DNA of 64,000 nucleotides from a virus. The notes below the pieces were generated by a model, which worked only from the letters and a program-made list of their open reading frames with translations, was not told the origin of the DNA and did not search any database. Shown here one piece after another: positions 1-64,000 of this stretch (positions within the stretch are counted from its first letter, which is position 1; every line of letters begins with the position of its first letter). Made by a program: the position numbers and the translations under genes. The stretch lies in the IMG/VR virus record IMGVR_UViG_3300031414_000008, positions 96,001 to 160,000 of that record; one strand, written 5' to 3'.

Positions 1-2
1 GT

Positions 3-653
3 CGCCACGCTTATGTTGACCTTAACGATGTATTCGAAATGTATGCTCTGACTGGCCGCTTCCGTGACTGGGTTCGCCGTGTGGTTCGCCCACTGCTGTC
101 GACCGCGGTTATCGAGTACGCCAAAGAGGGTGCTGATCCACGTGAGAAGAACTACGCTATCGCTGAAGCGAACGCCGTAGCTCTGATCGCCACGCTGCCA
201 GAAGATAAGCGTCAGGCTGCCCGCCGTGCTATCCCTGCAGCTCCAGTCGTAGCGTCCCCGGCGCCGGCGGCACCGACCCGTCGTGAATCTCGTAACCACA
301 TCCGCATTCGCGTTCCGGTACACGGTATCTCTCACAACGCAATGTACGAAGCGACCTCGTTCGGTGCGAACCGCCCGCTGCGTCGTACCGCTGAGTACAA
401 CGAATGGCGTGAAGTGTTTGAGTCCTTCATTCCAGGTCGCCCGCGTTGGCTCGACAAGCGTCGTCCGTGCCACGTTGACATCAAGTTCGGTCACACCAAG
501 ACCTACGACACTGAGAACCTGATGAAGTCCGCCATCGACACCCTGTTCAAGGTGTGGCGTTCGAGCGACAACAGCGTTCGTTCTGGCTCCTTCACCGGTG
601 AAGTGGTGAACGCTAAACGTGACGGTTTCATCGAGATCGACGTTTACCAATAA
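3..653 (+). CDS. rusA: RusA-like Holliday junction resolvase with BRO-like N-terminal part (5' partial)
   Basis: Frame is open to the window edge. DTENLMKSAIDTL fits the RusA DxDNxxKxxxD motif; FRDWVRRVVRP resembles the end of a BRO-N domain. Confidence 0.6.
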   Translation, partial: RHAYVDLNDVFEMYALTGRFRDWVRRVVRPLLSTAVIEYAKEGADPREKNYAIAEANAVALIATLPEDKRQAARRAIPAAPVVASPAPAAPTRRESRNHIRIRVPVHGISHNAMYEATSFGANRPLRRTAEYNEWREVFESFIPGRPRWLDKRRPCHVDIKFGHTKTYDTENLMKSAIDTLFKVWRSSDNSVRSGSFTGEVVNAKRDGFIEIDVYQ

Positions 654-665
654 GCCGCTTCGCAT

Positions 666-675
666 GGTATAAGTA
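666..675 (+). promoter_or_regulatory. GGTATAAGTA promoter-like motif
   Basis: Intergenic copy of the recurrent motif, upstream of an RBS/ATG. Confidence 0.7.
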
Positions 676-733
676 TCTTGTAAACAAAAGGGATCACTTC
701 GGTGGTCCCTTACCTATTTCTAAGGAGACTTAT

Positions 734-1192
734 ATGAAACTTGCAGAACGTATCGAAAACCTTATCCAGGGCGCTTACGAAAAAGGCCAGACCACCTTCA
801 CCACTACCCTTCAGAACTTCGAAATGTTCGAACAGGATGAGATCGACGAGCTGATCACGGATCTCCGCACCCGCGGTTTCCATATCACTCACGATGATGT
901 CTATAATGACATGAGTGTCACCCTACCTACCTTCACTTTCGCTGAACGTGCCCGCATGATTGCGTATAACACGGACGCCGTCACTAAGAAGTACATCGAG
1001 CGTATCTCGAAGGACGTCATCACGTCGTCGAAGCTGGGTTACGTCGAAGAGGAAGTGGAGTTCTACGATATCGCTGATGCTACCGTCGTGGATAAACTTC
1101 ATGAACACTTCGCTCGCGAAGGCTTCAACGTTACCCGTACGGATGATGCTAAGCGTAGCTACATCAAGCTCACTCTCCGCTGGAACAAATGA
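734..1192 (+). CDS. hypothetical protein with two internal repeats
   Basis: GGAG RBS, 152 aa. Confidence 0.7.
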   Translation: MKLAERIENLIQGAYEKGQTTFTTTLQNFEMFEQDEIDELITDLRTRGFHITHDDVYNDMSVTLPTFTFAERARMIAYNTDAVTKKYIERISKDVITSSKLGYVEEEVEFYDIADATVVDKLHEHFAREGFNVTRTDDAKRSYIKLTLRWNK

Positions 1193-1560
1193 TGCACGAG
1201 TACGACCAGGAGCTGGACTGGCTCTATTTCCAATCGGCCTGCCTGCAGTTCAATCCCTATTCAGGACCGGGTCCGTGGGAGTGGGAGGTCTGCCATTGGT
1301 GGCCTTTCCTCTCTCCGTTCTCACAGTCCAGACTGGTAGCCTTAGCCCGTCTGGTCGGCATGGAACTCCACGTCTTCGGCCCAACTCTGGCCATCATCTA
1401 CAACCCTAAGAAGCCAAGCCGTTGGCAGATCATCAAGAGGATTTTCAATGACACCTTCAGAAGCCGCTCAAGCGAAAGCAGACGGGATCACAATGACGGC
1501 CCACAAGTGGATCGCGAAGATCGAACTGGACTGGGAACGTCAACTCGGGAGCGGTCGTGA
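1189..1560 (+). CDS. hypothetical protein
   Basis: ATGA overlap with the upstream gene. Confidence 0.55.
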   Translation: MMHEYDQELDWLYFQSACLQFNPYSGPGPWEWEVCHWWPFLSPFSQSRLVALARLVGMELHVFGPTLAIIYNPKKPSRWQIIKRIFNDTFRSRSSESRRDHNDGPQVDREDRTGLGTSTRERS

Positions 1561-1783
1561 TTTCCTTCGGGTCACCGGACTTGAAGATGAAGTTCAGGAA
1601 GTACAAGATATCGTGGTACGTCATTTCGTGAAGCTCGGGTACGGTTTCCAGATGGAGACCTACATGGGTGCGTGGGATGACTACGAAGGGTACTGTCTGC
1701 GGATCGCACCGTCGGCAGAAAAACATGAGCGTGGCATATTCGGCCGGCTCTTCATGCGCCTCTTCGGAGGCGAAGGCGCTTAG
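1448..1783 (+). CDS. hypothetical protein
   Basis: 111 aa, TAG stop. Confidence 0.6.
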   Translation: MTPSEAAQAKADGITMTAHKWIAKIELDWERQLGSGRDFLRVTGLEDEVQEVQDIVVRHFVKLGYGFQMETYMGAWDDYEGYCLRIAPSAEKHERGIFGRLFMRLFGGEGA

Positions 1784-1791
1784 GAGGAATC

Positions 1792-2004
1792 GTGGGCGTA
1801 TTAGATCAACTGAAGTTCGGTATTAAACACGCAAAAGAGCTAGGACATACTGAAGTGACCACTGATTTGATCCGCCAACTTCCCCCTGAACGGAAGGGAT
1901 CGGTCATCCGTGCACTTGAGGCTCTTGGCTTCACCGTGAAGTACAAGGGTCCGATGACCTTCAACTTTCCACACCACTTGATCAAACTGGGGAGACGCAA
2001 ATGA
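1792..2004 (+). CDS. hypothetical protein
   Basis: GGAGG RBS, GTG start. Confidence 0.65.
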   Translation: MGVLDQLKFGIKHAKELGHTEVTTDLIRQLPPERKGSVIRALEALGFTVKYKGPMTFNFPHHLIKLGRRK

Positions 2005-2483
2005 TCACTTACGTAAAAGGGAACGCACTCACCCTGGCTGAGAAGGGTAACTACGTTGCCTTTCTTCATGGATGCAACTGTTTGAACCGCATGGGTCGCG
2101 GCATTGCGAAGGAAGTTCGGGACCGCTTCCCGTCACTGTATCTGGCGGACCAGGCCACTAAGCAGGGCGATCGTCGCAAACTCGGACTGTTCTCCTTCCA
2201 CGACTATCCGTGGGGCCGCGGCTATAACCTGTACACGCAGTACTCTCACTCAGACGAGAACGATATGGTCGATTGGCCATCGGTACAGCGTGGTTTGGAG
2301 CGAGTGTTCCAAGACATGAAGGCTCGTACGCTGACGACGCTCATCATGCCAAAGATCTGCTCGGGATTAGCTCGTGGCAAGCTTACCGAAAAGGAAGCAT
2401 GGGACCGAGTAGAGACCATCCTCTATAAGGAATGTCCGGACGGTATCGACGTCGTTGTCGTGGAGTATGATCCTCGTGCGTAA
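2001..2483 (+). CDS. macrodomain (ADP-ribose binding/hydrolase, T4 Tk.4-like)
   Basis: YVKGNAL...HGCNCLNRMGRGIAKEVRDRFP macrodomain signature. Confidence 0.85.
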   Translation: MITYVKGNALTLAEKGNYVAFLHGCNCLNRMGRGIAKEVRDRFPSLYLADQATKQGDRRKLGLFSFHDYPWGRGYNLYTQYSHSDENDMVDWPSVQRGLERVFQDMKARTLTTLIMPKICSGLARGKLTEKEAWDRVETILYKECPDGIDVVVVEYDPRA

Positions 2484-2688
2484 ATCACCTCTCGCAATCG
2501 CCATCGGGATGTCCTTCTTCTCCGGCGTGCAGTTAGCGTCGTCCCGGGTCGGACCGATCTCTCCGTACCAGTCTGTCCTGAACAGGGAGATATACCATCG
2601 GATCATCGGTGGTAACTTCCGTCGTGGCCGTGACATGGGGAAGACGTTGAATTGGCCTAACAACTATCAAAATGGAAGAACGCTATGA
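2467..2688 (+). CDS. hypothetical protein
   Basis: GGAG RBS before ATG 2467; hydrophobic N-terminus. Confidence 0.45.
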   Translation: MILVRKSPLAIAIGMSFFSGVQLASSRVGPISPYQSVLNREIYHRIIGGNFRRGRDMGKTLNWPNNYQNGRTL

Positions 2689-3098
2689 TCGAGAGTCTCA
2701 AAGCCTTATTCAGGAAACAAGTGGAGCCATCCAAGGTCACCGTCAACGGGGTGAGCTACTCCGGCCGTAACGTCACGATCGATGGCGACAAGGTTATCGT
2801 GGATGGCAAAGTTGTTGAAGTGCCGGAAGGCCGGAAGATTGAAGTCACCATCGAAGGTGACCTGGAAAGGTTGCATCTGACAAACGGCGTCGTGTATGCC
2901 AAAGGTATGATTGGGGACATCGCGATGCAGAACGGGACGGTGAACGCCGAAGCTGACATCAAAGGTGAAGTCTCCATGGGCAACGGTAAGATCACCTGTC
3001 ATGATGTCTATGCTGACGTCAACCTGGATATGGGAAGTATTAAGGCATCAACGATTCACGGGAATGCCAGTACGAAGATGGGAAATATCTCGCGGTAA
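2685..3098 (+). CDS. beta-repeat hypothetical protein
   Basis: VTVNGVSYSGRNVTIDG and repeated G-x-V/I-x beta motifs. Confidence 0.65.
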   Translation: MIESLKALFRKQVEPSKVTVNGVSYSGRNVTIDGDKVIVDGKVVEVPEGRKIEVTIEGDLERLHLTNGVVYAKGMIGDIAMQNGTVNAEADIKGEVSMGNGKITCHDVYADVNLDMGSIKASTIHGNASTKMGNISR

Positions 3099-3101
3099 CG
3101 C

Positions 3102-3131
3102 TTGACGAGCCCTTCGGGGCTCTGATAGTAT
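3102..3131 (+). promoter_or_regulatory. sigma70-type promoter with hairpin in spacer
   Basis: TTGACG-18-TAGTAT; GAGCCC-TTCG-GGGCTC spans the spacer. Confidence 0.6.
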
Positions 3132-3156
3132 CTAACCTCATCTTTTAGGAGACATC

Positions 3157-3489
3157 ATGAACAAGACGATTGCACTTAAAGAGTTCAACAAGCGGGCTTC
3201 GGTCGTGCTGAATGAGAAAGAGTTTGATCTGATCGAAGACATGATGGCTTTCGATAAAGAGAAGGTTCAGGGTGCGTTCATCGCACTGACAGGACGTGAA
3301 GTCACCGTGGCAGACATCGATCTGGCCATTCTGATCATCGAACTGTCGAAAGCCCTGACGCCGCCGGTGCTAACTATCCGTGATCCACAGTTAGGTGGAT
3401 CTCCTAGCCTGCCGTGGCCGAATCGCAGTCCGATTACGCCATACACGCAGCGCTGGGATGACGGCAAGGTCATCTGCGGAGCACATTAA
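3157..3489 (+). CDS. hypothetical protein
   Basis: AGGAG RBS, 110 aa. Confidence 0.65.
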   Translation: MNKTIALKEFNKRASVVLNEKEFDLIEDMMAFDKEKVQGAFIALTGREVTVADIDLAILIIELSKALTPPVLTIRDPQLGGSPSLPWPNRSPITPYTQRWDDGKVICGAH

Positions 3490-3490
3490 T

Positions 3491-3567
3491 CGGTATGTAG
3501 CCCAGTCTGGTAGGGCGCCTGGTTTGGGACCAGGGGGTCGAGGGTTCAAATCCTTCCATACCGACCA
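3491..3567 (+). tRNA. tRNA-Pro(TGG)
   Basis: Cloverleaf, loop TT-TGG-GA, CCA end. Confidence 0.95.
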
Positions 3568-3568
3568 A

Positions 3569-3658
3569 GGGAGAGTGGCTGAGTGGTTTAAGGCAGCGGT
3601 CTTGAAAACCGTCGGCTCCGCAAAGGGTCCCTGGGTTCGAATCCCAGCTCTTCCGCCA
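3569..3658 (+). tRNA. tRNA-Ser(TGA)
   Basis: Loop CT-TGA-AA, long variable arm, CCA. Confidence 0.95.
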
Positions 3659-3660
3659 TC

Positions 3661-3735
3661 GGGGATTTAGTTTAGTTGGTAAAACGTCTGCCTTGCACGC
3701 AGAAGTCCAGGGTTCAAATCCCTGTTTCTCCACCA
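3661..3735 (+). tRNA. tRNA-Ala(TGC)
   Basis: Loop CT-TGC-AC, G3:U70, CCA. Confidence 0.9.
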
Positions 3736-3751
3736 ATTTAAGGGAGACATT

Positions 3752-4009
3752 ATGTCAAGAACGCGTCACCGCAGTAAGGGTAACGGAGGGATGGACGCTG
3801 GCGTCAAAGACGCTCAGAACCGTCACTCCAGAATGGATAAGCGAAAGCTTTCCGGGCTAACACTTGATGAATGTCTGTCATACGATACCTGGAACATAGA
3901 CGGCGATTACTACGACTTCGAGATTCTCGAAGAACCGCCAAAGCTCCTGGATCTGGGTAACGACAAGAAGTATAAGCGGCAAGCCAACGAAGGCTTCCAA
4001 TATTCATAA
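3752..4009 (+). CDS. hypothetical protein
   Basis: GGAG RBS, 85 aa. Confidence 0.6.
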   Translation: MSRTRHRSKGNGGMDAGVKDAQNRHSRMDKRKLSGLTLDECLSYDTWNIDGDYYDFEILEEPPKLLDLGNDKKYKRQANEGFQYS

Positions 4010-4050
4010 CTTCGATAGAGTCCTGGCTCTCTAAAACCGGGCGGATAAAC

Positions 4051-4521
4051 ATGATCCTTATCGCAGATGTGCAGTATGGTAACGTTAATTGGGCCGCAGG
4101 CATCCTCTACCAGAATTGGCAGAGTAAGACGCCTAGCGGCTCTTTTCGTTTTATAGCAGGTGATGTCGAAGAGTACGCGCCAGGTGAGTTCTATCGCCGT
4201 GAACTCCCAGCATTGCTAACTCTCGTTGAGAAGTACTCCCCGTCTATCGTAGTGGTTGATGGATACGTAGATCTTCCACAGGGACCTGGCCTCGGACGTC
4301 ACCTTCATAACGCGACCGGTCTGCCAGTCCTCGGGATTGCAAAAAAGAGATTTGAAGGAGTGCCTGATTCCTGGGGCGTTCTCCGGGGTAAGAGTGAAAA
4401 ACCACTCTGGGTCACTGCGATAGGGGTTGACAACCCACTGCAGATCGTGAGAGACTTACCTGGTAGACATCGCCGCCCAGACTGGGTCGTAGCGGTGGAT
4501 CAATTAGCTCGGGGGCTATAG
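4051..4521 (+). CDS. nfi: endonuclease V family protein
   Basis: ADVQY, YAPGEFYRREL, VVVDGY and GLGRHL...GIAK match EndoV catalytic motifs. Confidence 0.8.
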   Translation: MILIADVQYGNVNWAAGILYQNWQSKTPSGSFRFIAGDVEEYAPGEFYRRELPALLTLVEKYSPSIVVVDGYVDLPQGPGLGRHLHNATGLPVLGIAKKRFEGVPDSWGVLRGKSEKPLWVTAIGVDNPLQIVRDLPGRHRRPDWVVAVDQLARGL

Positions 4522-4587
4522 TATTAGCGGTCAACATACCGGCCTGTCACGCCGGAGTCGCGGGTTCGAATCCCGCTAGCCTCGCCA
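4512..4587 (+). tRNA. tRNA-Asp(GTC)
   Basis: Loop CT-GTC-AC, CCA. Confidence 0.95.
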
Positions 4588-4610
4588 TATTCTGGACCGA
4601 TAGTTTGTAG

Positions 4611-4687
4611 AGACTCTGATCAAGTCCATCTAAAACGCCCGGGGTCCAACCTGGGAAACGTGGCTGGGAACGCCACAGAGTCCGCCA
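4611..4687 (+). ncRNA. tRNA-like structured RNA (non-canonical)
   Basis: Acceptor AGACTCT/AGAGTCC-G-CCA; arm CCCGGG/CCTGGG; T-like arm GTGGC-TGGGAAC-GCCAC. Confidence 0.55.
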
Positions 4688-4693
4688 AACAAT

Positions 4694-4774
4694 GGGGGAA
4701 GTGCTGAAGGGCCTCTGCAGGGGGTTTAACCCGCTGAGATATCCCACTCTCGGCAGCACTGGGAGCCCCCGCCA
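4694..4774 (+). ncRNA. CCA-ended structured RNA
   Basis: GGGGG/CCCCC-G-CCA, GTGCTG/CAGCAC, two internal hairpins. Confidence 0.45.
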
Positions 4775-4893
4775 AACAAAGTCCTGCACCTATCCCATCC
4801 GCACGAGGTTGGGAGGGTTCCCAAAGCAGGCATGAACGCGCCCCGTCGCCCTGTCCTACCGGAAGGGTTATTCTAGACGGGGCTTCTTTTTAT

Positions 4894-4978
4894 GGAAGAG
4901 TGGCGGAGAGGTAACGCAGCACCCTGCTAAGGTGTGGTCCGCAAGGGCCCCTGGGTTCGAATCCCAGCTCTTCCGCCA
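4894..4978 (+). tRNA. tRNA-Ser(GCT)
   Basis: Loop CT-GCT-AA, variable arm, CCA. Confidence 0.95.
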
Positions 4979-4990
4979 TAAGAGGTGACT

Positions 4991-5500
4991 ATGCTCGAAC
5001 ATCTCAAGTCCCGTTATTACGACCCCGAACGCTACCCCACTCAGTGGATCACCGAAGACCGTCTCACGGTTCCTCTGCACGATTTCGGCGGTGTGATGCG
5101 AGGCTTTCTGCAGTACACGCCGGCGGCACCCAAGAAGGGTCCGTACCCGCCTGATCTGAAGTATTTCCCACTCTGTCCGTATTCGCATCGCCAGTTTGTC
5201 TGGGGCCTGGAACTCCCAGTCCGCGGCCACACGGTCTTCCTCACCGAATCGATCTTCAAGGCGGCCGCCCTGCACTCCGTCGGCGCCAATGCCTGGTCGA
5301 TCAACGGTTCAGACATCCACTCGACGCTCCGTCACCAAATGGATCTCCTCCCGTACCGGTTCATCTGCTGCGGCGACCAGGACAAACCCGGCGTGAAGTT
5401 TGCCCGAAATTTCCGTTACGGTTACGTCGGACCAGACTTGGACGAGCAGACGCCCGAGCAGCTCAAGCGAATCGTGGATTATTACGGAGCCCTTGACTAA
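4991..5500 (+). CDS. TOPRIM-domain (primase-like) protein
   Basis: VFLTESIFKAAAL (E) and CGDQDKPG (DxD) TOPRIM motifs. Confidence 0.7.
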   Translation: MLEHLKSRYYDPERYPTQWITEDRLTVPLHDFGGVMRGFLQYTPAAPKKGPYPPDLKYFPLCPYSHRQFVWGLELPVRGHTVFLTESIFKAAALHSVGANAWSINGSDIHSTLRHQMDLLPYRFICCGDQDKPGVKFARNFRYGYVGPDLDEQTPEQLKRIVDYYGALD

Positions 5501-5531
5501 CCCTATTGGCCTGTGCCATACTGCAGGCCTT

Positions 5532-5619
5532 GGGGAGTTAGACCGTAGTTGGTAGCGGGGCAGACTGTAAATCTGCTGCTCATAGAGCTCGGGTGGTTCG
5601 ACTCCATCACTCCCCACCA
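5532..5619 (+). tRNA. tRNA-Tyr(GTA)
   Basis: Loop CT-GTA-AA, CCA. Confidence 0.95.
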
Positions 5620-5620
5620 C

Positions 5621-5696
5621 GCAGCTGTAGCTCAGACGGTTAGAGCGCCGGTTTGAAAATCCGGAGGTCGATTGTTCAACTCAATCCGGCTGCACC
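5621..5696 (+). tRNA. tRNA-Phe(GAA)
   Basis: Loop TT-GAA-AA, CCA. Confidence 0.9.
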
Positions 5697-5703
5697 ACTC
5701 AAT

Positions 5704-5779
5704 TGGGGTTTCGCCAAGTTGGTTAAGGCCCGGGGCTTTGATCCCCGTATCACAGGTTCGAATCCTGTAACCCCTGCCA
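5704..5779 (+). tRNA. tRNA-Gln(TTG)
   Basis: Loop CT-TTG-AT, CCA. Confidence 0.95.
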
Positions 5780-5791
5780 CTGAGGTTCACT

Positions 5792-5974
5792 ATGGACTGG
5801 AATCAAGCTTCTTTTTTAGCTCTCTCATTAACTGGTTTAATCATCATGGCTTGGGGCTCTTTCGGCGTCTGGCTTCTCTGTGCTTTCATGAGCGTGACTC
5901 GTAAAATGATCCTCCTGCCGATCGGCATGGGTTCACTCGTCGTCTTCACCGCTATCAAGTTCTTCGGAGGCTGA
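5792..5974 (+). CDS. small membrane protein
   Basis: Two hydrophobic segments, GAGG RBS. Confidence 0.6.
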   Translation: MDWNQASFLALSLTGLIIMAWGSFGVWLLCAFMSVTRKMILLPIGMGSLVVFTAIKFFGG

Positions 5975-6172
5975 ATGTTCTTTGCGATACTCGGTTGGCT
6001 CATTCTCATGGTGCTGTCCATTGGTTTCATGATTGGCGGCCCCATAGCGGTCATCGTTGCGGTGGCGTTCTCCGGAGAACGACCGTGGCCTGCCATCATT
6101 CCATTCGGTCTCGGTGCGTTCTTCATCTACCTTCTGTGCACGCACGCCCCTTTCCATATCGTCTTCTCGTGA
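5975..6172 (+). CDS. small membrane protein
   Basis: Hydrophobic 65 aa, GGAGG RBS. Confidence 0.6.
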   Translation: MFFAILGWLILMVLSIGFMIGGPIAVIVAVAFSGERPWPAIIPFGLGAFFIYLLCTHAPFHIVFS

Positions 6173-6173
6173 T

Positions 6174-6183
6174 GGTATAAGTA
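6174..6183 (+). promoter_or_regulatory. GGTATAAGTA promoter-like motif
   Basis: Recurrent motif followed by AGG-TGTAG. Confidence 0.7.
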
Positions 6184-6193
6184 AGGTGTAGCA

Positions 6194-6264
6194 AGACAGA
6201 TAGTTATAGTTGGTGAAAACGCATCCATTTCGATGAGTCGGGGGTTCGAGTCCCCCTCTGTTTA
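6194..6264 (+). pseudogene. degenerate tRNA (possibly Glu-derived)
   Basis: Acceptor AGACAGA/TCTGTTT and a good T arm, but a 6-nt anticodon loop and no CCA. Confidence 0.55.
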
Positions 6265-6296
6265 GACGGTAAAATCTCCTTATTAGGAGAGCCACT

Positions 6297-7067
6297 ATGC
6301 AAAAACAATCATCTTTTATCTTCACGGCACTCGGTGGTCACGTTCTCCAGAACATTGCCGGTGCCAAGCTCGTAAAGTCTAAGGGTTTCCTCGAAGGGAC
6401 GGCGAAAGCCCTCCTCTCGGGAACACTTGCCCGTAATGCCCGACAGGGTACTCTGAAGGAAGGTCTGAAGTCGGCGGTGACGTCGGTGGCAGCACCTGAA
6501 GCTATCATGGCTCAGCGTCGTGCCTACGAGGCCGGGCGTTCACTCTACTCCCGTGCTCGTGCTCTGGGCGTGGATCCGAACAAGCTTACCAAACGTGATG
6601 CGGCGAAGCTCCGTATGGTGGCAGAAGGTCGTCTTCCGGATAAGCAGAAGACGACCCTGACTGAGAAGGCCCGGAGCATGATCGGTGGGAACACCCTTCC
6701 GCCGAAGACGATCAAGGCTGACATGATCAAGGAAGTAACGGAACGTCCGGTCGGTAAGCTTGGCCCTCACTCATCTATTGCGACGATCGGTGCGAACACG
6801 GCCGCGACAGTCCTCGAGCCAGGGGTTGGTCTGCTGAACGCCGCGAAGTTCGGTACCGAATCCAAGGCCTTCCAGAACACTGCTCTGGGCCGTTACGTTG
6901 AGAAGAACTTTGTTCACAAGCCACTCTCCGGGGCTTTCAAGTCCGGTGCTGAAGGTCAGGCCATGAACAAGCTCAAGAGCTTCGGCTACACGTACGGCGT
7001 CAACGGTGCAATCGGTAAAGCCATCGAGGGCGCCCACAAAGCCGGTACTAAAATGCCTAAGAAATAA
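6297..7067 (+). CDS. basic Ala/Gly/Lys-rich protein, possible head-internal protein
   Basis: AGGAG RBS; composition resembles the 8.0-11.9 kb block. Confidence 0.6.
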
Positions 7068-7077
7068 GGTATAAGTA
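7068..7077 (+). promoter_or_regulatory. GGTATAAGTA promoter-like motif
   Basis: Recurrent motif followed by CTG-TGTAA. Confidence 0.7.
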
Positions 7078-7100
7078 CTGTGTAAAAGAGGAGTATTATC

Positions 7101-7163
7101 ATGGCAGGTTGGACACTAATCGTAGTATGTGCACTCGTGGCATACTGGATGTGGAATCAGTAA
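7101..7163 (+). CDS. 20-aa membrane peptide [20 protein letters not shown]
   Basis: GAGGAG RBS; first ORF after the promoter motif. Confidence 0.5.
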
Positions 7164-7182
7164 GGAGCTTCGGCTCCTTTTT
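7164..7182 (+). terminator. short intrinsic terminator
   Basis: GGAGC-TTCG-GCTCC-TTTTT. Confidence 0.55.
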
Positions 7183-7192
7183 AGGAGACGCT

Positions 7193-7336
7193 ATGTACAA
7201 GCACAATCGCGGAGTGATCAAGGAGAGTGCCGTGAAGGCCATTCTCCAAGATCCTCTTTTTAGCCAGAAAGTGGAAAAGCCCAAGAAGGGCAAGGGCTCT
7301 TACCGTCGGGTTAAAGCGGTAAAGGCTTACCTTTAA
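7193..7336 (+). CDS. arfA: alternative ribosome-rescue factor A (47 aa)
   Basis: [38 protein letters not shown] aligns with the E. coli ArfA core; AGGAG RBS. Confidence 0.9.
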
Positions 7337-7481
7337 ACTTAATCACCCGGGTGGGGCTCAGGTACTTCTTCGCCTTCGCGGCTAGAGTCCCCACCGAACC
7401 TTCACGAATCGCCTTCGGCCCGGGCTTCCGGGAGTTGGCGGCAATGCTGTAGTTGCTGGCAAATCTTGCTGGATTCTCCAT
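7311..7481 (-). CDS. small basic protein convergent on arfA
   Basis: GGAGG RBS before ATG 7481, 56 aa. Confidence 0.5.
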
Positions 7482-7545
7482 ACGTACCTCCAAATTGATT
7501 TTATCCCGTTCTCCCTGTATAGTCGAGGAAAACAGGAGACTCCCT

Positions 7546-8025
7546 ATGAACTACTACGTAAGTGCCTTCTCTTGGCGTAACCTCCCCAAGTTCCCGATCG
7601 ACATCGAAGACTTCACTCAGTTCCATCCGTGCTACGACCTCCTCGAAGAGAAGCTGCGGGAGAATCCCAACGCGTACTTCACCATCCAGATCACCCTGGA
7701 GGAGGAAAACCCTGAGGACGATCAACAGTTTATCATCCAGTACCGCTACGCCGAACCCGGTAAAATCAATGCCATCCTATGCAATGACAAGGAGCAGTGT
7801 CTGCACGACAACTACCTCCTGTTCATTACAGCGGAGCACAAACTTAAAGGTGTGCCAATTGACGCCCAGGCTGAAGAAGATCCCGAAGACATTGTTAAAA
7901 TCATCTTAGAATATGGCGGACACATCGCCCAAGGCATCCAGTGGGCCGCCTTCCTTCTACGGGAGAACGGTGAGCGGGGCCTTACTCAGTATTTCGATGA
8001 TTTACCAACACAGGAGCTCCACTAA
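7546..8025 (+). CDS. acidic hypothetical protein
   Basis: AGGAG RBS before ATG 7546. Confidence 0.65.
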   Translation: MNYYVSAFSWRNLPKFPIDIEDFTQFHPCYDLLEEKLRENPNAYFTIQITLEEENPEDDQQFIIQYRYAEPGKINAILCNDKEQCLHDNYLLFITAEHKLKGVPIDAQAEEDPEDIVKIILEYGGHIAQGIQWAAFLLRENGERGLTQYFDDLPTQELH

Positions 8026-9830
8026 TGACTGAAAGCACGAAGACGCTGAACTCCACGGCGTCTACTCTCAAGAAGAACCCTGGACGCATTGGCCGATTGG
8101 TCAAGGCAGCCAAGCTTCTGATCGTGCCTCCTAAACAGTACGCCACCGGTAAGTCCAAAGAGTTGCTCGAAGCAGCTGTCGCTAAGCTCAAGGCCAAGCG
8201 GGGACTTAACGGGGTCGTCGGGGAAGGTGCGGGTCCGTTCTCGGACAAAGCCCTGCAGAAATCTGCAGCGGATGAAGGCAAGACGATGGTCGCAGGTACC
8301 GCAGCCGGTGCCTTGACCGCTAACGCTATCGCCGGACCGATTCGTTCAGCGAAGGCGGATAGTCATCTCAGCCGTATGCATAAGACTAAACGTGACAAAG
8401 ACTTCAAGAAGGTCCTTGCCGGCAAGATGCCGAAGCGGGATACCTTGAAGTTCGATGATACTGCAGGTCGCCGTATCGGTAAGGTTCTAAAGAAGAGCGT
8501 CCGGTACACTACCGGTAAGGGTGCGGCAGCAGGTGCAGTACTGACGGGAGCCGCGTTGCTCGGCCGTCAAATGAAAAAAGAGGCTAGCATGAACAAAGAA
8601 GCAGTAGACAAATCAACGAAGGACAAGGCCCTGGCGGCTTCGGCAGTCGGTTCCGGTGCGGCACTGGGAGGCGTACTGACTCATGACGCGAAGAAGTCTC
8701 GTGTGGCTTCCCGCCTGGGCACTAAGGGTGCGTACAAGCACATGGCCAATCCTTCGGTAGAGGGTGCAGCGAAGCGTCTGGCGGACTCTGCCAAGACGAT
8801 GCGTCGTATGGGTAAACCACTGAAGCGTGCTGGCATTAAGGGTGCGATCGTGGGTGGTCTGGCCGGTGCCGCACTGGGTGCCGCTCACCTGAAGAAGGAA
8901 GCGGAAGTCGTCGATATGGCGGCTGAACGTAACAAGCGTGCCGCTGACAAGATGTCTCAGTCACAGAAGACCTTCAAAGCGATGAAGGGTCGTGGCGAAG
9001 CCGCTAAGAAGCTGGCCAGTAAAGCTAAGCTGAAAGGTGCGGGTAAGCTCGGTCTGGCTGCCGCTGCAGGCGCTGCAGTTGGTGCTGCAGTAGCTGGCCA
9101 CAAGAAAGAAGCAGGCATCCTGAACTCCCGTACCGTTCAGCAACGTGGTGCCCAAGCCCTCAAGGTTCTGAAGCGTGCCCAGAGCATTGAGAAAGTCAAA
9201 GTGGATCGTCTCAAGAGTCACGCTAAGAAAGGCCTGGTAGGCGGTGCGATCGTCGCTGGCGGCGTTGCCGTGACCAAGAAAAATGAGGAGCTGAAGAAGC
9301 AAGCCGCTGCCCTCGTGATCAAGGACGGCAAGAAGTACCGTAAGGGTACTGTGGGTTCAGCAGCTTCTAAGGTTGCGACCGCGGCAGGTGTCGTCTCTGC
9401 TCTGCGTGGGCGTAACCTCAAGGGTGTCGCGAAGTCTGTCCTGAAGGGTGGAGCACTGGGTGGTGCCTACGGTACCGTTCGTGGCGCTAACCGTCTGCGT
9501 AAAGGCGAAGTGTCTCTGTCCAAGGACGAGATGAAGAAGCTGACCAAGAAGGCCGCCGAGCTGCTACACCACAATGGTCAAGACATTCGTCGTGGAACCA
9601 TCGGTTCTGCAGCCGGTAAGATGGCCCTGACCGGTGCTGGCCTCGGTGCCCTGGCGGGTCTGGCGGCAGGTCCGGTCGGGATGGTTGCCGGTGGTGCTAT
9701 CGGCGGATTTAACGGTGCGGTCACCGGCGGTCTGTACGGTATTGCCCGTGGCGCTCTGCGTTCACAGGACGGGGAAGTCTCAATGGATCCAACGAAGTTC
9801 GATAAACTGAAGGCGAAGGTATCTAAATGA
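8025..9830 (+). CDS. modular basic glycine-zipper protein with repeated K-x-A motifs
   Basis: 601 aa; repeated basic + GAxxG hydrophobic units separated by KKEA/KKQA/KKAA. Confidence 0.65.
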   Translation: MTESTKTLNSTASTLKKNPGRIGRLVKAAKLLIVPPKQYATGKSKELLEAAVAKLKAKRGLNGVVGEGAGPFSDKALQKSAADEGKTMVAGTAAGALTANAIAGPIRSAKADSHLSRMHKTKRDKDFKKVLAGKMPKRDTLKFDDTAGRRIGKVLKKSVRYTTGKGAAAGAVLTGAALLGRQMKKEASMNKEAVDKSTKDKALAASAVGSGAALGGVLTHDAKKSRVASRLGTKGAYKHMANPSVEGAAKRLADSAKTMRRMGKPLKRAGIKGAIVGGLAGAALGAAHLKKEAEVVDMAAERNKRAADKMSQSQKTFKAMKGRGEAAKKLASKAKLKGAGKLGLAAAAGAAVGAAVAGHKKEAGILNSRTVQQRGAQALKVLKRAQSIEKVKVDRLKSHAKKGLVGGAIVAGGVAVTKKNEELKKQAAALVIKDGKKYRKGTVGSAASKVATAAGVVSALRGRNLKGVAKSVLKGGALGGAYGTVRGANRLRKGEVSLSKDEMKKLTKKAAELLHHNGQDIRRGTIGSAAGKMALTGAGLGALAGLAAGPVGMVAGGAIGGFNGAVTGGLYGIARGALRSQDGEVSMDPTKFDKLKAKVSK

Positions 9831-10498
9831 GTAAAGAAAGCGCCAAGAACGAAGGACGTAAATCGGCGCTAGCAGGGGCGGCTTCGGCCGTCCTCGCTTC
9901 CAAGTCGTCGAAGAACATCCTCGGCTATGAGAAAGTTCACCACGGCACCCAAACACTCTCCGCAGCACAGAGTATTCGGGAGAAAGGAATTCTCAAGCGT
10001 CATTCCGGGTCGGGGATAGCTAAAGATGACATTGCCCTAGGTCATTTATCGCCGAAAGAGGCTAAAGGTAAGGTTTACACGAGTACGAGCAAACATCTTG
10101 CGGACGCTCATCGTCCTAAGATGGGGGCTATGCACATGGGTGATCGAGTGACGGCCCGTATGCCATACCGAGCGAAGCACCGTTTGGGAGAAGACACCGT
10201 ATTCGCCAATGCTGCCAAAGGTAAGATCGGAGATCCTTCCGATGTAGCCCCTGCTAAGCGAGCGTTGAAGACACTTCGTATTTACAAGCATGACGTGAAA
10301 CCCCGTTTCATCGTCGGTGGTGCACACGATGGCGGTCGTCGTCAGTTCGCAACCAAGGGTAACATGCGTCGGTACCTCTCCCAGGCCGGCGGTAAAGCCC
10401 GTTTCGCTAAGGGTGTTGCCCAGGCAGCCGGTGCGGTCGGTGGCGGCATGTACGCCGTGGCCAAAGCGATCCAAGCCCGGAAGGAGGCGAAGAAATGA
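9827..10498 (+). CDS. ADP-ribosyltransferase-fold protein (KptA/PARP-like)
   Basis: VHHGT...IREKGIL...VYTSTSKHLA pattern. Confidence 0.5.
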   Translation: MSKESAKNEGRKSALAGAASAVLASKSSKNILGYEKVHHGTQTLSAAQSIREKGILKRHSGSGIAKDDIALGHLSPKEAKGKVYTSTSKHLADAHRPKMGAMHMGDRVTARMPYRAKHRLGEDTVFANAAKGKIGDPSDVAPAKRALKTLRIYKHDVKPRFIVGGAHDGGRRQFATKGNMRRYLSQAGGKARFAKGVAQAAGAVGGGMYAVAKAIQARKEAKK

Positions 10499-10881
10499 GT
10501 TTGTACAAGTACGCCAAGACCTTGAACGAAATCAAAGAGGAACGTTCTCACCGTAACCGCCGTCTGAAGGCGGCCCCGTACATCGTAGGCGGACTGGCGG
10601 GGGCGGCTTCGATCGCCCACGACACGACCCGCAAGACCGGAGCCTCACAGATGAAGTGGAAAGGCGGGAAGCTGACGAAGGTTCCTCAGCGTCAGTACCA
10701 CTTGCTGCGTAACGGCGGTGCATCCATCGGTAAACACGTGGAGAACTCCGTGATGCGTGCAGCACCTAAGGCCGCTGCTGCCGGTTTCCTGACAGCCGGT
10801 GCCGGCGCTCTGTATAAGTACGTTGCAGAGGAACGAGCTCGTCGTCAAGAGAAAGCACGACGTGCGGAACTCGCTAAATAA
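10495..10881 (+). CDS. basic glycine-zipper protein
   Basis: MSLYKYAK N-terminus, two GxxxG segments. Confidence 0.6.
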   Translation: MSLYKYAKTLNEIKEERSHRNRRLKAAPYIVGGLAGAASIAHDTTRKTGASQMKWKGGKLTKVPQRQYHLLRNGGASIGKHVENSVMRAAPKAAAAGFLTAGAGALYKYVAEERARRQEKARRAELAK

Positions 10882-10900
10882 GGCCCTTCGGGGCCTTTTT
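10881..10900 (+). terminator. intrinsic terminator
   Basis: AGGCCC-TTCG-GGGCCT-TTTT. Confidence 0.85.
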
Positions 10901-10903
10901 AGT

Positions 10904-10913
10904 GGTATAAGTA
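10904..10913 (+). promoter_or_regulatory. GGTATAAGTA promoter-like motif
   Basis: Immediately after the terminator. Confidence 0.7.
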
Positions 10914-10928
10914 TAGTGGAGGTAACCT

Positions 10929-11105
10929 ATGTTACTAGAAAAACTGCTCGACCTGTATAACCGGGGTGATCTCGAGGCTCTTCGACAGGCTGTCATTGAG
11001 AATCAAGACACACTGACTTTCAACGCAAATCTCTTGGTATCTTACCCAGACTTCACGGCCCAGTGCCTTAAAATTCTGGAAGAAACCAAGAGGAATTCTT
11101 CATGA
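10929..11105 (+). CDS. hypothetical protein (58 aa)
   Basis: GGAGG RBS; ATGA overlap with the next gene. Confidence 0.6.
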   Translation: MLLEKLLDLYNRGDLEALRQAVIENQDTLTFNANLLVSYPDFTAQCLKILEETKRNSS

Positions 11106-11872
11106 TCAAGTACGCGTATAAACTGGCGGATTTCGCCAAAGGGATCAAAGCAGTCCGGGCCAAGGGATTGGTCCACCGCCGCAACCTCACCGTCCACATG
11201 GACCCGGATGCCGCAAAGGTAACGATGCCGACCACTAAGGGCCAGGGTAACGGTCCGATGGCGTTAACCATGCACGGCAAAGACATCTCCGGTCACCGAG
11301 AGGGCTGGCATGTTGACTTAAATTCTCACCGGAAGGGTATCTACGCCCGCGGTCAGGCCCATAACGTTCTGAACGATGTCCACAAATCGATGCACCCTCA
11401 CGGCATTGACAGTAAGAGTATGAGCGGGGGCGACCGTAAGGCGGCCAACCACATCGTTCTTCGTCATGAAATGGATGAGCACCGTGCCTTGAAAGACTTG
11501 CGGAAGCACCACAAGAACAACAACGGTAGCTCCTTCGTCGGAACCTCTCACTTGGCCCCGTCTGTTCTGCTCCGTGAGAGCAACAACGTGGCTAAGCTCG
11601 GGGCCGGTACCCGCAGTAAAGAACTCTACCACAAGGCTAAAGGTCTCATGGTTTCAACGCGTCGTTCAAGCGGAGAAGCCGATCACCTGAAAGGTATGAT
11701 CGAGAGTTACCAGGCACCGAAGCGTAAGAACGTGGTGTTCAAGAACCATAAGCCAACTCACGCTCCGATGAACTATGAGTATGGTAAGACTCGACTCTCC
11801 CGTCACGCGATCAAGGCGATGGACAAGGCGTCGATCCGTCAAGGCCACACCGTGGTCGTGCCGAAGAGTTGA
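11102..11872 (+). CDS. basic His-rich protein with HExxE motif
   Basis: MIKYAYKLA N-terminus; LRHEMDEH. Confidence 0.6.
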   Translation: MIKYAYKLADFAKGIKAVRAKGLVHRRNLTVHMDPDAAKVTMPTTKGQGNGPMALTMHGKDISGHREGWHVDLNSHRKGIYARGQAHNVLNDVHKSMHPHGIDSKSMSGGDRKAANHIVLRHEMDEHRALKDLRKHHKNNNGSSFVGTSHLAPSVLLRESNNVAKLGAGTRSKELYHKAKGLMVSTRRSSGEADHLKGMIESYQAPKRKNVVFKNHKPTHAPMNYEYGKTRLSRHAIKAMDKASIRQGHTVVVPKS

Positions 11873-11924
11873 TCTACCGCTTTTTAGCTGGTAAGATCTT
11901 TCCGACTACTCACAGGAGAACACT

Positions 11925-12152
11925 ATGAAAGACCAACACACCAAGATTAAAGGCTATCGTGATCTGGACCAATGGGATATCGACACCATGAATCGCATCA
12001 AGGACGCCGGTAACGCACTGGGCGCTCTGATCGAAGACCTGCAGGCCCAAGAGGGTATCGATCAAGTCTTCCTGGCGACCGGTAAGGCCGACGTCCAGAA
12101 AGGTCTGGCGATGATCATCCGTTCGATTGCCCAACCGTCAACGTTCTGCTAA
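11925..12152 (+). CDS. acb2: anti-CBASS sponge protein Acb2 homologue
   Basis: QHTKIKGYRDL...MNRIK...GKADVQKGLAMIIRSIAQP matches the Acb2 family pattern. Confidence 0.85.
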   Translation: MKDQHTKIKGYRDLDQWDIDTMNRIKDAGNALGALIEDLQAQEGIDQVFLATGKADVQKGLAMIIRSIAQPSTFC

Positions 12153-12286
12153 TGTACGATTGGTTGGCGGTAATTATGCTCTACGTCTGCATGGGTACGA
12201 TGCTCTGTGCGGCGATGAGGGAATGTCAGAGGGCCGGGAAATCGGGACCCCTTATCGAATTCATTGGTAACTCATTCATTCCGTAA
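12152..12286 (+). CDS. small membrane protein (44 aa)
   Basis: TAATG coupling; hydrophobic N-terminus. Confidence 0.45.
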   Translation: MYDWLAVIMLYVCMGTMLCAAMRECQRAGKSGPLIEFIGNSFIP

Positions 12287-12291
12287 ATCCT

Positions 12292-12314
12292 AAAGCTCCT
12301 TCGGGAGCTTTTTT
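12292..12314 (+). terminator. intrinsic terminator
   Basis: AAAGCTCC-TTCG-GGAGCTTT-TTT. Confidence 0.85.
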
Positions 12315-12325
12315 ACATTTAGGGG

Positions 12326-12355
12326 TTGACACCCTGTTCGCCACTCGGTTATGAT
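12326..12355 (+). promoter_or_regulatory. sigma70-type promoter
   Basis: TTGACA-18-TATGAT. Confidence 0.75.
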
Positions 12356-12360
12356 CAGTC

Positions 12361-12519
12361 CATCGCTCCCTGGTACGTGGGAGGATAAAACGGCAGCGGA
12401 TCTCACTGGGCCCTCTCTTTGAAGATCACTGATAACGTACAAGGCAGGGTTTTTCATAGGGTTGCTCCCTCGGTTTTTACCCCTTAGCCGGTAGTCACGC
12501 CGGTGCCGACAGAGTGATG
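12361..12519 (+). ncRNA. rod-like structured ncRNA candidate
   Basis: 5'/3' end pairing CATCGCTC/GAGTGATG plus further nested helices; starts at the predicted +1. Confidence 0.55.
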
Positions 12520-12523
12520 GTGC

Positions 12524-12599
12524 GGTTCTGTAGCTCAGCGGTTAGAGCGCTCGCCTGTTAAGCGAGGGGTCGATGGTTCAAATCCATCCAGTTCCGCCA
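12524..12599 (+). tRNA. tRNA-Asn(GTT)
   Basis: Loop CT-GTT-AA, CCA. Confidence 0.93.
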
Positions 12600-12622
12600 A
12601 ATATTTCAACCAGGAGAAGATA

Positions 12623-12925
12623 ATGGCACATATCGTTGGTCAACTTACTGCAGCAGAACCTAAGGGTCCTGCTTACACGCTGGAAAGTCTGGAGAACCAC
12701 GCGACTCACGTTCGCACAAACACTCTGGACATCAACGCGGGACTGCGTAAAGTCTTAACTCTTCTCCGCGGTGAGGAGCTCTGTGGTCAGGGACTCAGTG
12801 AATCCACCCCGGTCTGTGGCAAATTGGCAGAGATCTCGGTTATTCTGCAAGGCACTCGCAGCAATCAGGATGAAACCTTCCGATTGGTCGCTGAGTTGCA
12901 GAGTTTGTTAAATGTTGACGCCTGA
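12623..12925 (+). CDS. hypothetical protein
   Basis: AGGAG RBS, 100 aa. Confidence 0.7.
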   Translation: MAHIVGQLTAAEPKGPAYTLESLENHATHVRTNTLDINAGLRKVLTLLRGEELCGQGLSESTPVCGKLAEISVILQGTRSNQDETFRLVAELQSLLNVDA

Positions 12926-12956
12926 ACAGAGTAGGGCGTACGAGAAGTTAAGCGTT

Positions 12957-13041
12957 GGGGCGGTGGCGGAATTGGCAGACGCACTGGATTTAGGTTCCAG
13001 CGGGGCAACCCGTGAGAGTTCAAGTCTCTCCCGCCCTACCA
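12957..13041 (+). tRNA. tRNA-Leu(TAG)
   Basis: Loop TT-TAG-GT, variable arm, CCA. Confidence 0.95.
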
Positions 13042-13044
13042 AAG

Positions 13045-13128
13045 CCGAGAGTGGTGAAGTGGAAAACACAGGTGACTTAAAATCATCCGCTTAAATGCTC
13101 GAGGGTTCGAATCCCTCCTCTCGGACCA
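13045..13128 (+). tRNA. tRNA-Leu(TAA)
   Basis: Loop CT-TAA-AA, variable arm, CCA. Confidence 0.95.
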
Positions 13129-13130
13129 AA

Positions 13131-13214
13131 GAGCTTATTTGCCCGCGTACGGTGAGGACGAAACCAGTTTACTGGGGCGTGCCAATTAACTACGGTGCGG
13201 GGCCAAATAAGCTT
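13131..13214 (+). ncRNA. structured inter-tRNA RNA
   Basis: 11-bp terminal stem GAGCTTATTTG/CAAATAAGCTT plus CCCGC/GCGGG. Confidence 0.5.
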
Positions 13215-13216
13215 TT

Positions 13217-13292
13217 GCTTCAATAGCTCAGTTGGTAGAGCAACCGCCTTGTAAGCGGTAGGTCGTGGGTTCGAAGCCTACTTGGAGCACCA
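13217..13292 (+). tRNA. tRNA-Thr(TGT)
   Basis: Loop CT-TGT-AA, CCA. Confidence 0.95.
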
Positions 13293-13483
13293 TGGACATA
13301 GTGAAAGACAGCCTAGTGAAAGACGGAAAGTTGATCGTCCACATAGGCCGAGAGGACATTGACGGGACACGTTTCTTCCTGTTAACGCCGGAGACGGCCG
13401 TCGAAGTCCGCAAGTTAATCGATAAGTTTCTGGATGGACAGGGAGAAGATACTGGGGCAGGCGCCAGCAAGGTATCTGAGTGA
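13292..13483 (+). CDS. hypothetical protein (63 aa)
   Basis: GGAG upstream inside the tRNA 3' end; ATG overlaps the CCA. Confidence 0.45.
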   Translation: MDIVKDSLVKDGKLIVHIGREDIDGTRFFLLTPETAVEVRKLIDKFLDGQGEDTGAGASKVSE

Positions 13484-13508
13484 GGTTCGATTCCTTACAC
13501 ATCCACCA
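13432..13508 (+). ncRNA. D-armless tRNA-like element
   Basis: GGATG/CATCC-A-CCA, T arm GTGAGG-TTCGATT-CCTTAC, long arm AGATAC/GTATCT. Confidence 0.5.
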
Positions 13509-13509
13509 T

Positions 13510-13584
13510 GCATCACAAGTGTTGTCGGTGGCACAGCGTCCTTCCAAGTCGCAGGGACCGGTTCGAGACCGGTGTGATGCTCCA
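13510..13584 (+). tRNA. tRNA-Gly(TCC)
   Basis: Loop CT-TCC-AA, U73, CCA. Confidence 0.93.
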
Positions 13585-13648
13585 AATTAGTCTCCTAGCC
13601 AGGTAGTCCTGGTGAATTCCGGCAATGTAGTCGGAAGGGAGCACAAAC

Positions 13649-13724
13649 GGTAGTGTAGCTCAGTTGGCAGAGCGACTCCCTCATAAGGAGGAGGTCGGTG
13701 GTTCAATCCCACCCATTACCACCA
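13649..13724 (+). tRNA. tRNA-Met(CAT) (elongator, or Ile2 if lysidinylated)
   Basis: Loop CT-CAT-AA, CCA. Confidence 0.9.
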
Positions 13725-13828
13725 GATAGTTGATGCAGTGCCCGTAATGGAGGTGATCACTATCTTGATGGTCCTAATGGACAAGTCCTGCAGTACCGCC
13801 GCGAGGCAGCACACAGGGGCGAACCAAT

Positions 13829-13903
13829 TGCGAGGTAGAGAAGCGGCATCTTGCCAGCCTCATAAGCTGGAGATCGGTGGTTCGAGTCCACCTCTCGCAT
13901 CCA
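13829..13903 (+). tRNA. tRNA-Met(CAT), probably initiator-like
   Basis: TGCGAGG acceptor, loop CT-CAT-AA, CCA. Confidence 0.85.
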
Positions 13904-13974
13904 ACAGATCAGCCGAACCGATGTACCATTAATAGTGCACTAAGTGCCTTAATGATCGTTTTATGGTACATCGG

Positions 13975-14051
13975 TGCGGCCGTATCCTAAGTGGCAAGGA
14001 CCCAGGTTGTGATCCTGGTCTACGTGGTTTCGATTACCACCGGTCGCCCCA
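13975..14051 (+). tRNA. tRNA-His(GTG)
   Basis: Loop TT-GTG-AT, C73, CCA; position -1 is T rather than G. Confidence 0.9.
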
Positions 14052-14065
14052 AACAGGAGATTCCT

Positions 14066-14224
14066 ATGAAGCCTTACGGTTTGAAGCTCGGCGGAAACCC
14101 AGGTTGTAACTGCGGTCGATGTCGTCGTCGTGGTTGGCGTGAAGGCGCTACTCAGAATACAATCTGCAAGTCTTCCGCACGACAGGAAGCAAAGCGTATC
14201 ATCAATGGCGAGTTGGCAGAGTGA
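14066..14224 (+). CDS. small basic Cys-containing protein (52 aa)
   Basis: AGGAG RBS; PGCNCGRC. Confidence 0.6.
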   Translation: MKPYGLKLGGNPGCNCGRCRRRGWREGATQNTICKSSARQEAKRIINGELAE

Positions 14225-14280
14225 CTATGTGCTCGGTTGCAACCCGAGTTAGAGAGGTTAGAATCCTCTACTCGCCTCCA
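14207..14280 (+). tRNA. tRNA-Cys(GCA)
   Basis: Loop TT-GCA-AC, U73, CCA. Confidence 0.93.
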
Positions 14281-14287
14281 AATTAAG

Positions 14288-14316
14288 TTGACACTTCAGT
14301 ACATTCCTCGTACTAT
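14288..14316 (+). promoter_or_regulatory. sigma70-type promoter
   Basis: TTGACA-17-TACTAT. Confidence 0.8.
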
Positions 14317-14323
14317 TCTCTCT

Positions 14324-14397
14324 GGGGGCTTCGTCTAGTGGTAAGACAACAGCTTCCAAACCTGATAACCGGCGTTCGATTCGTCGAGCCCCTGCCA
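14324..14397 (+). tRNA. tRNA-Trp(CCA)
   Basis: Loop TT-CCA-AA, G73, CCA. Confidence 0.9.
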
Positions 14398-14408
14398 GAG
14401 AGAACACT

Positions 14409-14585
14409 ATGCAAATCCTTAAAGCTGTAGACCTCCTGCATGATGCCGGAGCCATCACTACCGAATTTCATACTCAAGTTCATGCTGCGAGCAAGGACAA
14501 ACCGTCTTTGTACTTAACGCTCATCGTCAAGGTACTTGAGATCATCGTCAAAGTCGTGAAGTACCTCGCGGAGAAACGCAAATGA
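14409..14585 (+). CDS. hypothetical protein (58 aa)
   Basis: Open frame with ATGA coupling to the next gene. Confidence 0.55.
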   Translation: MQILKAVDLLHDAGAITTEFHTQVHAASKDKPSLYLTLIVKVLEIIVKVVKYLAEKRK

Positions 14586-14770
14586 ACTACGAACAGTTAA
14601 AGAAAGACGTCCACGCCATCTATTTAACCGGAGAGATTCCGCAGTGGGTGGCACTCTACGTCATGGGCTTGAAGCCTTCTAAGCGTTGGATCATCACGAA
14701 GCTCCACCTCGGGATCCAGTTCATCGTGAAGAAGATCCTGGAAGACATTAAGAATGACCGTAAAGACTAA
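14582..14770 (+). CDS. hypothetical protein
   Basis: GGAG RBS, 62 aa. Confidence 0.6.
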   Translation: MNYEQLKKDVHAIYLTGEIPQWVALYVMGLKPSKRWIITKLHLGIQFIVKKILEDIKNDRKD

Positions 14771-15017
14771 TATTCGCGTCACACGGATCAAAAACAACTG
14801 GCATTCCCGTTTGTTCGTCAACGGGTTGCTGGTTGACGAGATGTCGTGTAAACTGAAAGAAGACATCGGTTGGTGTTGCCGTACGATGATGCGGTGGGCC
14901 GATAAGATGGGTAGGGGCAATGCTCATACCTCCAGTGCTCGACACCGCAATGTAGGCGGTCCTGTCGGGCAGGTGAAGTACCTAGGTAAATATATTACGG
15001 AGAAAATCATGCTGTAG
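14754..15017 (+). CDS. hypothetical protein ending at the TAG shared with the Pth-like frame
   Basis: 87 aa, same frame as 15018-15341. Confidence 0.6.
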   Translation: MTVKTNIRVTRIKNNWHSRLFVNGLLVDEMSCKLKEDIGWCCRTMMRWADKMGRGNAHTSSARHRNVGGPVGQVKYLGKYITEKIML

Positions 15018-15341
15018 AACAAACACTGGATTTACACTTTCGTTCGTTACGATCTGCCACTCGAGCAGATTCTCGTTCAGTCCAACCATGCCTCTCACGA
15101 AGGCGCCCTGAAGTACCCTTACACCTCCGCAGAACCGAACTCGCTGATCGTCATTGGCGTGAAGAACAAGGCCGCCCTCGAGAAGGCCCTGGATCGCTAC
15201 GCCCATTTTGACCCCACGCCTTTCTACGAACCCGACTGGGATTACGGCTTAACGGCCTTCACTACTCGTCCGGTCACGGCAGAAGAACGTGCAGAATTCC
15301 GCAAGTATCAGCTCTTCCGGGGGTCACATGTACGCAACTAA
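15009..15341 (+). CDS. Pth2-like peptidyl-tRNA hydrolase with in-frame TAG at codon 3
   Basis: GGAG-6nt-ATG CTG TAG, then NKHWIYTFVRYDLPLEQILVQSNHA...LIVIGVKNKAAL...EPDWDYGLTA (Pth2 pattern). No ATG/GTG/TTG between the TAG and the catalytic motif. Confidence 0.75.
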
Positions 15342-15864
15342 TCTTCCCGACCTCATCGCTCGGATGGAAGCCTGTGAGCAGACCTCCGGACTCTCCGTTC
15401 TGGAACACGGCCATATGGTCCACGAGAGCTACCTACAGCTCGTCCAAGAGCTCGAGCAAGGCGTTGGTCCGGTTACGCTCCAGAACCTCTGGGAGTGGCT
15501 TAGAGAGCGTCTGGTGAGCCCTGATGAAATCCGTACGTACCAGATCTACCACGACTGCGGTAAGCCCGTGTGTGCCCGCGATGGCCACTTCCCAGAGCAT
15601 GCAAAGCACTCGTGTAAGCAGTGGGCAGCGATCTACGGGAACGGGACAGTCTCCCGACTCATGGGTCTCGACATGTGCTTCCACTTAATGAACGCCGCCC
15701 AGGCTTCGACCTTCTGGAAGAACCCGCTCGCCCCTACGCTCTACGTCACGGCATGGGCCGAGATCCGAGCGAATGCCGGGATGTTCGGCGGTGAGGACTC
15801 CGTGTCATTCAAGAAGAAGCGTAAGCGCCTGGAGCGTGCCGGCCGTGCTCTAAAATTAGGGTGA
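15328..15864 (+). CDS. HD-domain phosphohydrolase
   Basis: VLEHG...YHDCGKP...HFPEHA...DMCFH; overlaps the end of the Pth-like gene. Confidence 0.7.
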   Translation: MYATNLPDLIARMEACEQTSGLSVLEHGHMVHESYLQLVQELEQGVGPVTLQNLWEWLRERLVSPDEIRTYQIYHDCGKPVCARDGHFPEHAKHSCKQWAAIYGNGTVSRLMGLDMCFHLMNAAQASTFWKNPLAPTLYVTAWAEIRANAGMFGGEDSVSFKKKRKRLERAGRALKLG

Positions 15865-15876
15865 ACAGGAGGGACT

Positions 15877-16215
15877 ATGAACTTTTCACCTTTGATTCTT
15901 GAGAGTATGGGCTACCACTGGGTGACCCGGGCGCCGCTCGTGTACAACCGTGACACAGAGGTCATCACCGTTCCGGAAGGCTTCTCGACAGATCTTGCGT
16001 CCGTCCCGAAAGCACTCTGGGCCGTGATGCCACCGTTCGGCAACCATACGAAGGCAGCGGTGCTACACGACTACCTGTACGGTCAAGGCCTGCGTCCACG
16101 TAAGCAGTGCGATGAGATCTTCCTCGAAGCCATGGCTCTGATGGGCGTATCGAAGACGCGGCGTTACTTGATGTACTGGGCAGTTCGAGCCTTTGGTTCA
16201 AAAGCTTACGGATAA
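15877..16215 (+). CDS. DUF1353-like protein
   Basis: ITVPEGFSTDLASVP...AAVLHDYLY. Confidence 0.75.
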   Translation: MNFSPLILESMGYHWVTRAPLVYNRDTEVITVPEGFSTDLASVPKALWAVMPPFGNHTKAAVLHDYLYGQGLRPRKQCDEIFLEAMALMGVSKTRRYLMYWAVRAFGSKAYG

Positions 16216-16217
16216 TG

Positions 16218-16246
16218 TTGACAGGTCAAGGACGACCTGATATCTT
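16218..16246 (+). promoter_or_regulatory. sigma70-type promoter with inverted repeat in spacer
   Basis: TTGACA-17-TATCTT; CAGGTC/GACCTG. Confidence 0.75.
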
Positions 16247-16314
16247 TAGACCATCAATTGAGCCTCCAAGCGGTTGATGACCTCAAGGTCTGGGACGAGC
16301 ATCCCGGCCTTTCT

Positions 16315-16389
16315 GCCTGAGTAGCTGAGCGGTTTAGCAGGAGCCTCTAAAACTCTGGAACGTGGGTTCGAATCCCACCTCAGGCACCA
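16315..16389 (+). tRNA. amber suppressor tRNA (anticodon CTA)
   Basis: Perfect acceptor GCCTGAG/CTCAGGC, A73, CCA; anticodon arm GGAGC-CT-CTA-AA-ACTCT; canonical T arm. Confidence 0.9.
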
Positions 16390-16395
16390 AATCTA

Positions 16396-16593
16396 GTGTG
16401 TAGCTTAAATGTAAAAGCCTGGAGAATCTAAGTGCCCGTCATGGCGACGTGGAATACTGGACGAACTGCAGAGATGGTGACAACGAAATGTCATCCACAC
16501 GTGGCGGGTAGTTCAACGTAAGAACGCGAAAGTACCCAGGTCGTGGAGACTTGAGTATGGACGAAATGAGAGTGACGTAACACCTCTCCGCCA
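16396..16593 (+). ncRNA. two tandem ~100-nt homologous tRNA-like RNAs
   Basis: Shared D-like arm, AGTRCCC..GTC-RTGGM-GAC arm and TGGACGAA exactly 100 nt apart; the second copy ends in GCCA. Confidence 0.6.
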
Positions 16594-16600
16594 GATATTC

Positions 16601-16678
16601 GGGTGTGTAGCTCAGCTGGTTAGCAGCATCGGACTTTTAATCCGAGGGTCGTAGGTTCGAAGCCTACCACACCCACCA
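16601..16678 (+). tRNA. tRNA-Lys(TTT)
   Basis: Loop CT-TTT-AA, CCA. Confidence 0.95.
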
Positions 16679-16680
16679 CC

Positions 16681-16757
16681 GCACTTGTAGCTCAGTGGAT
16701 TAGAGCGCCCCGCTACGGACGGGGAGGTCGAGGGTTCGAATCCTTCCTGGTGCACCA
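16681..16757 (+). tRNA. tRNA-Arg(ACG)
   Basis: Loop CT-ACG-GA, CCA. Confidence 0.95.
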
Positions 16758-16779
16758 CTTCCCAATCTCCGGATTCCTT

Positions 16780-16789
16780 GGTATAATAA
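16780..16789 (+). promoter_or_regulatory. GGTATAATAA promoter-like motif (variant)
   Basis: Intergenic, upstream of the small-gene array. Confidence 0.6.
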
Positions 16790-16818
16790 ACATACCGTCC
16801 ACTACCCGGAGTTTTCCC

Positions 16819-17022
16819 ATGAAAGACAAATTCGGCAATCCGCTTAATCACGGAGACACTGTCGTCTATTTCTCAACGAATCTGTACCACACGGCCCATA
16901 TCGGGATTTACCAGGAGGAAGTTCCTGGGAAAGGCGTCCGCCTCATCTCTGAGAAGGGCAATCCGATTCACCGTCCGGCCAACACCCTTATCGCTTACAC
17001 AGGGATCAATCCTAACTCATGA
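16819..17022 (+). CDS. small beta-barrel family protein, copy 1
   Basis: DKFGNPLNHGDTVVY. Confidence 0.65.
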   Translation: MKDKFGNPLNHGDTVVYFSTNLYHTAHIGIYQEEVPGKGVRLISEKGNPIHRPANTLIAYTGINPNS

Positions 17023-17210
17023 GATTCTACGCGAAGGACGAGCTCAAGCCGCTCATTCAGTACCGCGGAGAGTCTGATCATACGGAGTGGGCTCTGTGGA
17101 TCGGCGATATTTTTATCATCCAGAAAGACGGCGGACCTTTCCGCATGCAGCACCCGGACGATGACCTTGGTCTACCCGTCTTCAAACCCTATAAGGATCC
17201 CGTACTATGA
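17019..17210 (+). CDS. hypothetical protein
   Basis: ATGA coupling. Confidence 0.55.
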   Translation: MRFYAKDELKPLIQYRGESDHTEWALWIGDIFIIQKDGGPFRMQHPDDDLGLPVFKPYKDPVL

Positions 17211-17473
17211 TGTTCTCGTATCACCGTAACGGTAAAGAGGAGGATATCCTCGATAAGTCAGAGTTGGTCGTCGGCCAGACCTACAAGGGCCGCTGCCGGA
17301 ATGCCACTGAGGCAGTCTGGAACGGTAAGCAGTTCGAGTATCAACGTACGAAGTTCACCTTCACGTACACCGACTACATCAACCATCCCGAAGACGACAA
17401 CGGCTTCGACGTGTTCATGCCATTACGGAGGCTCAATGAAGGACTGTCAGGGGAAACCTGTCCATCTGAATGA
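17207..17473 (+). CDS. hypothetical phage protein
   Basis: LVVGQTYKGRCRNATEAVWNG...HPEDDNGFDVFMP. Confidence 0.65.
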   Translation: MMFSYHRNGKEEDILDKSELVVGQTYKGRCRNATEAVWNGKQFEYQRTKFTFTYTDYINHPEDDNGFDVFMPLRRLNEGLSGETCPSE

Positions 17474-17651
17474 CATCGTGGTGACCGGTTGGAACGGTGG
17501 GGACTTAGTCCCCGGCCGTGTTATCGCCATCGGTCCGAATCGCTGTCGTCTTTTAGTTGAAGAACCGCACGCGGCGAACCGCAAGGTTTACCGCCACAGC
17601 TCACAAGTGAGTCTCACAGGAGATAAATATGTTCCAGGACCGAGTGAATAA
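17436..17651 (+). CDS. small beta-barrel family protein, copy 2
   Basis: GGAGG RBS; DCQGKPVHLNDIVV. Confidence 0.65.
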   Translation: MKDCQGKPVHLNDIVVTGWNGGDLVPGRVIAIGPNRCRLLVEEPHAANRKVYRHSSQVSLTGDKYVPGPSE

Positions 17652-17823
17652 CCCGCTAACGATCGGTGATCGTGTAGCCTACAGTGTCAGTGACCGTTCG
17701 ACCCGTCTCGGCGTCGGCCACATTCAGTCATTCACCCCGAAGCGTGTCCGTGTGCAGGATGAACGCACCGGCTCCGTTTCAGATCATCAGGCAGACCGTA
17801 TCGTGAAGGTGCCTCATGCATAG
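17629..17823 (+). CDS. small beta-barrel family protein, copy 3
   Basis: DRVNNPLTIGDRVAY...FTPKRVRV. Confidence 0.7.
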   Translation: MFQDRVNNPLTIGDRVAYSVSDRSTRLGVGHIQSFTPKRVRVQDERTGSVSDHQADRIVKVPHA

Positions 17824-18019
17824 TGATCAGCGGGGCATCCCGCTTGAGGTCGGTGACACCGTCGTGTGGTCTTCGATGGAAACGGCCGGTGTCGATATTG
17901 GAACAGTCGTCGGGTTCACCCCGAAGAAGATCCGTGTTCGCGGGCTTACTCAGCATCCAGATTATTCCCGGCTGAAAGAGCCGATGTATATACTCAAAGT
18001 GGAGCTTCCAAATGCATAA
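17816..18019 (+). CDS. small beta-barrel family protein, copy 4
   Basis: DQRGIPLEVGDTVVW...FTPKKIRV. Confidence 0.7.
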   Translation: MHSDQRGIPLEVGDTVVWSSMETAGVDIGTVVGFTPKKIRVRGLTQHPDYSRLKEPMYILKVELPNA

Positions 18020-18200
18020 TGACGCAACGGGTAAACCCCTCGCCATCGGCGATAAGGTTGTGTACGCAGGCAGTTACCGTGCCAATCTCCGTCAGGGGTG
18101 GGTCTCGGACTTCACACCTAAGCGTGTGCGTATCACGTACGAAGAAAACGGTCAGGGCGGCGTGATCAAAGATCCTCTGCAAATCGCGAAGGTAGAATGA
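18012..18200 (+). CDS. small beta-barrel family protein, copy 5
   Basis: DATGKPLAIGDKVVY...FTPKRVRI. Confidence 0.7.
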   Translation: MHNDATGKPLAIGDKVVYAGSYRANLRQGWVSDFTPKRVRITYEENGQGGVIKDPLQIAKVE

Positions 18201-18388
18201 TGGACTTCTTTGGACAAACTCTCTGTGTCGGCGATCGCGTCGCCTTCGTGACCAACAAGGGGTATCTCCGGACGGCTCAGATCCTCTCGTTCTCCGGTGT
18301 TGCCCCTCACCAAACGGTTCACCTCATGACTGACAAGAACCGTAAAACCCAAGCCCCTGCCAGCTACGTCATCAAGGAGCCACTATGA
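18197..18388 (+). CDS. small beta-barrel family protein, copy 6
   Basis: DFFGQTLCVGDRVAF. Confidence 0.7.
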   Translation: MMDFFGQTLCVGDRVAFVTNKGYLRTAQILSFSGVAPHQTVHLMTDKNRKTQAPASYVIKEPL

Positions 18389-18606
18389 AAGTGGATGCCA
18401 TGGGTCAGACCCTTGAAGTCGGACAGGTAGTGCTCGTCCCGTCAGCGAAGGTCGGTAACGACTCCGGCCTACGGTTCGGCGTCATCAAGAGCATCGGAGA
18501 GGTTCGGGTCGTGATCACGCCACTGGCAGATCACCCTAAGCGTGTCCGTGCTCCTCGTAACGGCACCCAGCGTTACTTCGAGGACGTCCTCGTCGTTCAA
18601 CTGTAA
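18385..18606 (+). CDS. small beta-barrel family protein, copy 7
   Basis: DAMGQTLEVGQVVLV. Confidence 0.7.
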   Translation: MKVDAMGQTLEVGQVVLVPSAKVGNDSGLRFGVIKSIGEVRVVITPLADHPKRVRAPRNGTQRYFEDVLVVQL

Positions 18607-18617
18607 GCCCGGCATGG

Positions 18618-18627
18618 GGTATAAGTA
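18618..18627 (+). promoter_or_regulatory. GGTATAAGTA promoter-like motif
   Basis: Recurrent intergenic motif. Confidence 0.7.
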
Positions 18628-18657
18628 ATGTGACAACAACCACAGGAGCTTTACCCC

Positions 18658-19398
18658 ATGCGTATTCAACTCAATCCTCAAGACCGTTTCATCTTCCACT
18701 CGGCTGTCGCCGCTCAGGACATCCAGTTCATCCTCAATGACCTGAACTCTCAGCTCTTCTACGACACGCCGAATTCGCTCTCGACGGGCATACTCGGCAA
18801 TCACTTACTCAACCCAATACCGATGGGTAACGGCAACCCGTATACTCTGCCGTACTCCACTATCGAGTTCGATACGTCCTTACTCCTCGATCCGACGATC
18901 ACGGTCCAGGCCGAGTCTCTCTTCGATGGCTTCCGCATCTTCTTCCTCCACTCCGATGGATTCTTCACGAACTGCACGCTGTACCTCGAATTCGATTCGT
19001 ACCTGACGCTTCGCAACTTCGGAATCTCATTCGGTCCGTTCGCGAAGTCTCACCCGCACGAACGTCGCATGGTCATGAATGCGGCCTTCATCGATCTGCC
19101 AACAATCCTCGGCTACATCGTGGATACCAACTCCCGTAACCGCATCCCTTTCACCCTCGGTGAACCGCGTCAGTACAACGTTCTGGATAATCACGATTCC
19201 CAACCGGTTCAGAATCTCGGCGACATCCGTCAGATCACGAACCCACGTGACAATCCGACCGGTATCACCAAGCGCCCTCATGAACGTGCAGGCCACACCC
19301 GCCAGTTAGCAGATGGCCGCATCATCGACGTTTCGCCGACCACGGTGCACCGCGATGACTTCGAAGGTGACGATCGTCCTAAAATTATCAAACACTAA
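18658..19398 (+). CDS. hypothetical protein
   Basis: AGGAG RBS; C-terminal HERAGHTR motif. Confidence 0.7.
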   Translation: MRIQLNPQDRFIFHSAVAAQDIQFILNDLNSQLFYDTPNSLSTGILGNHLLNPIPMGNGNPYTLPYSTIEFDTSLLLDPTITVQAESLFDGFRIFFLHSDGFFTNCTLYLEFDSYLTLRNFGISFGPFAKSHPHERRMVMNAAFIDLPTILGYIVDTNSRNRIPFTLGEPRQYNVLDNHDSQPVQNLGDIRQITNPRDNPTGITKRPHERAGHTRQLADGRIIDVSPTTVHRDDFEGDDRPKIIKH

Positions 19399-19399
19399 C

Positions 19400-19428
19400 T
19401 TGACAGTCTCTGGGCTCCGTGTAATACT
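19400..19428 (+). promoter_or_regulatory. sigma70-type promoter
   Basis: TTGACA with TAATACT about 16-17 nt downstream, before four tRNAs. Confidence 0.6.
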
Positions 19429-19434
19429 GGGCCC

Positions 19435-19507
19435 AGATGATTAGCTCAGTTGGGAGAGCGGCTCCCTTACAAGGAGTAGGTCAACAGTTCGATCCTGTTA
19501 TCATCTA
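19435..19507 (+). tRNA. tRNA-Val(TAC), CCA not encoded
   Basis: Loop CT-TAC-AA; AGATGAT/ATCATCT-A. Confidence 0.88.
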
Positions 19508-19508
19508 T

Positions 19509-19584
19509 TGGGGAGTAGCTCAGTTGGTAGAGCGTTCGACCGATAATCGAAAGGTCGCGAGTTCGAGCCTCGCCTCTCCAACCA
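19509..19584 (+). tRNA. tRNA-Ile(GAT)
   Basis: Loop CC-GAT-AA (C33), CCA. Confidence 0.9.
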
Positions 19585-19586
19585 AT

Positions 19587-19661
19587 GCACGATTCGTCTA
19601 TCGGTTAGGACACCACTCTTTCACAGTGGGAAGAGGAGTTCAATTCTCCTATCGTGTACCA
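19587..19661 (+). tRNA. tRNA-Glu(TTC)
   Basis: Loop CT-TTC-AC, CCA. Confidence 0.93.
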
Positions 19662-19663
19662 CC

Positions 19664-19739
19664 GCCTCGGTAACTCAGTTGGTAGAGTTCCCGACTCTTA
19701 ATCGGAGAGCCGCTGGTTCGAGTCCAGCCCGGGGCACCA
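19664..19739 (+). tRNA. tRNA-Lys(CTT)
   Basis: Loop CT-CTT-AA, CCA. Confidence 0.93.
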
Positions 19740-19757
19740 CTTTTTTAGCTTCCTTCT

Positions 19758-19767
19758 GGTATAAGTA
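19758..19767 (+). promoter_or_regulatory. GGTATAAGTA promoter-like motif
   Basis: Followed by AGA-TGTAA. Confidence 0.7.
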
Positions 19768-19792
19768 AGATGTAAACCTTAAGGAACATCTT

Positions 19793-20239
19793 ATGCAGAA
19801 AATCTACATTCACTCTCCTGATGTAAAAATCCACGATCCTCAAGGCCGACTGGTCGAACACATTGCCGTCTACGACACACAGCTTGGCTATGACTATCTC
19901 CTGTCGCTCCGCCTCTCTGGCCGTGACCAGAAGAAAGTCGAACGCGTCAAAACCGCTCTGTACCAATTCCTGAACCACTGGGAGGACGGCGAGCGTCGCA
20001 TTACCGTGACCTTCGGTCAGTTCACTATGTCATCTTACGAACCGGAATTCATTGAGAATGAACCGGGATTGATTCACATCGGTACCCGTCCGGCTAACCC
20101 GGAGAAGGAAATCTACGCAGCGATGGGTAAGCTCCAGCGTGCCCTGAACTACAAGTCCCCCAACGCAGCCGCCCTCTATCAAGAGCTGCAAGACACCATC
20201 AAGAAGTATCCAACCTTTCAAATCAAGGATAAAGCATGA
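19793..20239 (+). CDS. hypothetical protein
   Basis: AAGGA RBS, 148 aa. Confidence 0.7.
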   Translation: MQKIYIHSPDVKIHDPQGRLVEHIAVYDTQLGYDYLLSLRLSGRDQKKVERVKTALYQFLNHWEDGERRITVTFGQFTMSSYEPEFIENEPGLIHIGTRPANPEKEIYAAMGKLQRALNYKSPNAAALYQELQDTIKKYPTFQIKDKA

Positions 20240-20595
20240 ACGTACAAATCAAAGTAAACGGCCTGGGTAAAGTTGATTTCTTCCTGCGTCATTACGGCTG
20301 GGTCCGTGACCCGCAGATTGAAGTGTGCGGCCAGGACGATCAGGATAACTGCTTCGGCCAGGTCACTCAGTTCTTCCAAGGCCTGCAACCGATGCCTTTC
20401 GAGAATGTGAACGAAGAGTTCGTGACCGCCGCGGAGAAGGACATCGAGAATGCCCTCGAGCAGTATCTCCTGGATGGAAAAGAGGTGAACTACGTGGACA
20501 CCATTCACGTCAACATCCGCCCGGTACCGAAGTCCTCCCGTGACTCAACCCCTGAAGAAATCCGGGCGTTCATGAACGGGGAGTTGGCAGTATGA
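20236..20595 (+). CDS. hypothetical protein
   Basis: ATGA coupling. Confidence 0.7.
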   Translation: MNVQIKVNGLGKVDFFLRHYGWVRDPQIEVCGQDDQDNCFGQVTQFFQGLQPMPFENVNEEFVTAAEKDIENALEQYLLDGKEVNYVDTIHVNIRPVPKSSRDSTPEEIRAFMNGELAV

Positions 20596-20852
20596 TCTAC
20601 GTATTAACCATTCGCAACAAGGATGCCAAAGTCTCTTACAAAGGGGCTCCTTTGAACAAGCTCGTGTTCGAGTTCGTGGCTCCGGACCGTGACGTGGCAG
20701 GAGCGGCCATTCGTGAAGTACTTCACGAATGCAAGGCGGAAGACCCGTATGTTCACCGCGAGTTCAACGATGCGATCGAAGAGACGCACTACGCTGAATC
20801 ATACAACTGCAATCATCTTGGCGTGCAAATCGACTGGAAGGAAGTTTCATGA
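20592..20852 (+). CDS. hypothetical protein
   Basis: ATGA coupling. Confidence 0.7.
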   Translation: MIYVLTIRNKDAKVSYKGAPLNKLVFEFVAPDRDVAGAAIREVLHECKAEDPYVHREFNDAIEETHYAESYNCNHLGVQIDWKEVS

Positions 20853-21304
20853 CTGACTTAACGTACTTCATTATGTCTGGCCTGTTCTATGGCTACTCGA
20901 AGGAAGCAATTCACGCGTACCTAATGCGTCGCGGTGATGTCGAGACTATGAACGTCAGTGACTTGTCCCCAAGTGCCATGGGTACCGTGTTTGAAGGCAC
21001 AGGGTTTATCCCTTCTGCCCGTGAACTGGCAATGACGCCAGAGGAGGTGACTTCAGAGGTAAACTCTCGTAGAATATGCTCAGTACCCTTCCCGAATGAC
21101 GGAGCCTTTGACCAAGAATTCGATGCGTTCGTAGAGAACCCACCGGAGGACATCGAAGACCGTATTCTCGAAGTGCTGCTGTATCTAAAGGAGAATACCT
21201 ATGAATCATATCTGCGTGCTAACGCTGAACGGCGGCGCCGAGGTGACCTACCAGCTGGACGAACTGAACAAAGCTCGCCTGGCCCTGGAGTTCCGCGGCA
21301 CTGA
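20849..21304 (+). CDS. hypothetical protein
   Basis: ATGA coupling. Confidence 0.65.
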   Translation: MTDLTYFIMSGLFYGYSKEAIHAYLMRRGDVETMNVSDLSPSAMGTVFEGTGFIPSARELAMTPEEVTSEVNSRRICSVPFPNDGAFDQEFDAFVENPPEDIEDRILEVLLYLKENTYESYLRANAERRRRGDLPAGRTEQSSPGPGVPRH

Positions 21305-21539
21305 CCTCAGTGAGATTGCCTCAGCAGCGATGCTGAAGCTGGGTGCCATCAAACCTCTTCCGGCCACGGCCAAGAAGAAGCAGATGGTTGTTGTAGCGTC
21401 ACAGGTTCTGAACCAGACGCTCGACCACCTGAAGAACCGTCCGGAAGCGACACTCTCCCTGTCCGGAGACGTTGGTGCTGAATGGCGTGTCTACAACGTG
21501 CCCGAATTCAATCTCTACGACCAGACCATCAAGGTCTAA
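21201..21539 (+). CDS. hypothetical protein
   Basis: AGGAG RBS. Confidence 0.7.
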   Translation: MNHICVLTLNGGAEVTYQLDELNKARLALEFRGTDLSEIASAAMLKLGAIKPLPATAKKKQMVVVASQVLNQTLDHLKNRPEATLSLSGDVGAEWRVYNVPEFNLYDQTIKV

Positions 21540-21541
21540 CC

Positions 21542-21569
21542 AAGGCCCACTTCGGTGGGCTTTTTCTTT
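21542..21569 (+). terminator. intrinsic terminator
   Basis: GCCCAC-TTCG-GTGGGC-TTTTT. Confidence 0.85.
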
Positions 21570-21578
21570 AGGTGATCT

Positions 21579-21857
21579 ATGAAGCGAGAAATCAATGATG
21601 TAACAGATCCAGGCTCTTGTTGTCCCGGCCACGACACTTTCCCAGGGGACACGTACCGCAGCAACCGCTCTAAGCAAGCACGATCAAGAGATATCAAAAA
21701 GGAACATCGCCATGTCCGACGGGTTAAGAAACACCGTCTTCGCAACACTCCGAGTGAAATCATCGCAGGGTCTGATCTGGAAGGGAGAATACCGCGGTTC
21801 AGAAACGCAAGCACGACAGTGGATTGCCGATCACTTGAAGGTGATTCCTATTCCTGA
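21579..21857 (+). CDS. small basic protein
   Basis: AGGTG RBS; SCCPGHDTFP. Confidence 0.55.
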   Translation: MKREINDVTDPGSCCPGHDTFPGDTYRSNRSKQARSRDIKKEHRHVRRVKKHRLRNTPSEIIAGSDLEGRIPRFRNASTTVDCRSLEGDSYS

Positions 21858-21996
21858 GCCGCTAGCCCGCGTCCGGGCCTCTGCTGCCCTGCACAATTAC
21901 CGTGATTACCACACCGCTCGCGTGCACCGCACGTCCGTGGAGTTCGGGATCACTCCGCACGATTATCCTTCAATAATTAACGAAACGATGGTATAA
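21712..21996 (+). CDS. hypothetical protein
   Basis: AAGGA RBS. Confidence 0.55.
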   Translation: MSDGLRNTVFATLRVKSSQGLIWKGEYRGSETQARQWIADHLKVIPIPEPLARVRASAALHNYRDYHTARVHRTSVEFGITPHDYPSIINETMV

Positions 21997-21999
21997 ATA
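21990..21999 (+). promoter_or_regulatory. GGTATAAATA promoter-like motif
   Basis: Followed by AGG-TGTGA, upstream of the TerB-like gene. Confidence 0.65.
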
Positions 22000-22050
22000 A
22001 GGTGTGACGAATGGCGTCACACCAATTAACTTAGCTAAGGAATTTTTATC

Positions 22051-22509
22051 ATGGGTTTACTGAAAATGTTCGGCCGTAAAGCAGGTAACGCAGTTGCAGA
22101 AGCTAGCAACAAAATCGTCCGTATGGAAAACAAAGATCTGGTCGAAGGCGTTGTTTACGGCTGTGTGTTCATGGCTCACGCCGACGGTGACCTGGAAGAC
22201 TCAGAGATGGACAACCTGCAGAAGCAGATCAACGCGAACGAAATCTTCGACGGCTTCCCTAAGCAGGAGCTGGGCAAAATGATCGACCGTGCAGTTGCCT
22301 TCTATGATGTTGGCAAGCTGATGGGTGACAAAAAGTGCCTGAAACAGATTTCCGAAGTTGTTAAGAACCCAGAGTGGGCTGACGAAGTGATGATGGCAGT
22401 CATGACCATTGCTGCTTCAGACGGTGACGTTGAACCTGCTGAAGTGAAAGCCGGTGAAGCGATCGCTAAGACCCTGGGCGTGAAATTCAGCGACTACTAT
22501 GTTGCATAA
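22051..22509 (+). CDS. terB: TerB-like (tellurite resistance family) protein
   Basis: Duplicated AHADGDLEDSE / AASDGDVEPAE motifs. Confidence 0.8.
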   Translation: MGLLKMFGRKAGNAVAEASNKIVRMENKDLVEGVVYGCVFMAHADGDLEDSEMDNLQKQINANEIFDGFPKQELGKMIDRAVAFYDVGKLMGDKKCLKQISEVVKNPEWADEVMMAVMTIAASDGDVEPAEVKAGEAIAKTLGVKFSDYYVA

Positions 22510-22663
22510 CGGCAAGCTGCTGCTTGCAGCGGTGTTCGCTGTGCTCGCGATCTTCGTGGATTTCACGAGCAAACTCTTCTCTGTGGTTTCGGATGGTATC
22601 CTGATTGGTGCTGCTGCATTTTTAGTGTGGCAGTTCGTCAAGGGCCAGAAGAAGCCGCAGTAA
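22499..22663 (+). CDS. small membrane protein (54 aa)
   Basis: Two hydrophobic segments, overlaps the terB stop. Confidence 0.55.
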   Translation: MLHNGKLLLAAVFAVLAIFVDFTSKLFSVVSDGILIGAAAFLVWQFVKGQKKPQ

Positions 22664-22666
22664 TCC

Positions 22667-22693
22667 AAGCCCCTTCGGGGGCTTTTCTTTTTT
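22667..22693 (+). terminator. intrinsic terminator
   Basis: AAGCCCC-TTCG-GGGGCTT-TTCTTTTT. Confidence 0.85.
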
Positions 22694-22704
22694 AGGGGCA
22701 AATC

Positions 22705-23175
22705 ATGGAACTTATCTTTAACGACGGCAACGTTGAACTGGCCGAGCACATTCCTCATAAGAACGAAAACATGGGCAAGATCCGCCTGGTCCGTAACGGG
22801 GATACCGAGGGCATCTGGGTCATGTTCTCCGACGCCGACAAGAAGAAGTACGACGATGACTCTCTGCGGGGTGAGACGGTGATCGCGGCCCTGTGCAACC
22901 AATCCCTGGCAGGTGTGCCTTGGGGTGCGTACGTGAAGGTCACCCTGGATGGCGAGAACCGTCCGAAGTGCGTGTGTGAAGACGTCTTCGGCGACGACCC
23001 AACGTTCTTCTATCCGGACTGGGCGTCAGAGAAAGTCTGTGAGCATTTCGCTCAGCAGCTGCAGGCGAACAAGTATAAACTAGACGATGACATGCGTGCG
23101 TACTTGATCCCTCACATCGCGAACGCACCAGAAAGCGACGTAACTGCAGCACTTAAACAACTACTGGAGCAATAA
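22705..23175 (+). CDS. hypothetical protein
   Basis: 156 aa. Confidence 0.7.
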   Translation: MELIFNDGNVELAEHIPHKNENMGKIRLVRNGDTEGIWVMFSDADKKKYDDDSLRGETVIAALCNQSLAGVPWGAYVKVTLDGENRPKCVCEDVFGDDPTFFYPDWASEKVCEHFAQQLQANKYKLDDDMRAYLIPHIANAPESDVTAALKQLLEQ

Positions 23176-23492
23176 TGTATAGCTATCAAGACTTTGCGAA
23201 AGCCGTATACGCTGAACTTCAGCCGGAAGAATCCTTCGAAGAGTGGGACGACCACACGTTCTACTCCTCTGAGCCACCACCGCCAGAAATGACCTTCTGT
23301 GAACGCTGGTTCATCAAGGGCAACTCCGCGGCACCGTACACCCTCGGCGGTGAGAACTACATCCTGGTTCAGCTGTCGTGCACTGACGGTCAGTGGGAGA
23401 TCTTCACCGCCGACCAGGAGAGCACCTCTTCTGTTCCGTACCAGACCGAAGCCGGCGCCCGCGAGGCCTGGACCTTCCTGCTGGGAGAGTAA
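23175..23492 (+). CDS. acidic hypothetical protein
   Basis: TAATG coupling. Confidence 0.7.
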   Translation: MYSYQDFAKAVYAELQPEESFEEWDDHTFYSSEPPPPEMTFCERWFIKGNSAAPYTLGGENYILVQLSCTDGQWEIFTADQESTSSVPYQTEAGAREAWTFLLGE

Positions 23493-23493
23493 C

Positions 23494-23907
23494 ATGCCGA
23501 CGCCTCTCAGTGTTCTCGAAGTTGCAAAGCTCTACGCCAAGCACCGTAAGGAATCCACCCGAGAGGCAATCAAGCGTTGCGGGAAGCGGGTACGTAAAGG
23601 CGACATGATTCCCTGGTTGATCAATCACTTAGATCGCCCATGGGCTCACCGCTGTGCCTTCTTCCCGGTTATCGACGATTGGTACCCCTCCTGGGAATTC
23701 CCCGAAGGCAAGTTCATCCGCGTCCTCATCGAGCCGATCGGCCACCACTACGTTAACATCCGTCTGTCCGGAGCCGACGATCACTCCGTCTACTACTCCT
23801 TCGGCAGTATGATTGAGGCAGAGGCATTCTGGGATCAACTCGTCGCCGAACCCGAACTGTGTCACACCATGATTTCCTTGCTGTATGAACCCTTTTCGCC
23901 CTACTAG
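23494..23907 (+). CDS. hypothetical protein
   Basis: GGAG RBS before ATG 23494; TAG stop. Confidence 0.65.
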   Translation: MPTPLSVLEVAKLYAKHRKESTREAIKRCGKRVRKGDMIPWLINHLDRPWAHRCAFFPVIDDWYPSWEFPEGKFIRVLIEPIGHHYVNIRLSGADDHSVYYSFGSMIEAEAFWDQLVAEPELCHTMISLLYEPFSPY

Positions 23908-23943
23908 ATTTCGTGTAAAATAACCTTAAAAGAGGTTACTATT

Positions 23944-24315
23944 ATGCGGATATCTTGGAAGACACCTTGTATTCAGGATTTAATGCCTGAACTGAATTCA
24001 CTTCTCGAAGATTTCAACTGTGAAATCGTCGTGGATAAGTATGGCCGTGCCACGCTCTCGGACTTCTCCGGGAGTGAGGTTTCGTGGGATGCCCTCGAAG
24101 CTAATGGCGTGGTATACTTGCTGAATCGGACGATTCTCCATCCGCTGGGTTACTCTCTGTATCTCACTGATGGGGTGTCTCCGGGGTTCGATGTGTTAGA
24201 GGACGGTGCTTTCAGCTACACGGCTGAGGCACAGGCCCACTATGATCGAGCTCTCTCCTCGGTCCTCGAGGAAAAGTACCCACTTTCGGGTATAAGTACA
24301 ACGGAGGGAAATTAA
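23944..24315 (+). CDS. hypothetical protein
   Basis: GAGG RBS. Confidence 0.7.
   Translation: MRISWKTPCIQDLMPELNSLLEDFNCEIVVDKYGRATLSDFSGSEVSWDALEANGVVYLLNRTILHPLGYSLYLTDGVSPGFDVLEDGAFSYTAEAQAHYDRALSSVLEEKYPLSGISTTEGN
24289..24298 (+). promoter_or_regulatory. GGTATAAGTA promoter-like motif
   Basis: Upstream of the SleB-like gene. Confidence 0.6.
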
Positions 24316-24337
24316 CCCCTCCCAAGGTGAGGTGTAA

Positions 24338-24787
24338 ATGAAATGTCTTCTGACTATTTCACTCCTGCTCTCCCTGTTCGTGGCCAAGCCCGTCTTGGCC
24401 TCAGCAGACAGCATCTGTCGGAAAGAGCCACTGGCATGCAACATTTATTTCGAAGCAAGAGGTGAAAAGGAAAAGGGTCAATACGCAGTTGCGTTTGTCT
24501 CGATGAACAGGCTCAAAAGTGGGAAGTACGGGAAGTCCATGCGATCTGTTGTTTTCGCAAAGGATCAGTTCTCATGGACTAACGGCCGACGGTCCATCAA
24601 AGACCAAGAGGCATTCGAGCGGGCACGGAAGGTCGCTGAAGCAGTAAAGACTTGGTCGAAAGACCCTGAAACGTACCGGAAGAAAGACGTCACGCGTGGC
24701 GCCAAGTATTTCCACAAGAAGGGTCTACGGCCGGGGTGGAACAAGAAAGTGGTGACCAGGATCGGCAACCACGTGTTCTACGGTTAA
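24338..24787 (+). CDS. SleB-like cell wall hydrolase (Hydrolase_2)
   Basis: Signal peptide; LACNIYFEARGE...AVAFVSMNR...IGNHVFY. Confidence 0.9.
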   Translation: MKCLLTISLLLSLFVAKPVLASADSICRKEPLACNIYFEARGEKEKGQYAVAFVSMNRLKSGKYGKSMRSVVFAKDQFSWTNGRRSIKDQEAFERARKVAEAVKTWSKDPETYRKKDVTRGAKYFHKKGLRPGWNKKVVTRIGNHVFYG

Positions 24788-24789
24788 CC

Positions 24790-24811
24790 AAAAGCCCTCC
24801 GGGGCTTTTTT
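24790..24811 (+). terminator. intrinsic terminator
   Basis: AAAAGCCC-TCCG-GGGCTTTT-TT. Confidence 0.85.
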
Positions 24812-24825
24812 ACTTTGGAGAAACT

Positions 24826-25179
24826 ATGAACTCGAACCACGTTATGGCGGCGGACGTCGGGACCCGTTCCCTCGGAGCCGGCTACCAGCTCTATCACAAC
24901 CCGCAGACCTTCAAGACCGTGGACGGTCCGGTGTATTACCGCACGGATCTCCCGGATGGCTACGCTATCGACGGCCTGCCCGGCCTCTACCTCCTGGGTA
25001 CGGTCGAACAGCGTAAGTCCAACCTGAACATCATTACGCTCTCGCTCGTCGGCGACAACGGGGTGAAGTACTGCCACGACACCACCGACACGAACGAAGC
25101 GCTGCGTACCGTCTCGAAGATGAAGGCTGCAGCGACAGTCAACTACGAATCGATCGGCACGATCTACGTGGGTGAATGA
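24826..25179 (+). CDS. hypothetical protein
   Basis: GGAG RBS before ATG 24826. Confidence 0.65.
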   Translation: MNSNHVMAADVGTRSLGAGYQLYHNPQTFKTVDGPVYYRTDLPDGYAIDGLPGLYLLGTVEQRKSNLNIITLSLVGDNGVKYCHDTTDTNEALRTVSKMKAAATVNYESIGTIYVGE

Positions 25180-25457
25180 TGGACTACGTTCTCGCAAGCT
25201 ACCTCGCCCTTAACGGCGAACCGGTCCGTCGGAAGTGTTGGCCACAGGATGTCTATGTGGTCATCAAGGGTGCGTCGAACCATATCTTCGCTCCCAAGAC
25301 CACGCCGACGGTTTGGCACTATTCACGAGAAGACTTTAAGGCTAAAGACTATGAGCGTTACCACACTGGACTTTGCCGGAGCAATCGAGCTCCTGAAACA
25401 GGGGAAGGCGGTGACCCGTCTGATCTGGCCGCACAGCCGGATTCTAGTCAAGGATAA
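25176..25457 (+). CDS. DUF2829/Tad2-like protein
   Basis: LALNGEPVRRKCWPQDVYV. Confidence 0.5.
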   Translation: MMDYVLASYLALNGEPVRRKCWPQDVYVVIKGASNHIFAPKTTPTVWHYSREDFKAKDYERYHTGLCRSNRAPETGEGGDPSDLAAQPDSSQG

Positions 25458-25590
25458 TCAGGTCGTCATTCAGCACGAAGTAACCATGCCAGGGGTAACG
25501 CCCTGGCATTTTACTTTTGCGGACATGACCGCCGTTGACTACGTCGAGGCGTTCTTTAACCACCGGGACACCACGGTACCTATTCAATAA
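25351..25590 (+). CDS. DUF2829/Tad2-like protein
   Basis: LDFAGAIELLKQGKAVTRLIW...WHFTFADMTAVDY. Confidence 0.65.
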   Translation: MSVTTLDFAGAIELLKQGKAVTRLIWPHSRILVKDNQVVIQHEVTMPGVTPWHFTFADMTAVDYVEAFFNHRDTTVPIQ

Positions 25591-25663
25591 GCTATTCAGA
25601 AAGCTATTCAAAACACCCCTTTCCCTTTGTAGAACAACAACTTACCTCTGGGAGTATCTATTC

Positions 25664-25840
25664 ATGATCAAGAACTTCAAGCACATGTGGAAGCATCACC
25701 GCGGGTTCTGCCTGCTGACTGGCTCCTACCTCGTCCCCGCTATGGTGACCTACATCTTCACGTTCGATCGGGCCTTGGCCATCAACGTAGGTTCCATCGG
25801 GATCCTCGCTTCGTTTTACTTTATCTGGAAATACGCATGA
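25664..25840 (+). CDS. small membrane protein
   Basis: GGAG RBS, two hydrophobic segments. Confidence 0.55.
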   Translation: MIKNFKHMWKHHRGFCLLTGSYLVPAMVTYIFTFDRALAINVGSIGILASFYFIWKYA

Positions 25841-26367
25841 ACCGAGTCTGGCTGATTTCTGACGCCCACTTCAATCACAAAGCGATCCCTAAGTTCCGCC
25901 CGCTCGTCACGAGCGTGGATGATAACACCGAGCAGATCGTTCACCACTGGCGTGCTCTCGTCGATAAGGATGACACGGTCATCTGTGTCGGGGACATGGC
26001 GTGGGATGCTGCCGGGTTAATGATCATGCAGACGCTTCCGGGGCGTAAAATCCTGGTTCCCGGCAATCACGACGATCAAACGGACGTGACTCACCAGGAA
26101 CTGTCCCGGACGTACGACCGTATCCGCGGCGGGCTGATCAACTACCCGGGCGGCTTCTGGATTCAGCACTGCCCGATGCACCCCGACGAGCTGTACGGCA
26201 AGATCAACATCCATGGGCATATGCACTGCAACGCCATCCGTGATGCCCGCTACGTGAACGTCAATGTAGACTTCACCGGTATGAAACCGGTCCTCCTGGA
26301 CGACATCAAGTCCGGCAAATACACCACTTACGATAAGGTTCCCTATGAAGCTGACAGTCACCGTTAA
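25837..26367 (+). CDS. calcineurin-like metallophosphoesterase
   Basis: SDAH, GDM, GNHD, H, HGH motifs. Confidence 0.9.
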   Translation: MNRVWLISDAHFNHKAIPKFRPLVTSVDDNTEQIVHHWRALVDKDDTVICVGDMAWDAAGLMIMQTLPGRKILVPGNHDDQTDVTHQELSRTYDRIRGGLINYPGGFWIQHCPMHPDELYGKINIHGHMHCNAIRDARYVNVNVDFTGMKPVLLDDIKSGKYTTYDKVPYEADSHR

Positions 26368-26776
26368 TCTCATCCGCGTCGATACTTTGCGTCCGTCGGA
26401 TATCCGTGCCCTGCCACGGGAAATGCAGGATACGCTCTCGAAGATGCCACAAGCAGAGGGACTGAATAAGTCTATTCTCTTCATGGACTCCTTCCCGCCG
26501 AAGCTCATCGACAACAAAGCGGTTAGCCGCTACTTCCCGATGCTCGTTGAGCGTACCTTCCAAGGTGCTGTTGCACTTCTGCAGCATTGTGATAATCTGA
26601 CTATGTCCCGCGGGCCACTGAAGATCTACTGGAATAAAGGGCTACTAAGCTTCGTCGATCAGGACGGCGACGTGTGGTGCCCTAGTCCTGCGGACGTGTT
26701 ATCTGACAAAGAGGAGTGGTATGTCAATTCGAAAGTTGAACCGAATCAAACGCAAGCAGAGCTCCCTCCGCTCTAA
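26345..26776 (+). CDS. hypothetical protein
   Basis: AAGG RBS, 143 aa. Confidence 0.65.
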   Translation: MKLTVTVNLIRVDTLRPSDIRALPREMQDTLSKMPQAEGLNKSILFMDSFPPKLIDNKAVSRYFPMLVERTFQGAVALLQHCDNLTMSRGPLKIYWNKGLLSFVDQDGDVWCPSPADVLSDKEEWYVNSKVEPNQTQAELPPL

Positions 26777-26909
26777 CGCCCACTGGTGCAACGGGTGCGA
26801 CGCGAACTTAGTGCACGCCAACGAAAAGTGCTCGCACTGTGGCTGGCGTCCGATTGGCGACCAAGTGAAGAAACGGGATTACTATCATCAGGAGACCATT
26901 GATGGATAG
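26721..26909 (+). CDS. small zinc-ribbon protein
   Basis: HWCNGCD...CSHCG; AGGAG RBS. Confidence 0.65.
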   Translation: MSIRKLNRIKRKQSSLRSNAHWCNGCDANLVHANEKCSHCGWRPIGDQVKKRDYYHQETIDG

Positions 26910-27117
26910 AAAACAGTATCGCCTTAAGGAGTCACCGACCACCGGTGGCGCCCCAGGTACTCCGGCGGGTACTATCGTTTACGAATGGCGTGGCCATGAC
27001 TACGGTGCAGCTTCCTTTGACTCAATGATGCGTCAGGAGCAGTACATTAGCGTCTCTCTGCAGCCCGGAGAGAATCCTTACTTCACCGTTCCGGTGAGGC
27101 TTCTGGAGGAAGTGTGA
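26902..27117 (+). CDS. hypothetical protein
   Basis: AGGAG RBS. Confidence 0.65.
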   Translation: MDRKQYRLKESPTTGGAPGTPAGTIVYEWRGHDYGAASFDSMMRQEQYISVSLQPGENPYFTVPVRLLEEV

Positions 27118-27557
27118 CAGGGTTGAGGCCGGGAGGCCTCGCTCTACTCCTTACGACGACGTGGGATCTTCCACTGAACGTCGGAAAGGGTGTCACTACG
27201 GAATTCATCCTGGCACCGGGGGAAGTTACCCGTGGGCTCGATGGCCGTTGGTTAACGAACCAGACGGGTAAGCCTCTCTGGTTTATCATTGGCGACATCT
27301 GGCAGTCGAACACATCCGGCGATGTCTGGTACGGTTTCGCACTGGTGGATGAAGCCTCCCTTTTACCTATCGATGGAGAAACGTTCGATGGCGAAGCTGG
27401 AATTTACAATAGCGGGCGGATGGTGGTGGTGCGAAAGATGCCGCAAGAACCACGTGGAGTGCAGCCCATGTCCCCGAGACCCAAACCACGTACCCGCAGA
27501 CCCCGCAGAGGTAAAGGCCCGTTTGGACGCGGCGGTCGACCAGATCCGAGCGAGTGA
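27114..27557 (+). CDS. hypothetical protein
   Basis: GTGA coupling, GGAGG RBS. Confidence 0.55.
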   Translation: MTGLRPGGLALLLTTTWDLPLNVGKGVTTEFILAPGEVTRGLDGRWLTNQTGKPLWFIIGDIWQSNTSGDVWYGFALVDEASLLPIDGETFDGEAGIYNSGRMVVVRKMPQEPRGVQPMSPRPKPRTRRPRRGKGPFGRGGRPDPSE

Positions 27558-27690
27558 GGAGCGCCGTGCATTAGAGAAGGTCAAGAGCTATATTCCTCAG
27601 ATCGAAGAAGGTGCTTACACTTGCGAGTGCTGCCTGTGTGGGAAATGGTATCAATCTGACAACAAACGGAGTGCTTACTGTGGCTGCTAA
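27388..27690 (+). CDS. Cys-rich zinc-binding protein
   Basis: CERC, CSPC, CECCLC, YCGC; GGAG RBS. Confidence 0.6.
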   Translation: MAKLEFTIAGGWWWCERCRKNHVECSPCPRDPNHVPADPAEVKARLDAAVDQIRASEERRALEKVKSYIPQIEEGAYTCECCLCGKWYQSDNKRSAYCGC

Positions 27691-28075
27691 ACTGACGACC
27701 CAAGCGGTACGGGACCTCCTGACGGCGTGTCAGGGTACCGAAGACGATATGCGTGTTGAGGGTATCGTCGGGTACTACCTGTTCGACATGGACAAGCTGG
27801 AAGAACACCGCCAGCAAATCATCGAGCTCCTCTACGAACTGCCCGCTCCGTTCCAGATGTCCCACGGTGGCGGGTGGTCGTTCCTACAGGCGGCCTTTGA
27901 CCGTCACGGTAATCACTGGGCGGAACATCCCACGATGGACGCTCTATTCTGTCTCGGTATGGGACTTGACGTCGCCGGCTACGTTCTTCCACGGGAATCG
28001 TGGTCGATTTTCCCTGGCGGCATGCCTTACATCTACATTAAGGACTCCGATGAAAATTCTGAGCAAAGTTCATGA
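27680..28075 (+). CDS. hypothetical phage protein
   Basis: GGAG RBS + GTG; GGGWSFLQAAFDRHGNHWAEH. Confidence 0.7.
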   Translation: MAAKLTTQAVRDLLTACQGTEDDMRVEGIVGYYLFDMDKLEEHRQQIIELLYELPAPFQMSHGGGWSFLQAAFDRHGNHWAEHPTMDALFCLGMGLDVAGYVLPRESWSIFPGGMPYIYIKDSDENSEQSS

Positions 28076-28772
28076 CTACTATGACTCTGCGGCGGCGTAC
28101 GGCGTTTCCGATCAGTACTGGAAGCGCCAGAACGACACGCTGCACGAGAAGGACACCGTCTTAGAGGACATCCTGCATCACACCCAGTGCTGGGGCGGTC
28201 GACCGATGATCGTTCTCTTCTGCGGAAAGGCTTACCCGGTGATCTCCCTGCGGGGCAACGGTGCCTACGATGATAACCACTTCTTGATCACCTGCCAGGA
28301 TGACTTCGCTGTCTACAGGGAGATCTACGAAGCCGGCTTGAATCCACCGTACCTGGGCCGTTGGGAGGACGTGGAGCCGAGGCCTAACCGTTTCCGCTCT
28401 CCGGAATCCTACGCGGTCCGTGGGTTCCAGGGCTTCCAAGAGGACGTTGCGAAGCTGGACTGTGAGCAGTATCACCGTAAGTACAACGCCCCTATCCTCC
28501 GTGTCGGCTACACGTACATCGACAAGCACGGGAACTATCAGGATAACCGCGGACGGTGGCGTCACAAGGTCACCATCGAGACGAACCCTTCCCTGAAGGC
28601 ACTGGGTTTCCAGAAAGTGAAGGACGCGTTCACGGCATACCAGGAGTTGGACTCCTACATCTTCGGTGTGCTCGGCGTTGACGTTAACCCTACTGTCCAA
28701 ACGTCGGATAAGGACCGCTTGGTAGCCCACGGCTTCGATAATCGCACCTCTTTCCGTAATATGAAACGTTAA
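28050..28772 (+). CDS. hypothetical phage protein
   Basis: AAGGA RBS; MKILSKVHDYYD. Confidence 0.7.
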   Translation: MKILSKVHDYYDSAAAYGVSDQYWKRQNDTLHEKDTVLEDILHHTQCWGGRPMIVLFCGKAYPVISLRGNGAYDDNHFLITCQDDFAVYREIYEAGLNPPYLGRWEDVEPRPNRFRSPESYAVRGFQGFQEDVAKLDCEQYHRKYNAPILRVGYTYIDKHGNYQDNRGRWRHKVTIETNPSLKALGFQKVKDAFTAYQELDSYIFGVLGVDVNPTVQTSDKDRLVAHGFDNRTSFRNMKR

Positions 28773-28773
28773 T

Positions 28774-28783
28774 GGTATAAGGA
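28774..28783 (+). promoter_or_regulatory. GGTATAAGGA promoter-like motif (variant)
   Basis: Intergenic. Confidence 0.6.
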
Positions 28784-28809
28784 ACATAGAGACAAACAGG
28801 AGAATCTCG

Positions 28810-29334
28810 ATGTTCTTAATGACCACTGCCGGATTAAACACCATAATCCGTACCCAGGACCTTACCGTTATCATTGCTCGCCGCCCGAAACGTAAAGGCA
28901 TGTTCGGCTATCACGTGATGGCTGACATGATCGCTGTTGATGAACTCCTCCGGGAAGAAATGGAGACTGATGACATGACCGCGTTCAAGCGTCTGTTCTC
29001 CGGCTTCTGCCCAAAACGTGAAGCATATCAGTATGCTGCCAAACTGAGTGACGAACCGAAAGAGCTCGTCCTACTGTTGGAGGCTATGAGCTTGTTGAAA
29101 GAGAAACCTGCTGTACAAGATAACGTGTTTGCTGAATACGCTCTGCGTGATGGATACACGATCAAGTTAGAAGGTATGGACGATGGCCTGTACGTGACTG
29201 AATACCAAGGTAAAGAGCTCGAAGCGAAGACCAAGGTGTTGAGCATGCGTGAAGGTCGTAGCCGTATCAAGATGTGCGTCGATAACATTGAGCGTCTGGA
29301 GCGTGTAAGCTTCCAGATTATCAAATCTGCCTAA
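28810..29334 (+). CDS. hypothetical protein
   Basis: AGGAG RBS. Confidence 0.7.
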   Translation: MFLMTTAGLNTIIRTQDLTVIIARRPKRKGMFGYHVMADMIAVDELLREEMETDDMTAFKRLFSGFCPKREAYQYAAKLSDEPKELVLLLEAMSLLKEKPAVQDNVFAEYALRDGYTIKLEGMDDGLYVTEYQGKELEAKTKVLSMREGRSRIKMCVDNIERLERVSFQIIKSA

Positions 29335-29352
29335 GCCCTTCGGGGCTTTTTT
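29333..29352 (+). terminator. intrinsic terminator
   Basis: AAGCCC-TTCG-GGGCTT-TTTT. Confidence 0.8.
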
Positions 29353-29364
29353 AAGGAGAAAAAC

Positions 29365-30552
29365 GTGATCCAAGAATACTATCTGCATATGTTCTGCGGG
29401 ATAAACGGTGAGCTTGACCAGAACTCCGGTGCCGGTCGCCTCGCTATCGCTACCCTAATGGCAGGATACGGTCTGAATGCGACGACGAAGAAAGACCTGC
29501 AGTCCCGCGTCGATTGGGTGGTGACCCCCGGTTGCTTCCTGGGCCAGAAGGAGATGGCTCCGACGGACTACTACTGCCGTAACTTCCCGGAAGTTAAGTT
29601 CGCGGTCTCATTAGTGCCGTTCCGCAAGGTTAACCGTACGATGAACTACCAGCTGGACTGGTCGGTTCTGGACCACGAGGAGTGGGACTGGAAGATCACC
29701 TCTCCGGTGTGGATCAACTTAGCGAAGATCTACTGGCTCGGCTACTTCCTGTTTGGCCGCAACGTTCTTCCGGAGACGGTGATCGCCACGATGCGGGCTA
29801 AGTTCTCCCCTCGCTGTGATGATGCTCAGGATAAGCGTCGCAACCTGAAGAGTCCGTTCGTGATGCAGTTCCTGAAGAACATCGGAGTTCCACTGCATGA
29901 TGTCCGTCCGGCTCACCTCTTCTCGAACTCCCAGGACGATCTGGCACGCCACTTAGTCTTCGGGTCTCTGGCGATCGGCATGAACTGGTCGGAGAACATC
30001 CCGGGCTACTACGCGATGGGTGCGATGGTGAAGGACTTGGTGCCGGCGGGCACGGCGTTCAACCAACTGACCCCGCACTTAGCTCCGTTCGCCGAGGCCC
30101 AGTGCGGTCGCTTCCAGAACGGTCTGTTCCCACTGCTGCAGCCGAGCTACTACCCGCTATCCATGGGCAACCCGGCGATCCCGTCTTCACCGAGCCGTGT
30201 GCCAACGAATGGCCGTGACATGCTGCCGCTCCTGTGGTGTAACAACCAGCGTTCTCCGCAGGAAGAAGCGAACACTCACTACGTCCAGGTCCGCGGCACC
30301 GAGATCAACTCCGAGTACTTCTCCTCGAACCGTCAGATGTGGCTCACCGCCGCCCTGCTGTGGGAGTACTACTTGATGCTGACCGGTCGCACGCTCTTCC
30401 AGATCGAACTCCTGGTGGAAGCTCGCCGGGCCCAGAACTGGACCGTGGATGACTTGAAGGAATCCTTGATCTACCTGAGCCCGTGCAACGCGAAGAACTC
30501 CTCTGTGGCCCAGATCGTTCGCTTCCATTTAGAGCGTCAGAATCAGGTATAA
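29365..30552 (+). CDS. hypothetical protein (395 aa)
   Basis: AAGGAG RBS, GTG start. Confidence 0.75.
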   Translation: MIQEYYLHMFCGINGELDQNSGAGRLAIATLMAGYGLNATTKKDLQSRVDWVVTPGCFLGQKEMAPTDYYCRNFPEVKFAVSLVPFRKVNRTMNYQLDWSVLDHEEWDWKITSPVWINLAKIYWLGYFLFGRNVLPETVIATMRAKFSPRCDDAQDKRRNLKSPFVMQFLKNIGVPLHDVRPAHLFSNSQDDLARHLVFGSLAIGMNWSENIPGYYAMGAMVKDLVPAGTAFNQLTPHLAPFAEAQCGRFQNGLFPLLQPSYYPLSMGNPAIPSSPSRVPTNGRDMLPLLWCNNQRSPQEEANTHYVQVRGTEINSEYFSSNRQMWLTAALLWEYYLMLTGRTLFQIELLVEARRAQNWTVDDLKESLIYLSPCNAKNSSVAQIVRFHLERQNQV

Positions 30553-30555
30553 GTA
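30546..30555 (+). promoter_or_regulatory. GGTATAAGTA promoter-like motif
   Basis: Overlaps the upstream stop codon. Confidence 0.65.
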
Positions 30556-30582
30556 AGGTACACAAACAAAAGGAGTTTTCTC

Positions 30583-31206
30583 ATGCAAGTCACCGTTAAT
30601 GTTGTCAGTCTTCCTCCCGTCGTCGTTGACGCTTTCAATGACATGCTCACAGCAAGTGTCACCCCGATCTTCAATGAAGATGCCCTCCCGTCTAAAGCCC
30701 AGGCCGGTCTGCTCGCTGCTGCGTACTTCGCGTGCCAGAAGTCGATCTGTATGAAGTTCATGCCAGAGCTCGAATCGGCGGGGATGTTCAAAGATGTCGT
30801 CTCGATCGACTACCCCGGGTTCAAGTGGAACCGTGGCCTGAAGTTCTGCTACGCGGTCGACATGATCATCCCGTCCTTGGTCAAGACCATGGCGGAACTG
30901 ATCGTGCAGGGCCGTGATTTCTCAGGCTTCATGGACTTCCTCGAAGCGTGGGAAGGGATCAAGATTGACAAAGCTACCGGTGAATTGCTTGAGCATATCG
31001 AAGGCCCGGCGGCACGGCGTCTCGAAGAGCATGCTCTGGGCCTGTGCAAGGCGAACTGCAGTCTGATGGTCGGTGAGACACCTACTATCATCCGCCGCGT
31101 CTTGAATAACGTGAAGGCAGCCGTCGAAGTCGGTTCTGAGACGCCTCTGGACTGCCTGGTCCATGACATGGAGTACCTGGTGCCGAACCTGGTAATCGAA
31201 CTGTGA
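30583..31206 (+). CDS. hypothetical protein
   Basis: AAGGAG RBS. Confidence 0.75.
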   Translation: MQVTVNVVSLPPVVVDAFNDMLTASVTPIFNEDALPSKAQAGLLAAAYFACQKSICMKFMPELESAGMFKDVVSIDYPGFKWNRGLKFCYAVDMIIPSLVKTMAELIVQGRDFSGFMDFLEAWEGIKIDKATGELLEHIEGPAARRLEEHALGLCKANCSLMVGETPTIIRRVLNNVKAAVEVGSETPLDCLVHDMEYLVPNLVIEL

Positions 31207-31553
31207 AGACGAATATCTTTGGATCCATCGTAGAGTTTGAGCGTCACGCCGATGGTACCATTATATTCAAACTCAAAGATATTGTCCGTGCAATCGGCCT
31301 TGCTTGGGATAGTCAGTTTCACAAGGTCAAGAAAGATCCACTCGATCGCTACTGTATTGTCGAAGAACGTTTTGGCGCTGAAGATGGCAAGACTTACGAA
31401 GCCGTAGGTATCCCATCTGAAAATGTTCAGAACTTCCTTGATGACATCAATGTCAATCGATGCACTAAAGATGTCGCGAAGATGATTCTGCGTCTACGCG
31501 ACAATCTTCGTGGTAAGAACCTGGCTGAAGAAGCTATGCAGCATTTGGTGTAA
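31203..31553 (+). CDS. P22 antirepressor N-terminal-like protein
   Basis: LKDIVRAIGLAWDSQFHKVK. Confidence 0.65.
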   Translation: MKTNIFGSIVEFERHADGTIIFKLKDIVRAIGLAWDSQFHKVKKDPLDRYCIVEERFGAEDGKTYEAVGIPSENVQNFLDDINVNRCTKDVAKMILRLRDNLRGKNLAEEAMQHLV

Positions 31554-31611
31554 ATCCAGGGGAGGTTCGTTGGGTTATCCCAACAGATCTCCCCACATCT
31601 CAACGATATTT

Positions 31612-31621
31612 GGTATAAGAA
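31612..31621 (+). promoter_or_regulatory. GGTATAAGAA promoter-like motif
   Basis: Intergenic. Confidence 0.65.
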
Positions 31622-31670
31622 GAGTATAGACAAAGGTCTGTACCGTATCTATTAACCCAAGGAGTAAACA

Positions 31671-32612
31671 ATGGCAACTTTCAAACCGGCACTCATCAAC
31701 TTCTTCGGCGAGCCGATCGCAGTAATCGAAACCGAGATTGAAGTGCAGACTGCCGACGGCGTTCGCATTGAGCCGGTGCTGGGCGTCGTGGCTCGTCGTC
31801 TGGTAGAACAGCTAGGTCTTGACTGGCCAAGCCAGTTAGAGAAACTCAAGAACGATGAAGACAATCGTTATGGTGTGTTTGAAGCGAAAGCTCAGGCTGA
31901 AGATGGCCGCATGATCACTTCAACCATCATCCCTCTGACTTCCGTCAACGCCTTCCTCTTCAGCATTAACCGTAACAAGATCAGTCCGGACGACATGATC
32001 GAAACCAAACTGGCGAACGGTGAAGTTATCCGTGAAAGCAAACGTGCTAAGCTCGTCCGCTATCAGGATGAGTGTGCAATGGTGTTACATGACTATTGGA
32101 TCCATGGTGCAGCTATGAACTTCCGTGCAAACCCTTCCGAACTCGACTCTCAGAAAACCTACGACATTCTGCAGACTTCCCGTAAGCGTTACAACAACAT
32201 GTTTAACAACCTGGTCGGCTCTGTCGTAGAGAGCAAAGGTCACCGTGGTGAAGCGTTCGAAGCGGAAATCAAAGTGTTCGCTGACACGCTGGACCGTGAA
32301 GTGCGTGACGCGATCAAACTGTGCATGAACGCTCAGGAGCTGGACTTCGATAAGGGCCTGATCCGTAAGATGGGCGAAGCGGGTATCCGTGAGATCTCCG
32401 GTATCGAAGCGATGCACGTCTCTATCCTGGAGAACTGCGTCTGTGACCTGATCGGTCTGTTCCGTCGTAAAGAGATCGGCAATGGCGAAGACTACTCCAT
32501 CATCCTGGATACTCTGCCGGAGTACTTCTCTGACTACCTCAACAACGTTGGTAACCAGGTTCTGAACATGCGTTCAACCTACAACCGCGGTAAAGGTCTG
32601 TTCGTTCAGTAA
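31671..32612 (+). CDS. P22 antirepressor N-terminal domain protein
   Basis: ARRLVEQLGLDWPSQLEKLK...KLVRYQDECAMVLHDYW. Confidence 0.75.
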   Translation: MATFKPALINFFGEPIAVIETEIEVQTADGVRIEPVLGVVARRLVEQLGLDWPSQLEKLKNDEDNRYGVFEAKAQAEDGRMITSTIIPLTSVNAFLFSINRNKISPDDMIETKLANGEVIRESKRAKLVRYQDECAMVLHDYWIHGAAMNFRANPSELDSQKTYDILQTSRKRYNNMFNNLVGSVVESKGHRGEAFEAEIKVFADTLDREVRDAIKLCMNAQELDFDKGLIRKMGEAGIREISGIEAMHVSILENCVCDLIGLFRRKEIGNGEDYSIILDTLPEYFSDYLNNVGNQVLNMRSTYNRGKGLFVQ

Positions 32613-32651
32613 ATTCTAACGGCCCTCTTCGGAGGGCCAAAAGGAGATTCA

Positions 32652-33086
32652 ATGGAACTTTTAGTCACGATGTCTACCCGCAAGGGTCAATTCTTCTCGC
32701 CGCTCTGGACGTGGCACGGTCAGGAGTACGGTCAACACCAAATCCACTTGATGATCAAGATGCCAGAGACCGTGCAGGAGCTTCGCGAGTCCTGCGATTG
32801 CTGCGGCATGCAGTTACCGATGGCCAAACTCCTGGACTCGATTCGCCTACGCGGCTCCGGTGTCGGCCCCGAGATGTTCGATCGTCTCATGAGTGATTTC
32901 TGCATGACTATTGGAGATGCCAATACCCGTGGTATCATCTGGCAGACCGAGGACGAATGTATTGAGCTCACGTGTGTTTTCCTGAACAACGAAACTCACG
33001 TCCGGGACCACAAGACGGTCTATGATCTCCCCGGCTTGATTAACTTCACCAAAGACCTTACACTATCTAAAGCGTGGTCTGAGTAG
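32652..33086 (+). CDS. hypothetical protein
   Basis: AAGGAG RBS; TAG stop. Confidence 0.7.
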   Translation: MELLVTMSTRKGQFFSPLWTWHGQEYGQHQIHLMIKMPETVQELRESCDCCGMQLPMAKLLDSIRLRGSGVGPEMFDRLMSDFCMTIGDANTRGIIWQTEDECIELTCVFLNNETHVRDHKTVYDLPGLINFTKDLTLSKAWSE

Positions 33087-33172
33087 GGCGGTGTCCCCAC
33101 AACGGTCTTCTAAGCCGTTAGCATATAAAAGTGGGAAGGAGCTGAGAGGTTCGATTCCTCCACCGTCTACCA
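33086..33172 (+). tRNA. atypical tRNA-Arg(TCT)-like, no D arm, long variable region
   Basis: Acceptor GGGCGGT/ACCGTCT-A-CCA; ACGGT-CT-TCT-AA-GCCGT; T loop TTCGATT. Confidence 0.7.
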
Positions 33173-33184
33173 ACAGGAAACACT

Positions 33185-33388
33185 ATGAACAAACTCAAAA
33201 TTTGGTGGCTCAAACGCCGCCTCCGTCGTCTCTACCGCCGCTTCAACGAGGACTACTCCTTCTGGCAGTGCGGTAATGAACTCCTCAATGAAGTCACCGG
33301 CGGCCGCTTCGAACGCGACCGAGCCCGTATCCGTAAACTGAAAGATCACCTCCGGGAGATCGATCCTAACTTTCCGAAGGCAGCATGA
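33185..33388 (+). CDS. basic hypothetical protein
   Basis: AGGA RBS. Confidence 0.65.
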   Translation: MNKLKIWWLKRRLRRLYRRFNEDYSFWQCGNELLNEVTGGRFERDRARIRKLKDHLREIDPNFPKAA

Positions 33389-33576
33389 GCAAGAAATCCC
33401 AAGGTATCCGCTCCCGTCGTACGGCAGACGGTATCATCGAACTGTGGCTCGGTGAACCTGGCGAAGCAGAGAGTGAACGTATCATGTCCGTCTCTGACTT
33501 TTATCTCCCCGGCATCCTCTACACGCTCGAGAACATCCAGAAAGCCCCCGTCGTAGAACGCCATACGTATAAATAA
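33385..33576 (+). CDS. hypothetical protein
   Basis: ATGA coupling. Confidence 0.6.
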   Translation: MSKKSQGIRSRRTADGIIELWLGEPGEAESERIMSVSDFYLPGILYTLENIQKAPVVERHTYK

Positions 33577-33590
33577 CCCCGCCCCTCCGT

Positions 33591-33600
33591 GGTATAAGAA
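33591..33600 (+). promoter_or_regulatory. GGTATAAGAA promoter-like motif
   Basis: Followed by CAG-TGTAA. Confidence 0.7.
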
Positions 33601-33627
33601 CAGTGTAAACAACCAAGGAGAATTCGT

Positions 33628-33936
33628 ATGTTCAATCAAGACCCGCATGAAAAGTTCCAGGAAGATCTCGCTGAGTTTGACCTGGGTGCTGCATTCCGTC
33701 AGTTCTTCTCTGATAACGTTACCCTATGTCTGGCCGTCCTGGCAGTATCGGCTATCGCTGCTCTCGCAAACGGTGCCAAAGGTATCCTCACTCATCGACG
33801 TGTGGGTACTGTTCTGCTGGTCATCATGGTGTGCCGTGCGTTCCACGCCGGTGCCACTGCTAACCGTCGCCCTATCGTATTTAAGGACGTCACCCCTCCG
33901 AAGGAAGATGAACATGATCCAAAACAAGATAGCTAA
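33628..33936 (+). CDS. membrane protein
   Basis: AAGGAG RBS, two hydrophobic segments. Confidence 0.65.
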   Translation: MFNQDPHEKFQEDLAEFDLGAAFRQFFSDNVTLCLAVLAVSAIAALANGAKGILTHRRVGTVLLVIMVCRAFHAGATANRRPIVFKDVTPPKEDEHDPKQDS

Positions 33937-34333
33937 TGCACTGAAGTTTGCCCGCGAGCATGGGCACACACAGCACGCGAAGATCCTCGCCATTGTGGAA
34001 GGTGAAATGCGTGATCTGGCACGGCGTAAGCTGACTGATGGTCGCGATCCGATTCTTCACGATGGAGAGGCGAATGAGATCCTCAAACGTCACTTACGTC
34101 ACGCGGGCGTCACTCTGCAGATGAAGCCGGATGACCCTACTGCCGAGCTCGTGATCGACATCCTCAGCGACTTCCACGTCGAAGAGGTCATGAGCGACTC
34201 CGAGATTCGTCAACGCATCAAAGCTTCCGGTCTCCGGGAGCCCCGTCAGATCCTCAGACATCTCAACTCCTTCGGTGGAGCGGTGGACATGTCCCGTGCG
34301 AGAAGTATCGTGCGGACCGTGTACGGGGAATAA
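33914..34333 (+). CDS. GatB/YqeY-like protein
   Basis: Helical pattern IANALKFAR...KILAIVEGE...EVMSDSEI. Confidence 0.5.
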   Translation: MIQNKIANALKFAREHGHTQHAKILAIVEGEMRDLARRKLTDGRDPILHDGEANEILKRHLRHAGVTLQMKPDDPTAELVIDILSDFHVEEVMSDSEIRQRIKASGLREPRQILRHLNSFGGAVDMSRARSIVRTVYGE

Positions 34334-34389
34334 CAGGACCCCGCTTCGGCGGGGCGTCCTATCAGTAACTTTGCTTTAAGGTGAGACCC

Positions 34390-34560
34390 ATGACTCAATG
34401 TGTCTTCTGCAACCGGTCTGCAGTGTTGGAAAAGACCGAGAAGTATACCGTGGGAGAACGTCAGTTCGAACACACATTCTCCTACTGTGAGAGCTGCAAG
34501 GAAGACTTTGTGACTCCACAACAACAGCAACTCAACGAAGAACGTCGGAGCAAACCATGA
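34390..34560 (+). CDS. MqsA N-terminal-like (YgiT-type) zinc ribbon, 56 aa
   Basis: CVFC...YCESCKEDFVTPQQQQLN; AAGGTG RBS; ATGA coupling to the next gene. Confidence 0.6.
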   Translation: MTQCVFCNRSAVLEKTEKYTVGERQFEHTFSYCESCKEDFVTPQQQQLNEERRSKP

Positions 34561-35390
34561 GCACAATCGACCCTAACGAATTCACCAAGGGTGAAGTCTA
34601 CGCTCGTGAGAACCTGCTCGATAAGGTCTTCAAGTTAGATACTGACGTCGCCGTCAGCCTAATCGACCAAATCGAGGCACAATACTATGGTACTCCTTCT
34701 TATGAAGCTGGTGTTCGTAGTTACTGCCACAAACTGTATGACCAGTTAGGGGTAAAGACTATGAACAAACGTGTTGAAACTGAAGAAGCCTTCGGCATTG
34801 CCGGGGCACACCGTAAGCTGCAGCGTGCGTGGGATTTCGCTAAGGAAGCACACGCCGGGCAGGTCCGTAAGGGCACCGGAGGTGACTACTTCGAAGGTCA
34901 TCTCGTTCCTGTGGCCCGGGCGGTCTCTGACTTCGTGACACTGCACAATCCATCTATGGACCAGGTGATCACGATCCGTCAGGTGAACATGGTGTGTGCG
35001 GCGCTGCTGCACGACTGTAAGGAAGATCAGGGTGTGACCGAGCTGACTCTCGTCCGAGAGTTCGGTGAAGATGTCGCTACTCTGGTAGAAGGCATGACGC
35101 ACGAAACGGTGGGTAACCGTGCACAGCGTGAAGCGGCAACGCGTCACAAGCTGATCAATGCCGATTGGCGTGTCCGTTTACTGAAGTGCTTTGATATCCA
35201 GCACAACGGTTCAGACTTGGCGATGATTGATCCGGGATTCGGTACCGTGTGGTACAAAGAGAAACTCGAGTTGATTACTGCTGAGGATGGGAAGTTCTTA
35301 GAAGGGATCCCTACGATTGTGCAGGAATCCCTTAAGACTACTATCGGGCTCGGACTTCAACTGTCTTACGCCTTAAGCGCCAAGAAGTAA
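34557..35390 (+). CDS. RelA/SpoT-type HD (p)ppGpp hydrolase (small alarmone hydrolase) with N-terminal extension
   Basis: AKEAHAGQVRK...YFEGH...AALLHDCKED...LVEGMT...KCFDIQHN. Confidence 0.8.
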   Translation: MSTIDPNEFTKGEVYARENLLDKVFKLDTDVAVSLIDQIEAQYYGTPSYEAGVRSYCHKLYDQLGVKTMNKRVETEEAFGIAGAHRKLQRAWDFAKEAHAGQVRKGTGGDYFEGHLVPVARAVSDFVTLHNPSMDQVITIRQVNMVCAALLHDCKEDQGVTELTLVREFGEDVATLVEGMTHETVGNRAQREAATRHKLINADWRVRLLKCFDIQHNGSDLAMIDPGFGTVWYKEKLELITAEDGKFLEGIPTIVQESLKTTIGLGLQLSYALSAKK

Positions 35391-35882
35391 TGCCCGTTCG
35401 GCTTGGCGTCTCTTAACCAAACCGGGTAGGGTCTTCCCAGCGGAGCGGGTCCAGGAGAGCAGGCTGTCACCAGCTGCTCGAATGTTACCCGCCCGCATAT
35501 TTCGCAGAACAGAAGAAGGCTCACCATTGCGTAAAGTAATAAGTCCATCTTTAACTCCTTTCTTGCCAGGACCTACATTGTACACAAAGGAAACCAAAGC
35601 ATCAAATTCATTTTGCTTAAGCGGTAAGCCTAAACCGTTGATGATGTCCTCAGCCCACGCCACGTCTGCGGCGAAGAGACGGTCGATCTCGGCATCACTG
35701 AGGGTTTTCCCGTCATAGGACGTGTCACCTTTTTTCACCAAGTGACCGACCCCGATGGTCGGAAAGCCTTTAGCGTCCGCTGCACGGGCGATCGTCTTGC
35801 TCGTTGCATCGTCGTAGAGTTTCGAGCGACGACCTTCGAATTGTTCCATTTCGGCCTTACCGGCCGCACTGAGTTTGAACAT
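35373..35882 (-). CDS. GH24 phage lysozyme / endolysin
   Basis: EQFEG...D...PTIGVGH, FDALVSFVYNVG, GLVKRRQAE; GGAGG RBS. Confidence 0.9.
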   Translation of the reverse strand: MFKLSAAGKAEMEQFEGRRSKLYDDATSKTIARAADAKGFPTIGVGHLVKKGDTSYDGKTLSDAEIDRLFAADVAWAEDIINGLGLPLKQNEFDALVSFVYNVGPGKKGVKDGLITLRNGEPSSVLRNMRAGNIRAAGDSLLSWTRSAGKTLPGLVKRRQAERALLLGA

Positions 35883-35918
35883 AGTTAGTACCTCCAATCG
35901 TTATTTTAAGGAACCAAC

Positions 35919-36242
35919 ATGAACTGCATCGTGACATCCTGGTCGGATTTCAACCCAGAGATTGACGATATGCCCAATCGTCTGAAGTGGAAGGAACAGC
36001 GGGCATGGATTTACAAGAACTTACTCCGGAGGAAGAAGCAGCGGTTCTCGTGCTTTGAGGTCGGCGGCAACTATGAAGCGGCTGCACGGCTGTCTTCGAT
36101 GATTCGTCAAGGGATCGTCGAGATCACCGGCGGGGATTTCCCGTGGTCAACGTACAAGCTTCACGCCAAGCGTACTACCCAGCGGCGCCGTCGTTCACTG
36201 ATCCGCTTTAAAGACAACAGCATTCTTCTGGAGGCCGTATGA
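35919..36242 (+). CDS. hypothetical protein
   Basis: AAGGA RBS. Confidence 0.65.
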   Translation: MNCIVTSWSDFNPEIDDMPNRLKWKEQRAWIYKNLLRRKKQRFSCFEVGGNYEAAARLSSMIRQGIVEITGGDFPWSTYKLHAKRTTQRRRRSLIRFKDNSILLEAV

Positions 36243-36655
36243 AATACCTATTGTTACTGGCGTTAACCGGCTTCTTCTCCTGGCCGTACTATCACCGTAT
36301 GCGTTCCTTCAAATTCAGTGGTGGGATGAGCTATGCATTGGCTCTTCTCCCAAGTTTCATGATTGCTTTCGGTATTGCCAATATCATCGTCGATTTGAAT
36401 AACGGGACGTTCATCGATTTCACTCATCTGCCGGATATACTGACGAAGGTAACCTACGTAGTGTTCTGCTGCATTCTCAGCGGGGTATTCTGCTGGTTGA
36501 TGTTCACGGCGGACTGGATGAACGATAGTAGTAGTACTGGATGGAGTGCGGATGGGGATGGAGCATTCGTCCTCGCTATCTGCCTGTTTGCCGTCTGCGT
36601 ACTACAGGCTTACTTCGTCACGGACGTCATCATCAAAGCGGCAATGGTCATATGA
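36239..36655 (+). CDS. multi-pass membrane protein
   Basis: Four hydrophobic segments. Confidence 0.7.
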   Translation: MKYLLLLALTGFFSWPYYHRMRSFKFSGGMSYALALLPSFMIAFGIANIIVDLNNGTFIDFTHLPDILTKVTYVVFCCILSGVFCWLMFTADWMNDSSSTGWSADGDGAFVLAICLFAVCVLQAYFVTDVIIKAAMVI

Positions 36656-37176
36656 TCGGCAACAGAAAAGGGATCCTTCGGTGGAAGGCCGCGAGGATCG
36701 TCCAGCACGCGTGGTCCCGTTTGTACTGCAATATTTACGGGCACTTCTACCGTCCGTGCTTTATGCAACGCGGTGCGATGTCTCAGTATACGTGCGAGTG
36801 TTGCGGACAGTTGACACCGTGGATGAATAAACGTGAACACCACGCGTTCTTGCTGGAATTCCGCCCCACCTGGGGTGAACGTGGAAGTGATTCACAGGAG
36901 TATAGAAAGATGGGTAAACTTCATAGACCACCTCTTGAGAGGACTATCGGCGAACCCGATGGCGGCTGGGTTGGCGGGACGTACATGGTCAGGATTGCTC
37001 TGAAAAAATCCAAGGATATCCACAATGCTATCCTGCATGCACCGTACTTGGACGAGCTTGATCGGCCGACCGGTGCGAATATTTGGGTGCCTCACTTAGA
37101 GCGGAACTTCCGGTTGAAGGATCTGCACTATCTCGAGGTTGTTTCTCGTAACGATGCACTGTCGGAGTTTCTATGA
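36652..37176 (+). CDS. hypothetical protein; C-terminal half paralogous to the next gene
   Basis: ATGA coupling. Confidence 0.65.
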   Translation: MIGNRKGILRWKAARIVQHAWSRLYCNIYGHFYRPCFMQRGAMSQYTCECCGQLTPWMNKREHHAFLLEFRPTWGERGSDSQEYRKMGKLHRPPLERTIGEPDGGWVGGTYMVRIALKKSKDIHNAILHAPYLDELDRPTGANIWVPHLERNFRLKDLHYLEVVSRNDALSEFL

Positions 37177-37439
37177 ACTTTCCGCCAAAAGAACGGACCA
37201 TTGGTAAACCGAAAGAGGGTTGGCAGAAGGGCACGTATCTCGTGGACGTCTCCTTCCAGACCGGCAATCCGATCCACCCGGCAATCCTTCACGTGAAGTT
37301 TCTGCGTAACGGACAACCGATCAACGAGGTCCTGTGGAACCCCTCGTGGGAAGGTGAGCACCGGATCAGCGATCTGCACTATCTCGAGATCATCAGTCTG
37401 GATAAGAAGCTCTCGCATCACTTGGGGCGTGGCTTTTGA
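37173..37439 (+). CDS. hypothetical protein
   Basis: PPKERTIG...IHPAILH...DLHYLE. Confidence 0.7.
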   Translation: MNFPPKERTIGKPKEGWQKGTYLVDVSFQTGNPIHPAILHVKFLRNGQPINEVLWNPSWEGEHRISDLHYLEIISLDKKLSHHLGRGF

Positions 37440-37621
37440 ACGGGCCGATGATGACCGCCTTGGCTCTCTGCGGGGCGCACTGGATAGTGGGTTGGCCGAA
37501 GGAGTGGGAGTTCAAGCCGCTCCTGAAGTCGATGGCTAAGTGGGCGGGTGTGTACTTCTTCCTGTGGTTCGCTCAATCGGTTCTGTACGTCGAGGTTATC
37601 TTAGGATGGTGGCAGTTATAG
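37436..37621 (+). CDS. small membrane protein
   Basis: TTG start, hydrophobic, TAG stop. Confidence 0.45.
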   Translation: MNGPMMTALALCGAHWIVGWPKEWEFKPLLKSMAKWAGVYFFLWFAQSVLYVEVILGWWQL

Positions 37622-37755
37622 CTGCAGAGGTCATCGGGCTTTCCGTTGGGTTCTGCAGTCTTTGGAAGATCTTTAGGGGGTACGATTCGACCCTCTGGTT
37701 CACAATCGCGATGGTGACGCTAAGCGTTTGTGCTACGTTAATATTGGTGCAATAA
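37606..37755 (+). CDS. small membrane protein
   Basis: Hydrophobic 49 aa. Confidence 0.45.
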   Translation: MVAVIAAEVIGLSVGFCSLWKIFRGYDSTLWFTIAMVTLSVCATLILVQ

Positions 37756-37991
37756 TGTCAGCTATCATGTTATCCCTGATGAGTCTAGGCATAATGCTGA
37801 CGTCGTTCGGTATTCTGCTGTATTTGGTCTGTCGTCGCAGGTATAAAGGCTTCAACGGTGTAGTCGCAGCCGTTATGCTCGTTCTCTTCTTAGCGACGAC
37901 CGCGAACTCAACTCTCTTGGGTGCGTACGGGTTCAACACACTACGAAATGGAGGCCATAATGGAGCAGGATTATCTCTTTCTCGGGATTGA
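37755..37991 (+). CDS. small membrane protein
   Basis: TAATG coupling, two hydrophobic segments. Confidence 0.55.
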   Translation: MSAIMLSLMSLGIMLTSFGILLYLVCRRRYKGFNGVVAAVMLVLFLATTANSTLLGAYGFNTLRNGGHNGAGLSLSRD

Positions 37992-38478
37992 TCCCGGTTG
38001 GAAAAACCTCGGGTGGGGTATCGTCGACGTCAACGGTAAGTCCGTGGCCTCGGGTACGCTGAACCCATCCGAGTACCCTGTTGGTGAACTGCCCTTCGCT
38101 CTGCTCGAGAAGATCGAGGAGTACGTTCCCTACATCAAAGGCGTATCGATGGAGCGCTATGTGACGTATCAGGGGAAACATAACCCTGACTCTGAGCACA
38201 TCCTTCTCGTTACCGGCGGTCTGCAGTTCTTCGTTCGCTTCATGCTCAAGTGTCCGCTTGCCATGTACAAGGCGATCGACTGGAAGACCCCGCTCGCCAA
38301 GCACATCTACTTGACCACCGGTCAGGAAAATCCGTCAGACCGTCTCGACAAGGTGTTCTCTATGTTCGCCGGTGAGACCCTGACCGGGAAGAAGTTCAAG
38401 GTCGACCACGAGGCGGACGCATCCTGCCTCGCCTGGCTCGCCAGTGCCTCCTGGGCGCGTTCTAAGCCCCGTAAGTAG
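37960..38478 (+). CDS. ruvC: RuvC-like Holliday junction resolvase
   Basis: LGIDPG, SMER, DHEADA. Confidence 0.8.
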   Translation: MEQDYLFLGIDPGWKNLGWGIVDVNGKSVASGTLNPSEYPVGELPFALLEKIEEYVPYIKGVSMERYVTYQGKHNPDSEHILLVTGGLQFFVRFMLKCPLAMYKAIDWKTPLAKHIYLTTGQENPSDRLDKVFSMFAGETLTGKKFKVDHEADASCLAWLASASWARSKPRK

Positions 38479-38567
38479 GCTGACCTACGTCCTACCCTTA
38501 AAACCGCTCTGAGAGGCTTACAGGAGCTCTCAGAGCGTATCTCTAAAAATGTTGATAAGGAAACACA

Positions 38568-39068
38568 ATGTTATCTCGCGAAGAAATTATTCAGAAAATC
38601 ATTGAGGATGAAGCGGTTACAGCTTCCCTGATGGAACTGTCCCGTACTCATGATATGGACAAGCTGCACGTTGCCTTCCCGCATTACTTCAAAGCGTGTG
38701 CCGCCCTGGCGACCGTCGTTAATGACATGGGCCTGACGACCACCAACACGCCACCGGACGCAGTGGGCGTTGCCAAACTTCTCCCGTTGGTCACGATCGG
38801 TATGCCAGGCTTCAATGACGGCTTCGTGTCTCACTGGGGCGATCAGTACCTGAAGATGACGGGGGTCCCGGAGGTCTTCTACGAAGAAGCTGGCCACGAG
38901 GCCCGGGCCAAGGGTGAAGGTGGAGAGCCGAACTATCTGCATGGCCTGCTCGTCCTGGACTTGATCGGTGACTTGATCGTTCAAATGGCCGGCACCCACT
39001 TGATGATGGCAGCGGCGTTCAATATGGAAAAAGGCCTGCAGGCCGCAAACGGAGACTTCAAAGCATGA
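38568..39068 (+). CDS. hypothetical protein
   Basis: AAGGA RBS. Confidence 0.7.
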   Translation: MLSREEIIQKIIEDEAVTASLMELSRTHDMDKLHVAFPHYFKACAALATVVNDMGLTTTNTPPDAVGVAKLLPLVTIGMPGFNDGFVSHWGDQYLKMTGVPEVFYEEAGHEARAKGEGGEPNYLHGLLVLDLIGDLIVQMAGTHLMMAAAFNMEKGLQAANGDFKA

Positions 39069-39526
39069 ACGACATCTACCACATCCTGAAAGCGGTCTTC
39101 CTGAACGAAACCATGACCTCAGCGATCCGCCAGGCGGGCTTGGTCCGTCAGCGTCACTTACTCGCGGCACTGCGTGAAGATCCACCGTCAGCCGAACTCG
39201 CTCTGTCGACCATGAAGACTCAACACGTGTTCCTCGCTGAACTGTGCAAGGCGATGACCGAAGAAGGTGTTCCGGCAGAGGTCCTGGATGGTCTGGGCTT
39301 CCACTCGCTGATGTTCTTCGGGACTAACCCTCGGCTCGTCGAGATCGCCATCCTGGCTGTCTCCGGTGAAGAGGAGTACTCGCTCGAGCGGCTGGAAGAG
39401 ATCATCTCGGTCAAGCCAGACACCTCTGCGATCATCGCCGGTGAGGAATTCCCTGTCGACACACTGATGTGGCTGCGTCACATGGGCAACAGCTTTGCCA
39501 CTTACCTGGTGAAGTGTGCCAAATAA
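39065..39526 (+). CDS. hypothetical protein
   Basis: ATGA coupling. Confidence 0.7.
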   Translation: MNDIYHILKAVFLNETMTSAIRQAGLVRQRHLLAALREDPPSAELALSTMKTQHVFLAELCKAMTEEGVPAEVLDGLGFHSLMFFGTNPRLVEIAILAVSGEEEYSLERLEEIISVKPDTSAIIAGEEFPVDTLMWLRHMGNSFATYLVKCAK

Positions 39527-39529
39527 ACG

Positions 39530-39549
39530 AAGAGGGGAAACCCTCTTTT
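39530..39549 (+). terminator. intrinsic terminator
   Basis: AAGAGGG-GAAA-CCCTCTT-TT. Confidence 0.75.
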
Positions 39550-39556
39550 AGCTTTT

Positions 39557-39873
39557 CGTTACATGAAAGGTTACACGAAAACCCTGATATACCGGGCTTT
39601 AGAGGGGGTTCAAACGTTGTAACCTTTCAAACGTCACCCTAAGACATCTATAGGTAGAGTCCTACTATATATATTACGAATGTCTTTTTTATAAAAATAA
39701 ATAATATATGGACCCTAAGGGGCTATAGGGCTGTCTTGAGGTGGGTTCGAACGGTTACAACGTTTGAGTCCGCACGATCCGTTAAGCTCTTCGCAAAATC
39801 CCCGTAACCTACCTGCCCGAATCTGTGGTATACTCAATATTGCCCGATCTGCAGGTATAACTAACATGTAACC
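39557..39873. repeat. large inverted repeat around an AT-rich core with GTTAC iterons (candidate origin)
   Basis: Perfect 15-bp IR at 39610-39624 / 39753-39767; AT-rich core 39665-39709. Confidence 0.55.
39854..39863 (+). promoter_or_regulatory. GGTATAACTA promoter-like motif (variant)
   Basis: Followed by ACA-TGTAA, upstream of the nrd cluster. Confidence 0.65.
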
Positions 39874-39890
39874 CCTAACGGAGATCCTCC

Positions 39891-40484
39891 ATGATTGCTC
39901 AGATTGAAACTTACAACGGTGAGTTTTTTAATTTAGATCCCAACGATTTCAGCGGGATCAACATCCACAACTTAGGCCACGCCCTGTCCGGCGTAAACCG
40001 TTTCAACTCTCACACGAACCGTATGTATTCAGTCGGTGAGCACTCGATTCACGTGGCGTCTCAGCTGCCACCTGAGTTACAATTAATCGGCCTGCTGCAC
40101 GACGGCTCTGAAGCTTACATTCAGGATATCCCGTCACCGTTCAAGCAATTCCTCCCGGACTATGCGGCGATGGAAGAGCTGATCCAGAACAAAGTGTACC
40201 GGGCGTTCGGCCTGGACCCTGAGTGGGTTCGGGGCGTGTACCCTGCAGTGAAGCGTATCGACTCAATGATGTGCCAGGTTGAAGCGACTCACCTGCTCCA
40301 CTCCGGTGGTGCGGGCTGGGCGGAAGACCACGGCCACCCGGGCATCTCGTGCCTGACCCCTGAACAAACGGAAGGTCTTTTTATGTGGGCCTACGTTCGA
40401 ATCACCAAGAAGCAGTACTTTACTGGGCCGCTGAGCCCGGAATACATTAAGACAATTGTTGGAGACACCAATGCAAGTAACTAA
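39891..40484 (+). CDS. HD-domain 5'-deoxynucleotidase (YfbR-like)
   Basis: RFNSH...YSVGEHS...LLHDGSEAYIQDIPSP. Confidence 0.85.
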   Translation: MIAQIETYNGEFFNLDPNDFSGINIHNLGHALSGVNRFNSHTNRMYSVGEHSIHVASQLPPELQLIGLLHDGSEAYIQDIPSPFKQFLPDYAAMEELIQNKVYRAFGLDPEWVRGVYPAVKRIDSMMCQVEATHLLHSGGAGWAEDHGHPGISCLTPEQTEGLFMWAYVRITKKQYFTGPLSPEYIKTIVGDTNASN

Positions 40485-42765
40485 GCGTGATGGCCGCCGT
40501 GAAGACTACCAATGGGAGAAGATCGAGAAGGTCATCTCATGGGCCGGTGAAGGCCTCGACGTTTCGACCTCCCAGGTTGAAGTGAACCTGAAGTTGCACA
40601 TGTACGATGGCATCCCGACTGCTGACGTGCACGGCGCCGTCGTGAAGACGATCGCTGACCTGATCTCTGCAGAAGAGCCTGACTACGCGAAGATGGCTGC
40701 CCGTGCGGATATCTTCGGCGTTCGCAAAGAGGTGTACGGCTCGTTCGAACCGATGCACTTCCCACTGTTCGTGAAGTCCATGGTCTCCCGTGGCCTGTAC
40801 GATGAAGCGATCCTCCGCGACTACGACGACTACGAGCTGGACGTCATGGCCGACGCGATCAACCACGGCCTGGACATGACTTACGAATACGCTGCCGTTC
40901 AGCAGCTGAAGGGTAAGTACCTGGTTCAGAACCGTGTGACTCATCAGCTGTACGAGTCCCCTCAGGCGGCCAACATGATGATCGCTGCGTGCCTGTTCTC
41001 TCGCTACGACAAAGCGATCCGCATGGACTACGTGAAGCGTTTCTACGACGCCCTGTCCACGTTCAAGATCTCCCTGCCGACGCCGATCATGGCCGGTATG
41101 CGTACGCCGACTCGCCAGTTCTCCTCGTGTGTCCTGATTGCCTCCGGGGACTCCCTGAAGTCGATCAACGCGGCGTCCTCTGCGATCGTTGAGTACGTCT
41201 CCCAGCGTGCAGGCATTGGCCTGGACATTTCACGTATCCGTGCGATCGGTTCTCCAATCCGTGGCGGTGAAGCGAACCACACTGGAGTCATCCCGTTCAT
41301 CAAGCTCTTCAAAGCGGCTGTGAAGTCCTGTTCTCAGGGTGGCGTACGTGGTGGTGCAGCGACCCTGTACTATCCGATCTGGCACTATGAAGTTGCAGAC
41401 CTCCTGGTCCTGAAGAACAACCGCGGGACTGAACAGAACCGTGAGCGTCACCTGGACTACGGCGTGCAGATCAACGGCTTCCTGTACAACCGTCTGCTGA
41501 CACAGGGCAAGATCTCTTGCTTCTCTCCGCATGACGTCCCGGGCCTGCTGGATGCGTTCTACGCTGACCAGAAAGAGTTCGCCCGTCTGTACGAGATCTA
41601 CGAAGCAGACGAGTCGATCCGCCGCAACACGTACTCCGCCCAGGAGCTGTTCCTGACGCTGGTCTCTGAGCGTTCCGGTACCGGTCGTATCTACGTGCAG
41701 AACGTGGACCACTGCAACACCCACGGTCCGTTCAATCCGAAGGTTGCTCCGGTTCGTCAGTCTAACCTGTGTGCTGAGATTGCTCTGCCGTCTAAGCCGC
41801 TGATTAACATTGAGAATCCGGAAGGTGAGATCGCTCTGTGTACACTGTCCGCCTTCAACCTCGGCGTTCTGTCCCTGGATGAGATCCCTGAGATGGCAGA
41901 CCTGATGGTGCGTGCTCTGGATGAACTGCTGGACTACCAGGACTACCCTGTCCCGGCGGCAGAGAAGTCCACGATGTACCGCCGTCCGTTGGGCGTGGGC
42001 GTGATCAACTACGCGTACTGGCTGGCGAAGCAAGGCCTGAAGTACTCCGACGGCTCTGCGAACAACGCCACACACCGCCTCTTCGAGAAGATCCAGTACT
42101 CCCTGATGTGGGCGTCGGTGAACCTCGCTAAGGAGAAGGGTGCATGCCCAGGCTTCCACGAGACGAAGATGGCTCAGGGTATTCTTCCGATCGACACGTA
42201 CAAGCGTGACGTTGACGCCGTCGTCGACAACCGTCTGTACTGCGACTGGGAGTCTCTGCGTGCGGCAATCAAAGAGCACGGCGTCCGTAACTCTACCGTC
42301 TCCGCTCTGATGCCGTCCGAGACCTCCTCTCAGATCTCCAACGCCACCAACGGTATCGAACCGCCACGTGGTCTGGTCTCTGTGAAGCAGTCGAAGGATG
42401 GCGTGCTGAAGCAAGTCGTTCCGGAAATCGAGCGTCTCGCCGATGCGTACGAGCTCCTGTGGGATATGCCTAGCAACACCGGCTACATCCAGCTCGTGGG
42501 TATCATGCAGAAGTTCATCGATCAGACGATCTCTGCGAACACCAACTACGATCCAGCGAAGTTCCCGAACGGTAAAGTGCCGGCGATGGTGGTCCTGAAG
42601 GACTTGATCGACGGTTACAAGCTGGGCGTGAAGACCTGGTACTACCACAACACCCGCGACGGCTCCGACGACGGCACTACCTCCGGTAACCCAGAGTCTG
42701 GTGCTCCAGCGATCCTACCACCGATTGAGGACGATGGCTGCGAAAGCGGCGCGTGCAAGATCTAA
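40471..42765 (+). CDS. nrdA: ribonucleotide reductase class Ia alpha subunit
   Basis: ATP cone, FSSCV, SNLCAE, CTL, PSETSS, C-terminal CESGACKI. Confidence 0.97.
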   Translation: MQVTKRDGRREDYQWEKIEKVISWAGEGLDVSTSQVEVNLKLHMYDGIPTADVHGAVVKTIADLISAEEPDYAKMAARADIFGVRKEVYGSFEPMHFPLFVKSMVSRGLYDEAILRDYDDYELDVMADAINHGLDMTYEYAAVQQLKGKYLVQNRVTHQLYESPQAANMMIAACLFSRYDKAIRMDYVKRFYDALSTFKISLPTPIMAGMRTPTRQFSSCVLIASGDSLKSINAASSAIVEYVSQRAGIGLDISRIRAIGSPIRGGEANHTGVIPFIKLFKAAVKSCSQGGVRGGAATLYYPIWHYEVADLLVLKNNRGTEQNRERHLDYGVQINGFLYNRLLTQGKISCFSPHDVPGLLDAFYADQKEFARLYEIYEADESIRRNTYSAQELFLTLVSERSGTGRIYVQNVDHCNTHGPFNPKVAPVRQSNLCAEIALPSKPLINIENPEGEIALCTLSAFNLGVLSLDEIPEMADLMVRALDELLDYQDYPVPAAEKSTMYRRPLGVGVINYAYWLAKQGLKYSDGSANNATHRLFEKIQYSLMWASVNLAKEKGACPGFHETKMAQGILPIDTYKRDVDAVVDNRLYCDWESLRAAIKEHGVRNSTVSALMPSETSSQISNATNGIEPPRGLVSVKQSKDGVLKQVVPEIERLADAYELLWDMPSNTGYIQLVGIMQKFIDQTISANTNYDPAKFPNGKVPAMVVLKDLIDGYKLGVKTWYYHNTRDGSDDGTTSGNPESGAPAILPPIEDDGCESGACKI

Positions 42766-42767
42766 CA

Positions 42768-42792
42768 GAGGGCCCTCCGGGGCCCTTTCTCT
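42768..42792 (+). terminator. intrinsic terminator
   Basis: AGGGCCC-TCCG-GGGCCCT-TTCT. Confidence 0.7.
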
Positions 42793-42802
42793 TGGAGGCA
42801 AT

Positions 42803-43075
42803 ATGGGTTTACCTGTCACAATTTACCATCGTCCGAACGGTCGGCAAGAGAACATCATCTGCAATAACATCAACGATGACGATGCTCAGTGGTTCCAGGA
42901 CCACAACGTTAAAGTCTCGATGGAAGAATCCGGTTCCGGCGGTCACATCCTCTATGCCGATTACGGTGCGGCGGATGAAGACGGCGAGCCGGATGAGGTT
43001 ATCGTCGTGACTCACCGTTCGTGTGAGGAAGCGATGGCGGAACTCCGTCGATTGACTGAAAAAGCTATGGCCTAA
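42803..43075 (+). CDS. hypothetical protein
   Basis: GGAGG RBS. Confidence 0.7.
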   Translation: MGLPVTIYHRPNGRQENIICNNINDDDAQWFQDHNVKVSMEESGSGGHILYADYGAADEDGEPDEVIVVTHRSCEEAMAELRRLTEKAMA

Positions 43076-43077
43076 CC

Positions 43078-43362
43078 ATGCGTAAGTTTGAATTTAGTGA
43101 ACAAGAAGACCTGTTACATATCAGGCATGCGGCGAGGATCTACTTCCGCATTAAGAACTACAACGAGCCCCGCTTCAAGTCCGTGACTGACGAGAAGATC
43201 GAGGTAATCGTGGATCCGGAGACGATTCTGGTAGTCTCGGCGATCGGAGATGATGTATACTGCCACTTCCGCAACGCACAGACTGGTAAGTGCAGCGTCA
43301 ACTTCAATAACCCGGCGCTTGCCGTGGTGAGCTATAAACGAGGAATAACCTATGCCATTTAA
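43078..43362 (+). CDS. hypothetical protein
   Basis: 94 aa within the operon. Confidence 0.65.
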   Translation: MRKFEFSEQEDLLHIRHAARIYFRIKNYNEPRFKSVTDEKIEVIVDPETILVVSAIGDDVYCHFRNAQTGKCSVNFNNPALAVVSYKRGITYAI

Positions 43363-43975
43363 CAAAGTTCATGAAATCCAGGACGACGCTTCCGCGTATC
43401 CGTACATGGATAAAGTCCACTTGACCCGTGCCGGCTTGATGCTGAACACGCTGGACAAGTGCATCGCTGTACCGTTGTCCGATGATGACGTGAACCGTCT
43501 CGGGGAGCTGCCGGTCAGTAGCACCCTGTCGATCGAAGCCGCTCGTGAGCTCGGTCCTGTACTCCTGCAGTTCGAAGGTCAGCGCGACGAAGCCGGTCGT
43601 TTCATTATCGGTGTCCTGATGGTGCCGATGAACGAGGTCGACCAGATCCACTGCTACCCGTACTCCAACAACAACGAACAGCACAAGATGTGGCCGTACG
43701 ACAAGCACTTCATGATTTCCAACCTGGGCGACCTGGCGGACATCAAAGTGCAGGCCCGCAACACTCACCCGCTGGCTGCTGAAGCTGAGCTGGATGAGAA
43801 GGGTAAGGCTCACATGTCGGCGCTGTCGGCGATCGTTGTGAAGTTCCTGTTCGCTGTTCAGCAAGATTCCCTGCATCTCATCCAGGAGACCAAGGATTAC
43901 ACCAAGCTGAACAAGAAGCGTAAAGACGCGAAGAAAAACCTGATCAAACCTGACTACCTTCCGGAGTGGAAATGA
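43352..43975 (+). CDS. hypothetical protein
   Basis: GAGGA RBS. Confidence 0.7.
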   Translation: MPFNKVHEIQDDASAYPYMDKVHLTRAGLMLNTLDKCIAVPLSDDDVNRLGELPVSSTLSIEAARELGPVLLQFEGQRDEAGRFIIGVLMVPMNEVDQIHCYPYSNNNEQHKMWPYDKHFMISNLGDLADIKVQARNTHPLAAEAELDEKGKAHMSALSAIVVKFLFAVQQDSLHLIQETKDYTKLNKKRKDAKKNLIKPDYLPEWK

Positions 43976-44499
43976 ACTATAACGCATACCGTGAATTAAT
44001 CCTTGGCTGGGCCCGTGACCGTAACCTGATCGAAGGATCTACTCCGGAAAAACAACTGGATAAACTCTTCGAAGAAGTAGGTGAGTATGCCGGCTCCTCC
44101 GCTCGCTCCAGCGTTCCGGAAAAACGTGAAGAGATGCTCGTGAAGATGCAGGACGGCCTGGGTGATGTCTTCGTAGTGGCCTGCATCATGGCCGAACAGA
44201 TGGGTGTCGAACTGAACTTCGATGAAATGGAAGAGTACACCGAAGAAGGCCGTAACGGCGTGATGTACTTGACCATGGGCTGCCTGGCAGGTCTGGTCGA
44301 AGCAGAACACCAAGGCATCAACGATACCTCGCTGGCTGACTTCCCTGAACACTTCTACTTCGCCGTAGCGACTGCCGCGGCAGTGGCCAAGCGTAATGGT
44401 TTCGACTTCCTGGAGTGCATTGACATGGCCTGGAACGAGATCAAAGATCGTAAAGGCCGCATGGTTGACGGCGTGTTCGTGAAGGAGGCGGATCTGTGA
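43972..44499 (+). CDS. MazG-like nucleotide pyrophosphohydrolase
   Basis: WARDRNLI...KLFEEVGE...DGLGDVFV...AWNEIKDRKG. Confidence 0.85.
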   Translation: MNYNAYRELILGWARDRNLIEGSTPEKQLDKLFEEVGEYAGSSARSSVPEKREEMLVKMQDGLGDVFVVACIMAEQMGVELNFDEMEEYTEEGRNGVMYLTMGCLAGLVEAEHQGINDTSLADFPEHFYFAVATAAAVAKRNGFDFLECIDMAWNEIKDRKGRMVDGVFVKEADL

Positions 44500-45686
44500 G
44501 TTTCTCCACCTTTACTCAGCAAGACGTTAACCACCTGACGGAGCCGATGTTCTTCGGTCACGGTCTGAACGTTGCCCGCTACGACCTGCTGAAGTATCCG
44601 CACGTGGACGAGCAGTTCACGCAGAAAGAGCTGGGCTTCTTCTGGCGTCCGGAAGAGGTTGACGTGTCCAAGGACCGCATCGACTTCCAGGCCCTGCCGG
44701 CGAACGAGAAGCACATCTTCACATCCAACCTGAAGTACCAGACGCTGCTCGACTCCATCCAGGGTCGTGGCCTGTCTCAGGCGTTCGGCAAGATCATCAC
44801 CCTTCCGGAAATGGAGGCATGGTTCAAGGCGTGGGAATTCTTCGAGGGCATCCACTCTCGTTCCTACACCCACATCATCCGCAACCTGTATCCGGATCCA
44901 GGTGTGATCTTCGACGACATCGTGTTTAACGAGAACATCTCGGCCCGCACGCTGGACCTGACGGACAACTATGATCGTTTCATCAAAACGGTGGACATGT
45001 GGTCACTGTTCGGTGAGGGTGAATTCACAGTTACCCGTCCGTCCAGCAAAGTAGAACGTCTGCTGCTGCCGCCGGGTTCGCACACGATTAAGACTGTCGG
45101 TAAGATCGATGTGTCTATGCCTCAGATGATGGCCGATGCGTACTACCTGTTGGCTGACATCAACGTGCTGGAAGCGATCCGTTTCTACGTGTCGTTTGCC
45201 TGCTCGTTTGCGTTCAACGAACGTGGCCTGATGGAGGGCAACGCGAAGGTCATCAAGTTCATTCTGCGTGACGAAGCGCTGCACAAGACCTCTACGACCT
45301 GGATGCTGAACACCCTGGCGTCCGGTGCCGAAGGTCAAGAGTGGGCGAAGATCGCTCGTGAAGTGAAAACCCGCATCACCGCACTGTTTGCCTCTGCTGC
45401 AGAGCAGGAAATTCAGTGGGCGAAGTACCTGTTCAAAGACGGTGCGATGCCGGGCATCAACCTGGAAGTGATCACGAAGTACATCCAGTACATCGTTGAC
45501 CGCAACCTGGAGCTGCTCGGCCTGCCTCCGTACTACGGCGTGAAGAAGAACCCAATGCCGTGGATGAACACGTACACCAACTCTGACAACGTTCAAGTGG
45601 CCCCTCAGGAAGTCGAAGTGTCTTCCTACATTACGGCCGGCCTTGACGTGTCTGATCTCGGCGGTCTCAGCGGTCTCTCCCTGTAA
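44496..45686 (+). CDS. nrdB: ribonucleotide reductase class Ia beta subunit
   Basis: FFWRPEE, EGIHSRSY, LEAIRFYVSF, RDEALH, VAPQEVEVSSY. Confidence 0.97.
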   Translation: MSFSTFTQQDVNHLTEPMFFGHGLNVARYDLLKYPHVDEQFTQKELGFFWRPEEVDVSKDRIDFQALPANEKHIFTSNLKYQTLLDSIQGRGLSQAFGKIITLPEMEAWFKAWEFFEGIHSRSYTHIIRNLYPDPGVIFDDIVFNENISARTLDLTDNYDRFIKTVDMWSLFGEGEFTVTRPSSKVERLLLPPGSHTIKTVGKIDVSMPQMMADAYYLLADINVLEAIRFYVSFACSFAFNERGLMEGNAKVIKFILRDEALHKTSTTWMLNTLASGAEGQEWAKIAREVKTRITALFASAAEQEIQWAKYLFKDGAMPGINLEVITKYIQYIVDRNLELLGLPPYYGVKKNPMPWMNTYTNSDNVQVAPQEVEVSSYITAGLDVSDLGGLSGLSL

Positions 45687-45716
45687 CCGCTTCGGTCCAG
45701 GGACGGACCATTTACC

Positions 45717-45726
45717 GGTATAAGAA
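45717..45726 (+). promoter_or_regulatory. GGTATAAGAA promoter-like motif
   Basis: Followed by TAC-TGTAG. Confidence 0.7.
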
Positions 45727-45750
45727 TACTGTAGAGATAAAGGAGCACTT

Positions 45751-46305
45751 ATGTTTAACAAAGAAGTCTTGAACAACCGCCTCCAAAACGGTTGTCTTGC
45801 GGCTATCGGGACTGCACCGATAGTTGGTTTAGCGTCGTATAAAGTTCTCGAGGATCTCAAACTCGATCGTGACCTTGGCAAAATCGTCAAGTTCACCGTT
45901 CTCGTGTCTCTCATCTCTGGCTTAATTTGGTCTGCCTTCCCCGCCTCCCGCCGTAAGCCTTCAGAAACCGATGAAGAAGCTGTCCGTGAAGCCTTCGCTC
46001 CGAAGATGCTCATCACGATCAGTGAACACATCAAAGATGCTGAAGATGCCTACATCGTGAGCCTGCAGAAAGACCGTAAGGAAGCCGAAAAGAAATCCGG
46101 TGGCGTGGCGTACTTGGAGTCGCGTCGTGAGAGTTCATTCCCAGGGTATCGTAAAGATGACCCGCTTGATAAAGAACCGACGGTTGAGTATCGGAATCCC
46201 CTGCGGACCGGTGCCTTGAACACGTACCGTTCGTCCATCATGAACGATGAAACCTCCCGGGTAAACATTTCCACAGTACTGTTGGCTGATGACACTGATG
46301 ACTAA
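45751..46305 (+). CDS. membrane-anchored hypothetical protein
   Basis: AAGGAG RBS. Confidence 0.7.
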   Translation: MFNKEVLNNRLQNGCLAAIGTAPIVGLASYKVLEDLKLDRDLGKIVKFTVLVSLISGLIWSAFPASRRKPSETDEEAVREAFAPKMLITISEHIKDAEDAYIVSLQKDRKEAEKKSGGVAYLESRRESSFPGYRKDDPLDKEPTVEYRNPLRTGALNTYRSSIMNDETSRVNISTVLLADDTDD

Positions 46306-46654
46306 ATCAACTGTAACCCTCGAGCTCCGGGTCGTCGAGGGGACCCGAATCAAAGGTTGGGGCGAAGACGCTGTCTATGAATATAATCTTCGTCATGATA
46401 AACTGACCAGCGAATTGAAGTTCCGTTGTAAGCGTAAGGATCTTGAGGACATCCTCAAGGACATGGGAGCGAACCTTGACAAGTTCGACGACGTATCCGA
46501 AGTCTCAATGGTAGACGTGGGCGATGAACTGTCTCGCTCATCAACCGGTATGCCGCTCTCAGAGAGGGAACAGAAAGAATTATCTGGTATGCTGACACCA
46601 AGCAAACCCGTGAAGAATCAACCAAATACAGGCTTCAAGATCAAACTTAGTTGA
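46289..46654 (+). CDS. hypothetical protein
   Basis: 121 aa; start uncertain (46289 or 46298). Confidence 0.6.
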   Translation: MTLMTKSTVTLELRVVEGTRIKGWGEDAVYEYNLRHDKLTSELKFRCKRKDLEDILKDMGANLDKFDDVSEVSMVDVGDELSRSSTGMPLSEREQKELSGMLTPSKPVKNQPNTGFKIKLS

Positions 46655-46663
46655 TCTGTAGCC

Positions 46664-46694
46664 AAAAAACAGGAGATTGACTCTCCTGTTTTTT
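46664..46694. terminator. bidirectional terminator-like palindrome
   Basis: AAAAAACAGGAG-loop-CTCCTGTTTTTT. Confidence 0.7.
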
Positions 46695-46727
46695 ACCCCT
46701 AAAATGCCCATAAGAGGAGTCTTAACA

Positions 46728-47321
46728 ATGCCGAAACTTATCGTAGGAATTAACGGCCTTGCCCAGCACGGCAAGGATACCAGCGCTGCCTTCTTGCAGA
46801 ACTACCTGAAGATCTGTGGCTACTCGTGCGACATCATCGCCTTCGCCAAGCCGATCAAAGAGCTCTGCAAGTATGTCTTTGACATGACCGAAGAGGACGT
46901 GAACACGTCTGCCGGTAAGAAACGCGTCATGGAACACGCCTACGGCCTGACTTCTCGCCAGGTTCAGCAGAAAATGGGTACGGAAGCTTTCCGTGACGTT
47001 TTCGACCAGCGGATCTGGACTGATTTTTTCGCCCGAAGTGCAGCGAAATCCGAGGCTGACGTCATCGCGATCCCGGACATGCGTTTCGACAATGAGATCG
47101 ACTTCGTGAAGCTCCTGCCGACAACCCACGGCTGGTCGCACGCGACAGTGAAGGTCTTTAACCCTAATGTATCTGCCCAGGCGCCGGCCCACATCTCCGA
47201 AAAACCCCAACCCGATGACAAGTTTGATGCAATCATCCTGAACAACGGGACACTGGGAGACCTTCAATGTGCAGTCGAGCAATGGGCGGATGACAAAATC
47301 CTCCCGAGGCTCTATGCTTAA
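46728..47321 (+). CDS. deoxynucleoside monophosphate kinase (T4 gp1-like)
   Basis: GLAQHGKDT, FAKPIKE, QKMGTE, PDMRFDNE. Confidence 0.88.
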   Translation: MPKLIVGINGLAQHGKDTSAAFLQNYLKICGYSCDIIAFAKPIKELCKYVFDMTEEDVNTSAGKKRVMEHAYGLTSRQVQQKMGTEAFRDVFDQRIWTDFFARSAAKSEADVIAIPDMRFDNEIDFVKLLPTTHGWSHATVKVFNPNVSAQAPAHISEKPQPDDKFDAIILNNGTLGDLQCAVEQWADDKILPRLYA

Positions 47322-47835
47322 TATTACTAACCGGACGCCCCTCGCGGGCGTCAAACTCTTCGAAAGCTCCACGTACCCCGCCGATGGCATTGATCTGTAT
47401 TGGCGTGATAACTCGCCGATTATGTTCGAGATTTCCGATAATCCAGACCGCGGCCAAATGTACCAGAATTTTTTAGCCCACATTCAATCCAGTATCAAAC
47501 CCCTGAACGCCCAGTATTTCGAACACCAAGACCAATTCGTTATCGTCGCCGAGTTTCTGTTCTTCAAGTCCCACTTCTGGGCAACAGTAGACCGCGATAT
47601 CGTCACCCTCCATCGTACCAAACCGATCCTCCATGAAGAATTTGAAGAAAAACCTGAAGAGCTCAGCAAACTGCTATTTGAAGTGTTCTCCCTGAATGTC
47701 GAAGAAGCACTGCTTGCCACGAGTTTCTCGCCGGTGGACTTAGCCTGGCTGTTGGGGTTCTGGGGAAATGGGATAGGATTCTATCAGGAAGAGATCTGGA
47801 CAGCCGCCCTAAGACGGCTTCCGGTTACTTCTTAA
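47314..47835 (+). CDS. hypothetical protein
   Basis: GAGG RBS. Confidence 0.65.
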   Translation: MLNITNRTPLAGVKLFESSTYPADGIDLYWRDNSPIMFEISDNPDRGQMYQNFLAHIQSSIKPLNAQYFEHQDQFVIVAEFLFFKSHFWATVDRDIVTLHRTKPILHEEFEEKPEELSKLLFEVFSLNVEEALLATSFSPVDLAWLLGFWGNGIGFYQEEIWTAALRRLPVTS

Positions 47836-48328
47836 GTTTTGCCGGCACTACCGTCGGTGTCTTCACGGAACCGAAGTAGTAGCTGATGACCGTCATCCAT
47901 GCCGTGCTCAGGGAACCGAGCATGATGTTGACGATGTTCATGCTGTCTGCCGGGATTGGCACGAAGATCAGCATGAAGATAATTGCAAAGAGGCCACCCG
48001 TCACGACTGCTGCCAGTACGGCCGGTGTCCGGTCTCTTAGCGTCATCTCACGTTCCCGAGCGTTCGCGACGTCCTTTAGCAGAGCGTCATCGATGTTCAG
48101 GGCTGCGAGCGACTTCTTGAACTCTTCATCCAGAGCGATCAGCTTGGCCAACATCTCTGGGGTTTGAGCCCCGATCACTTCACTCAGTGCAGCGTCCGCG
48201 TCTTCTACCGGTCCTTCAACCAGTCTCCCGACGAGGAACGCCACCGCCACCCCGGACAGCGGGCCCTGGAGCACGTGCCCCAGAGTCGGTGCGATCCGTG
48301 TAACGAAGGCCTTCCAATCAAAGTTCAT
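47825..48328 (-). CDS. holin-like membrane protein
   Basis: IAPTLG...GPL N-terminus; two C-terminal TM helices ending YYFGS. Confidence 0.6.
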   Translation of the reverse strand: MNFDWKAFVTRIAPTLGHVLQGPLSGVAVAFLVGRLVEGPVEDADAALSEVIGAQTPEMLAKLIALDEEFKKSLAALNIDDALLKDVANAREREMTLRDRTPAVLAAVVTGGLFAIIFMLIFVPIPADSMNIVNIMLGSLSTAWMTVISYYFGSVKTPTVVPAKLKK

Positions 48329-48680
48329 ATTCCTCGACCTCGTCTGCAGAATCCGCAGAGTACTGATCGACTAACATCTTGAAGGTCTCCTTCATGTGAT
48401 TGGCGGCGTTGATCTGATCCCGCGGCGAGTCGGCCTTGACCAGACCCTCACGGTACAGCGTGTAGCGGGACCCGAAGTTCGACTTCTTGTCCGGGTTGTA
48501 CACTTTCAACTTGGCCATATCCTTCGGAAGAGCGATCCCGACGTAGTCCGCCAGTCCTCCCTTGTCGTCCTTTTCGTAAATGAAGATCTCGGCGGGGAGA
48601 TCACTCCCCTCCTTGACCGTTCCTAGCACCTCGTACTTCCCTGCACGAAAGCGTGTCGAGATCACGAGCGTATTAGGCAT
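48318..48680 (-). CDS. hypothetical virion-module protein
   Basis: Coupled gene in the structural operon. Confidence 0.65.
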   Translation of the reverse strand: MPNTLVISTRFRAGKYEVLGTVKEGSDLPAEIFIYEKDDKGGLADYVGIALPKDMAKLKVYNPDKKSNFGSRYTLYREGLVKADSPRDQINAANHMKETFKMLVDQYSADSADEVEEYEL

Positions 48681-49167
48681 ACAGGATTCTCCACCAGAAT
48701 TGCAGTGAGAAGGAGTCTACCTTCGGTACACTGCGGAACGTCTTGATGTTGAACATATCGCCGGACTGCTTAAAGAGCCCCACTTCGGAGATGTTCTCAC
48801 CGTTCGCTTCATCCGGACCGAGCACGAAGTCGACCGTGATGTAGTCCTGAGGGTCGGTGATGGCCGACGGAATGATACTCAGGTTACGGTTGTACGTGGT
48901 GATCGGTGAGTACAGGTCGTTCAGCGTCGGATCTGGGCGCTTAGGCTTGCGGCCCAACGTGTCGTACGTACCGCCGTTCCCGATCTTGAAGGAGTCGATC
49001 AGGTTCGGCTTCGCGTCTTTATCCCAGAGGAAGCTCAGGTGCTCACGCTTCGCGGCACGGACGATCAGGTTCTTCTCCTCGACGAGGCGCTCGCGGCGCC
49101 CGTCATTCCACACTCGGTCGACGATCAGGAACCCGTCCAGTACGTCTTTCTTGTCACTCAGTTTCAT
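48673..49167 (-). CDS. tail-collar/baseplate-associated protein
   Basis: KNLIV...IGNGG...EANGENISEVGLF. Confidence 0.6.
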   Translation of the reverse strand: MKLSDKKDVLDGFLIVDRVWNDGRRERLVEEKNLIVRAAKREHLSFLWDKDAKPNLIDSFKIGNGGTYDTLGRKPKRPDPTLNDLYSPITTYNRNLSIIPSAITDPQDYITVDFVLGPDEANGENISEVGLFKQSGDMFNIKTFRSVPKVDSFSLQFWWRILYA

Positions 49168-51338
49168 TAATCCCTCCGGATGATTGCTCTGACTTCGCCA
49201 CCGAAGTTACCACCACGGTTGAAGTTAAGGTTGGCCCCGCCGCGACCATCGTTGTAGTGACCATCCTGTACGCTTCGAGCATCTACAATCGCTGGGTTCG
49301 CGAGGTAGGTCGAACGGGTGATCGGTGAAGAGCCTGGACGCTCCTCAAACACCATGGTCATCTCGATCGGATCTCCGTCATTCACTGGGAAATACGTCGG
49401 TGCGATGGTCGCGGCTTCATTGATCAGTGACACAGACCAGTTGTCCTGATAAATTTCGGCTAAAAGAAGCTTACCTTTAGCCGGCAGGTCCTCTTTTTTA
49501 GGTACATACATCTGAGCAGCGTGCTTCGACAGGATCGGTGGCGTGTACTCGTCGGTATACTTGAAGGTGAACGTCTTTTCAAGTGCCGGGTCGTAGTTGT
49601 CCGCCGTTGTTCCCGCAGTACGCACCACGATGTCATCGTAGACGCCCTTCAGGTCCTGCAGGTCCACCCAGAATGGATAGGCCTGGTAGACGACCATGTC
49701 TGCCGCTGCTTGCTGATTGATTTTAGCCAGTTTCGCCTTCAGATCGTCCGCGTAGATCAGGTAAAGTGGCGTGATGTCACGGGTATCCACTGAGATCTCT
49801 ACGCCGGCGGAGTTCTTGTACGTTCTCACCAGAGATTCAGAGGTAAAGACTTCACTACCTCGGTATGAGCGAATACCAGTGGAGCGGCCTCTCGCCACAG
49901 CCATGTTGCCTCGTGACTTGAAGACGGGGTCGACACGATACACGTCCTGGGCAACGGTCTCTCCGGCTTCCTGGACCCACCCACCAATGCCCGACAGTGC
50001 TCGACCATCCGCATTAGTTCCTCGGAATTCACCGAGCTTTGGTGCGTCTCCGACCATTCCTTGGTGATAGACAGGAATCTGGAATCGGTTGTAATAGTTT
50101 GTGCCGCGGGAGAAGTAAGTCCCTCGGTCATTACGCACGAAGTCAATGATGCGGGTGTCATAGATGTTGTCCTCGACCTGGACCAACTGCCCCATCTCAA
50201 GGTCGTCGTCGGTCACGTTGATGATTTCGTCGCCGAGCGCCCCTTTCCACACGAACACCGGGAAGGTGTGGGACGGGCGGGCACGCCAGATGACGTCGGA
50301 TACCGCGTAATACCCTTTCAGGTCGATACCGCTTTGCTGGAACAGGACCATGAACGTGTTGTACTTCAGGTAGTTACGCATGATGTACGCCATGTCAGTG
50401 TTCTCTTTGACAGGCGGGTACTGTACGCCCCCGGTTAATTCCCCAGGGATGAAGGTATTGTACCACCACTCACCGTTCTTCTGGTAGTCCCGCACGTCGA
50501 TCCAGTTGACGAGCTGCATACCCTCCGTCAGCTGATCGCCCTCGGCGATGTCCGGTTGGAAGCCGTAAGGGATGTCGTAGAAGTGCGTCGCCGTCAGGAT
50601 CTCCCAGTGCCCATTGATCGGGTTCTGCAGAACGTTCATGACCTTCTCGTTCGCACGAACGGTCGGTACGCCGATGGCCAGGTTCACACCGGCCTGCAGG
50701 TAGTTGATCACGGGACCGTGAGAGTACAGGAAGTACAGGCCCTGGATGAAGTTCTTGTAGTTCCCGATCGTACGGTCCGGAGACATGCCCACGGCACGAC
50801 CGAACTGTGAGTAGATGATGTTCTCGTCCACGCACACGTTCGAGCCCCAGATAGCGAATTGAGTCTTACCCTCGGCGGTCACACGCTGCGGGAAGCCGAG
50901 CTCCGCCAGCGGCTTGTAGAAGGACACTTCTGTACCCTCTTCGTTGATCTCAAAGTGCACGCCGTGCGACAGAGAGATCGAAGGGAGCATCGGACGGTTC
51001 ATCATGAAGTCCATCCGGGTGGTCTTCTCCGGCAGTTTGAAGATGGTCCCGGTTAGCCCGTCGACGGCGTCGGCAGGGGAGAACAGGTACAGCTTCAGCT
51101 GAGAGTTGTATGACTCCTGGATCGTGTCCAGGGAGATGTTCCCCGCACGCTGCAGGAACTGCCCGTAGGCGTCCCCGAGCGTCTGCGTGGAAACCTCGAG
51201 GAGCGAATCCACGAGGTCTTTGTCAGCGAAGATCTGCAGCCAGAAGTCGGACAGGCCGTAGTAATACGACATCTGTCCGGTGACCTCGGCTCGCTCTCCA
51301 AGGCCTTTTAGTCCTGCTGCCGAGATGAAATTACTCAT
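49167..51338 (-). CDS. baseplate wedge-like structural protein
   Basis: 723 aa directly after the J-like gene; YLQAGVNLAIG pattern. Confidence 0.55.
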   Translation of the reverse strand: MSNFISAAGLKGLGERAEVTGQMSYYYGLSDFWLQIFADKDLVDSLLEVSTQTLGDAYGQFLQRAGNISLDTIQESYNSQLKLYLFSPADAVDGLTGTIFKLPEKTTRMDFMMNRPMLPSISLSHGVHFEINEEGTEVSFYKPLAELGFPQRVTAEGKTQFAIWGSNVCVDENIIYSQFGRAVGMSPDRTIGNYKNFIQGLYFLYSHGPVINYLQAGVNLAIGVPTVRANEKVMNVLQNPINGHWEILTATHFYDIPYGFQPDIAEGDQLTEGMQLVNWIDVRDYQKNGEWWYNTFIPGELTGGVQYPPVKENTDMAYIMRNYLKYNTFMVLFQQSGIDLKGYYAVSDVIWRARPSHTFPVFVWKGALGDEIINVTDDDLEMGQLVQVEDNIYDTRIIDFVRNDRGTYFSRGTNYYNRFQIPVYHQGMVGDAPKLGEFRGTNADGRALSGIGGWVQEAGETVAQDVYRVDPVFKSRGNMAVARGRSTGIRSYRGSEVFTSESLVRTYKNSAGVEISVDTRDITPLYLIYADDLKAKLAKINQQAAADMVVYQAYPFWVDLQDLKGVYDDIVVRTAGTTADNYDPALEKTFTFKYTDEYTPPILSKHAAQMYVPKKEDLPAKGKLLLAEIYQDNWSVSLINEAATIAPTYFPVNDGDPIEMTMVFEERPGSSPITRSTYLANPAIVDARSVQDGHYNDGRGGANLNFNRGGNFGGEVRAIIRRD

Positions 51339-52921
51339 TTAGGCTCCGGTGTAATGGTTAGTTTGTCTAGGTAGAAGCGCTGAGTCGAGGCCGCCGTGAA
51401 CTTATCGGTCACCGTCTGCGTGTCCATTACGAGATCCTTCGCGACAGAGATTGCCGTCACCTTCATCGGTGCCTTCACGTTACCCAGACCGGCTTCACTG
51501 ATCAAACGGTGAAGTTCAGATACGTAGATCGTACCATTAACTGGCGTCTGGTTAAAGTAGTCGTCCACCGCCTTACGGGCCAGGGAGATCTCATCTGCGG
51601 TATAGGACTGTTCGTAGCCGGTCGCTTCGATGTTCACAAGGATCGGTTCGAAGGCACGGCACAGCTGGTCAGCACACACGACACGGTTCTGCTGATCTTC
51701 CAGGAACGACTGAATGTCCTCCAGACCGGTGAACTTGCGGACCACGAAAGAAGCCGTCTTGTTCGGTTGCAGCAGGCCGAAGTCGATACGCAGAATCTGC
51801 TTGGCAGACAGGCCGAAGTCCTTCTGGGGCACTAGCGGCACGTGATTCGTGTACACCGTGGTGTTCGGGTAAGAGATCGCAGCCTCTGCACTCTGAGGGA
51901 TCTCGTCGTCCTTCACGCCGCCGGAAACCGGTGAGCGGTAGATGTCGAAGATCGGCCCTGTGAGCTCAACCACACCTTTCGAGTCTGTCGTCAACTGCAC
52001 AACGGTCGTACGGAACGGCGTATCCGCGTAGATATCCACGGAACCACCGACGTGGATCTTGTACTTCAGTGCAATCTCGGTCGCCGGATCATCGAAGATG
52101 CCTTCCACTTTCACGTAGTCACGCCACATGTCCGGATCGCCCATGCCCACCACCTTCATGTATTTGACGTAGTTGAAGACGTCAGTGATACGGGACGTGA
52201 TTGACGGGTCGTTGATCAGGTTACGGGTCGAGATTGAGTTGTACGAACGGTCCACCATCTCCACGTTGGTTTCCTGACGCACCGCCGGCTCGCTCATGTA
52301 CAGGATCTTGCCCTTCACGAAGTACGGGTTGAAGAGCGTGAAGTACAGCAGGTCGCCCTCGGTCAGGTCGTTGTAATCCTCGTCCGCTGACTGTGAGGAC
52401 AGGTCAGTGTCGAAGTACCACAGTTCTTCCGACGAGTCGTACGCCAGGTACACGTTTCCGGAGATCGGTGTGTCACCGTCCTTCAGCGGCTGGGCGAAGA
52501 TCGGGCTTGACGGGTAGAACATACGAGTGTTGTCCGTCGAGAAGAACGCTGACGTTGGCAGGGAGACGTTGCTTGGCGTCCCGTTCTGGAACAGGAAGTA
52601 CAGGCGTGCCCGCACGGTAGCGAACGAACCGGTGTTACGCTGGATGAAGAAGTTCGACAGGATCCCGTCAACCACTTCCTGAGGCGTATCGTTGGTCACT
52701 GACGCAAGTGTGCCGCTCTCGAAGTAAATCTCGATGTACTTCTTCAGCATAGCAATCATCACGGCATTCGGACGGATCACGAGGTCACGCACACCGGTAC
52801 CCTGACGGAAGTCAACCGTCGGGAACTTCGCCTCTAAGAACTGCTGGGCGAAGGTTTCGGCTTGCTGGATGTCATCAGAGGATAACTCCAGCTCGCTCAT
52901 TACGGAAAAGATATCAGCCAT
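51335..52921 (-). CDS. baseplate J-like wedge protein
   Basis: DFRQGTGVRDLVIRP...NFFIQRNTGSFA...QETNVEM. Confidence 0.75.
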   Translation of the reverse strand: MADIFSVMSELELSSDDIQQAETFAQQFLEAKFPTVDFRQGTGVRDLVIRPNAVMIAMLKKYIEIYFESGTLASVTNDTPQEVVDGILSNFFIQRNTGSFATVRARLYFLFQNGTPSNVSLPTSAFFSTDNTRMFYPSSPIFAQPLKDGDTPISGNVYLAYDSSEELWYFDTDLSSQSADEDYNDLTEGDLLYFTLFNPYFVKGKILYMSEPAVRQETNVEMVDRSYNSISTRNLINDPSITSRITDVFNYVKYMKVVGMGDPDMWRDYVKVEGIFDDPATEIALKYKIHVGGSVDIYADTPFRTTVVQLTTDSKGVVELTGPIFDIYRSPVSGGVKDDEIPQSAEAAISYPNTTVYTNHVPLVPQKDFGLSAKQILRIDFGLLQPNKTASFVVRKFTGLEDIQSFLEDQQNRVVCADQLCRAFEPILVNIEATGYEQSYTADEISLARKAVDDYFNQTPVNGTIYVSELHRLISEAGLGNVKAPMKVTAISVAKDLVMDTQTVTDKFTAASTQRFYLDKLTITPEPK

Positions 52922-53420
52922 TTGTTACCTCGTTGAGAATCAAACCGTTGCTGTTAAACGGCAGTGCGATTGGGGCGCCTACCCCGGCTTTGGTCAGGAC
53001 GCGGATCTTCACGATCGTCGACTCACGGCCCTGGACGGCATCGATGACCTCCACGGACTCGAGCTGAGACTCCGCGGAGTACAGGTAGGAGTTCAGGATG
53101 GCCTTCGCTTGGTCACCGGCTTGCTTGATCGCCGCGGTAATCGCTGCACGGGCAGACACGGAGTCCTGCGTAATGTTCGAGTACCACGCGTATTCCGTGA
53201 ACTTCGTCCCTTGCTTCGGATAAATCGGGTCGGACCCCTGTCCGGTCATCAGGCACTTCACGAGCACCTGGACCACCTTCTGCAGCCCGGAGATCTTACG
53301 TGGGTTGTTCCCCATCGTGAACTGGAGCTGAGAGTTAGGGAAGCCGTCCGGGAATCCTAAAAGAAGGAGATCGTAACGGTCCTGGTTCTTAAGGTTTTGC
53401 GTATTGCCAACGCGGGCCAT
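52914..53420 (-). CDS. gp25-like baseplate protein
   Basis: ISGLQKVVQVLVKCLMT...P..GT; position upstream of the J-like gene. Confidence 0.65.
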   Translation of the reverse strand: MARVGNTQNLKNQDRYDLLLLGFPDGFPNSQLQFTMGNNPRKISGLQKVVQVLVKCLMTGQGSDPIYPKQGTKFTEYAWYSNITQDSVSARAAITAAIKQAGDQAKAILNSYLYSAESQLESVEVIDAVQGRESTIVKIRVLTKAGVGAPIALPFNSNGLILNEVTNG

Positions 53421-53812
53421 TATTCACTCCCTGGAGCCTGTCGTGCTCCCGTTAGGTTAAACAGATTGTTGTTCAAGTTGTTCGCCCAGTTAGCCTGACG
53501 GATCCCAGCTTCACTCGCAGCTTCACGGTAGTAGTCCGCACGGGACATGTTCCGGATGGCCATTTCGGCCTGCATTGAGTCGAGATCACGATAGGAAGCT
53601 AAAAGGGCGGCGTTAGTGGTGGACGCAGAGCCCTTAACGCGGCTCTGAATCGCCCGGCGAAGACCCGAGAGGTCAAAGCCGGTGATCACTTCATTCGCAT
53701 CTTTGCCGGGGGTTTCCGGGTCCCCAAAGAACCCGGTCATCCCCTTATAGTAGCTGCCTACCTTTGCAAAGTGCTCTTTAATGATCGATGGAATGTCATT
53801 TAGTTGCCCCAT
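53420..53812 (-). CDS. hypothetical virion-module protein
   Basis: Coupled gene. Confidence 0.65.
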   Translation of the reverse strand: MGQLNDIPSIIKEHFAKVGSYYKGMTGFFGDPETPGKDANEVITGFDLSGLRRAIQSRVKGSASTTNAALLASYRDLDSMQAEMAIRNMSRADYYREAASEAGIRQANWANNLNNNLFNLTGARQAPGSE

Positions 53813-54504
53813 GTTCCGTATTTCTCCTGTAGAGCCGCGACTTTCTTAGTCAGGTTCCCGGACGCATAGTTATACTGGTTGAGGTTCATTCCAAGGGACG
53901 CAGCGATTTCACTGGCAGGCTTCTTCGCGGCACGCCCTTCAAGGATTTTCAGTTCGTCCGGGGTTAGCTGACTCTTAATGTAGTTTAGTTTCAGCGGGTC
54001 CTCGTTGAACCGAGAGTGTTCGGCGGCGTACAGGTTGCCGGACTCGTAGTGGTCCTGGAAGATCAGAGCCTTGTACTTCTCGACTTCCTTCTCGGACCAA
54101 CCCATACGGTGACCGATTTCCTTGTTCGTTGGATCGCGGCCCAGTTCATCCTCCAGGGTAGTGACAGCGTGGTTGTACTTCCCGTACTGCAGCTGCTTGT
54201 CTTCACCCATGTTGGCGATGTTTTGGTACGTATAGTTCAGACGCTTGGCTTTACGCGTCCAGTTATAGACGTGGGTCGAAAGCTTCGTGCCCTTCGATGG
54301 GTCGTACTCCTTGATCGCACGCAGCGCCCAGGACACGACTTCACCTTTCAGTGCCGACTGCGGGAGCGATCCGGACAGCTTGTTCGTTTCGCTCTGGATG
54401 ATCGGCTTCAGGTTGTTGACCAGGTTCTTCAGAGCCGCCTTGTCACCACTGCTTTTCCAGCGGTTATACAGCTCTAGGTCGCGGTCACCTAATTCCTCAT
54501 TCAT
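53800..54504 (-). CDS. phage sigma70-family (FliA-like) sigma factor
   Basis: Region 2 ALRAIKEYDPSKGTKLSTHV; region 3 PTNKEIGHRMG; region 4 LTPDELKIL...EIAASLG. Confidence 0.8.
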   Translation of the reverse strand: MNEELGDRDLELYNRWKSSGDKAALKNLVNNLKPIIQSETNKLSGSLPQSALKGEVVSWALRAIKEYDPSKGTKLSTHVYNWTRKAKRLNYTYQNIANMGEDKQLQYGKYNHAVTTLEDELGRDPTNKEIGHRMGWSEKEVEKYKALIFQDHYESGNLYAAEHSRFNEDPLKLNYIKSQLTPDELKILEGRAAKKPASEIAASLGMNLNQYNYASGNLTKKVAALQEKYGTWGN

Positions 54505-54796
54505 GGGATACCTCTTGAGTTAAGTTGAATGCTCTCACTACGTTGTACGAGTAGTCTACCAGTAATTCCTGCAACTGTCGGGAGTTTCGACGATAAACGA
54601 AACAATCCTTCGGGTTGGATGTCGTGGACAGACGACCGTCAGAGATCAGGTTCGTCGGAATCATGTTGTGGAAACGTCGTACGATATTCATCTTCTCGCT
54701 CGCCATCAGATTCGCATCAGGCTGAACGACCTGAGACTCCGGCAGTGAAGCCGGAAGTCCCTCAGGATAAGTCAAAACTGCATTGTAATCGCTCAT
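54497..54796 (-). CDS. hypothetical protein
   Basis: 99 aa upstream of the sigma gene. Confidence 0.65.
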   Translation of the reverse strand: MSDYNAVLTYPEGLPASLPESQVVQPDANLMASEKMNIVRRFHNMIPTNLISDGRLSTTSNPKDCFVYRRNSRQLQELLVDYSYNVVRAFNLTQEVSHE

Positions 54797-54798
54797 AG

Positions 54799-54808
54799 TT
54801 CTTATACC
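54799..54808 (-). promoter_or_regulatory. GGTATAAGAA motif on the minus strand
   Basis: Ends 2 nt before ATG 54796; could alternatively be RBS context only. Confidence 0.4.
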
Positions 54809-54809
54809 C

Positions 54810-57800
54810 TTAACCGAGTCCTAAGTCGAAGTGCACCGGGTCGTACGTTGAGAAGTTACCGCCCCAACGAAGCGTGATGCCCATGGAGTTCGCACACTGC
54901 AGAACGTACGCAGCGAAGTTCTCCATGACCGCCCGGGACGATGCGTTCAGGTTGTTACACGGCACCATGTCTACGGCCCACGACGGATACTTCAGGTGAC
55001 GAGAGCCTTTGCCTGCACCCTGAGCATACTTGCCACCACCGTTCTCCAAGGCCGCCTGCTTGGCCGACGTACGGTAGCCCGATGTGATCACAACTGGACG
55101 GGTCTCGATGACTTTCATCACGACCTTAACCAGATCTGGGTGACACTCGGCCAACTTCGCCTGAGACGTCGCGTCCAGGGCACCAACGGAACAACGCTTA
55201 CCGAGTTTAGGCAGAACTTCCGGAAGCTGACCCTGTACGGTTGCTTGCTGAAGCGGAAGACCCGGTTGGCCTACGGTTGGTGGCACGTTCGTCGGACGGA
55301 TCCCTGAGACGATCACTGGGTCTGGCGTCTCGGCCTCTGAATCGTAATCCAGGAAGGCGGAGCACTCCATGTCACGGCCACGCAGCAGCGACGAATCCTG
55401 TGTACCGGACTGGTCGTTCACCCACGGACCCTTACGGACTTCCTCAACGGTCGGAGAGCCTTGGTTCCACATGTCGATGTCAACGAAGGTCTCTGCCACC
55501 ATGGCGTGCTCCTTCTCGATATCCAACAGTGACGCGATGTTACGGGCCACGAGATTCAGGTTACCTAGCGTCGTCGTGTAGAGCGTCGGGTGGGTTGACC
55601 CGGTCAGGGTTGCCGCTTCACCGATTTCCCACACGCCCATGTTACGCTTCACCGGGAAAGGTTTACCGGTTGAGTACGCTTCGAGGATCGTTGGGTCCGC
55701 GGCGCCCACGCCCAGCACGTCGTTATAGTACTGGCATGCACGCTGGAAGGCCGGCGTATTGCCATACATCGACAGGTTCTCGTCCATCTTCAGCTGTGCG
55801 AGCAACCACGGGTACGTCCCCGGGATGTAACACGTGGCGATTTCCGAGAAGGTGAACGCCGAGGACATCCCGATCGACGTCGCTGCGTAACCCCCGGCGT
55901 CAATGCTGTGCGTCACACTCGTACAGAAGCCATGGTATGACTCTCTGAGAGGACTTGGATCGATGATGTCCATTGGGTACCCTGGGACGATAAACGGGTT
56001 GAAAACGCCGTCTACGGAGCCCTGACGGGACTGTGAGTAGATGTTTGAGAACTCCACGTCCACACCGGTGAAGAACAGACGTTGGTAGGCCTCGATGCCC
56101 GCCAAGTCGGTGTCCCACGGGTTCAGCGTTGGGTCGTCCGGATACAGCTTACTCCATGCCGCCTTCAGGTTATCGATCGTTGTGCCGGACGCCAAGTCAC
56201 CCACGTTGCCCGAAGATGTTTGGTGGGACAGCACGGCGTACCAGTAAGGCAGAGTACCGTCAGCGGTACGCACACCGGAACCCCACTCGTATTTCCCCGG
56301 CGTCGCCACCAGAGAGATCAGGGTCTGGGCCAAGTTACCGCCGTCAGCCAGGGCCACACGGACGGAGTGCGGGGCGACGTAGTTGTGCATGTTCACGGTG
56401 GTCCCGGCGTTCGCCTGAGAGTCTGCAGTGAACTGCATCCCGTTGTAGATCACACGTGAAGGCACCTGATCGGAGCCGATGTTCACCGAATAGGACTCGT
56501 ACATGTACGGCAGCAGCACGTTACAGATCGGTGAGTAGTACGCGAACATCCGCGGCTTGTAGACATGGTCGATCAGTTCCGGCGTGCCGGAGATCCCCAC
56601 TTTAGCCGGTGAGTTCAGGATCACGTGGTCATACTCCACGACGTCCAGGAAGGCGTCGATCAGCTGGCCGTACGACATCACTTCACCGGTACCGCCCGAC
56701 GTCATGCCGTTTGAAAGGATACTCAGAAGTTGCGTTGCCATGGCACCCGGCAGCAGCCCATTCATGTTGCCCGGGATCAACTTACCGTTGTTTGAGGCCA
56801 TTTCCTCGTTGGAACCACGTGAAGAATAGGCATTCGCGGCCAGACTCTGGGCGGACGGGAGTGGGGCATCCAGGAAGAATGCCTGGTCACGCTTACGGCG
56901 GCTCACCAAACCTTGGGAAACTTGACCGCCAGCATACACCCACGACATGAACTCATTGGCAGCACCCTGGGTGTTCCCTTCGGTGATCAGACGAACGAGC
57001 GTCGAAGGTTGACCGTTGGATTGCTGCAGGGCTCCGTCCTTGCCCAGCCCGCCAGGCCCGACGTTGAATGTTAAATCGACCAGGGCATCGAATTGTCCCT
57101 GGGAAAGCTTGAGCCCAAGACGGGCTACGGCACGCTCTGCAGAGGCCACGTCTGCGGTCAGCAGCGAGTCAACCTGTGCGTCGGAGAGCGTCTTGCCATC
57201 GTACTGCGTGTCCGTTCTGGCAACCGCGTGGCCAACACCGATGGATGGCGTGCCGGTGGCGTCCAGAGCGTGAGCGATCGTCTTCCCGGTAGCGTCGTCG
57301 TACAGCTTGTAGTGACGGCCTTCGGCGAACTCGATCAGTTCTTTCTTACCGCGGGCAGACATGGACGTCAGGCCGAGCACCGTCTCCGGAGAAGAACCGG
57401 TGGTTGCCGTCTGCGTCGTCGCAGGCGCCTGGGTCGGGGCCGTCTTGGAATCACGCTGGATTGAACCTTCGATCACCGGGTGGCCGGTCATCTTGGTGAA
57501 GAACTTCAAGCCGCTTTCCATCAACGGGATGTACATCTTCGTCATGATCGACTTGTCTTTCTGGTCGCCCGTCGAGTAAGCCGAACGCTTGAAGGAGTTC
57601 CACAGAGCCACGATCACCCCCGGAATACCTTGAAGACGCCAGTAGTTGTCAGACATGGTGTCGGAGAGCACTGAGATATCCCCGGCTTCCGGAGAATCTT
57701 CGAGGGTCACCTGACCGGCTTCCGGAGCACGAACGCCCGCGAGGGCCTGTTCGATCGTGTACAGAGAGCTAACGTTGCCGCCGTCCACCATGATACCAAA

Positions 57801-58313
57801 CGCTGAGTCACGAGCCGTCGTTTCCTGCGGGTTGGTTCCGATGTACTTGAAGAGGATCTCGTTCAGGATGTAGTAAGGGTGCACGCAGTTCAGTGACACG
57901 CTCGCAGAACCGCCTTCACCGGCCAGGGACTTGGAGTCCGTGACCGACGTGATGACGCCGCCGAAGATCAGCTTGTAGGCATGACGCTCGAGTTTGTTGA
58001 AGGTCTCACCGGCTTCGGCCACTGCCGCCTGGGCATCGAGGGTGTTAATCGTTGAGACGTTGCCTACCATCTTCTTCATGTCGTAAGGCGCCAGGCCTTG
58101 GTTAAAGTCACGATAGAAGAGGTGCACCTTCGGGAAGTACCCCTTGGTCATCTCTGAGAAACCACGCCACGGCGCCAGAGTGATCTGGGCCGTTGGCAGT
58201 CCGCGGTAGGTGTTGGTCACGCTGGCTGCATTAAAGGGGACCTCGATCCCCTCAATGTACAGCCGGAAGTTACCGTATAGGTTGTCTCCACCGAGATTAT
58301 TTTCTAAACGCAT
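54810..58313 (-). CDS. baseplate hub-like protein with internal GH24 lysozyme and C-terminal M15 peptidase
   Basis: FAEG...YDD...SIGVGH lysozyme; CHPDL...SGYRT...SRH...AVD...RWGG...VHFDL peptidase. Confidence 0.8.
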   Translation of the reverse strand: MRLENNLGGDNLYGNFRLYIEGIEVPFNAASVTNTYRGLPTAQITLAPWRGFSEMTKGYFPKVHLFYRDFNQGLAPYDMKKMVGNVSTINTLDAQAAVAEAGETFNKLERHAYKLIFGGVITSVTDSKSLAGEGGSASVSLNCVHPYYILNEILFKYIGTNPQETTARDSAFGIMVDGGNVSSLYTIEQALAGVRAPEAGQVTLEDSPEAGDISVLSDTMSDNYWRLQGIPGVIVALWNSFKRSAYSTGDQKDKSIMTKMYIPLMESGLKFFTKMTGHPVIEGSIQRDSKTAPTQAPATTQTATTGSSPETVLGLTSMSARGKKELIEFAEGRHYKLYDDATGKTIAHALDATGTPSIGVGHAVARTDTQYDGKTLSDAQVDSLLTADVASAERAVARLGLKLSQGQFDALVDLTFNVGPGGLGKDGALQQSNGQPSTLVRLITEGNTQGAANEFMSWVYAGGQVSQGLVSRRKRDQAFFLDAPLPSAQSLAANAYSSRGSNEEMASNNGKLIPGNMNGLLPGAMATQLLSILSNGMTSGGTGEVMSYGQLIDAFLDVVEYDHVILNSPAKVGISGTPELIDHVYKPRMFAYYSPICNVLLPYMYESYSVNIGSDQVPSRVIYNGMQFTADSQANAGTTVNMHNYVAPHSVRVALADGGNLAQTLISLVATPGKYEWGSGVRTADGTLPYWYAVLSHQTSSGNVGDLASGTTIDNLKAAWSKLYPDDPTLNPWDTDLAGIEAYQRLFFTGVDVEFSNIYSQSRQGSVDGVFNPFIVPGYPMDIIDPSPLRESYHGFCTSVTHSIDAGGYAATSIGMSSAFTFSEIATCYIPGTYPWLLAQLKMDENLSMYGNTPAFQRACQYYNDVLGVGAADPTILEAYSTGKPFPVKRNMGVWEIGEAATLTGSTHPTLYTTTLGNLNLVARNIASLLDIEKEHAMVAETFVDIDMWNQGSPTVEEVRKGPWVNDQSGTQDSSLLRGRDMECSAFLDYDSEAETPDPVIVSGIRPTNVPPTVGQPGLPLQQATVQGQLPEVLPKLGKRCSVGALDATSQAKLAECHPDLVKVVMKVIETRPVVITSGYRTSAKQAALENGGGKYAQGAGKGSRHLKYPSWAVDMVPCNNLNASSRAVMENFAAYVLQCANSMGITLRWGGNFSTYDPVHFDLGLG

Positions 58314-58977
58314 TACCGTACGCTCCGTAGTAGGCCAGAATCATGAGAGCACGCTCGAAACGGCTCTTGATGTTATTCAGATAGTCTACCTCATCCGGCG
58401 GAATCTTTAAAGAACCCATCTGGCGAACCATCATGTCCATTTCCTCGTGCGACACGAGCTCTTCGAAAAGTCCTTGACGCAGCGGCAGCGGCGGTGACGG
58501 CAGCGGCAGAGCACCCATGATGGCGCCGGAGTACGTTCCTGCGAGGTGGTTCAGGTACGCTGAAGACTCCACGGGCATCTTGACCACGGCACCGACCTCT
58601 GGGAGCGGTTCTGTGATGCCCAGACGGATATACGTACCGTGTAGGCACTTGCGGCACACACCACCCTTGGACGTACACGCACACGTATCCCGCACGCGGA
58701 TCGTGAAGATATTGTGCTCGTACTTATCGATCACGTACGCCTCATCGATGATCTCGTCCGTGTCGAGGGCCAGCAGGCCCACCATCGAGTAGTCGTCTGC
58801 TGACACATTTCGTCCGAGCATCGTGTGGCAATCATCTTCGACAACCTTGACCGTTGGCTGAAGGATCTTCGTGGTGAAGGCCTTCACGGAAGGCAGAAGG
58901 TCAGGCATCGCCTTCTGCTTGAAGAAGTTCTCAAGGGTCATCGATTGGGCATACGAACGTACCCCTAAATTACTCAT
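58297..58977 (-). CDS. stand-alone RNA polymerase beta-prime zinc-binding domain-like protein
   Basis: VVEDDCHT...IRVRDTCACTSKGGVCRKCLHG parallels the beta-prime motif EDDCGT...VRS..C....GVC..CYG. Confidence 0.65.
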   Translation of the reverse strand: MSNLGVRSYAQSMTLENFFKQKAMPDLLPSVKAFTTKILQPTVKVVEDDCHTMLGRNVSADDYSMVGLLALDTDEIIDEAYVIDKYEHNIFTIRVRDTCACTSKGGVCRKCLHGTYIRLGITEPLPEVGAVVKMPVESSAYLNHLAGTYSGAIMGALPLPSPPLPLRQGLFEELVSHEEMDMMVRQMGSLKIPPDEVDYLNNIKSRFERALMILAYYGAYGNAFRK

Positions 58978-60382
58978 CTGTTACTCCTTGCGGCAGTACT
59001 GCCGTTTCGTCTGGGTTCTTCACGATACCGACGTTGATCGGAATCGGTTTGATCGTCGCTCCACGGTCAGGGCCTGTGTCAGCACGCGATCCGGCTTGCA
59101 GTAAGGCAGCGGCCGCCGCGGCGTCCATACGGGATCCCCCGACAAGTGCGTTCGAGTCAGAATCCCCAGAACCGCCATGTGAACCCTTGATGACAGAGCC
59201 GTCGGCACCGTTCGGGGTCATGAAGCCGTTGTCCAGGAAGCGACCGACCCGGGAGGCGATCGTCTGTGGGAAGTTCACGAACTGGCCCACTGCGTTCTCG
59301 ATTCTATCAGGAATCGCCTGGATAGCGCCAACGGTACCGGTCACGGAGTCCATCATCTGGTCCAGACCGCGTTCGACGACCGTCAGGTACGACGTGGCTT
59401 CATCAACGTACGAGTTCACCTTGTTGACGATCGCGTTCGGGATAGCCAGGAAGTCGTTCAGGACGTTGTTCCATTCCGTCAGGATCGCAGCGATATCCTC
59501 AGGACCGATACCCAGCAGGTCTTTCATCGTCGGGATCGAGTTGATCGCCTGCGTGTACACGCCGAAGATGTTGAAGTTCGCGTTCGGGTTGTACTGTCCG
59601 AGCATTTCGTTCGCGTTCGTCGTACGGCCACGGGCGTCAATCTCCGCCATCATGTCGTTGTACTTCGTGTAGATGTCAGAAGCAGTGATCGTCGGCGTCG
59701 GACGGGATCCCAGGAAGTTCTCGTCCTGATAGTCCGTCACTTCACCGGAGTCGTTCTCAAAGTACGCGTCCGTTGAACGGAAGATCGTCTCCTTAACGAG
59801 GAAGCCCATCGAGAAGCCGATATCAGTGTCACGGTTGGCGTTCTGCTGCACGGAAAACGACGTGATCGACCCGAAAAACGTGGCGTTCGGCAGGGCCAAC
59901 TCGACGAGCGAGTAGTTCTGAGCTGCCTTGGTCCCACGAAGGTGCTTGGTGTACAGCTGGGCGAAACGGGCGAACTGGTCGTTATCCAGGTCATCCGTCA
60001 GGACGCCAGAGATGCGGATCGCCAGCGGAGCCTGGCCGTAGAAGTACACACACTCATGCCCACCGAAGGTGTGGAACACCTGGTACTTTTCCTGGATGTC
60101 GTACGCCAGGTCGGTCATGATGAAGTCTTTGTAGCCACCGTTCGACTCGTCCTGGTTCATCATACGCTTGAACGCGACAGCCTCGAAGTAAGGCATGCCG
60201 GCGGTCAGGGCGTTGATCGTATCGGCCGTTGGGTCTTCCGACATGACGAGACGAAGCGTCGCCGCTTCACCACGCGTCGGGTTATCCTCACTGGAAGCGT
60301 AATAGCGAGGACGGACGGTGAACGCACGTTCACCCTCCTGGTTAATACGGGCAATGCCGTACTTGTTAGCGAAATCAGCCAT
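58970..60382 (-). CDS. tail/baseplate initiator-like structural protein
   Basis: 470 aa between the tape measure and hub; EKYQVFHTFG...FYG. Confidence 0.55.
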   Translation of the reverse strand: MADFANKYGIARINQEGERAFTVRPRYYASSEDNPTRGEAATLRLVMSEDPTADTINALTAGMPYFEAVAFKRMMNQDESNGGYKDFIMTDLAYDIQEKYQVFHTFGGHECVYFYGQAPLAIRISGVLTDDLDNDQFARFAQLYTKHLRGTKAAQNYSLVELALPNATFFGSITSFSVQQNANRDTDIGFSMGFLVKETIFRSTDAYFENDSGEVTDYQDENFLGSRPTPTITASDIYTKYNDMMAEIDARGRTTNANEMLGQYNPNANFNIFGVYTQAINSIPTMKDLLGIGPEDIAAILTEWNNVLNDFLAIPNAIVNKVNSYVDEATSYLTVVERGLDQMMDSVTGTVGAIQAIPDRIENAVGQFVNFPQTIASRVGRFLDNGFMTPNGADGSVIKGSHGGSGDSDSNALVGGSRMDAAAAAALLQAGSRADTGPDRGATIKPIPINVGIVKNPDETAVLPQGVTDE

Positions 60383-60584
60383 TGGTATCCTCTACGATTC
60401 TCGTGATACGCACAACGTTTCCGCCCTCGAGCATTTCACGCTGCATGAAAATCCCGCCCATCTGCAGCGGGATGTAAGTCTTAGTGCCACCAGAGTTCTG
60501 GTAACGAATGCCCTCCATGGCACTCGCAACTTGCTGACGGAAGATTTCCGTGGCATTCATGTTGACGATCAGGATGTTATTCAT
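60375..60584 (-). CDS. hypothetical protein
   Basis: GGAGG RBS, coupled gene. Confidence 0.6.
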   Translation of the reverse strand: MNNILIVNMNATEIFRQQVASAMEGIRYQNSGGTKTYIPLQMGGIFMQREMLEGGNVVRITRIVEDTNG

Positions 60585-63500
60585 TGTCTTCCTCCGAAGT
60601 TCGGTGTTACGTTACCGGCGCCCGGTTTCGTAAGGGTCTTATTCAGATTTTCGATCGCTAATGCCAATCTCGGGTCGGTTGAACCGCCTGCTTTTGCTGC
60701 TTTTGACAGCTCGGCAGCCGCTTTCGTTAACGCGTCAGCTGAACCGGACAGTCCCTCTGTCGCTTTCCCGATGTTATCCGCCACATCCCCGAAGGATTTA
60801 ATGAACTCTTCGCCACCGAACTTCTGTGACAGACGACCCATTTCATCCTTGTCTTGGCTCGCCGCCTGGTTCGCCGCAGTTGAGATCTCCGCACCCTTCT
60901 TGATCTTGTCCGCCAGGGCCGTAACCCCGCCGTTCATCAGGGAGGTATCAGACAGAGAGTCGAGAGCATCGATGTCACTGCCAGTACGGCCGTTCTTCTG
61001 CATGCCAAACTTCAGGCCCTTGCGGATCGTCCCAACGTCCATGCCCTCGATGGTCTTGGCAACGTTCTTCGCGATGTTCTCACGGTACGCGTCACCCTCT
61101 TCGCCGAACAGCACGCCAGCATTTTTATTGTCACCCCGGCCGAGCGCTAGGATACCCTGCTCGATCTTGTCGGTAGCGGACTTGTCCATCCCGGACATCT
61201 TCTGCATCGCCAGGAATTCTTCCACACGGGAACGTTCTTCAGCGGTCAGTGAGTTCGGATCCTGCTTGTACTTGGCCAGGAGCTTACCGAAATCGCCTGA
61301 GAAGTAGGAATTCTCACCGCCACCGGCCTCATAGAGGTCGCCGAGGTCTGCTTTACCGGTACGCGACATCGATCCGATCGCTGCGTTGAAGACTCGGGCC
61401 CCGTCACCGTCCTTGAAGGCTCCGGTATCGCGTCCCAGAGTCGGCGGTGCCAGTCCGAACAGGTCGAATTTGCTCCACCAGGACTCTTCTCCGGTCTTCC
61501 CGAAGGCTTTCACGAAGTCGTCAGAGACGCGAGGGTTCAGATCCATCGCCGTCACCTTCGTTTCTTTCGCACGGCCCGTCTGCAGAGCACGGTTCATCTG
61601 GTCAGCGTACTGGGAACGTGACATTCCCTGTGCCGAACCGATATCTCCCTTCTTCAGGCGGTAGTAAGCGTCCAGATCTGCACGGTTGTCCTGGTTTTTA
61701 CCCAGTCCGGCGTACAGTTTCTTGGCCATCTTCCCGATTTCAGACTCCGGATCGGCATTCAGAACGTCGTTTGAGAGTGACTTCAGGATACCGTCGTAGG
61801 CCGTCGAGCGGGTTTCGTTGCCCATGTACGATGAGTACGCCCCGATGTCGAGCTCTTTACGAACCTGTTGGCCATTCTCCATTGCCCACGTTGCTGCACC
61901 CTTGGAGTTCGGGTTCTCACGGCCCATCACAGACGCCTGGAATTGATCCCACTTGTCAGACATGCCGGCACGGAAGGACGTGAACGCCCCAGCGATGCCG
62001 GAAGAGTCATCGAGCATCTCACGGTTGAACTGACGGAAACGCTGGATAGAGTTGCCCAGGATCGGCACACCGGCAAGCGTGTCGTAGCCCTGCTGGGACA
62101 TCCATTGGTTCATCTGCTTGTCGGCAGAGCCACGAGATGCATTCTCCATACGACGCTGGTACTCTGGATCCATCTTCATCTTGAACTGCAGGCCGTACGT
62201 ACGGGCTTCTTCCTCAGAGAGGTAGCCGTTCGCCGTCGCCCAACCGAGCGCTGCCCGGAGATCAACCTTACCGTCCTTGCCACGGGCCGACGGGATGTTC
62301 GCCGTCTGGTCGTACAGGAAGTTCATCACCGTTTCCATCGATGAGTGGTTGTTCAGGTACTCAGTGGTACGGACCCCGGAGTTCAGGATATCGTCACCGT
62401 AAGACTGCAGCGGGTTCCCGGCACGGCGTTTACCGTAGGCCTGAGCCACGTTCAGCATGTTCCCAGAGCCGAGCTCAGCGCCGGAGTTGATCGCTGCTTT
62501 GAAGTACGGCATCGAGAAGATACGTCCTGCACCTTCCATCGCGTACTGCGTCGCACCCTCTACGCCCCCCAGTGCCGCGGCGTCCGCTTGGTTCAGTGAA
62601 CCGGTCTTGTACGCGTTAGCAAAGCCTGCATAGATCGATGCCGCTTGACGTTGACCCATGACCGGGAGCATGCCGAGACGCTGAGCGATCATCTGGCCTT
62701 GGTTACCCACGGTGTTCATGATCTGCTCGGCAGAGGACCCGGAAATCCCTGCAGCCATCCCCATTTCGCTCATGACACGGGTCACGGCGCCTGGGTTAGA
62801 AACCCCTGCGGCCTTCAGACGGGCCATGTACTGGATCGCTTCTTTGACGGACGTCGTGTTGGCGACCGCCATGATCATCTTCACGGAATCCGCCATGCCA
62901 GACACGCGTTTCTTCATGTCGTCGACGTTCAGGTTGCCGATATCGTTGAAGATACCTGCTTGCATCCCGTAGTCGGCCATGGCCGAGTAGTCACCCGGCT
63001 GGAAGCCCATGTCGCGGATGTTGTCCTGCATGAACGCCTGGGACAGACGGTTAGCATGACGTGCGGAAATACCGAAAGATCCCATGTTGGGACCGGCTTG
63101 TCCGCCGACGAACTGGTTAGCCGTGTTGGCAAGCATCGCGTCCTCACCACGACGCAGACCGATGTACGGCTCCGCAGCGTAGTAGTTAGCGGCTTTCGCT
63201 ACACCTGCACCTACCGCCAGCGGCGCTGCGATCGAACCGACCAGGCCACCGACTACGGCACCGGCTCCACCGAGAACCGTCCCTGCACCGCCCAACATTC
63301 CACCCAGTCCCATTAAGCGTCCAGCACCGCCGATGAACCCGCCGGCCACTGACCCCACGCCACGACCCAGGACCGAACCTGCTGCCGCACCGAGAGACTG
63401 TTGTGCTGCAGTCGCACCCCACGCGGCCGCCGCCGCACGCATACCCTGTCCACGGTAAATCGCTCCGGCATACGCCGCACCACGATCCCAGAGCCCCGCT

Positions 63501-63865
63501 GTCGGTGAACGTGCAGCGACCTTCATTCCGAAGAACTTGTTCGCTCCGTACCATGCCGCCAGTGGGATACCGACCTTGGTGACGCCGTTAACGAAGGCAT
63601 CCGAGTGCATCGTGTTAAGAGACCAGTTGTTCGCCCGTTCGTCCTCGGAAGGGTCAGACGCGTACGTCCCGATCGGGTTGAACATGTACTGGTTCTTGAG
63701 GGCTTCCATGTACCCGCGGTTGACGGAGTATGGATTGAAGGGATCCGTATCCGACGCGTACGCCGGACGGAAGTTGGACATGTAAGCCGGCGTGGTGTAC
63801 GCCGGGTTGATACCAAAGCCGTAGTAAGACGACATTGGTGATTGTGAAAACATGTTATCAGCCAT
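60581..63865 (-). CDS. tape measure-like protein
   Basis: About 1094 aa, Gly/Ala-rich and helical; GGAGG RBS before ATG 63865. Confidence 0.7.
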   Translation of the reverse strand: MADNMFSQSPMSSYYGFGINPAYTTPAYMSNFRPAYASDTDPFNPYSVNRGYMEALKNQYMFNPIGTYASDPSEDERANNWSLNTMHSDAFVNGVTKVGIPLAAWYGANKFFGMKVAARSPTAGLWDRGAAYAGAIYRGQGMRAAAAAWGATAAQQSLGAAAGSVLGRGVGSVAGGFIGGAGRLMGLGGMLGGAGTVLGGAGAVVGGLVGSIAAPLAVGAGVAKAANYYAAEPYIGLRRGEDAMLANTANQFVGGQAGPNMGSFGISARHANRLSQAFMQDNIRDMGFQPGDYSAMADYGMQAGIFNDIGNLNVDDMKKRVSGMADSVKMIMAVANTTSVKEAIQYMARLKAAGVSNPGAVTRVMSEMGMAAGISGSSAEQIMNTVGNQGQMIAQRLGMLPVMGQRQAASIYAGFANAYKTGSLNQADAAALGGVEGATQYAMEGAGRIFSMPYFKAAINSGAELGSGNMLNVAQAYGKRRAGNPLQSYGDDILNSGVRTTEYLNNHSSMETVMNFLYDQTANIPSARGKDGKVDLRAALGWATANGYLSEEEARTYGLQFKMKMDPEYQRRMENASRGSADKQMNQWMSQQGYDTLAGVPILGNSIQRFRQFNREMLDDSSGIAGAFTSFRAGMSDKWDQFQASVMGRENPNSKGAATWAMENGQQVRKELDIGAYSSYMGNETRSTAYDGILKSLSNDVLNADPESEIGKMAKKLYAGLGKNQDNRADLDAYYRLKKGDIGSAQGMSRSQYADQMNRALQTGRAKETKVTAMDLNPRVSDDFVKAFGKTGEESWWSKFDLFGLAPPTLGRDTGAFKDGDGARVFNAAIGSMSRTGKADLGDLYEAGGGENSYFSGDFGKLLAKYKQDPNSLTAEERSRVEEFLAMQKMSGMDKSATDKIEQGILALGRGDNKNAGVLFGEEGDAYRENIAKNVAKTIEGMDVGTIRKGLKFGMQKNGRTGSDIDALDSLSDTSLMNGGVTALADKIKKGAEISTAANQAASQDKDEMGRLSQKFGGEEFIKSFGDVADNIGKATEGLSGSADALTKAAAELSKAAKAGGSTDPRLALAIENLNKTLTKPGAGNVTPNFGGRQ

Positions 63866-64000
63866 GCAATTCCTCCAGACCTGTAACTTTGAGATAAGAA
63901 TCCTGACCGTCACGCACCAACTTGGCCTCAAGGGTCTTGTTGCGGTACTGGCTGTATTCTTTAAGCATTTCCGTCATGCGGTTCTGCTTCGTTTGTGGCG
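63858..64000 (-). CDS. 3' end of upstream gene (possible tail assembly chaperone)
   Basis: Open frame ...MTEMLKEYSQYRNKTLEAK...LHG, with its TGA overlapping the tape measure ATG. Confidence 0.55.
   Translation of the reverse strand, partial: PQTKQNRMTEMLKEYSQYRNKTLEAKLVRDGQDSYLKVTGLEELHG

What the first reader, a model, noticed from the sequence alone, without database searches (positions are those of the whole stretch)
14999..15341. Peptidyl-tRNA hydrolase-like gene gated by an amber stop at codon 3
Seen: a typical RBS (GGAG, 6-nt spacer) precedes ATG 15009, followed by CTG, then TAG, then an open frame NKHWIYTFVRYDLPLEQILVQSNHA...EPDWDYGLTA. The Pth2-like motif (VRxDL...QxxHA) starts a few codons after the TAG, and there is no ATG/GTG/TTG in between. 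The ORF caller's GTG 15159 start would delete the catalytic N-terminus. The codon after the stop starts with A. Established: Pth2-type enzymes recycle peptidyl-tRNA; two-codon minigenes such as lambda bar cause peptidyl-tRNA drop-off; RF2 is autoregulated at an internal stop. Inference: the enzyme is made only when UAG is read through, by the phage CUA tRNA or when RF1 is limiting. Otherwise the product is a Met-Leu minigene peptide. Readthrough could also fuse the same-frame 87-aa upstream ORF. This would be a programmed readthrough switch in a standard-code phage. Alternative: initiation at ATT 15030.
Basis: partly seen in the sequence, partly recalled or inferred. Interest (0 to 1): 0.92.

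Follow-up and report, generated by a model that had tools for sequence, protein, structure and literature searches.

The report
Amber-gated phage Pth2-like gene with suppressor tRNA
A 183-kb phage with the normal genetic code keeps a UAG stop as codon 3 of a small tRNA-hydrolase-like gene and carries its own UAG-reading tRNA 1 kb downstream. About 30 other phage lineages share this layout, so it may explain why such phages carry "suppressor" tRNAs.

Summary
GGAG (14999-15002), a 6-nt spacer, ATG 15009, CTG and TAG 15015 are followed by 107 open codons. The next in-frame ATG/GTG/TTG is 47 codons later.

Profile and fold comparisons place the protein in the Pth2 superfamily, although the canonical Pth2 motifs are altered.

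The leader is not an accident. SD, start, 0-4 further codons, a stop and then a purine precede the homologue in 41 loci, representing about 30 lineages. These include the cultured phages Arash, BF, GAP32, CBB, ME3, RsoM2USA, XacN1 and Xoo-sp13.

TAG leaders go with a phage tRNA(CUA) in 28 of 30 lineages. The two TGA leaders each have a tRNA(UCA) directly upstream. Five of seven homologues without a leader stop come from genomes or contigs where no suppressor tRNA was found.

TAG still ends 19 of 254 crudely called ORFs, and no other gated gene was found in this genome.

Best reading: translation of the gene depends on the phage suppressor tRNA (16315-16389). Nothing here is experimental. What the gate is for remains inferred.

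I found no published description. The XacN1 paper states that no target of its suppressor tRNAs could be identified. This scan has already noted the same module on other genomes.

The parts
14999..15002 (+). Shine-Dalgarno GGAG, 6 nt before ATG 15009
   Evidence: An SD-like motif 5-11 nt before the leader start was found in 32 of 41 homologous loci.
15009..15017 (+). Leader ATG CTG TAG: start codon, one sense codon, then the amber codon (15015-15017) that gates the gene
   Evidence: The same architecture (start, 0-4 further codons, stop, purine) occurs in 41 loci.
15018..15341 (+). Pth2-superfamily coding region, 107 codons plus TAA. The full gene is 15009-15341, 110 residues if UAG is decoded.
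   Evidence: Profile against PDB: Pth2 structures 2zv3 and 24bt at E 2.3e-5. AF2 model pLDDT 87, pTM 0.80. The top 13 Foldseek PDB hits are all Pth2, TM 0.6-0.7. Homologues pass the PF01981 threshold.
14754..15017 (+). Upstream 87-aa ORF (phrog_12201) that ends at the same TAG and is in frame with the Pth2-like gene
   Evidence: The in-frame relation holds only in the window, L013 and L016.
15328..15864 (+). HD-like partner gene (178 aa, motif YHDCGKP), overlapping the end of the Pth2-like gene by 14 nt. In XacN1, Xoo-sp13 and CM1 it is fused N-terminally to the Pth2-like domain, behind the same ATG-X-TAG leader.
   Evidence: AF2 pLDDT 92.7. Best fold matches are the 3wfo-3wfs 'tRNA processing enzyme' chains, TMq 0.60, prob 1.0. 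The PDB sequence file names the same entries 'Poly A polymerase'; the profile hit is weak (E 0.056).
15877..16215 (+). DUF1353 gene between the HD-like gene and the suppressor tRNA. It is context only and has a normal ATG start.
   Evidence: Pfam PF07087, E 1.8e-31.
16315..16389 (+). tRNA with anticodon CUA (amber suppressor type), with A37 and A38 and an encoded CCA end. The anticodon stem has a C31.A39 mismatch.
   Evidence: ARAGORN. Rfam RF00005, 61.7 bits. The alignment of 16 phage CUA tRNAs has CTAAA invariant. Sequence and fold.
16218..16246 (+). Sigma-70-like promoter match (TTGACA-17-TATCTT with TG) in front of the tRNA(CUA). This is a consensus match only.

Best explanation
The gene at 15009-15341 belongs to a phage module made of a stop-reading tRNA and a Pth2-like gene that carries the cognate stop codon within its first few codons. 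Ribosomes start at ATG 15009 (SD GGAG) and meet UAG at codon 3. They make the 110-residue Pth2-fold protein only if the phage tRNA(CUA) at 16315-16389 decodes that UAG in competition with RF1. Otherwise only a dipeptide results. Expression therefore follows the activity of the phage's own suppressor tRNA.

The HD-like gene overlaps the 3' end of the Pth2-like gene and is fused to it in other phages. It probably works with the Pth2-like protein on tRNA 3' ends, with ester hydrolysis by the Pth2-like part and a tRNA-nucleotidyltransferase-like C-terminal/HD part.

Shown here: the sequence anatomy, the fold, the conservation, the co-occurrence and the stop/anticodon covariation. Inferred: that the tRNA is made and charged, that readthrough occurs, which residue is inserted, the enzyme's substrate and the purpose of the gate.
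For: (1) Anatomy: SD, ATG, CTG, TAG, A, with no canonical start for 47 codons.

(2) The stretch between the TAG and GTG 15159 holds family-invariant residues and the first strand and helix of the fold, so it must be translated.

(3) In 41 loci the stop is codon 2-6, most often codon 3. The leader codons vary (ML, MSH, MTH, MAQ, MAH, MRS, MKS, MT, MK, MKK, MH, MS, VR and others). The base after the stop is A in 31 and G in 10, never a pyrimidine.

(4) The leader follows the gene when the domain order changes. In XacN1, Xoo-sp13 and CM1 it precedes the HD-Pth2 fusion, and CM1 has no ATG after the TAG.

(5) A tRNA(CUA) was found in 28 of 30 TAG-leader lineages, mostly within 0.1-3.5 kb (RsoM2USA and XacN1 per PMC8504454 and PMC5852040).

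(6) The two TGA leaders (L092 MES*, L110 MVFT*) each have a tRNA(UCA) 115-270 nt upstream of the gene and no tRNA(CUA). Both loci use TGA as an ordinary terminator.

(7) Homologues without a leader stop mostly lack suppressor tRNAs. G005 is a complete genome with 21 tRNAs and none of them. G009, G010, L107 and Hallingskeid behave likewise. Fisher p = 7e-4, uncorrected for phylogeny.

(8) The genome is standard-code: TAG ends 19 of 254 crude ORFs, and no other gated gene was found.

(9) All 16 aligned CUA tRNAs keep A37 and A38.

(10) Gene callers that allow TAG=Q recover full-length homologues with 'Q' at exactly this position.
Against: No experiment stands behind any step. Expression and charging of the tRNA, the readthrough itself and the protein are all unobserved. 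The RNA-library contig X2 shows presence only, not transcription.

The window tRNA has a weak anticodon stem (C31.A39 and G27.U43), and thermodynamic folding alone does not give the cloverleaf.

A strong suppressor would also extend the 19 TAG-terminated phage ORFs and the host's TAG-terminated genes, which should be costly.

There are exceptions. L108 has a tRNA(CUA) 224 nt upstream but a normal ATG start (MLKE...). L109 is a fusion with a CUA tRNA nearby. G006 has a TAG leader but only an odd tRNA with a 6-nt loop GUUAAA. L096 could not be checked.

The lineages are not phylogenetically independent. The canonical Pth2 motifs differ from those here, so hydrolase activity is not assured.
Confidence: 0.77

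Rival explanations
1. The leader is a mini-ORF or 'start-stop' element. Ribosomes terminate at the TAG and then reinitiate, or are held there, and the Pth2-like protein starts at a nearby non-canonical codon. The tRNA(CUA) has an unrelated job.
For: Two- and three-codon mini-ORFs with an SD are known regulatory elements (own knowledge). L091 has a bare ATG TAG. In L031, L092 and L094 a canonical start codon directly follows the stop.
Against: Reinitiation would work with any stop and in any frame. Here the stop is always in frame, and it is TAG where the genome has a CUA tRNA and TGA where it has a UCA tRNA. Most loci have no start codon between the stop and the conserved N-terminus. Residues right after the stop are conserved as amino acids, for example N/I-x-K-T-W-I/V-Y.
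Confidence: 0.08
2. The suppressor tRNA's main purpose lies elsewhere, for example extending host or phage TAG-terminated proteins, countering a host defence, or as a first step towards genome-wide TAG recoding. The Pth2-like gene would be a tolerated or secondary client. Readthrough happens, but it is not a dedicated switch.
For: Phages with full TAG recoding and suppressor tRNAs exist, for example in the recoded-phage papers found (PMC10607447, PMC7886860). Some genomes carry two CUA tRNAs or an extra UUA tRNA (L033, L101, G007). L108 has the tRNA without the gated start.
Against: In this complete genome the only in-frame TAG found is this one. The tRNA and the gated gene are tightly linked in most lineages, often 100-1000 nt apart. 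The stop sits at the same early position in about 30 lineages with 30-60% protein identity. This argues for selection on this gene rather than drift.
Confidence: 0.1
3. Translation starts at a non-canonical codon after the TAG, independently of the TAG.
For: ATT can initiate in E. coli infC (own knowledge). The window and Arash have ATT at the Ile of W-I-Y.
Against: The same Ile codon is ATA in Yen9-04 and ATC in BF, and the residue is V, N, S or L elsewhere. It lies 27 nt from the SD. This model does not explain the conserved SD-ATG-X-TAG or its link to the tRNA anticodon.
Confidence: 0.03
4. The gene is a pseudogene or carries an assembly error.
For: GenBank annotators left the gene uncalled or truncated in Yen9-04, BF, pEa_SNUABM phages, RsoM2USA, GAP32 and Arash.
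Against: The TAG recurs in dozens of independent assemblies and isolates, with an intact and conserved downstream frame of 107-129 codons.
Confidence: 0.01

Closest known systems
Stop-codon-recoded phages with phage-encoded suppressor tRNAs (TAG read as an amino acid, 'code 15'; crAss-like, Lak and other gut phages)
   Same: A phage-encoded tRNA(CUA) decodes in-frame TAG in phage genes. Expression of those genes depends on the tRNA.
   Different: In recoded phages TAG is recoded in many, mostly late, genes and is no longer a terminator. Here TAG still ends 19 of 254 ORFs. Only one gene carries an in-frame TAG, always within the first 2-6 codons, and the tRNA is genetically linked to that gene.
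prfB (RF2) autoregulation through an early in-frame UGA
   Same: A translation-related gene carries an early in-frame stop. Its decoding competes with a release factor, so output reports the state of the termination or decoding machinery.
   Different: prfB escapes by a +1 frameshift and its product recognises the stop. Here the frame is unchanged, the escape is by a cognate suppressor tRNA, and the product is a Pth2-fold protein. Feedback has not been shown.
Pyrrolysine system (pylT tRNA(CUA) plus UAG in methylamine methyltransferase genes)
   Same: A dedicated tRNA(CUA) is linked to particular genes that hold an in-frame UAG. ARAGORN labels the tRNA 'Pyl' from its anticodon alone.
   Different: The complete phage genome has no PylS. 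The UAG lies in a variable N-terminal leader, not at a catalytic residue. The suppressor tRNAs have diverse acceptor stems.
Archaeal/eukaryotic peptidyl-tRNA hydrolase Pth2 (PF01981; structures 3erj, 2zv3, 1q7s, 1xty)
   Same: Same alpha/beta fold (TM 0.6-0.7) and shared R-x-D-L ... Q-x-x-H-A motif. Homologues pass the Pfam threshold.
   Different: The window protein itself scores below every Pfam and NCBIfam threshold. In the HMM alignment the Pth2 'GK' loop and 'D-A-G-x-T' stretch are replaced by E-Q (Q17 invariant) and E-P-D (E71 invariant). The family is often paired or fused with an HD-like domain.
Lambda bar and other two- or three-codon minigenes
   Same: SD, AUG, one or two codons, then a stop. 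There is a thematic link to peptidyl-tRNA drop-off and Pth (own knowledge).
   Different: Minigenes are free-standing and toxic when Pth is limiting. Here the mini-frame is in frame with a conserved gene, and its stop matches a phage tRNA.

Membership tests
Pth2 peptidyl-tRNA hydrolase (PF01981 / TIGR00283) | Sequence matches the family HMM above the curated threshold | tested here: inconclusive
   The window protein has no Pfam or NCBIfam hit. Its homologues do pass: XacN1 25.3, Xoo-sp13 29.5 and Hallingskeid 23.5 bits against a cut-off of 23. The family profile hits Pth2 structures at E 2.3e-5.
Pth2 peptidyl-tRNA hydrolase (PF01981 / TIGR00283) | Pth2 alpha/beta fold | tested here: met
   AF2 model pLDDT 87, pTM 0.80. 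Foldseek PDB ranks 1-13 are all Pth2 (3erj, 2zv3, 1q7s, 1wn2, 1xty, 1rlk), TM 0.58-0.71, prob 1.0.
Pth2 peptidyl-tRNA hydrolase (PF01981 / TIGR00283) | Conserved Pth2 motifs: the G-K loop after R-x-D-L, and D-A-G-x-T. That these are catalytic is from memory of the S. solfataricus work and was not verified here. | tested here: not met
   In the HMM alignment to 2zv3 the GK position aligns with E16-Q17 and the DAG position with E71-P72-D73. R10, D12, Q21, H24, A25, T79 and A80 are kept.
Pth2 peptidyl-tRNA hydrolase (PF01981 / TIGR00283) | Hydrolysis of peptidyl-tRNA | not testable with these tools
   Needs an enzyme assay or complementation of pth(ts).
Amber suppressor tRNA | tRNA cloverleaf with anticodon CUA | tested here: met
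   ARAGORN finds anticodon cta at 16315-16389. Rfam RF00005 gives 61.7 bits against a gathering score of 29, within the range of the other phage tRNAs. The anticodon stem is weak, with a C31.A39 mismatch.
Amber suppressor tRNA | A37-A38 next to the anticodon, as in tRNAs that read U-starting codons | tested here: met
   CTAAA is invariant in 16 aligned phage CUA tRNAs.
Amber suppressor tRNA | Aminoacylated, and suppresses UAG in vivo | not testable with these tools
   The identity of the charged residue is unknown. Arash annotators called the orthologue tRNA-Phe, while ARAGORN reads CUA.
Programmed stop-codon readthrough | In-frame stop conserved among diverged homologues, with conserved coding sequence downstream and no alternative start | tested here: met
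   41 loci in about 30 lineages.
Programmed stop-codon readthrough | Stop codon covaries with the decoding agent | tested here: met
   TAG goes with tRNA(CUA) in 28 lineages. TGA goes with tRNA(UCA) in 2 (L092, L110). Fisher p = 0.002, uncorrected for phylogeny.
Programmed stop-codon readthrough | Readthrough product observed | not testable with these tools
   No proteomic or Ribo-seq data were available here.
Genome-wide TAG recoding (code 15) | TAG not used as a terminator, and many genes interrupted by TAG | tested here: not met
   TAG ends 19 of 254 crude ORFs. Only this gene needs TAG read through.
Pyrrolysine system | PylS synthetase present | tested here: not met
   No match to TIGR02367 in the complete 182,632-bp genome.

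The most novel reading that the evidence does not exclude
The suppressor tRNA, the early stop and the Pth2-like/HD enzyme pair form a closed circuit. The enzymes would act on the suppressor tRNA itself, or on the peptidyl-tRNAs and stalled ribosomes that suppression creates. Their synthesis rises with suppression and then limits or cleans up after it. That would make the module a self-contained homeostat, or a sensor of the balance between charged phage tRNA and RF1, used to time or protect the phage's takeover of translation.
Probability: 0.2. Interest if true: 0.92.

Novelty: new variant of a known kind. Interest (0 to 1): 0.82.

Why it matters
Many large phages with the standard code carry tRNAs that read stop codons, and nobody has known what these tRNAs are for. 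[quoted passage not shown] The RsoM2USA paper only speculated (PMC8504454).

The target was missed because the stop sits at codon 2-6. Gene callers therefore drop or truncate the gene, and the 1-5-codon leader frame in front of the stop is never annotated.

Identifying a conserved client gene makes the question testable in cultured phages such as Arash, GAP32, CBB, BF, ME3, XacN1 and RsoM2USA. It corrects annotation in dozens of genomes. It offers a natural, compact, orthogonal tRNA-and-stop expression switch. It may also show an early or alternative stage on the road to the genome-wide stop-codon recoding seen in other phages.

Tried and rejected
- **Database names:** Pfam, NCBIfam and PHROGs gave no functional name for the window protein.
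- **IMG/VR scan:** the first scan with the 13-sequence alignment failed for lack of a conserved stretch. Narrower alignments worked.
- **Complex prediction:** the Pth2-like protein with the HD-like protein gave no verdict (score 0.00). This counts neither for nor against binding.
- **Origin of the suppressor tRNA:** it is not obviously derived from any of the other 24 tRNAs in the window.
- **Second ATG CTG TAG:** the site at window 7444-7452 is followed by TTG and then an internal ATG, and the upstream context is unconvincing. I judged it chance.
- **TAG-terminated ORFs with long in-frame extensions:** genome 119299-119907 and 67877-68212 have their own SD and ATG after the stop, so they are not readthrough clients.
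- **Pth2 catalytic residues:** a literature look-up failed because PMC2253226 is not held. The catalytic role of the GK and DAG motifs therefore rests on memory.
- **Reads:** the runs are contigs only. They show that the stretch exists in four further samples, one of them an RNA library, but not that it is transcribed.
- **L025/G005:** I considered a +1 frameshift at its out-of-frame leader TAG and rejected it for lack of a slippery site.

Full report
**1. What is in the window**

One search shows GGAG at 14999-15002, a 6-nt spacer, ATG 15009, CTG and TAG 15015-17. AAC follows, and the frame stays open for 107 codons to TAA 15339-41. The next in-frame ATG/GTG/TTG is GTG 15159, 47 codons after the TAG. 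The 87-aa ORF 14754-15017 (phrog_12201) ends at the same TAG, in frame.

The gene lies inside a same-strand cluster of 25 tRNA genes. One of them, at 16315-16389, has anticodon CUA. It scores 61.7 bits against the Rfam tRNA model, like its neighbours. The window is bases 96001-160000 of a complete 182,632-bp virus record with terminal repeats. Its closest cultured relative is Salmonella phage Arash, at 86% nucleotide identity over this region.

**2. What the protein is**

No Pfam or NCBIfam model reaches the window protein. PHROGs gives only families of unknown function. The best of these, phrog_34073, is 77 positions long and covers residues 36-103, consistent with N-terminally truncated gene calls.

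Other evidence places it in the Pth2 superfamily:
- A profile of 13 homologues hits the Pth2 structures 2zv3 and 24bt at E 2.3e-5. It also hits AF2095, Bit1 and Ta0108 more weakly.
- The more distant homologues in XacN1, Xoo-sp13 and Hallingskeid pass the PF01981 gathering score.
- An AlphaFold2 model (pLDDT 87, pTM 0.80) has Pth2 structures as its 13 best PDB matches, with TM 0.58-0.71.

So it is a Pth2-fold protein. The R-x-D-L and Q-x-x-H-A motifs are kept. In the HMM alignment, however, the Pth2 G-K loop and D-A-G-x-T stretch are replaced by E-Q and E-P-D, with Q17 and E71 invariant. I therefore do not assume the same chemistry.

**3. The partner gene**

The next gene (15328-15864) overlaps the Pth2-like gene by 14 nt. 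It carries a Y-H-D-C-G-K-P motif. Its model (pLDDT 92.7) best matches PDB entries 3wfo-3wfs at TMq 0.60, prob 1.0. The fold library titles these 'tRNA processing enzyme', and the sequence file names them 'Poly A polymerase'. From memory they are a class-II tRNA nucleotidyltransferase, which I did not verify. A weak profile hit lands on the same proteins at their HD[IC]GKP motif.

In XacN1, Xoo-sp13 and CM1 this domain is fused in front of the Pth2-like domain. The same gene follows the Pth2-like gene in L014, L015, L025, L026, ME3, L033 and L092. The two proteins are thus functionally linked, and both point to tRNA 3' ends. A complex prediction gave no verdict.

**4. The leader is conserved**

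A tblastn search of 50,697 phage records found the gene in 29 records of large tRNA-rich phages. In most it is unannotated or truncated.

Reading the DNA shows the same architecture everywhere. An SD is followed by a start codon, 0-4 further codons, TAG and then the conserved N-terminus:

| Leader | Phages |
|---|---|
| ML* | window, Arash, RsoM2USA |
| MSH* | Yen9-04 |
| MTH* | BF, LR756511 |
| MAQ* | GAP32, CBB |
| MT* | ME3 |
| MK* | LR756500 |

Even the HD-Pth2 fusions carry the leader in front of the fused gene: XacN1 MK*, Xoo-sp13 MKK* and CM1 MK*. CM1 has no ATG after the stop.

Two IMG/VR scans added 42 loci, L013-L033 and L090-L110. Pooled with the phage-record loci and two short ENA contigs (L086, L089), the leader table holds 41 loci. 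The stop is codon 2-6 and most often codon 3. The base after the stop is A in 31 and G in 10, never a pyrimidine. From my own knowledge, a 3' purine, above all A, favours amber suppression in E. coli.

L097 and L098 carry two in-frame TAGs (MRPFQ*TKEEYG*). Among the 150 best representatives from a library of 1.84 billion proteins, many are truncated at false starts. Those beginning M-X-Q... are TAG read as Q by the gene caller, as the look-up states for P0001 and P0004.

**5. Co-occurrence and covariation with the tRNA**

A tRNA(CUA) lies within about 3.5 kb of the gene in these genomes:
- the window, Arash, L013-L016, GAP32, BF, L026-L033 and ME3;
- LR756500, L091, L093, L094, L097, L098, L100-L102, L105 and L106.

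It lies elsewhere in the genome in CBB, G003, G004, LR756511, CM1, Xoo-sp13, G007 and G008. The papers report it for XacN1 and RsoM2USA.

The two loci whose leader stop is TGA (L092 MES*, L110 MVFT*) each have a tRNA(UCA) 115-270 nt upstream and no CUA tRNA. TGA is an ordinary terminator in both loci.

Homologues without a leader stop mostly come from genomes or contigs where no suppressor tRNA was found:
- G005 is complete, with 21 tRNAs and no suppressor. Its leader ORF still ends in TAG but is out of frame, and the codon for V of YVF is GTG.
- G009, G010 and L107 show none.
- Hallingskeid shows none in 7 of its 9 tRNA-like hits.

There are exceptions. L108 and L109 have a CUA tRNA but a normal or fused start. 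G006 has a TAG leader but only an odd tRNA with loop GUUAAA. L096 lies at a contig end.

Counting lineages gives 30 with a matching tRNA against 2 without among those with a leader stop, and 2 against 5 among those without a leader stop (Fisher p = 7e-4). Stop type against anticodon gives 28/0 and 0/2 (p = 0.002). Neither figure is corrected for shared ancestry.

The suppressor tRNAs differ widely in their acceptor stems. All of them keep CUA followed by A37 and A38.

**6. Not genome-wide recoding, not pyrrolysine, not an error**

A crude gene call on the whole genome gives 254 ORFs ending in TAA (142), TGA (93) and TAG (19). A scan for ATG-X(0-3)-TAG followed by at least 80 open codons finds only this site with both an SD and no nearby start. 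The other TAG-ending ORFs with long in-frame extensions have their own SD and ATG.

No PylS is encoded.

Contigs from four further samples carry the stretch. One comes from an RNA library, at depth 136. All 14 of that contig's differences between 14700 and 15584 lie outside ATG CTG TAG.

**7. Mechanism**

Most likely, ribosomes start at ATG 15009 and make the protein only when the phage tRNA(CUA) outcompetes RF1 at codon 3. The early position keeps the abortive product down to a dipeptide. Because of the 14-nt overlap, the HD-like gene may be coupled to the same event; this is inference.

The rivals fit the data less well:
- Reinitiation after a mini-ORF does not explain the constant frame or the match between stop and anticodon.
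- A start at ATT 15030 fails, because that codon is not conserved and lies too far from the SD.
- An in-frame fusion with the upstream 87-aa ORF would occur here, but only the window, L013 and L016 share that arrangement.

What the gate is for is open. It could act as a timer or as a reporter of the phage tRNA pool. It could restrict a tRNA-active enzyme to infected cells. It could also be a feedback loop on suppression itself.

**8. Novelty**

Four full-text searches found no description of an early cognate stop in a Pth2-like gene linked to phage suppressor tRNAs. The XacN1 paper states that no target of its CUA tRNAs could be identified, and the RsoM2USA paper only speculates.

This scan has noted the same module several times on other genomes. 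One such note was later priced at 85/100 for the observation and 20/100 for the bold self-contained-switch reading, on the ground that nothing is experimental. I share that caution.

I class it as a new variant of known kinds: programmed readthrough, and suppressor-tRNA recoding.

Noticed in passing
L001:2810-2884 (Salmonella phage Arash, OQ632216.1 about 49173-49247): The orthologue of the window's tRNA(CUA) is annotated 'tRNA-Phe' in GenBank, while ARAGORN reads anticodon CUA. The Pth2-like gene there is annotated as a 50-aa 'peptidyl-tRNA hydrolase' fragment (gp84c).
   Followed up: partly
L025:2950-3030 (IMGVR_UViG_3300046457_000084, G005): This is the one close homologue whose complete genome lacks a suppressor tRNA. 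It still has an SD and a leader ORF, MKSQETIINQ, ending in TAG. That ORF is one base out of frame with the Pth2-like frame, and the V codon of Y-V-F is GTG. It looks like a decayed or rewired version of the gate.
   Followed up: partly
L097:3990-4090 and L098 (same sequence): Double gate: SD, ATG, 4 codons, TAG, 6 codons, TAG, then the Pth2-like N-terminus. A tRNA(CUA) lies 457 nt upstream.
   Followed up: no
L050 c[13266-13343] (G004); L141 c118940 and L143 c158908 (G007); L145 c[158-232] (G006): ARAGORN reports odd tRNAs in these giant phages. Some have four-base 'anticodons' (ttag, aaac, aaag), and one has a 6-nt loop GUUAAA. G007 and L033 also carry a tRNA(UUA) beside the tRNA(CUA).
   Followed up: no
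window 16341-16357: The anticodon stem of the window's tRNA(CUA) has a C31.A39 mismatch and a G27.U43 pair. The relative L015 has U31-A39. Thermodynamic folding alone does not give the cloverleaf.
   Followed up: partly
window 7444-7452: A second ATG CTG TAG is followed by TTG and a 190-codon open frame. The likely real start is an internal ATG (MNYY...), so I judged this chance.
   Followed up: partly
window 3491-19739: There are 25 tRNA genes on the + strand, in clusters interspersed with small ORFs. Among these ORFs are DUF1353 (15877-16215) and phrog families of unknown function. Promoter-like matches lie at 14288-14316, before tRNA-Trp, and at 16218-16246, before tRNA(CUA).
   Followed up: partly
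L108:2890-3160: A tRNA(CUA) lies 224 nt upstream of a homologue that starts normally (SD, ATG CTA AAA GAA: MLKE...). AAA (Lys) sits where relatives have the stop. This may be a reverted gate.
   Followed up: no
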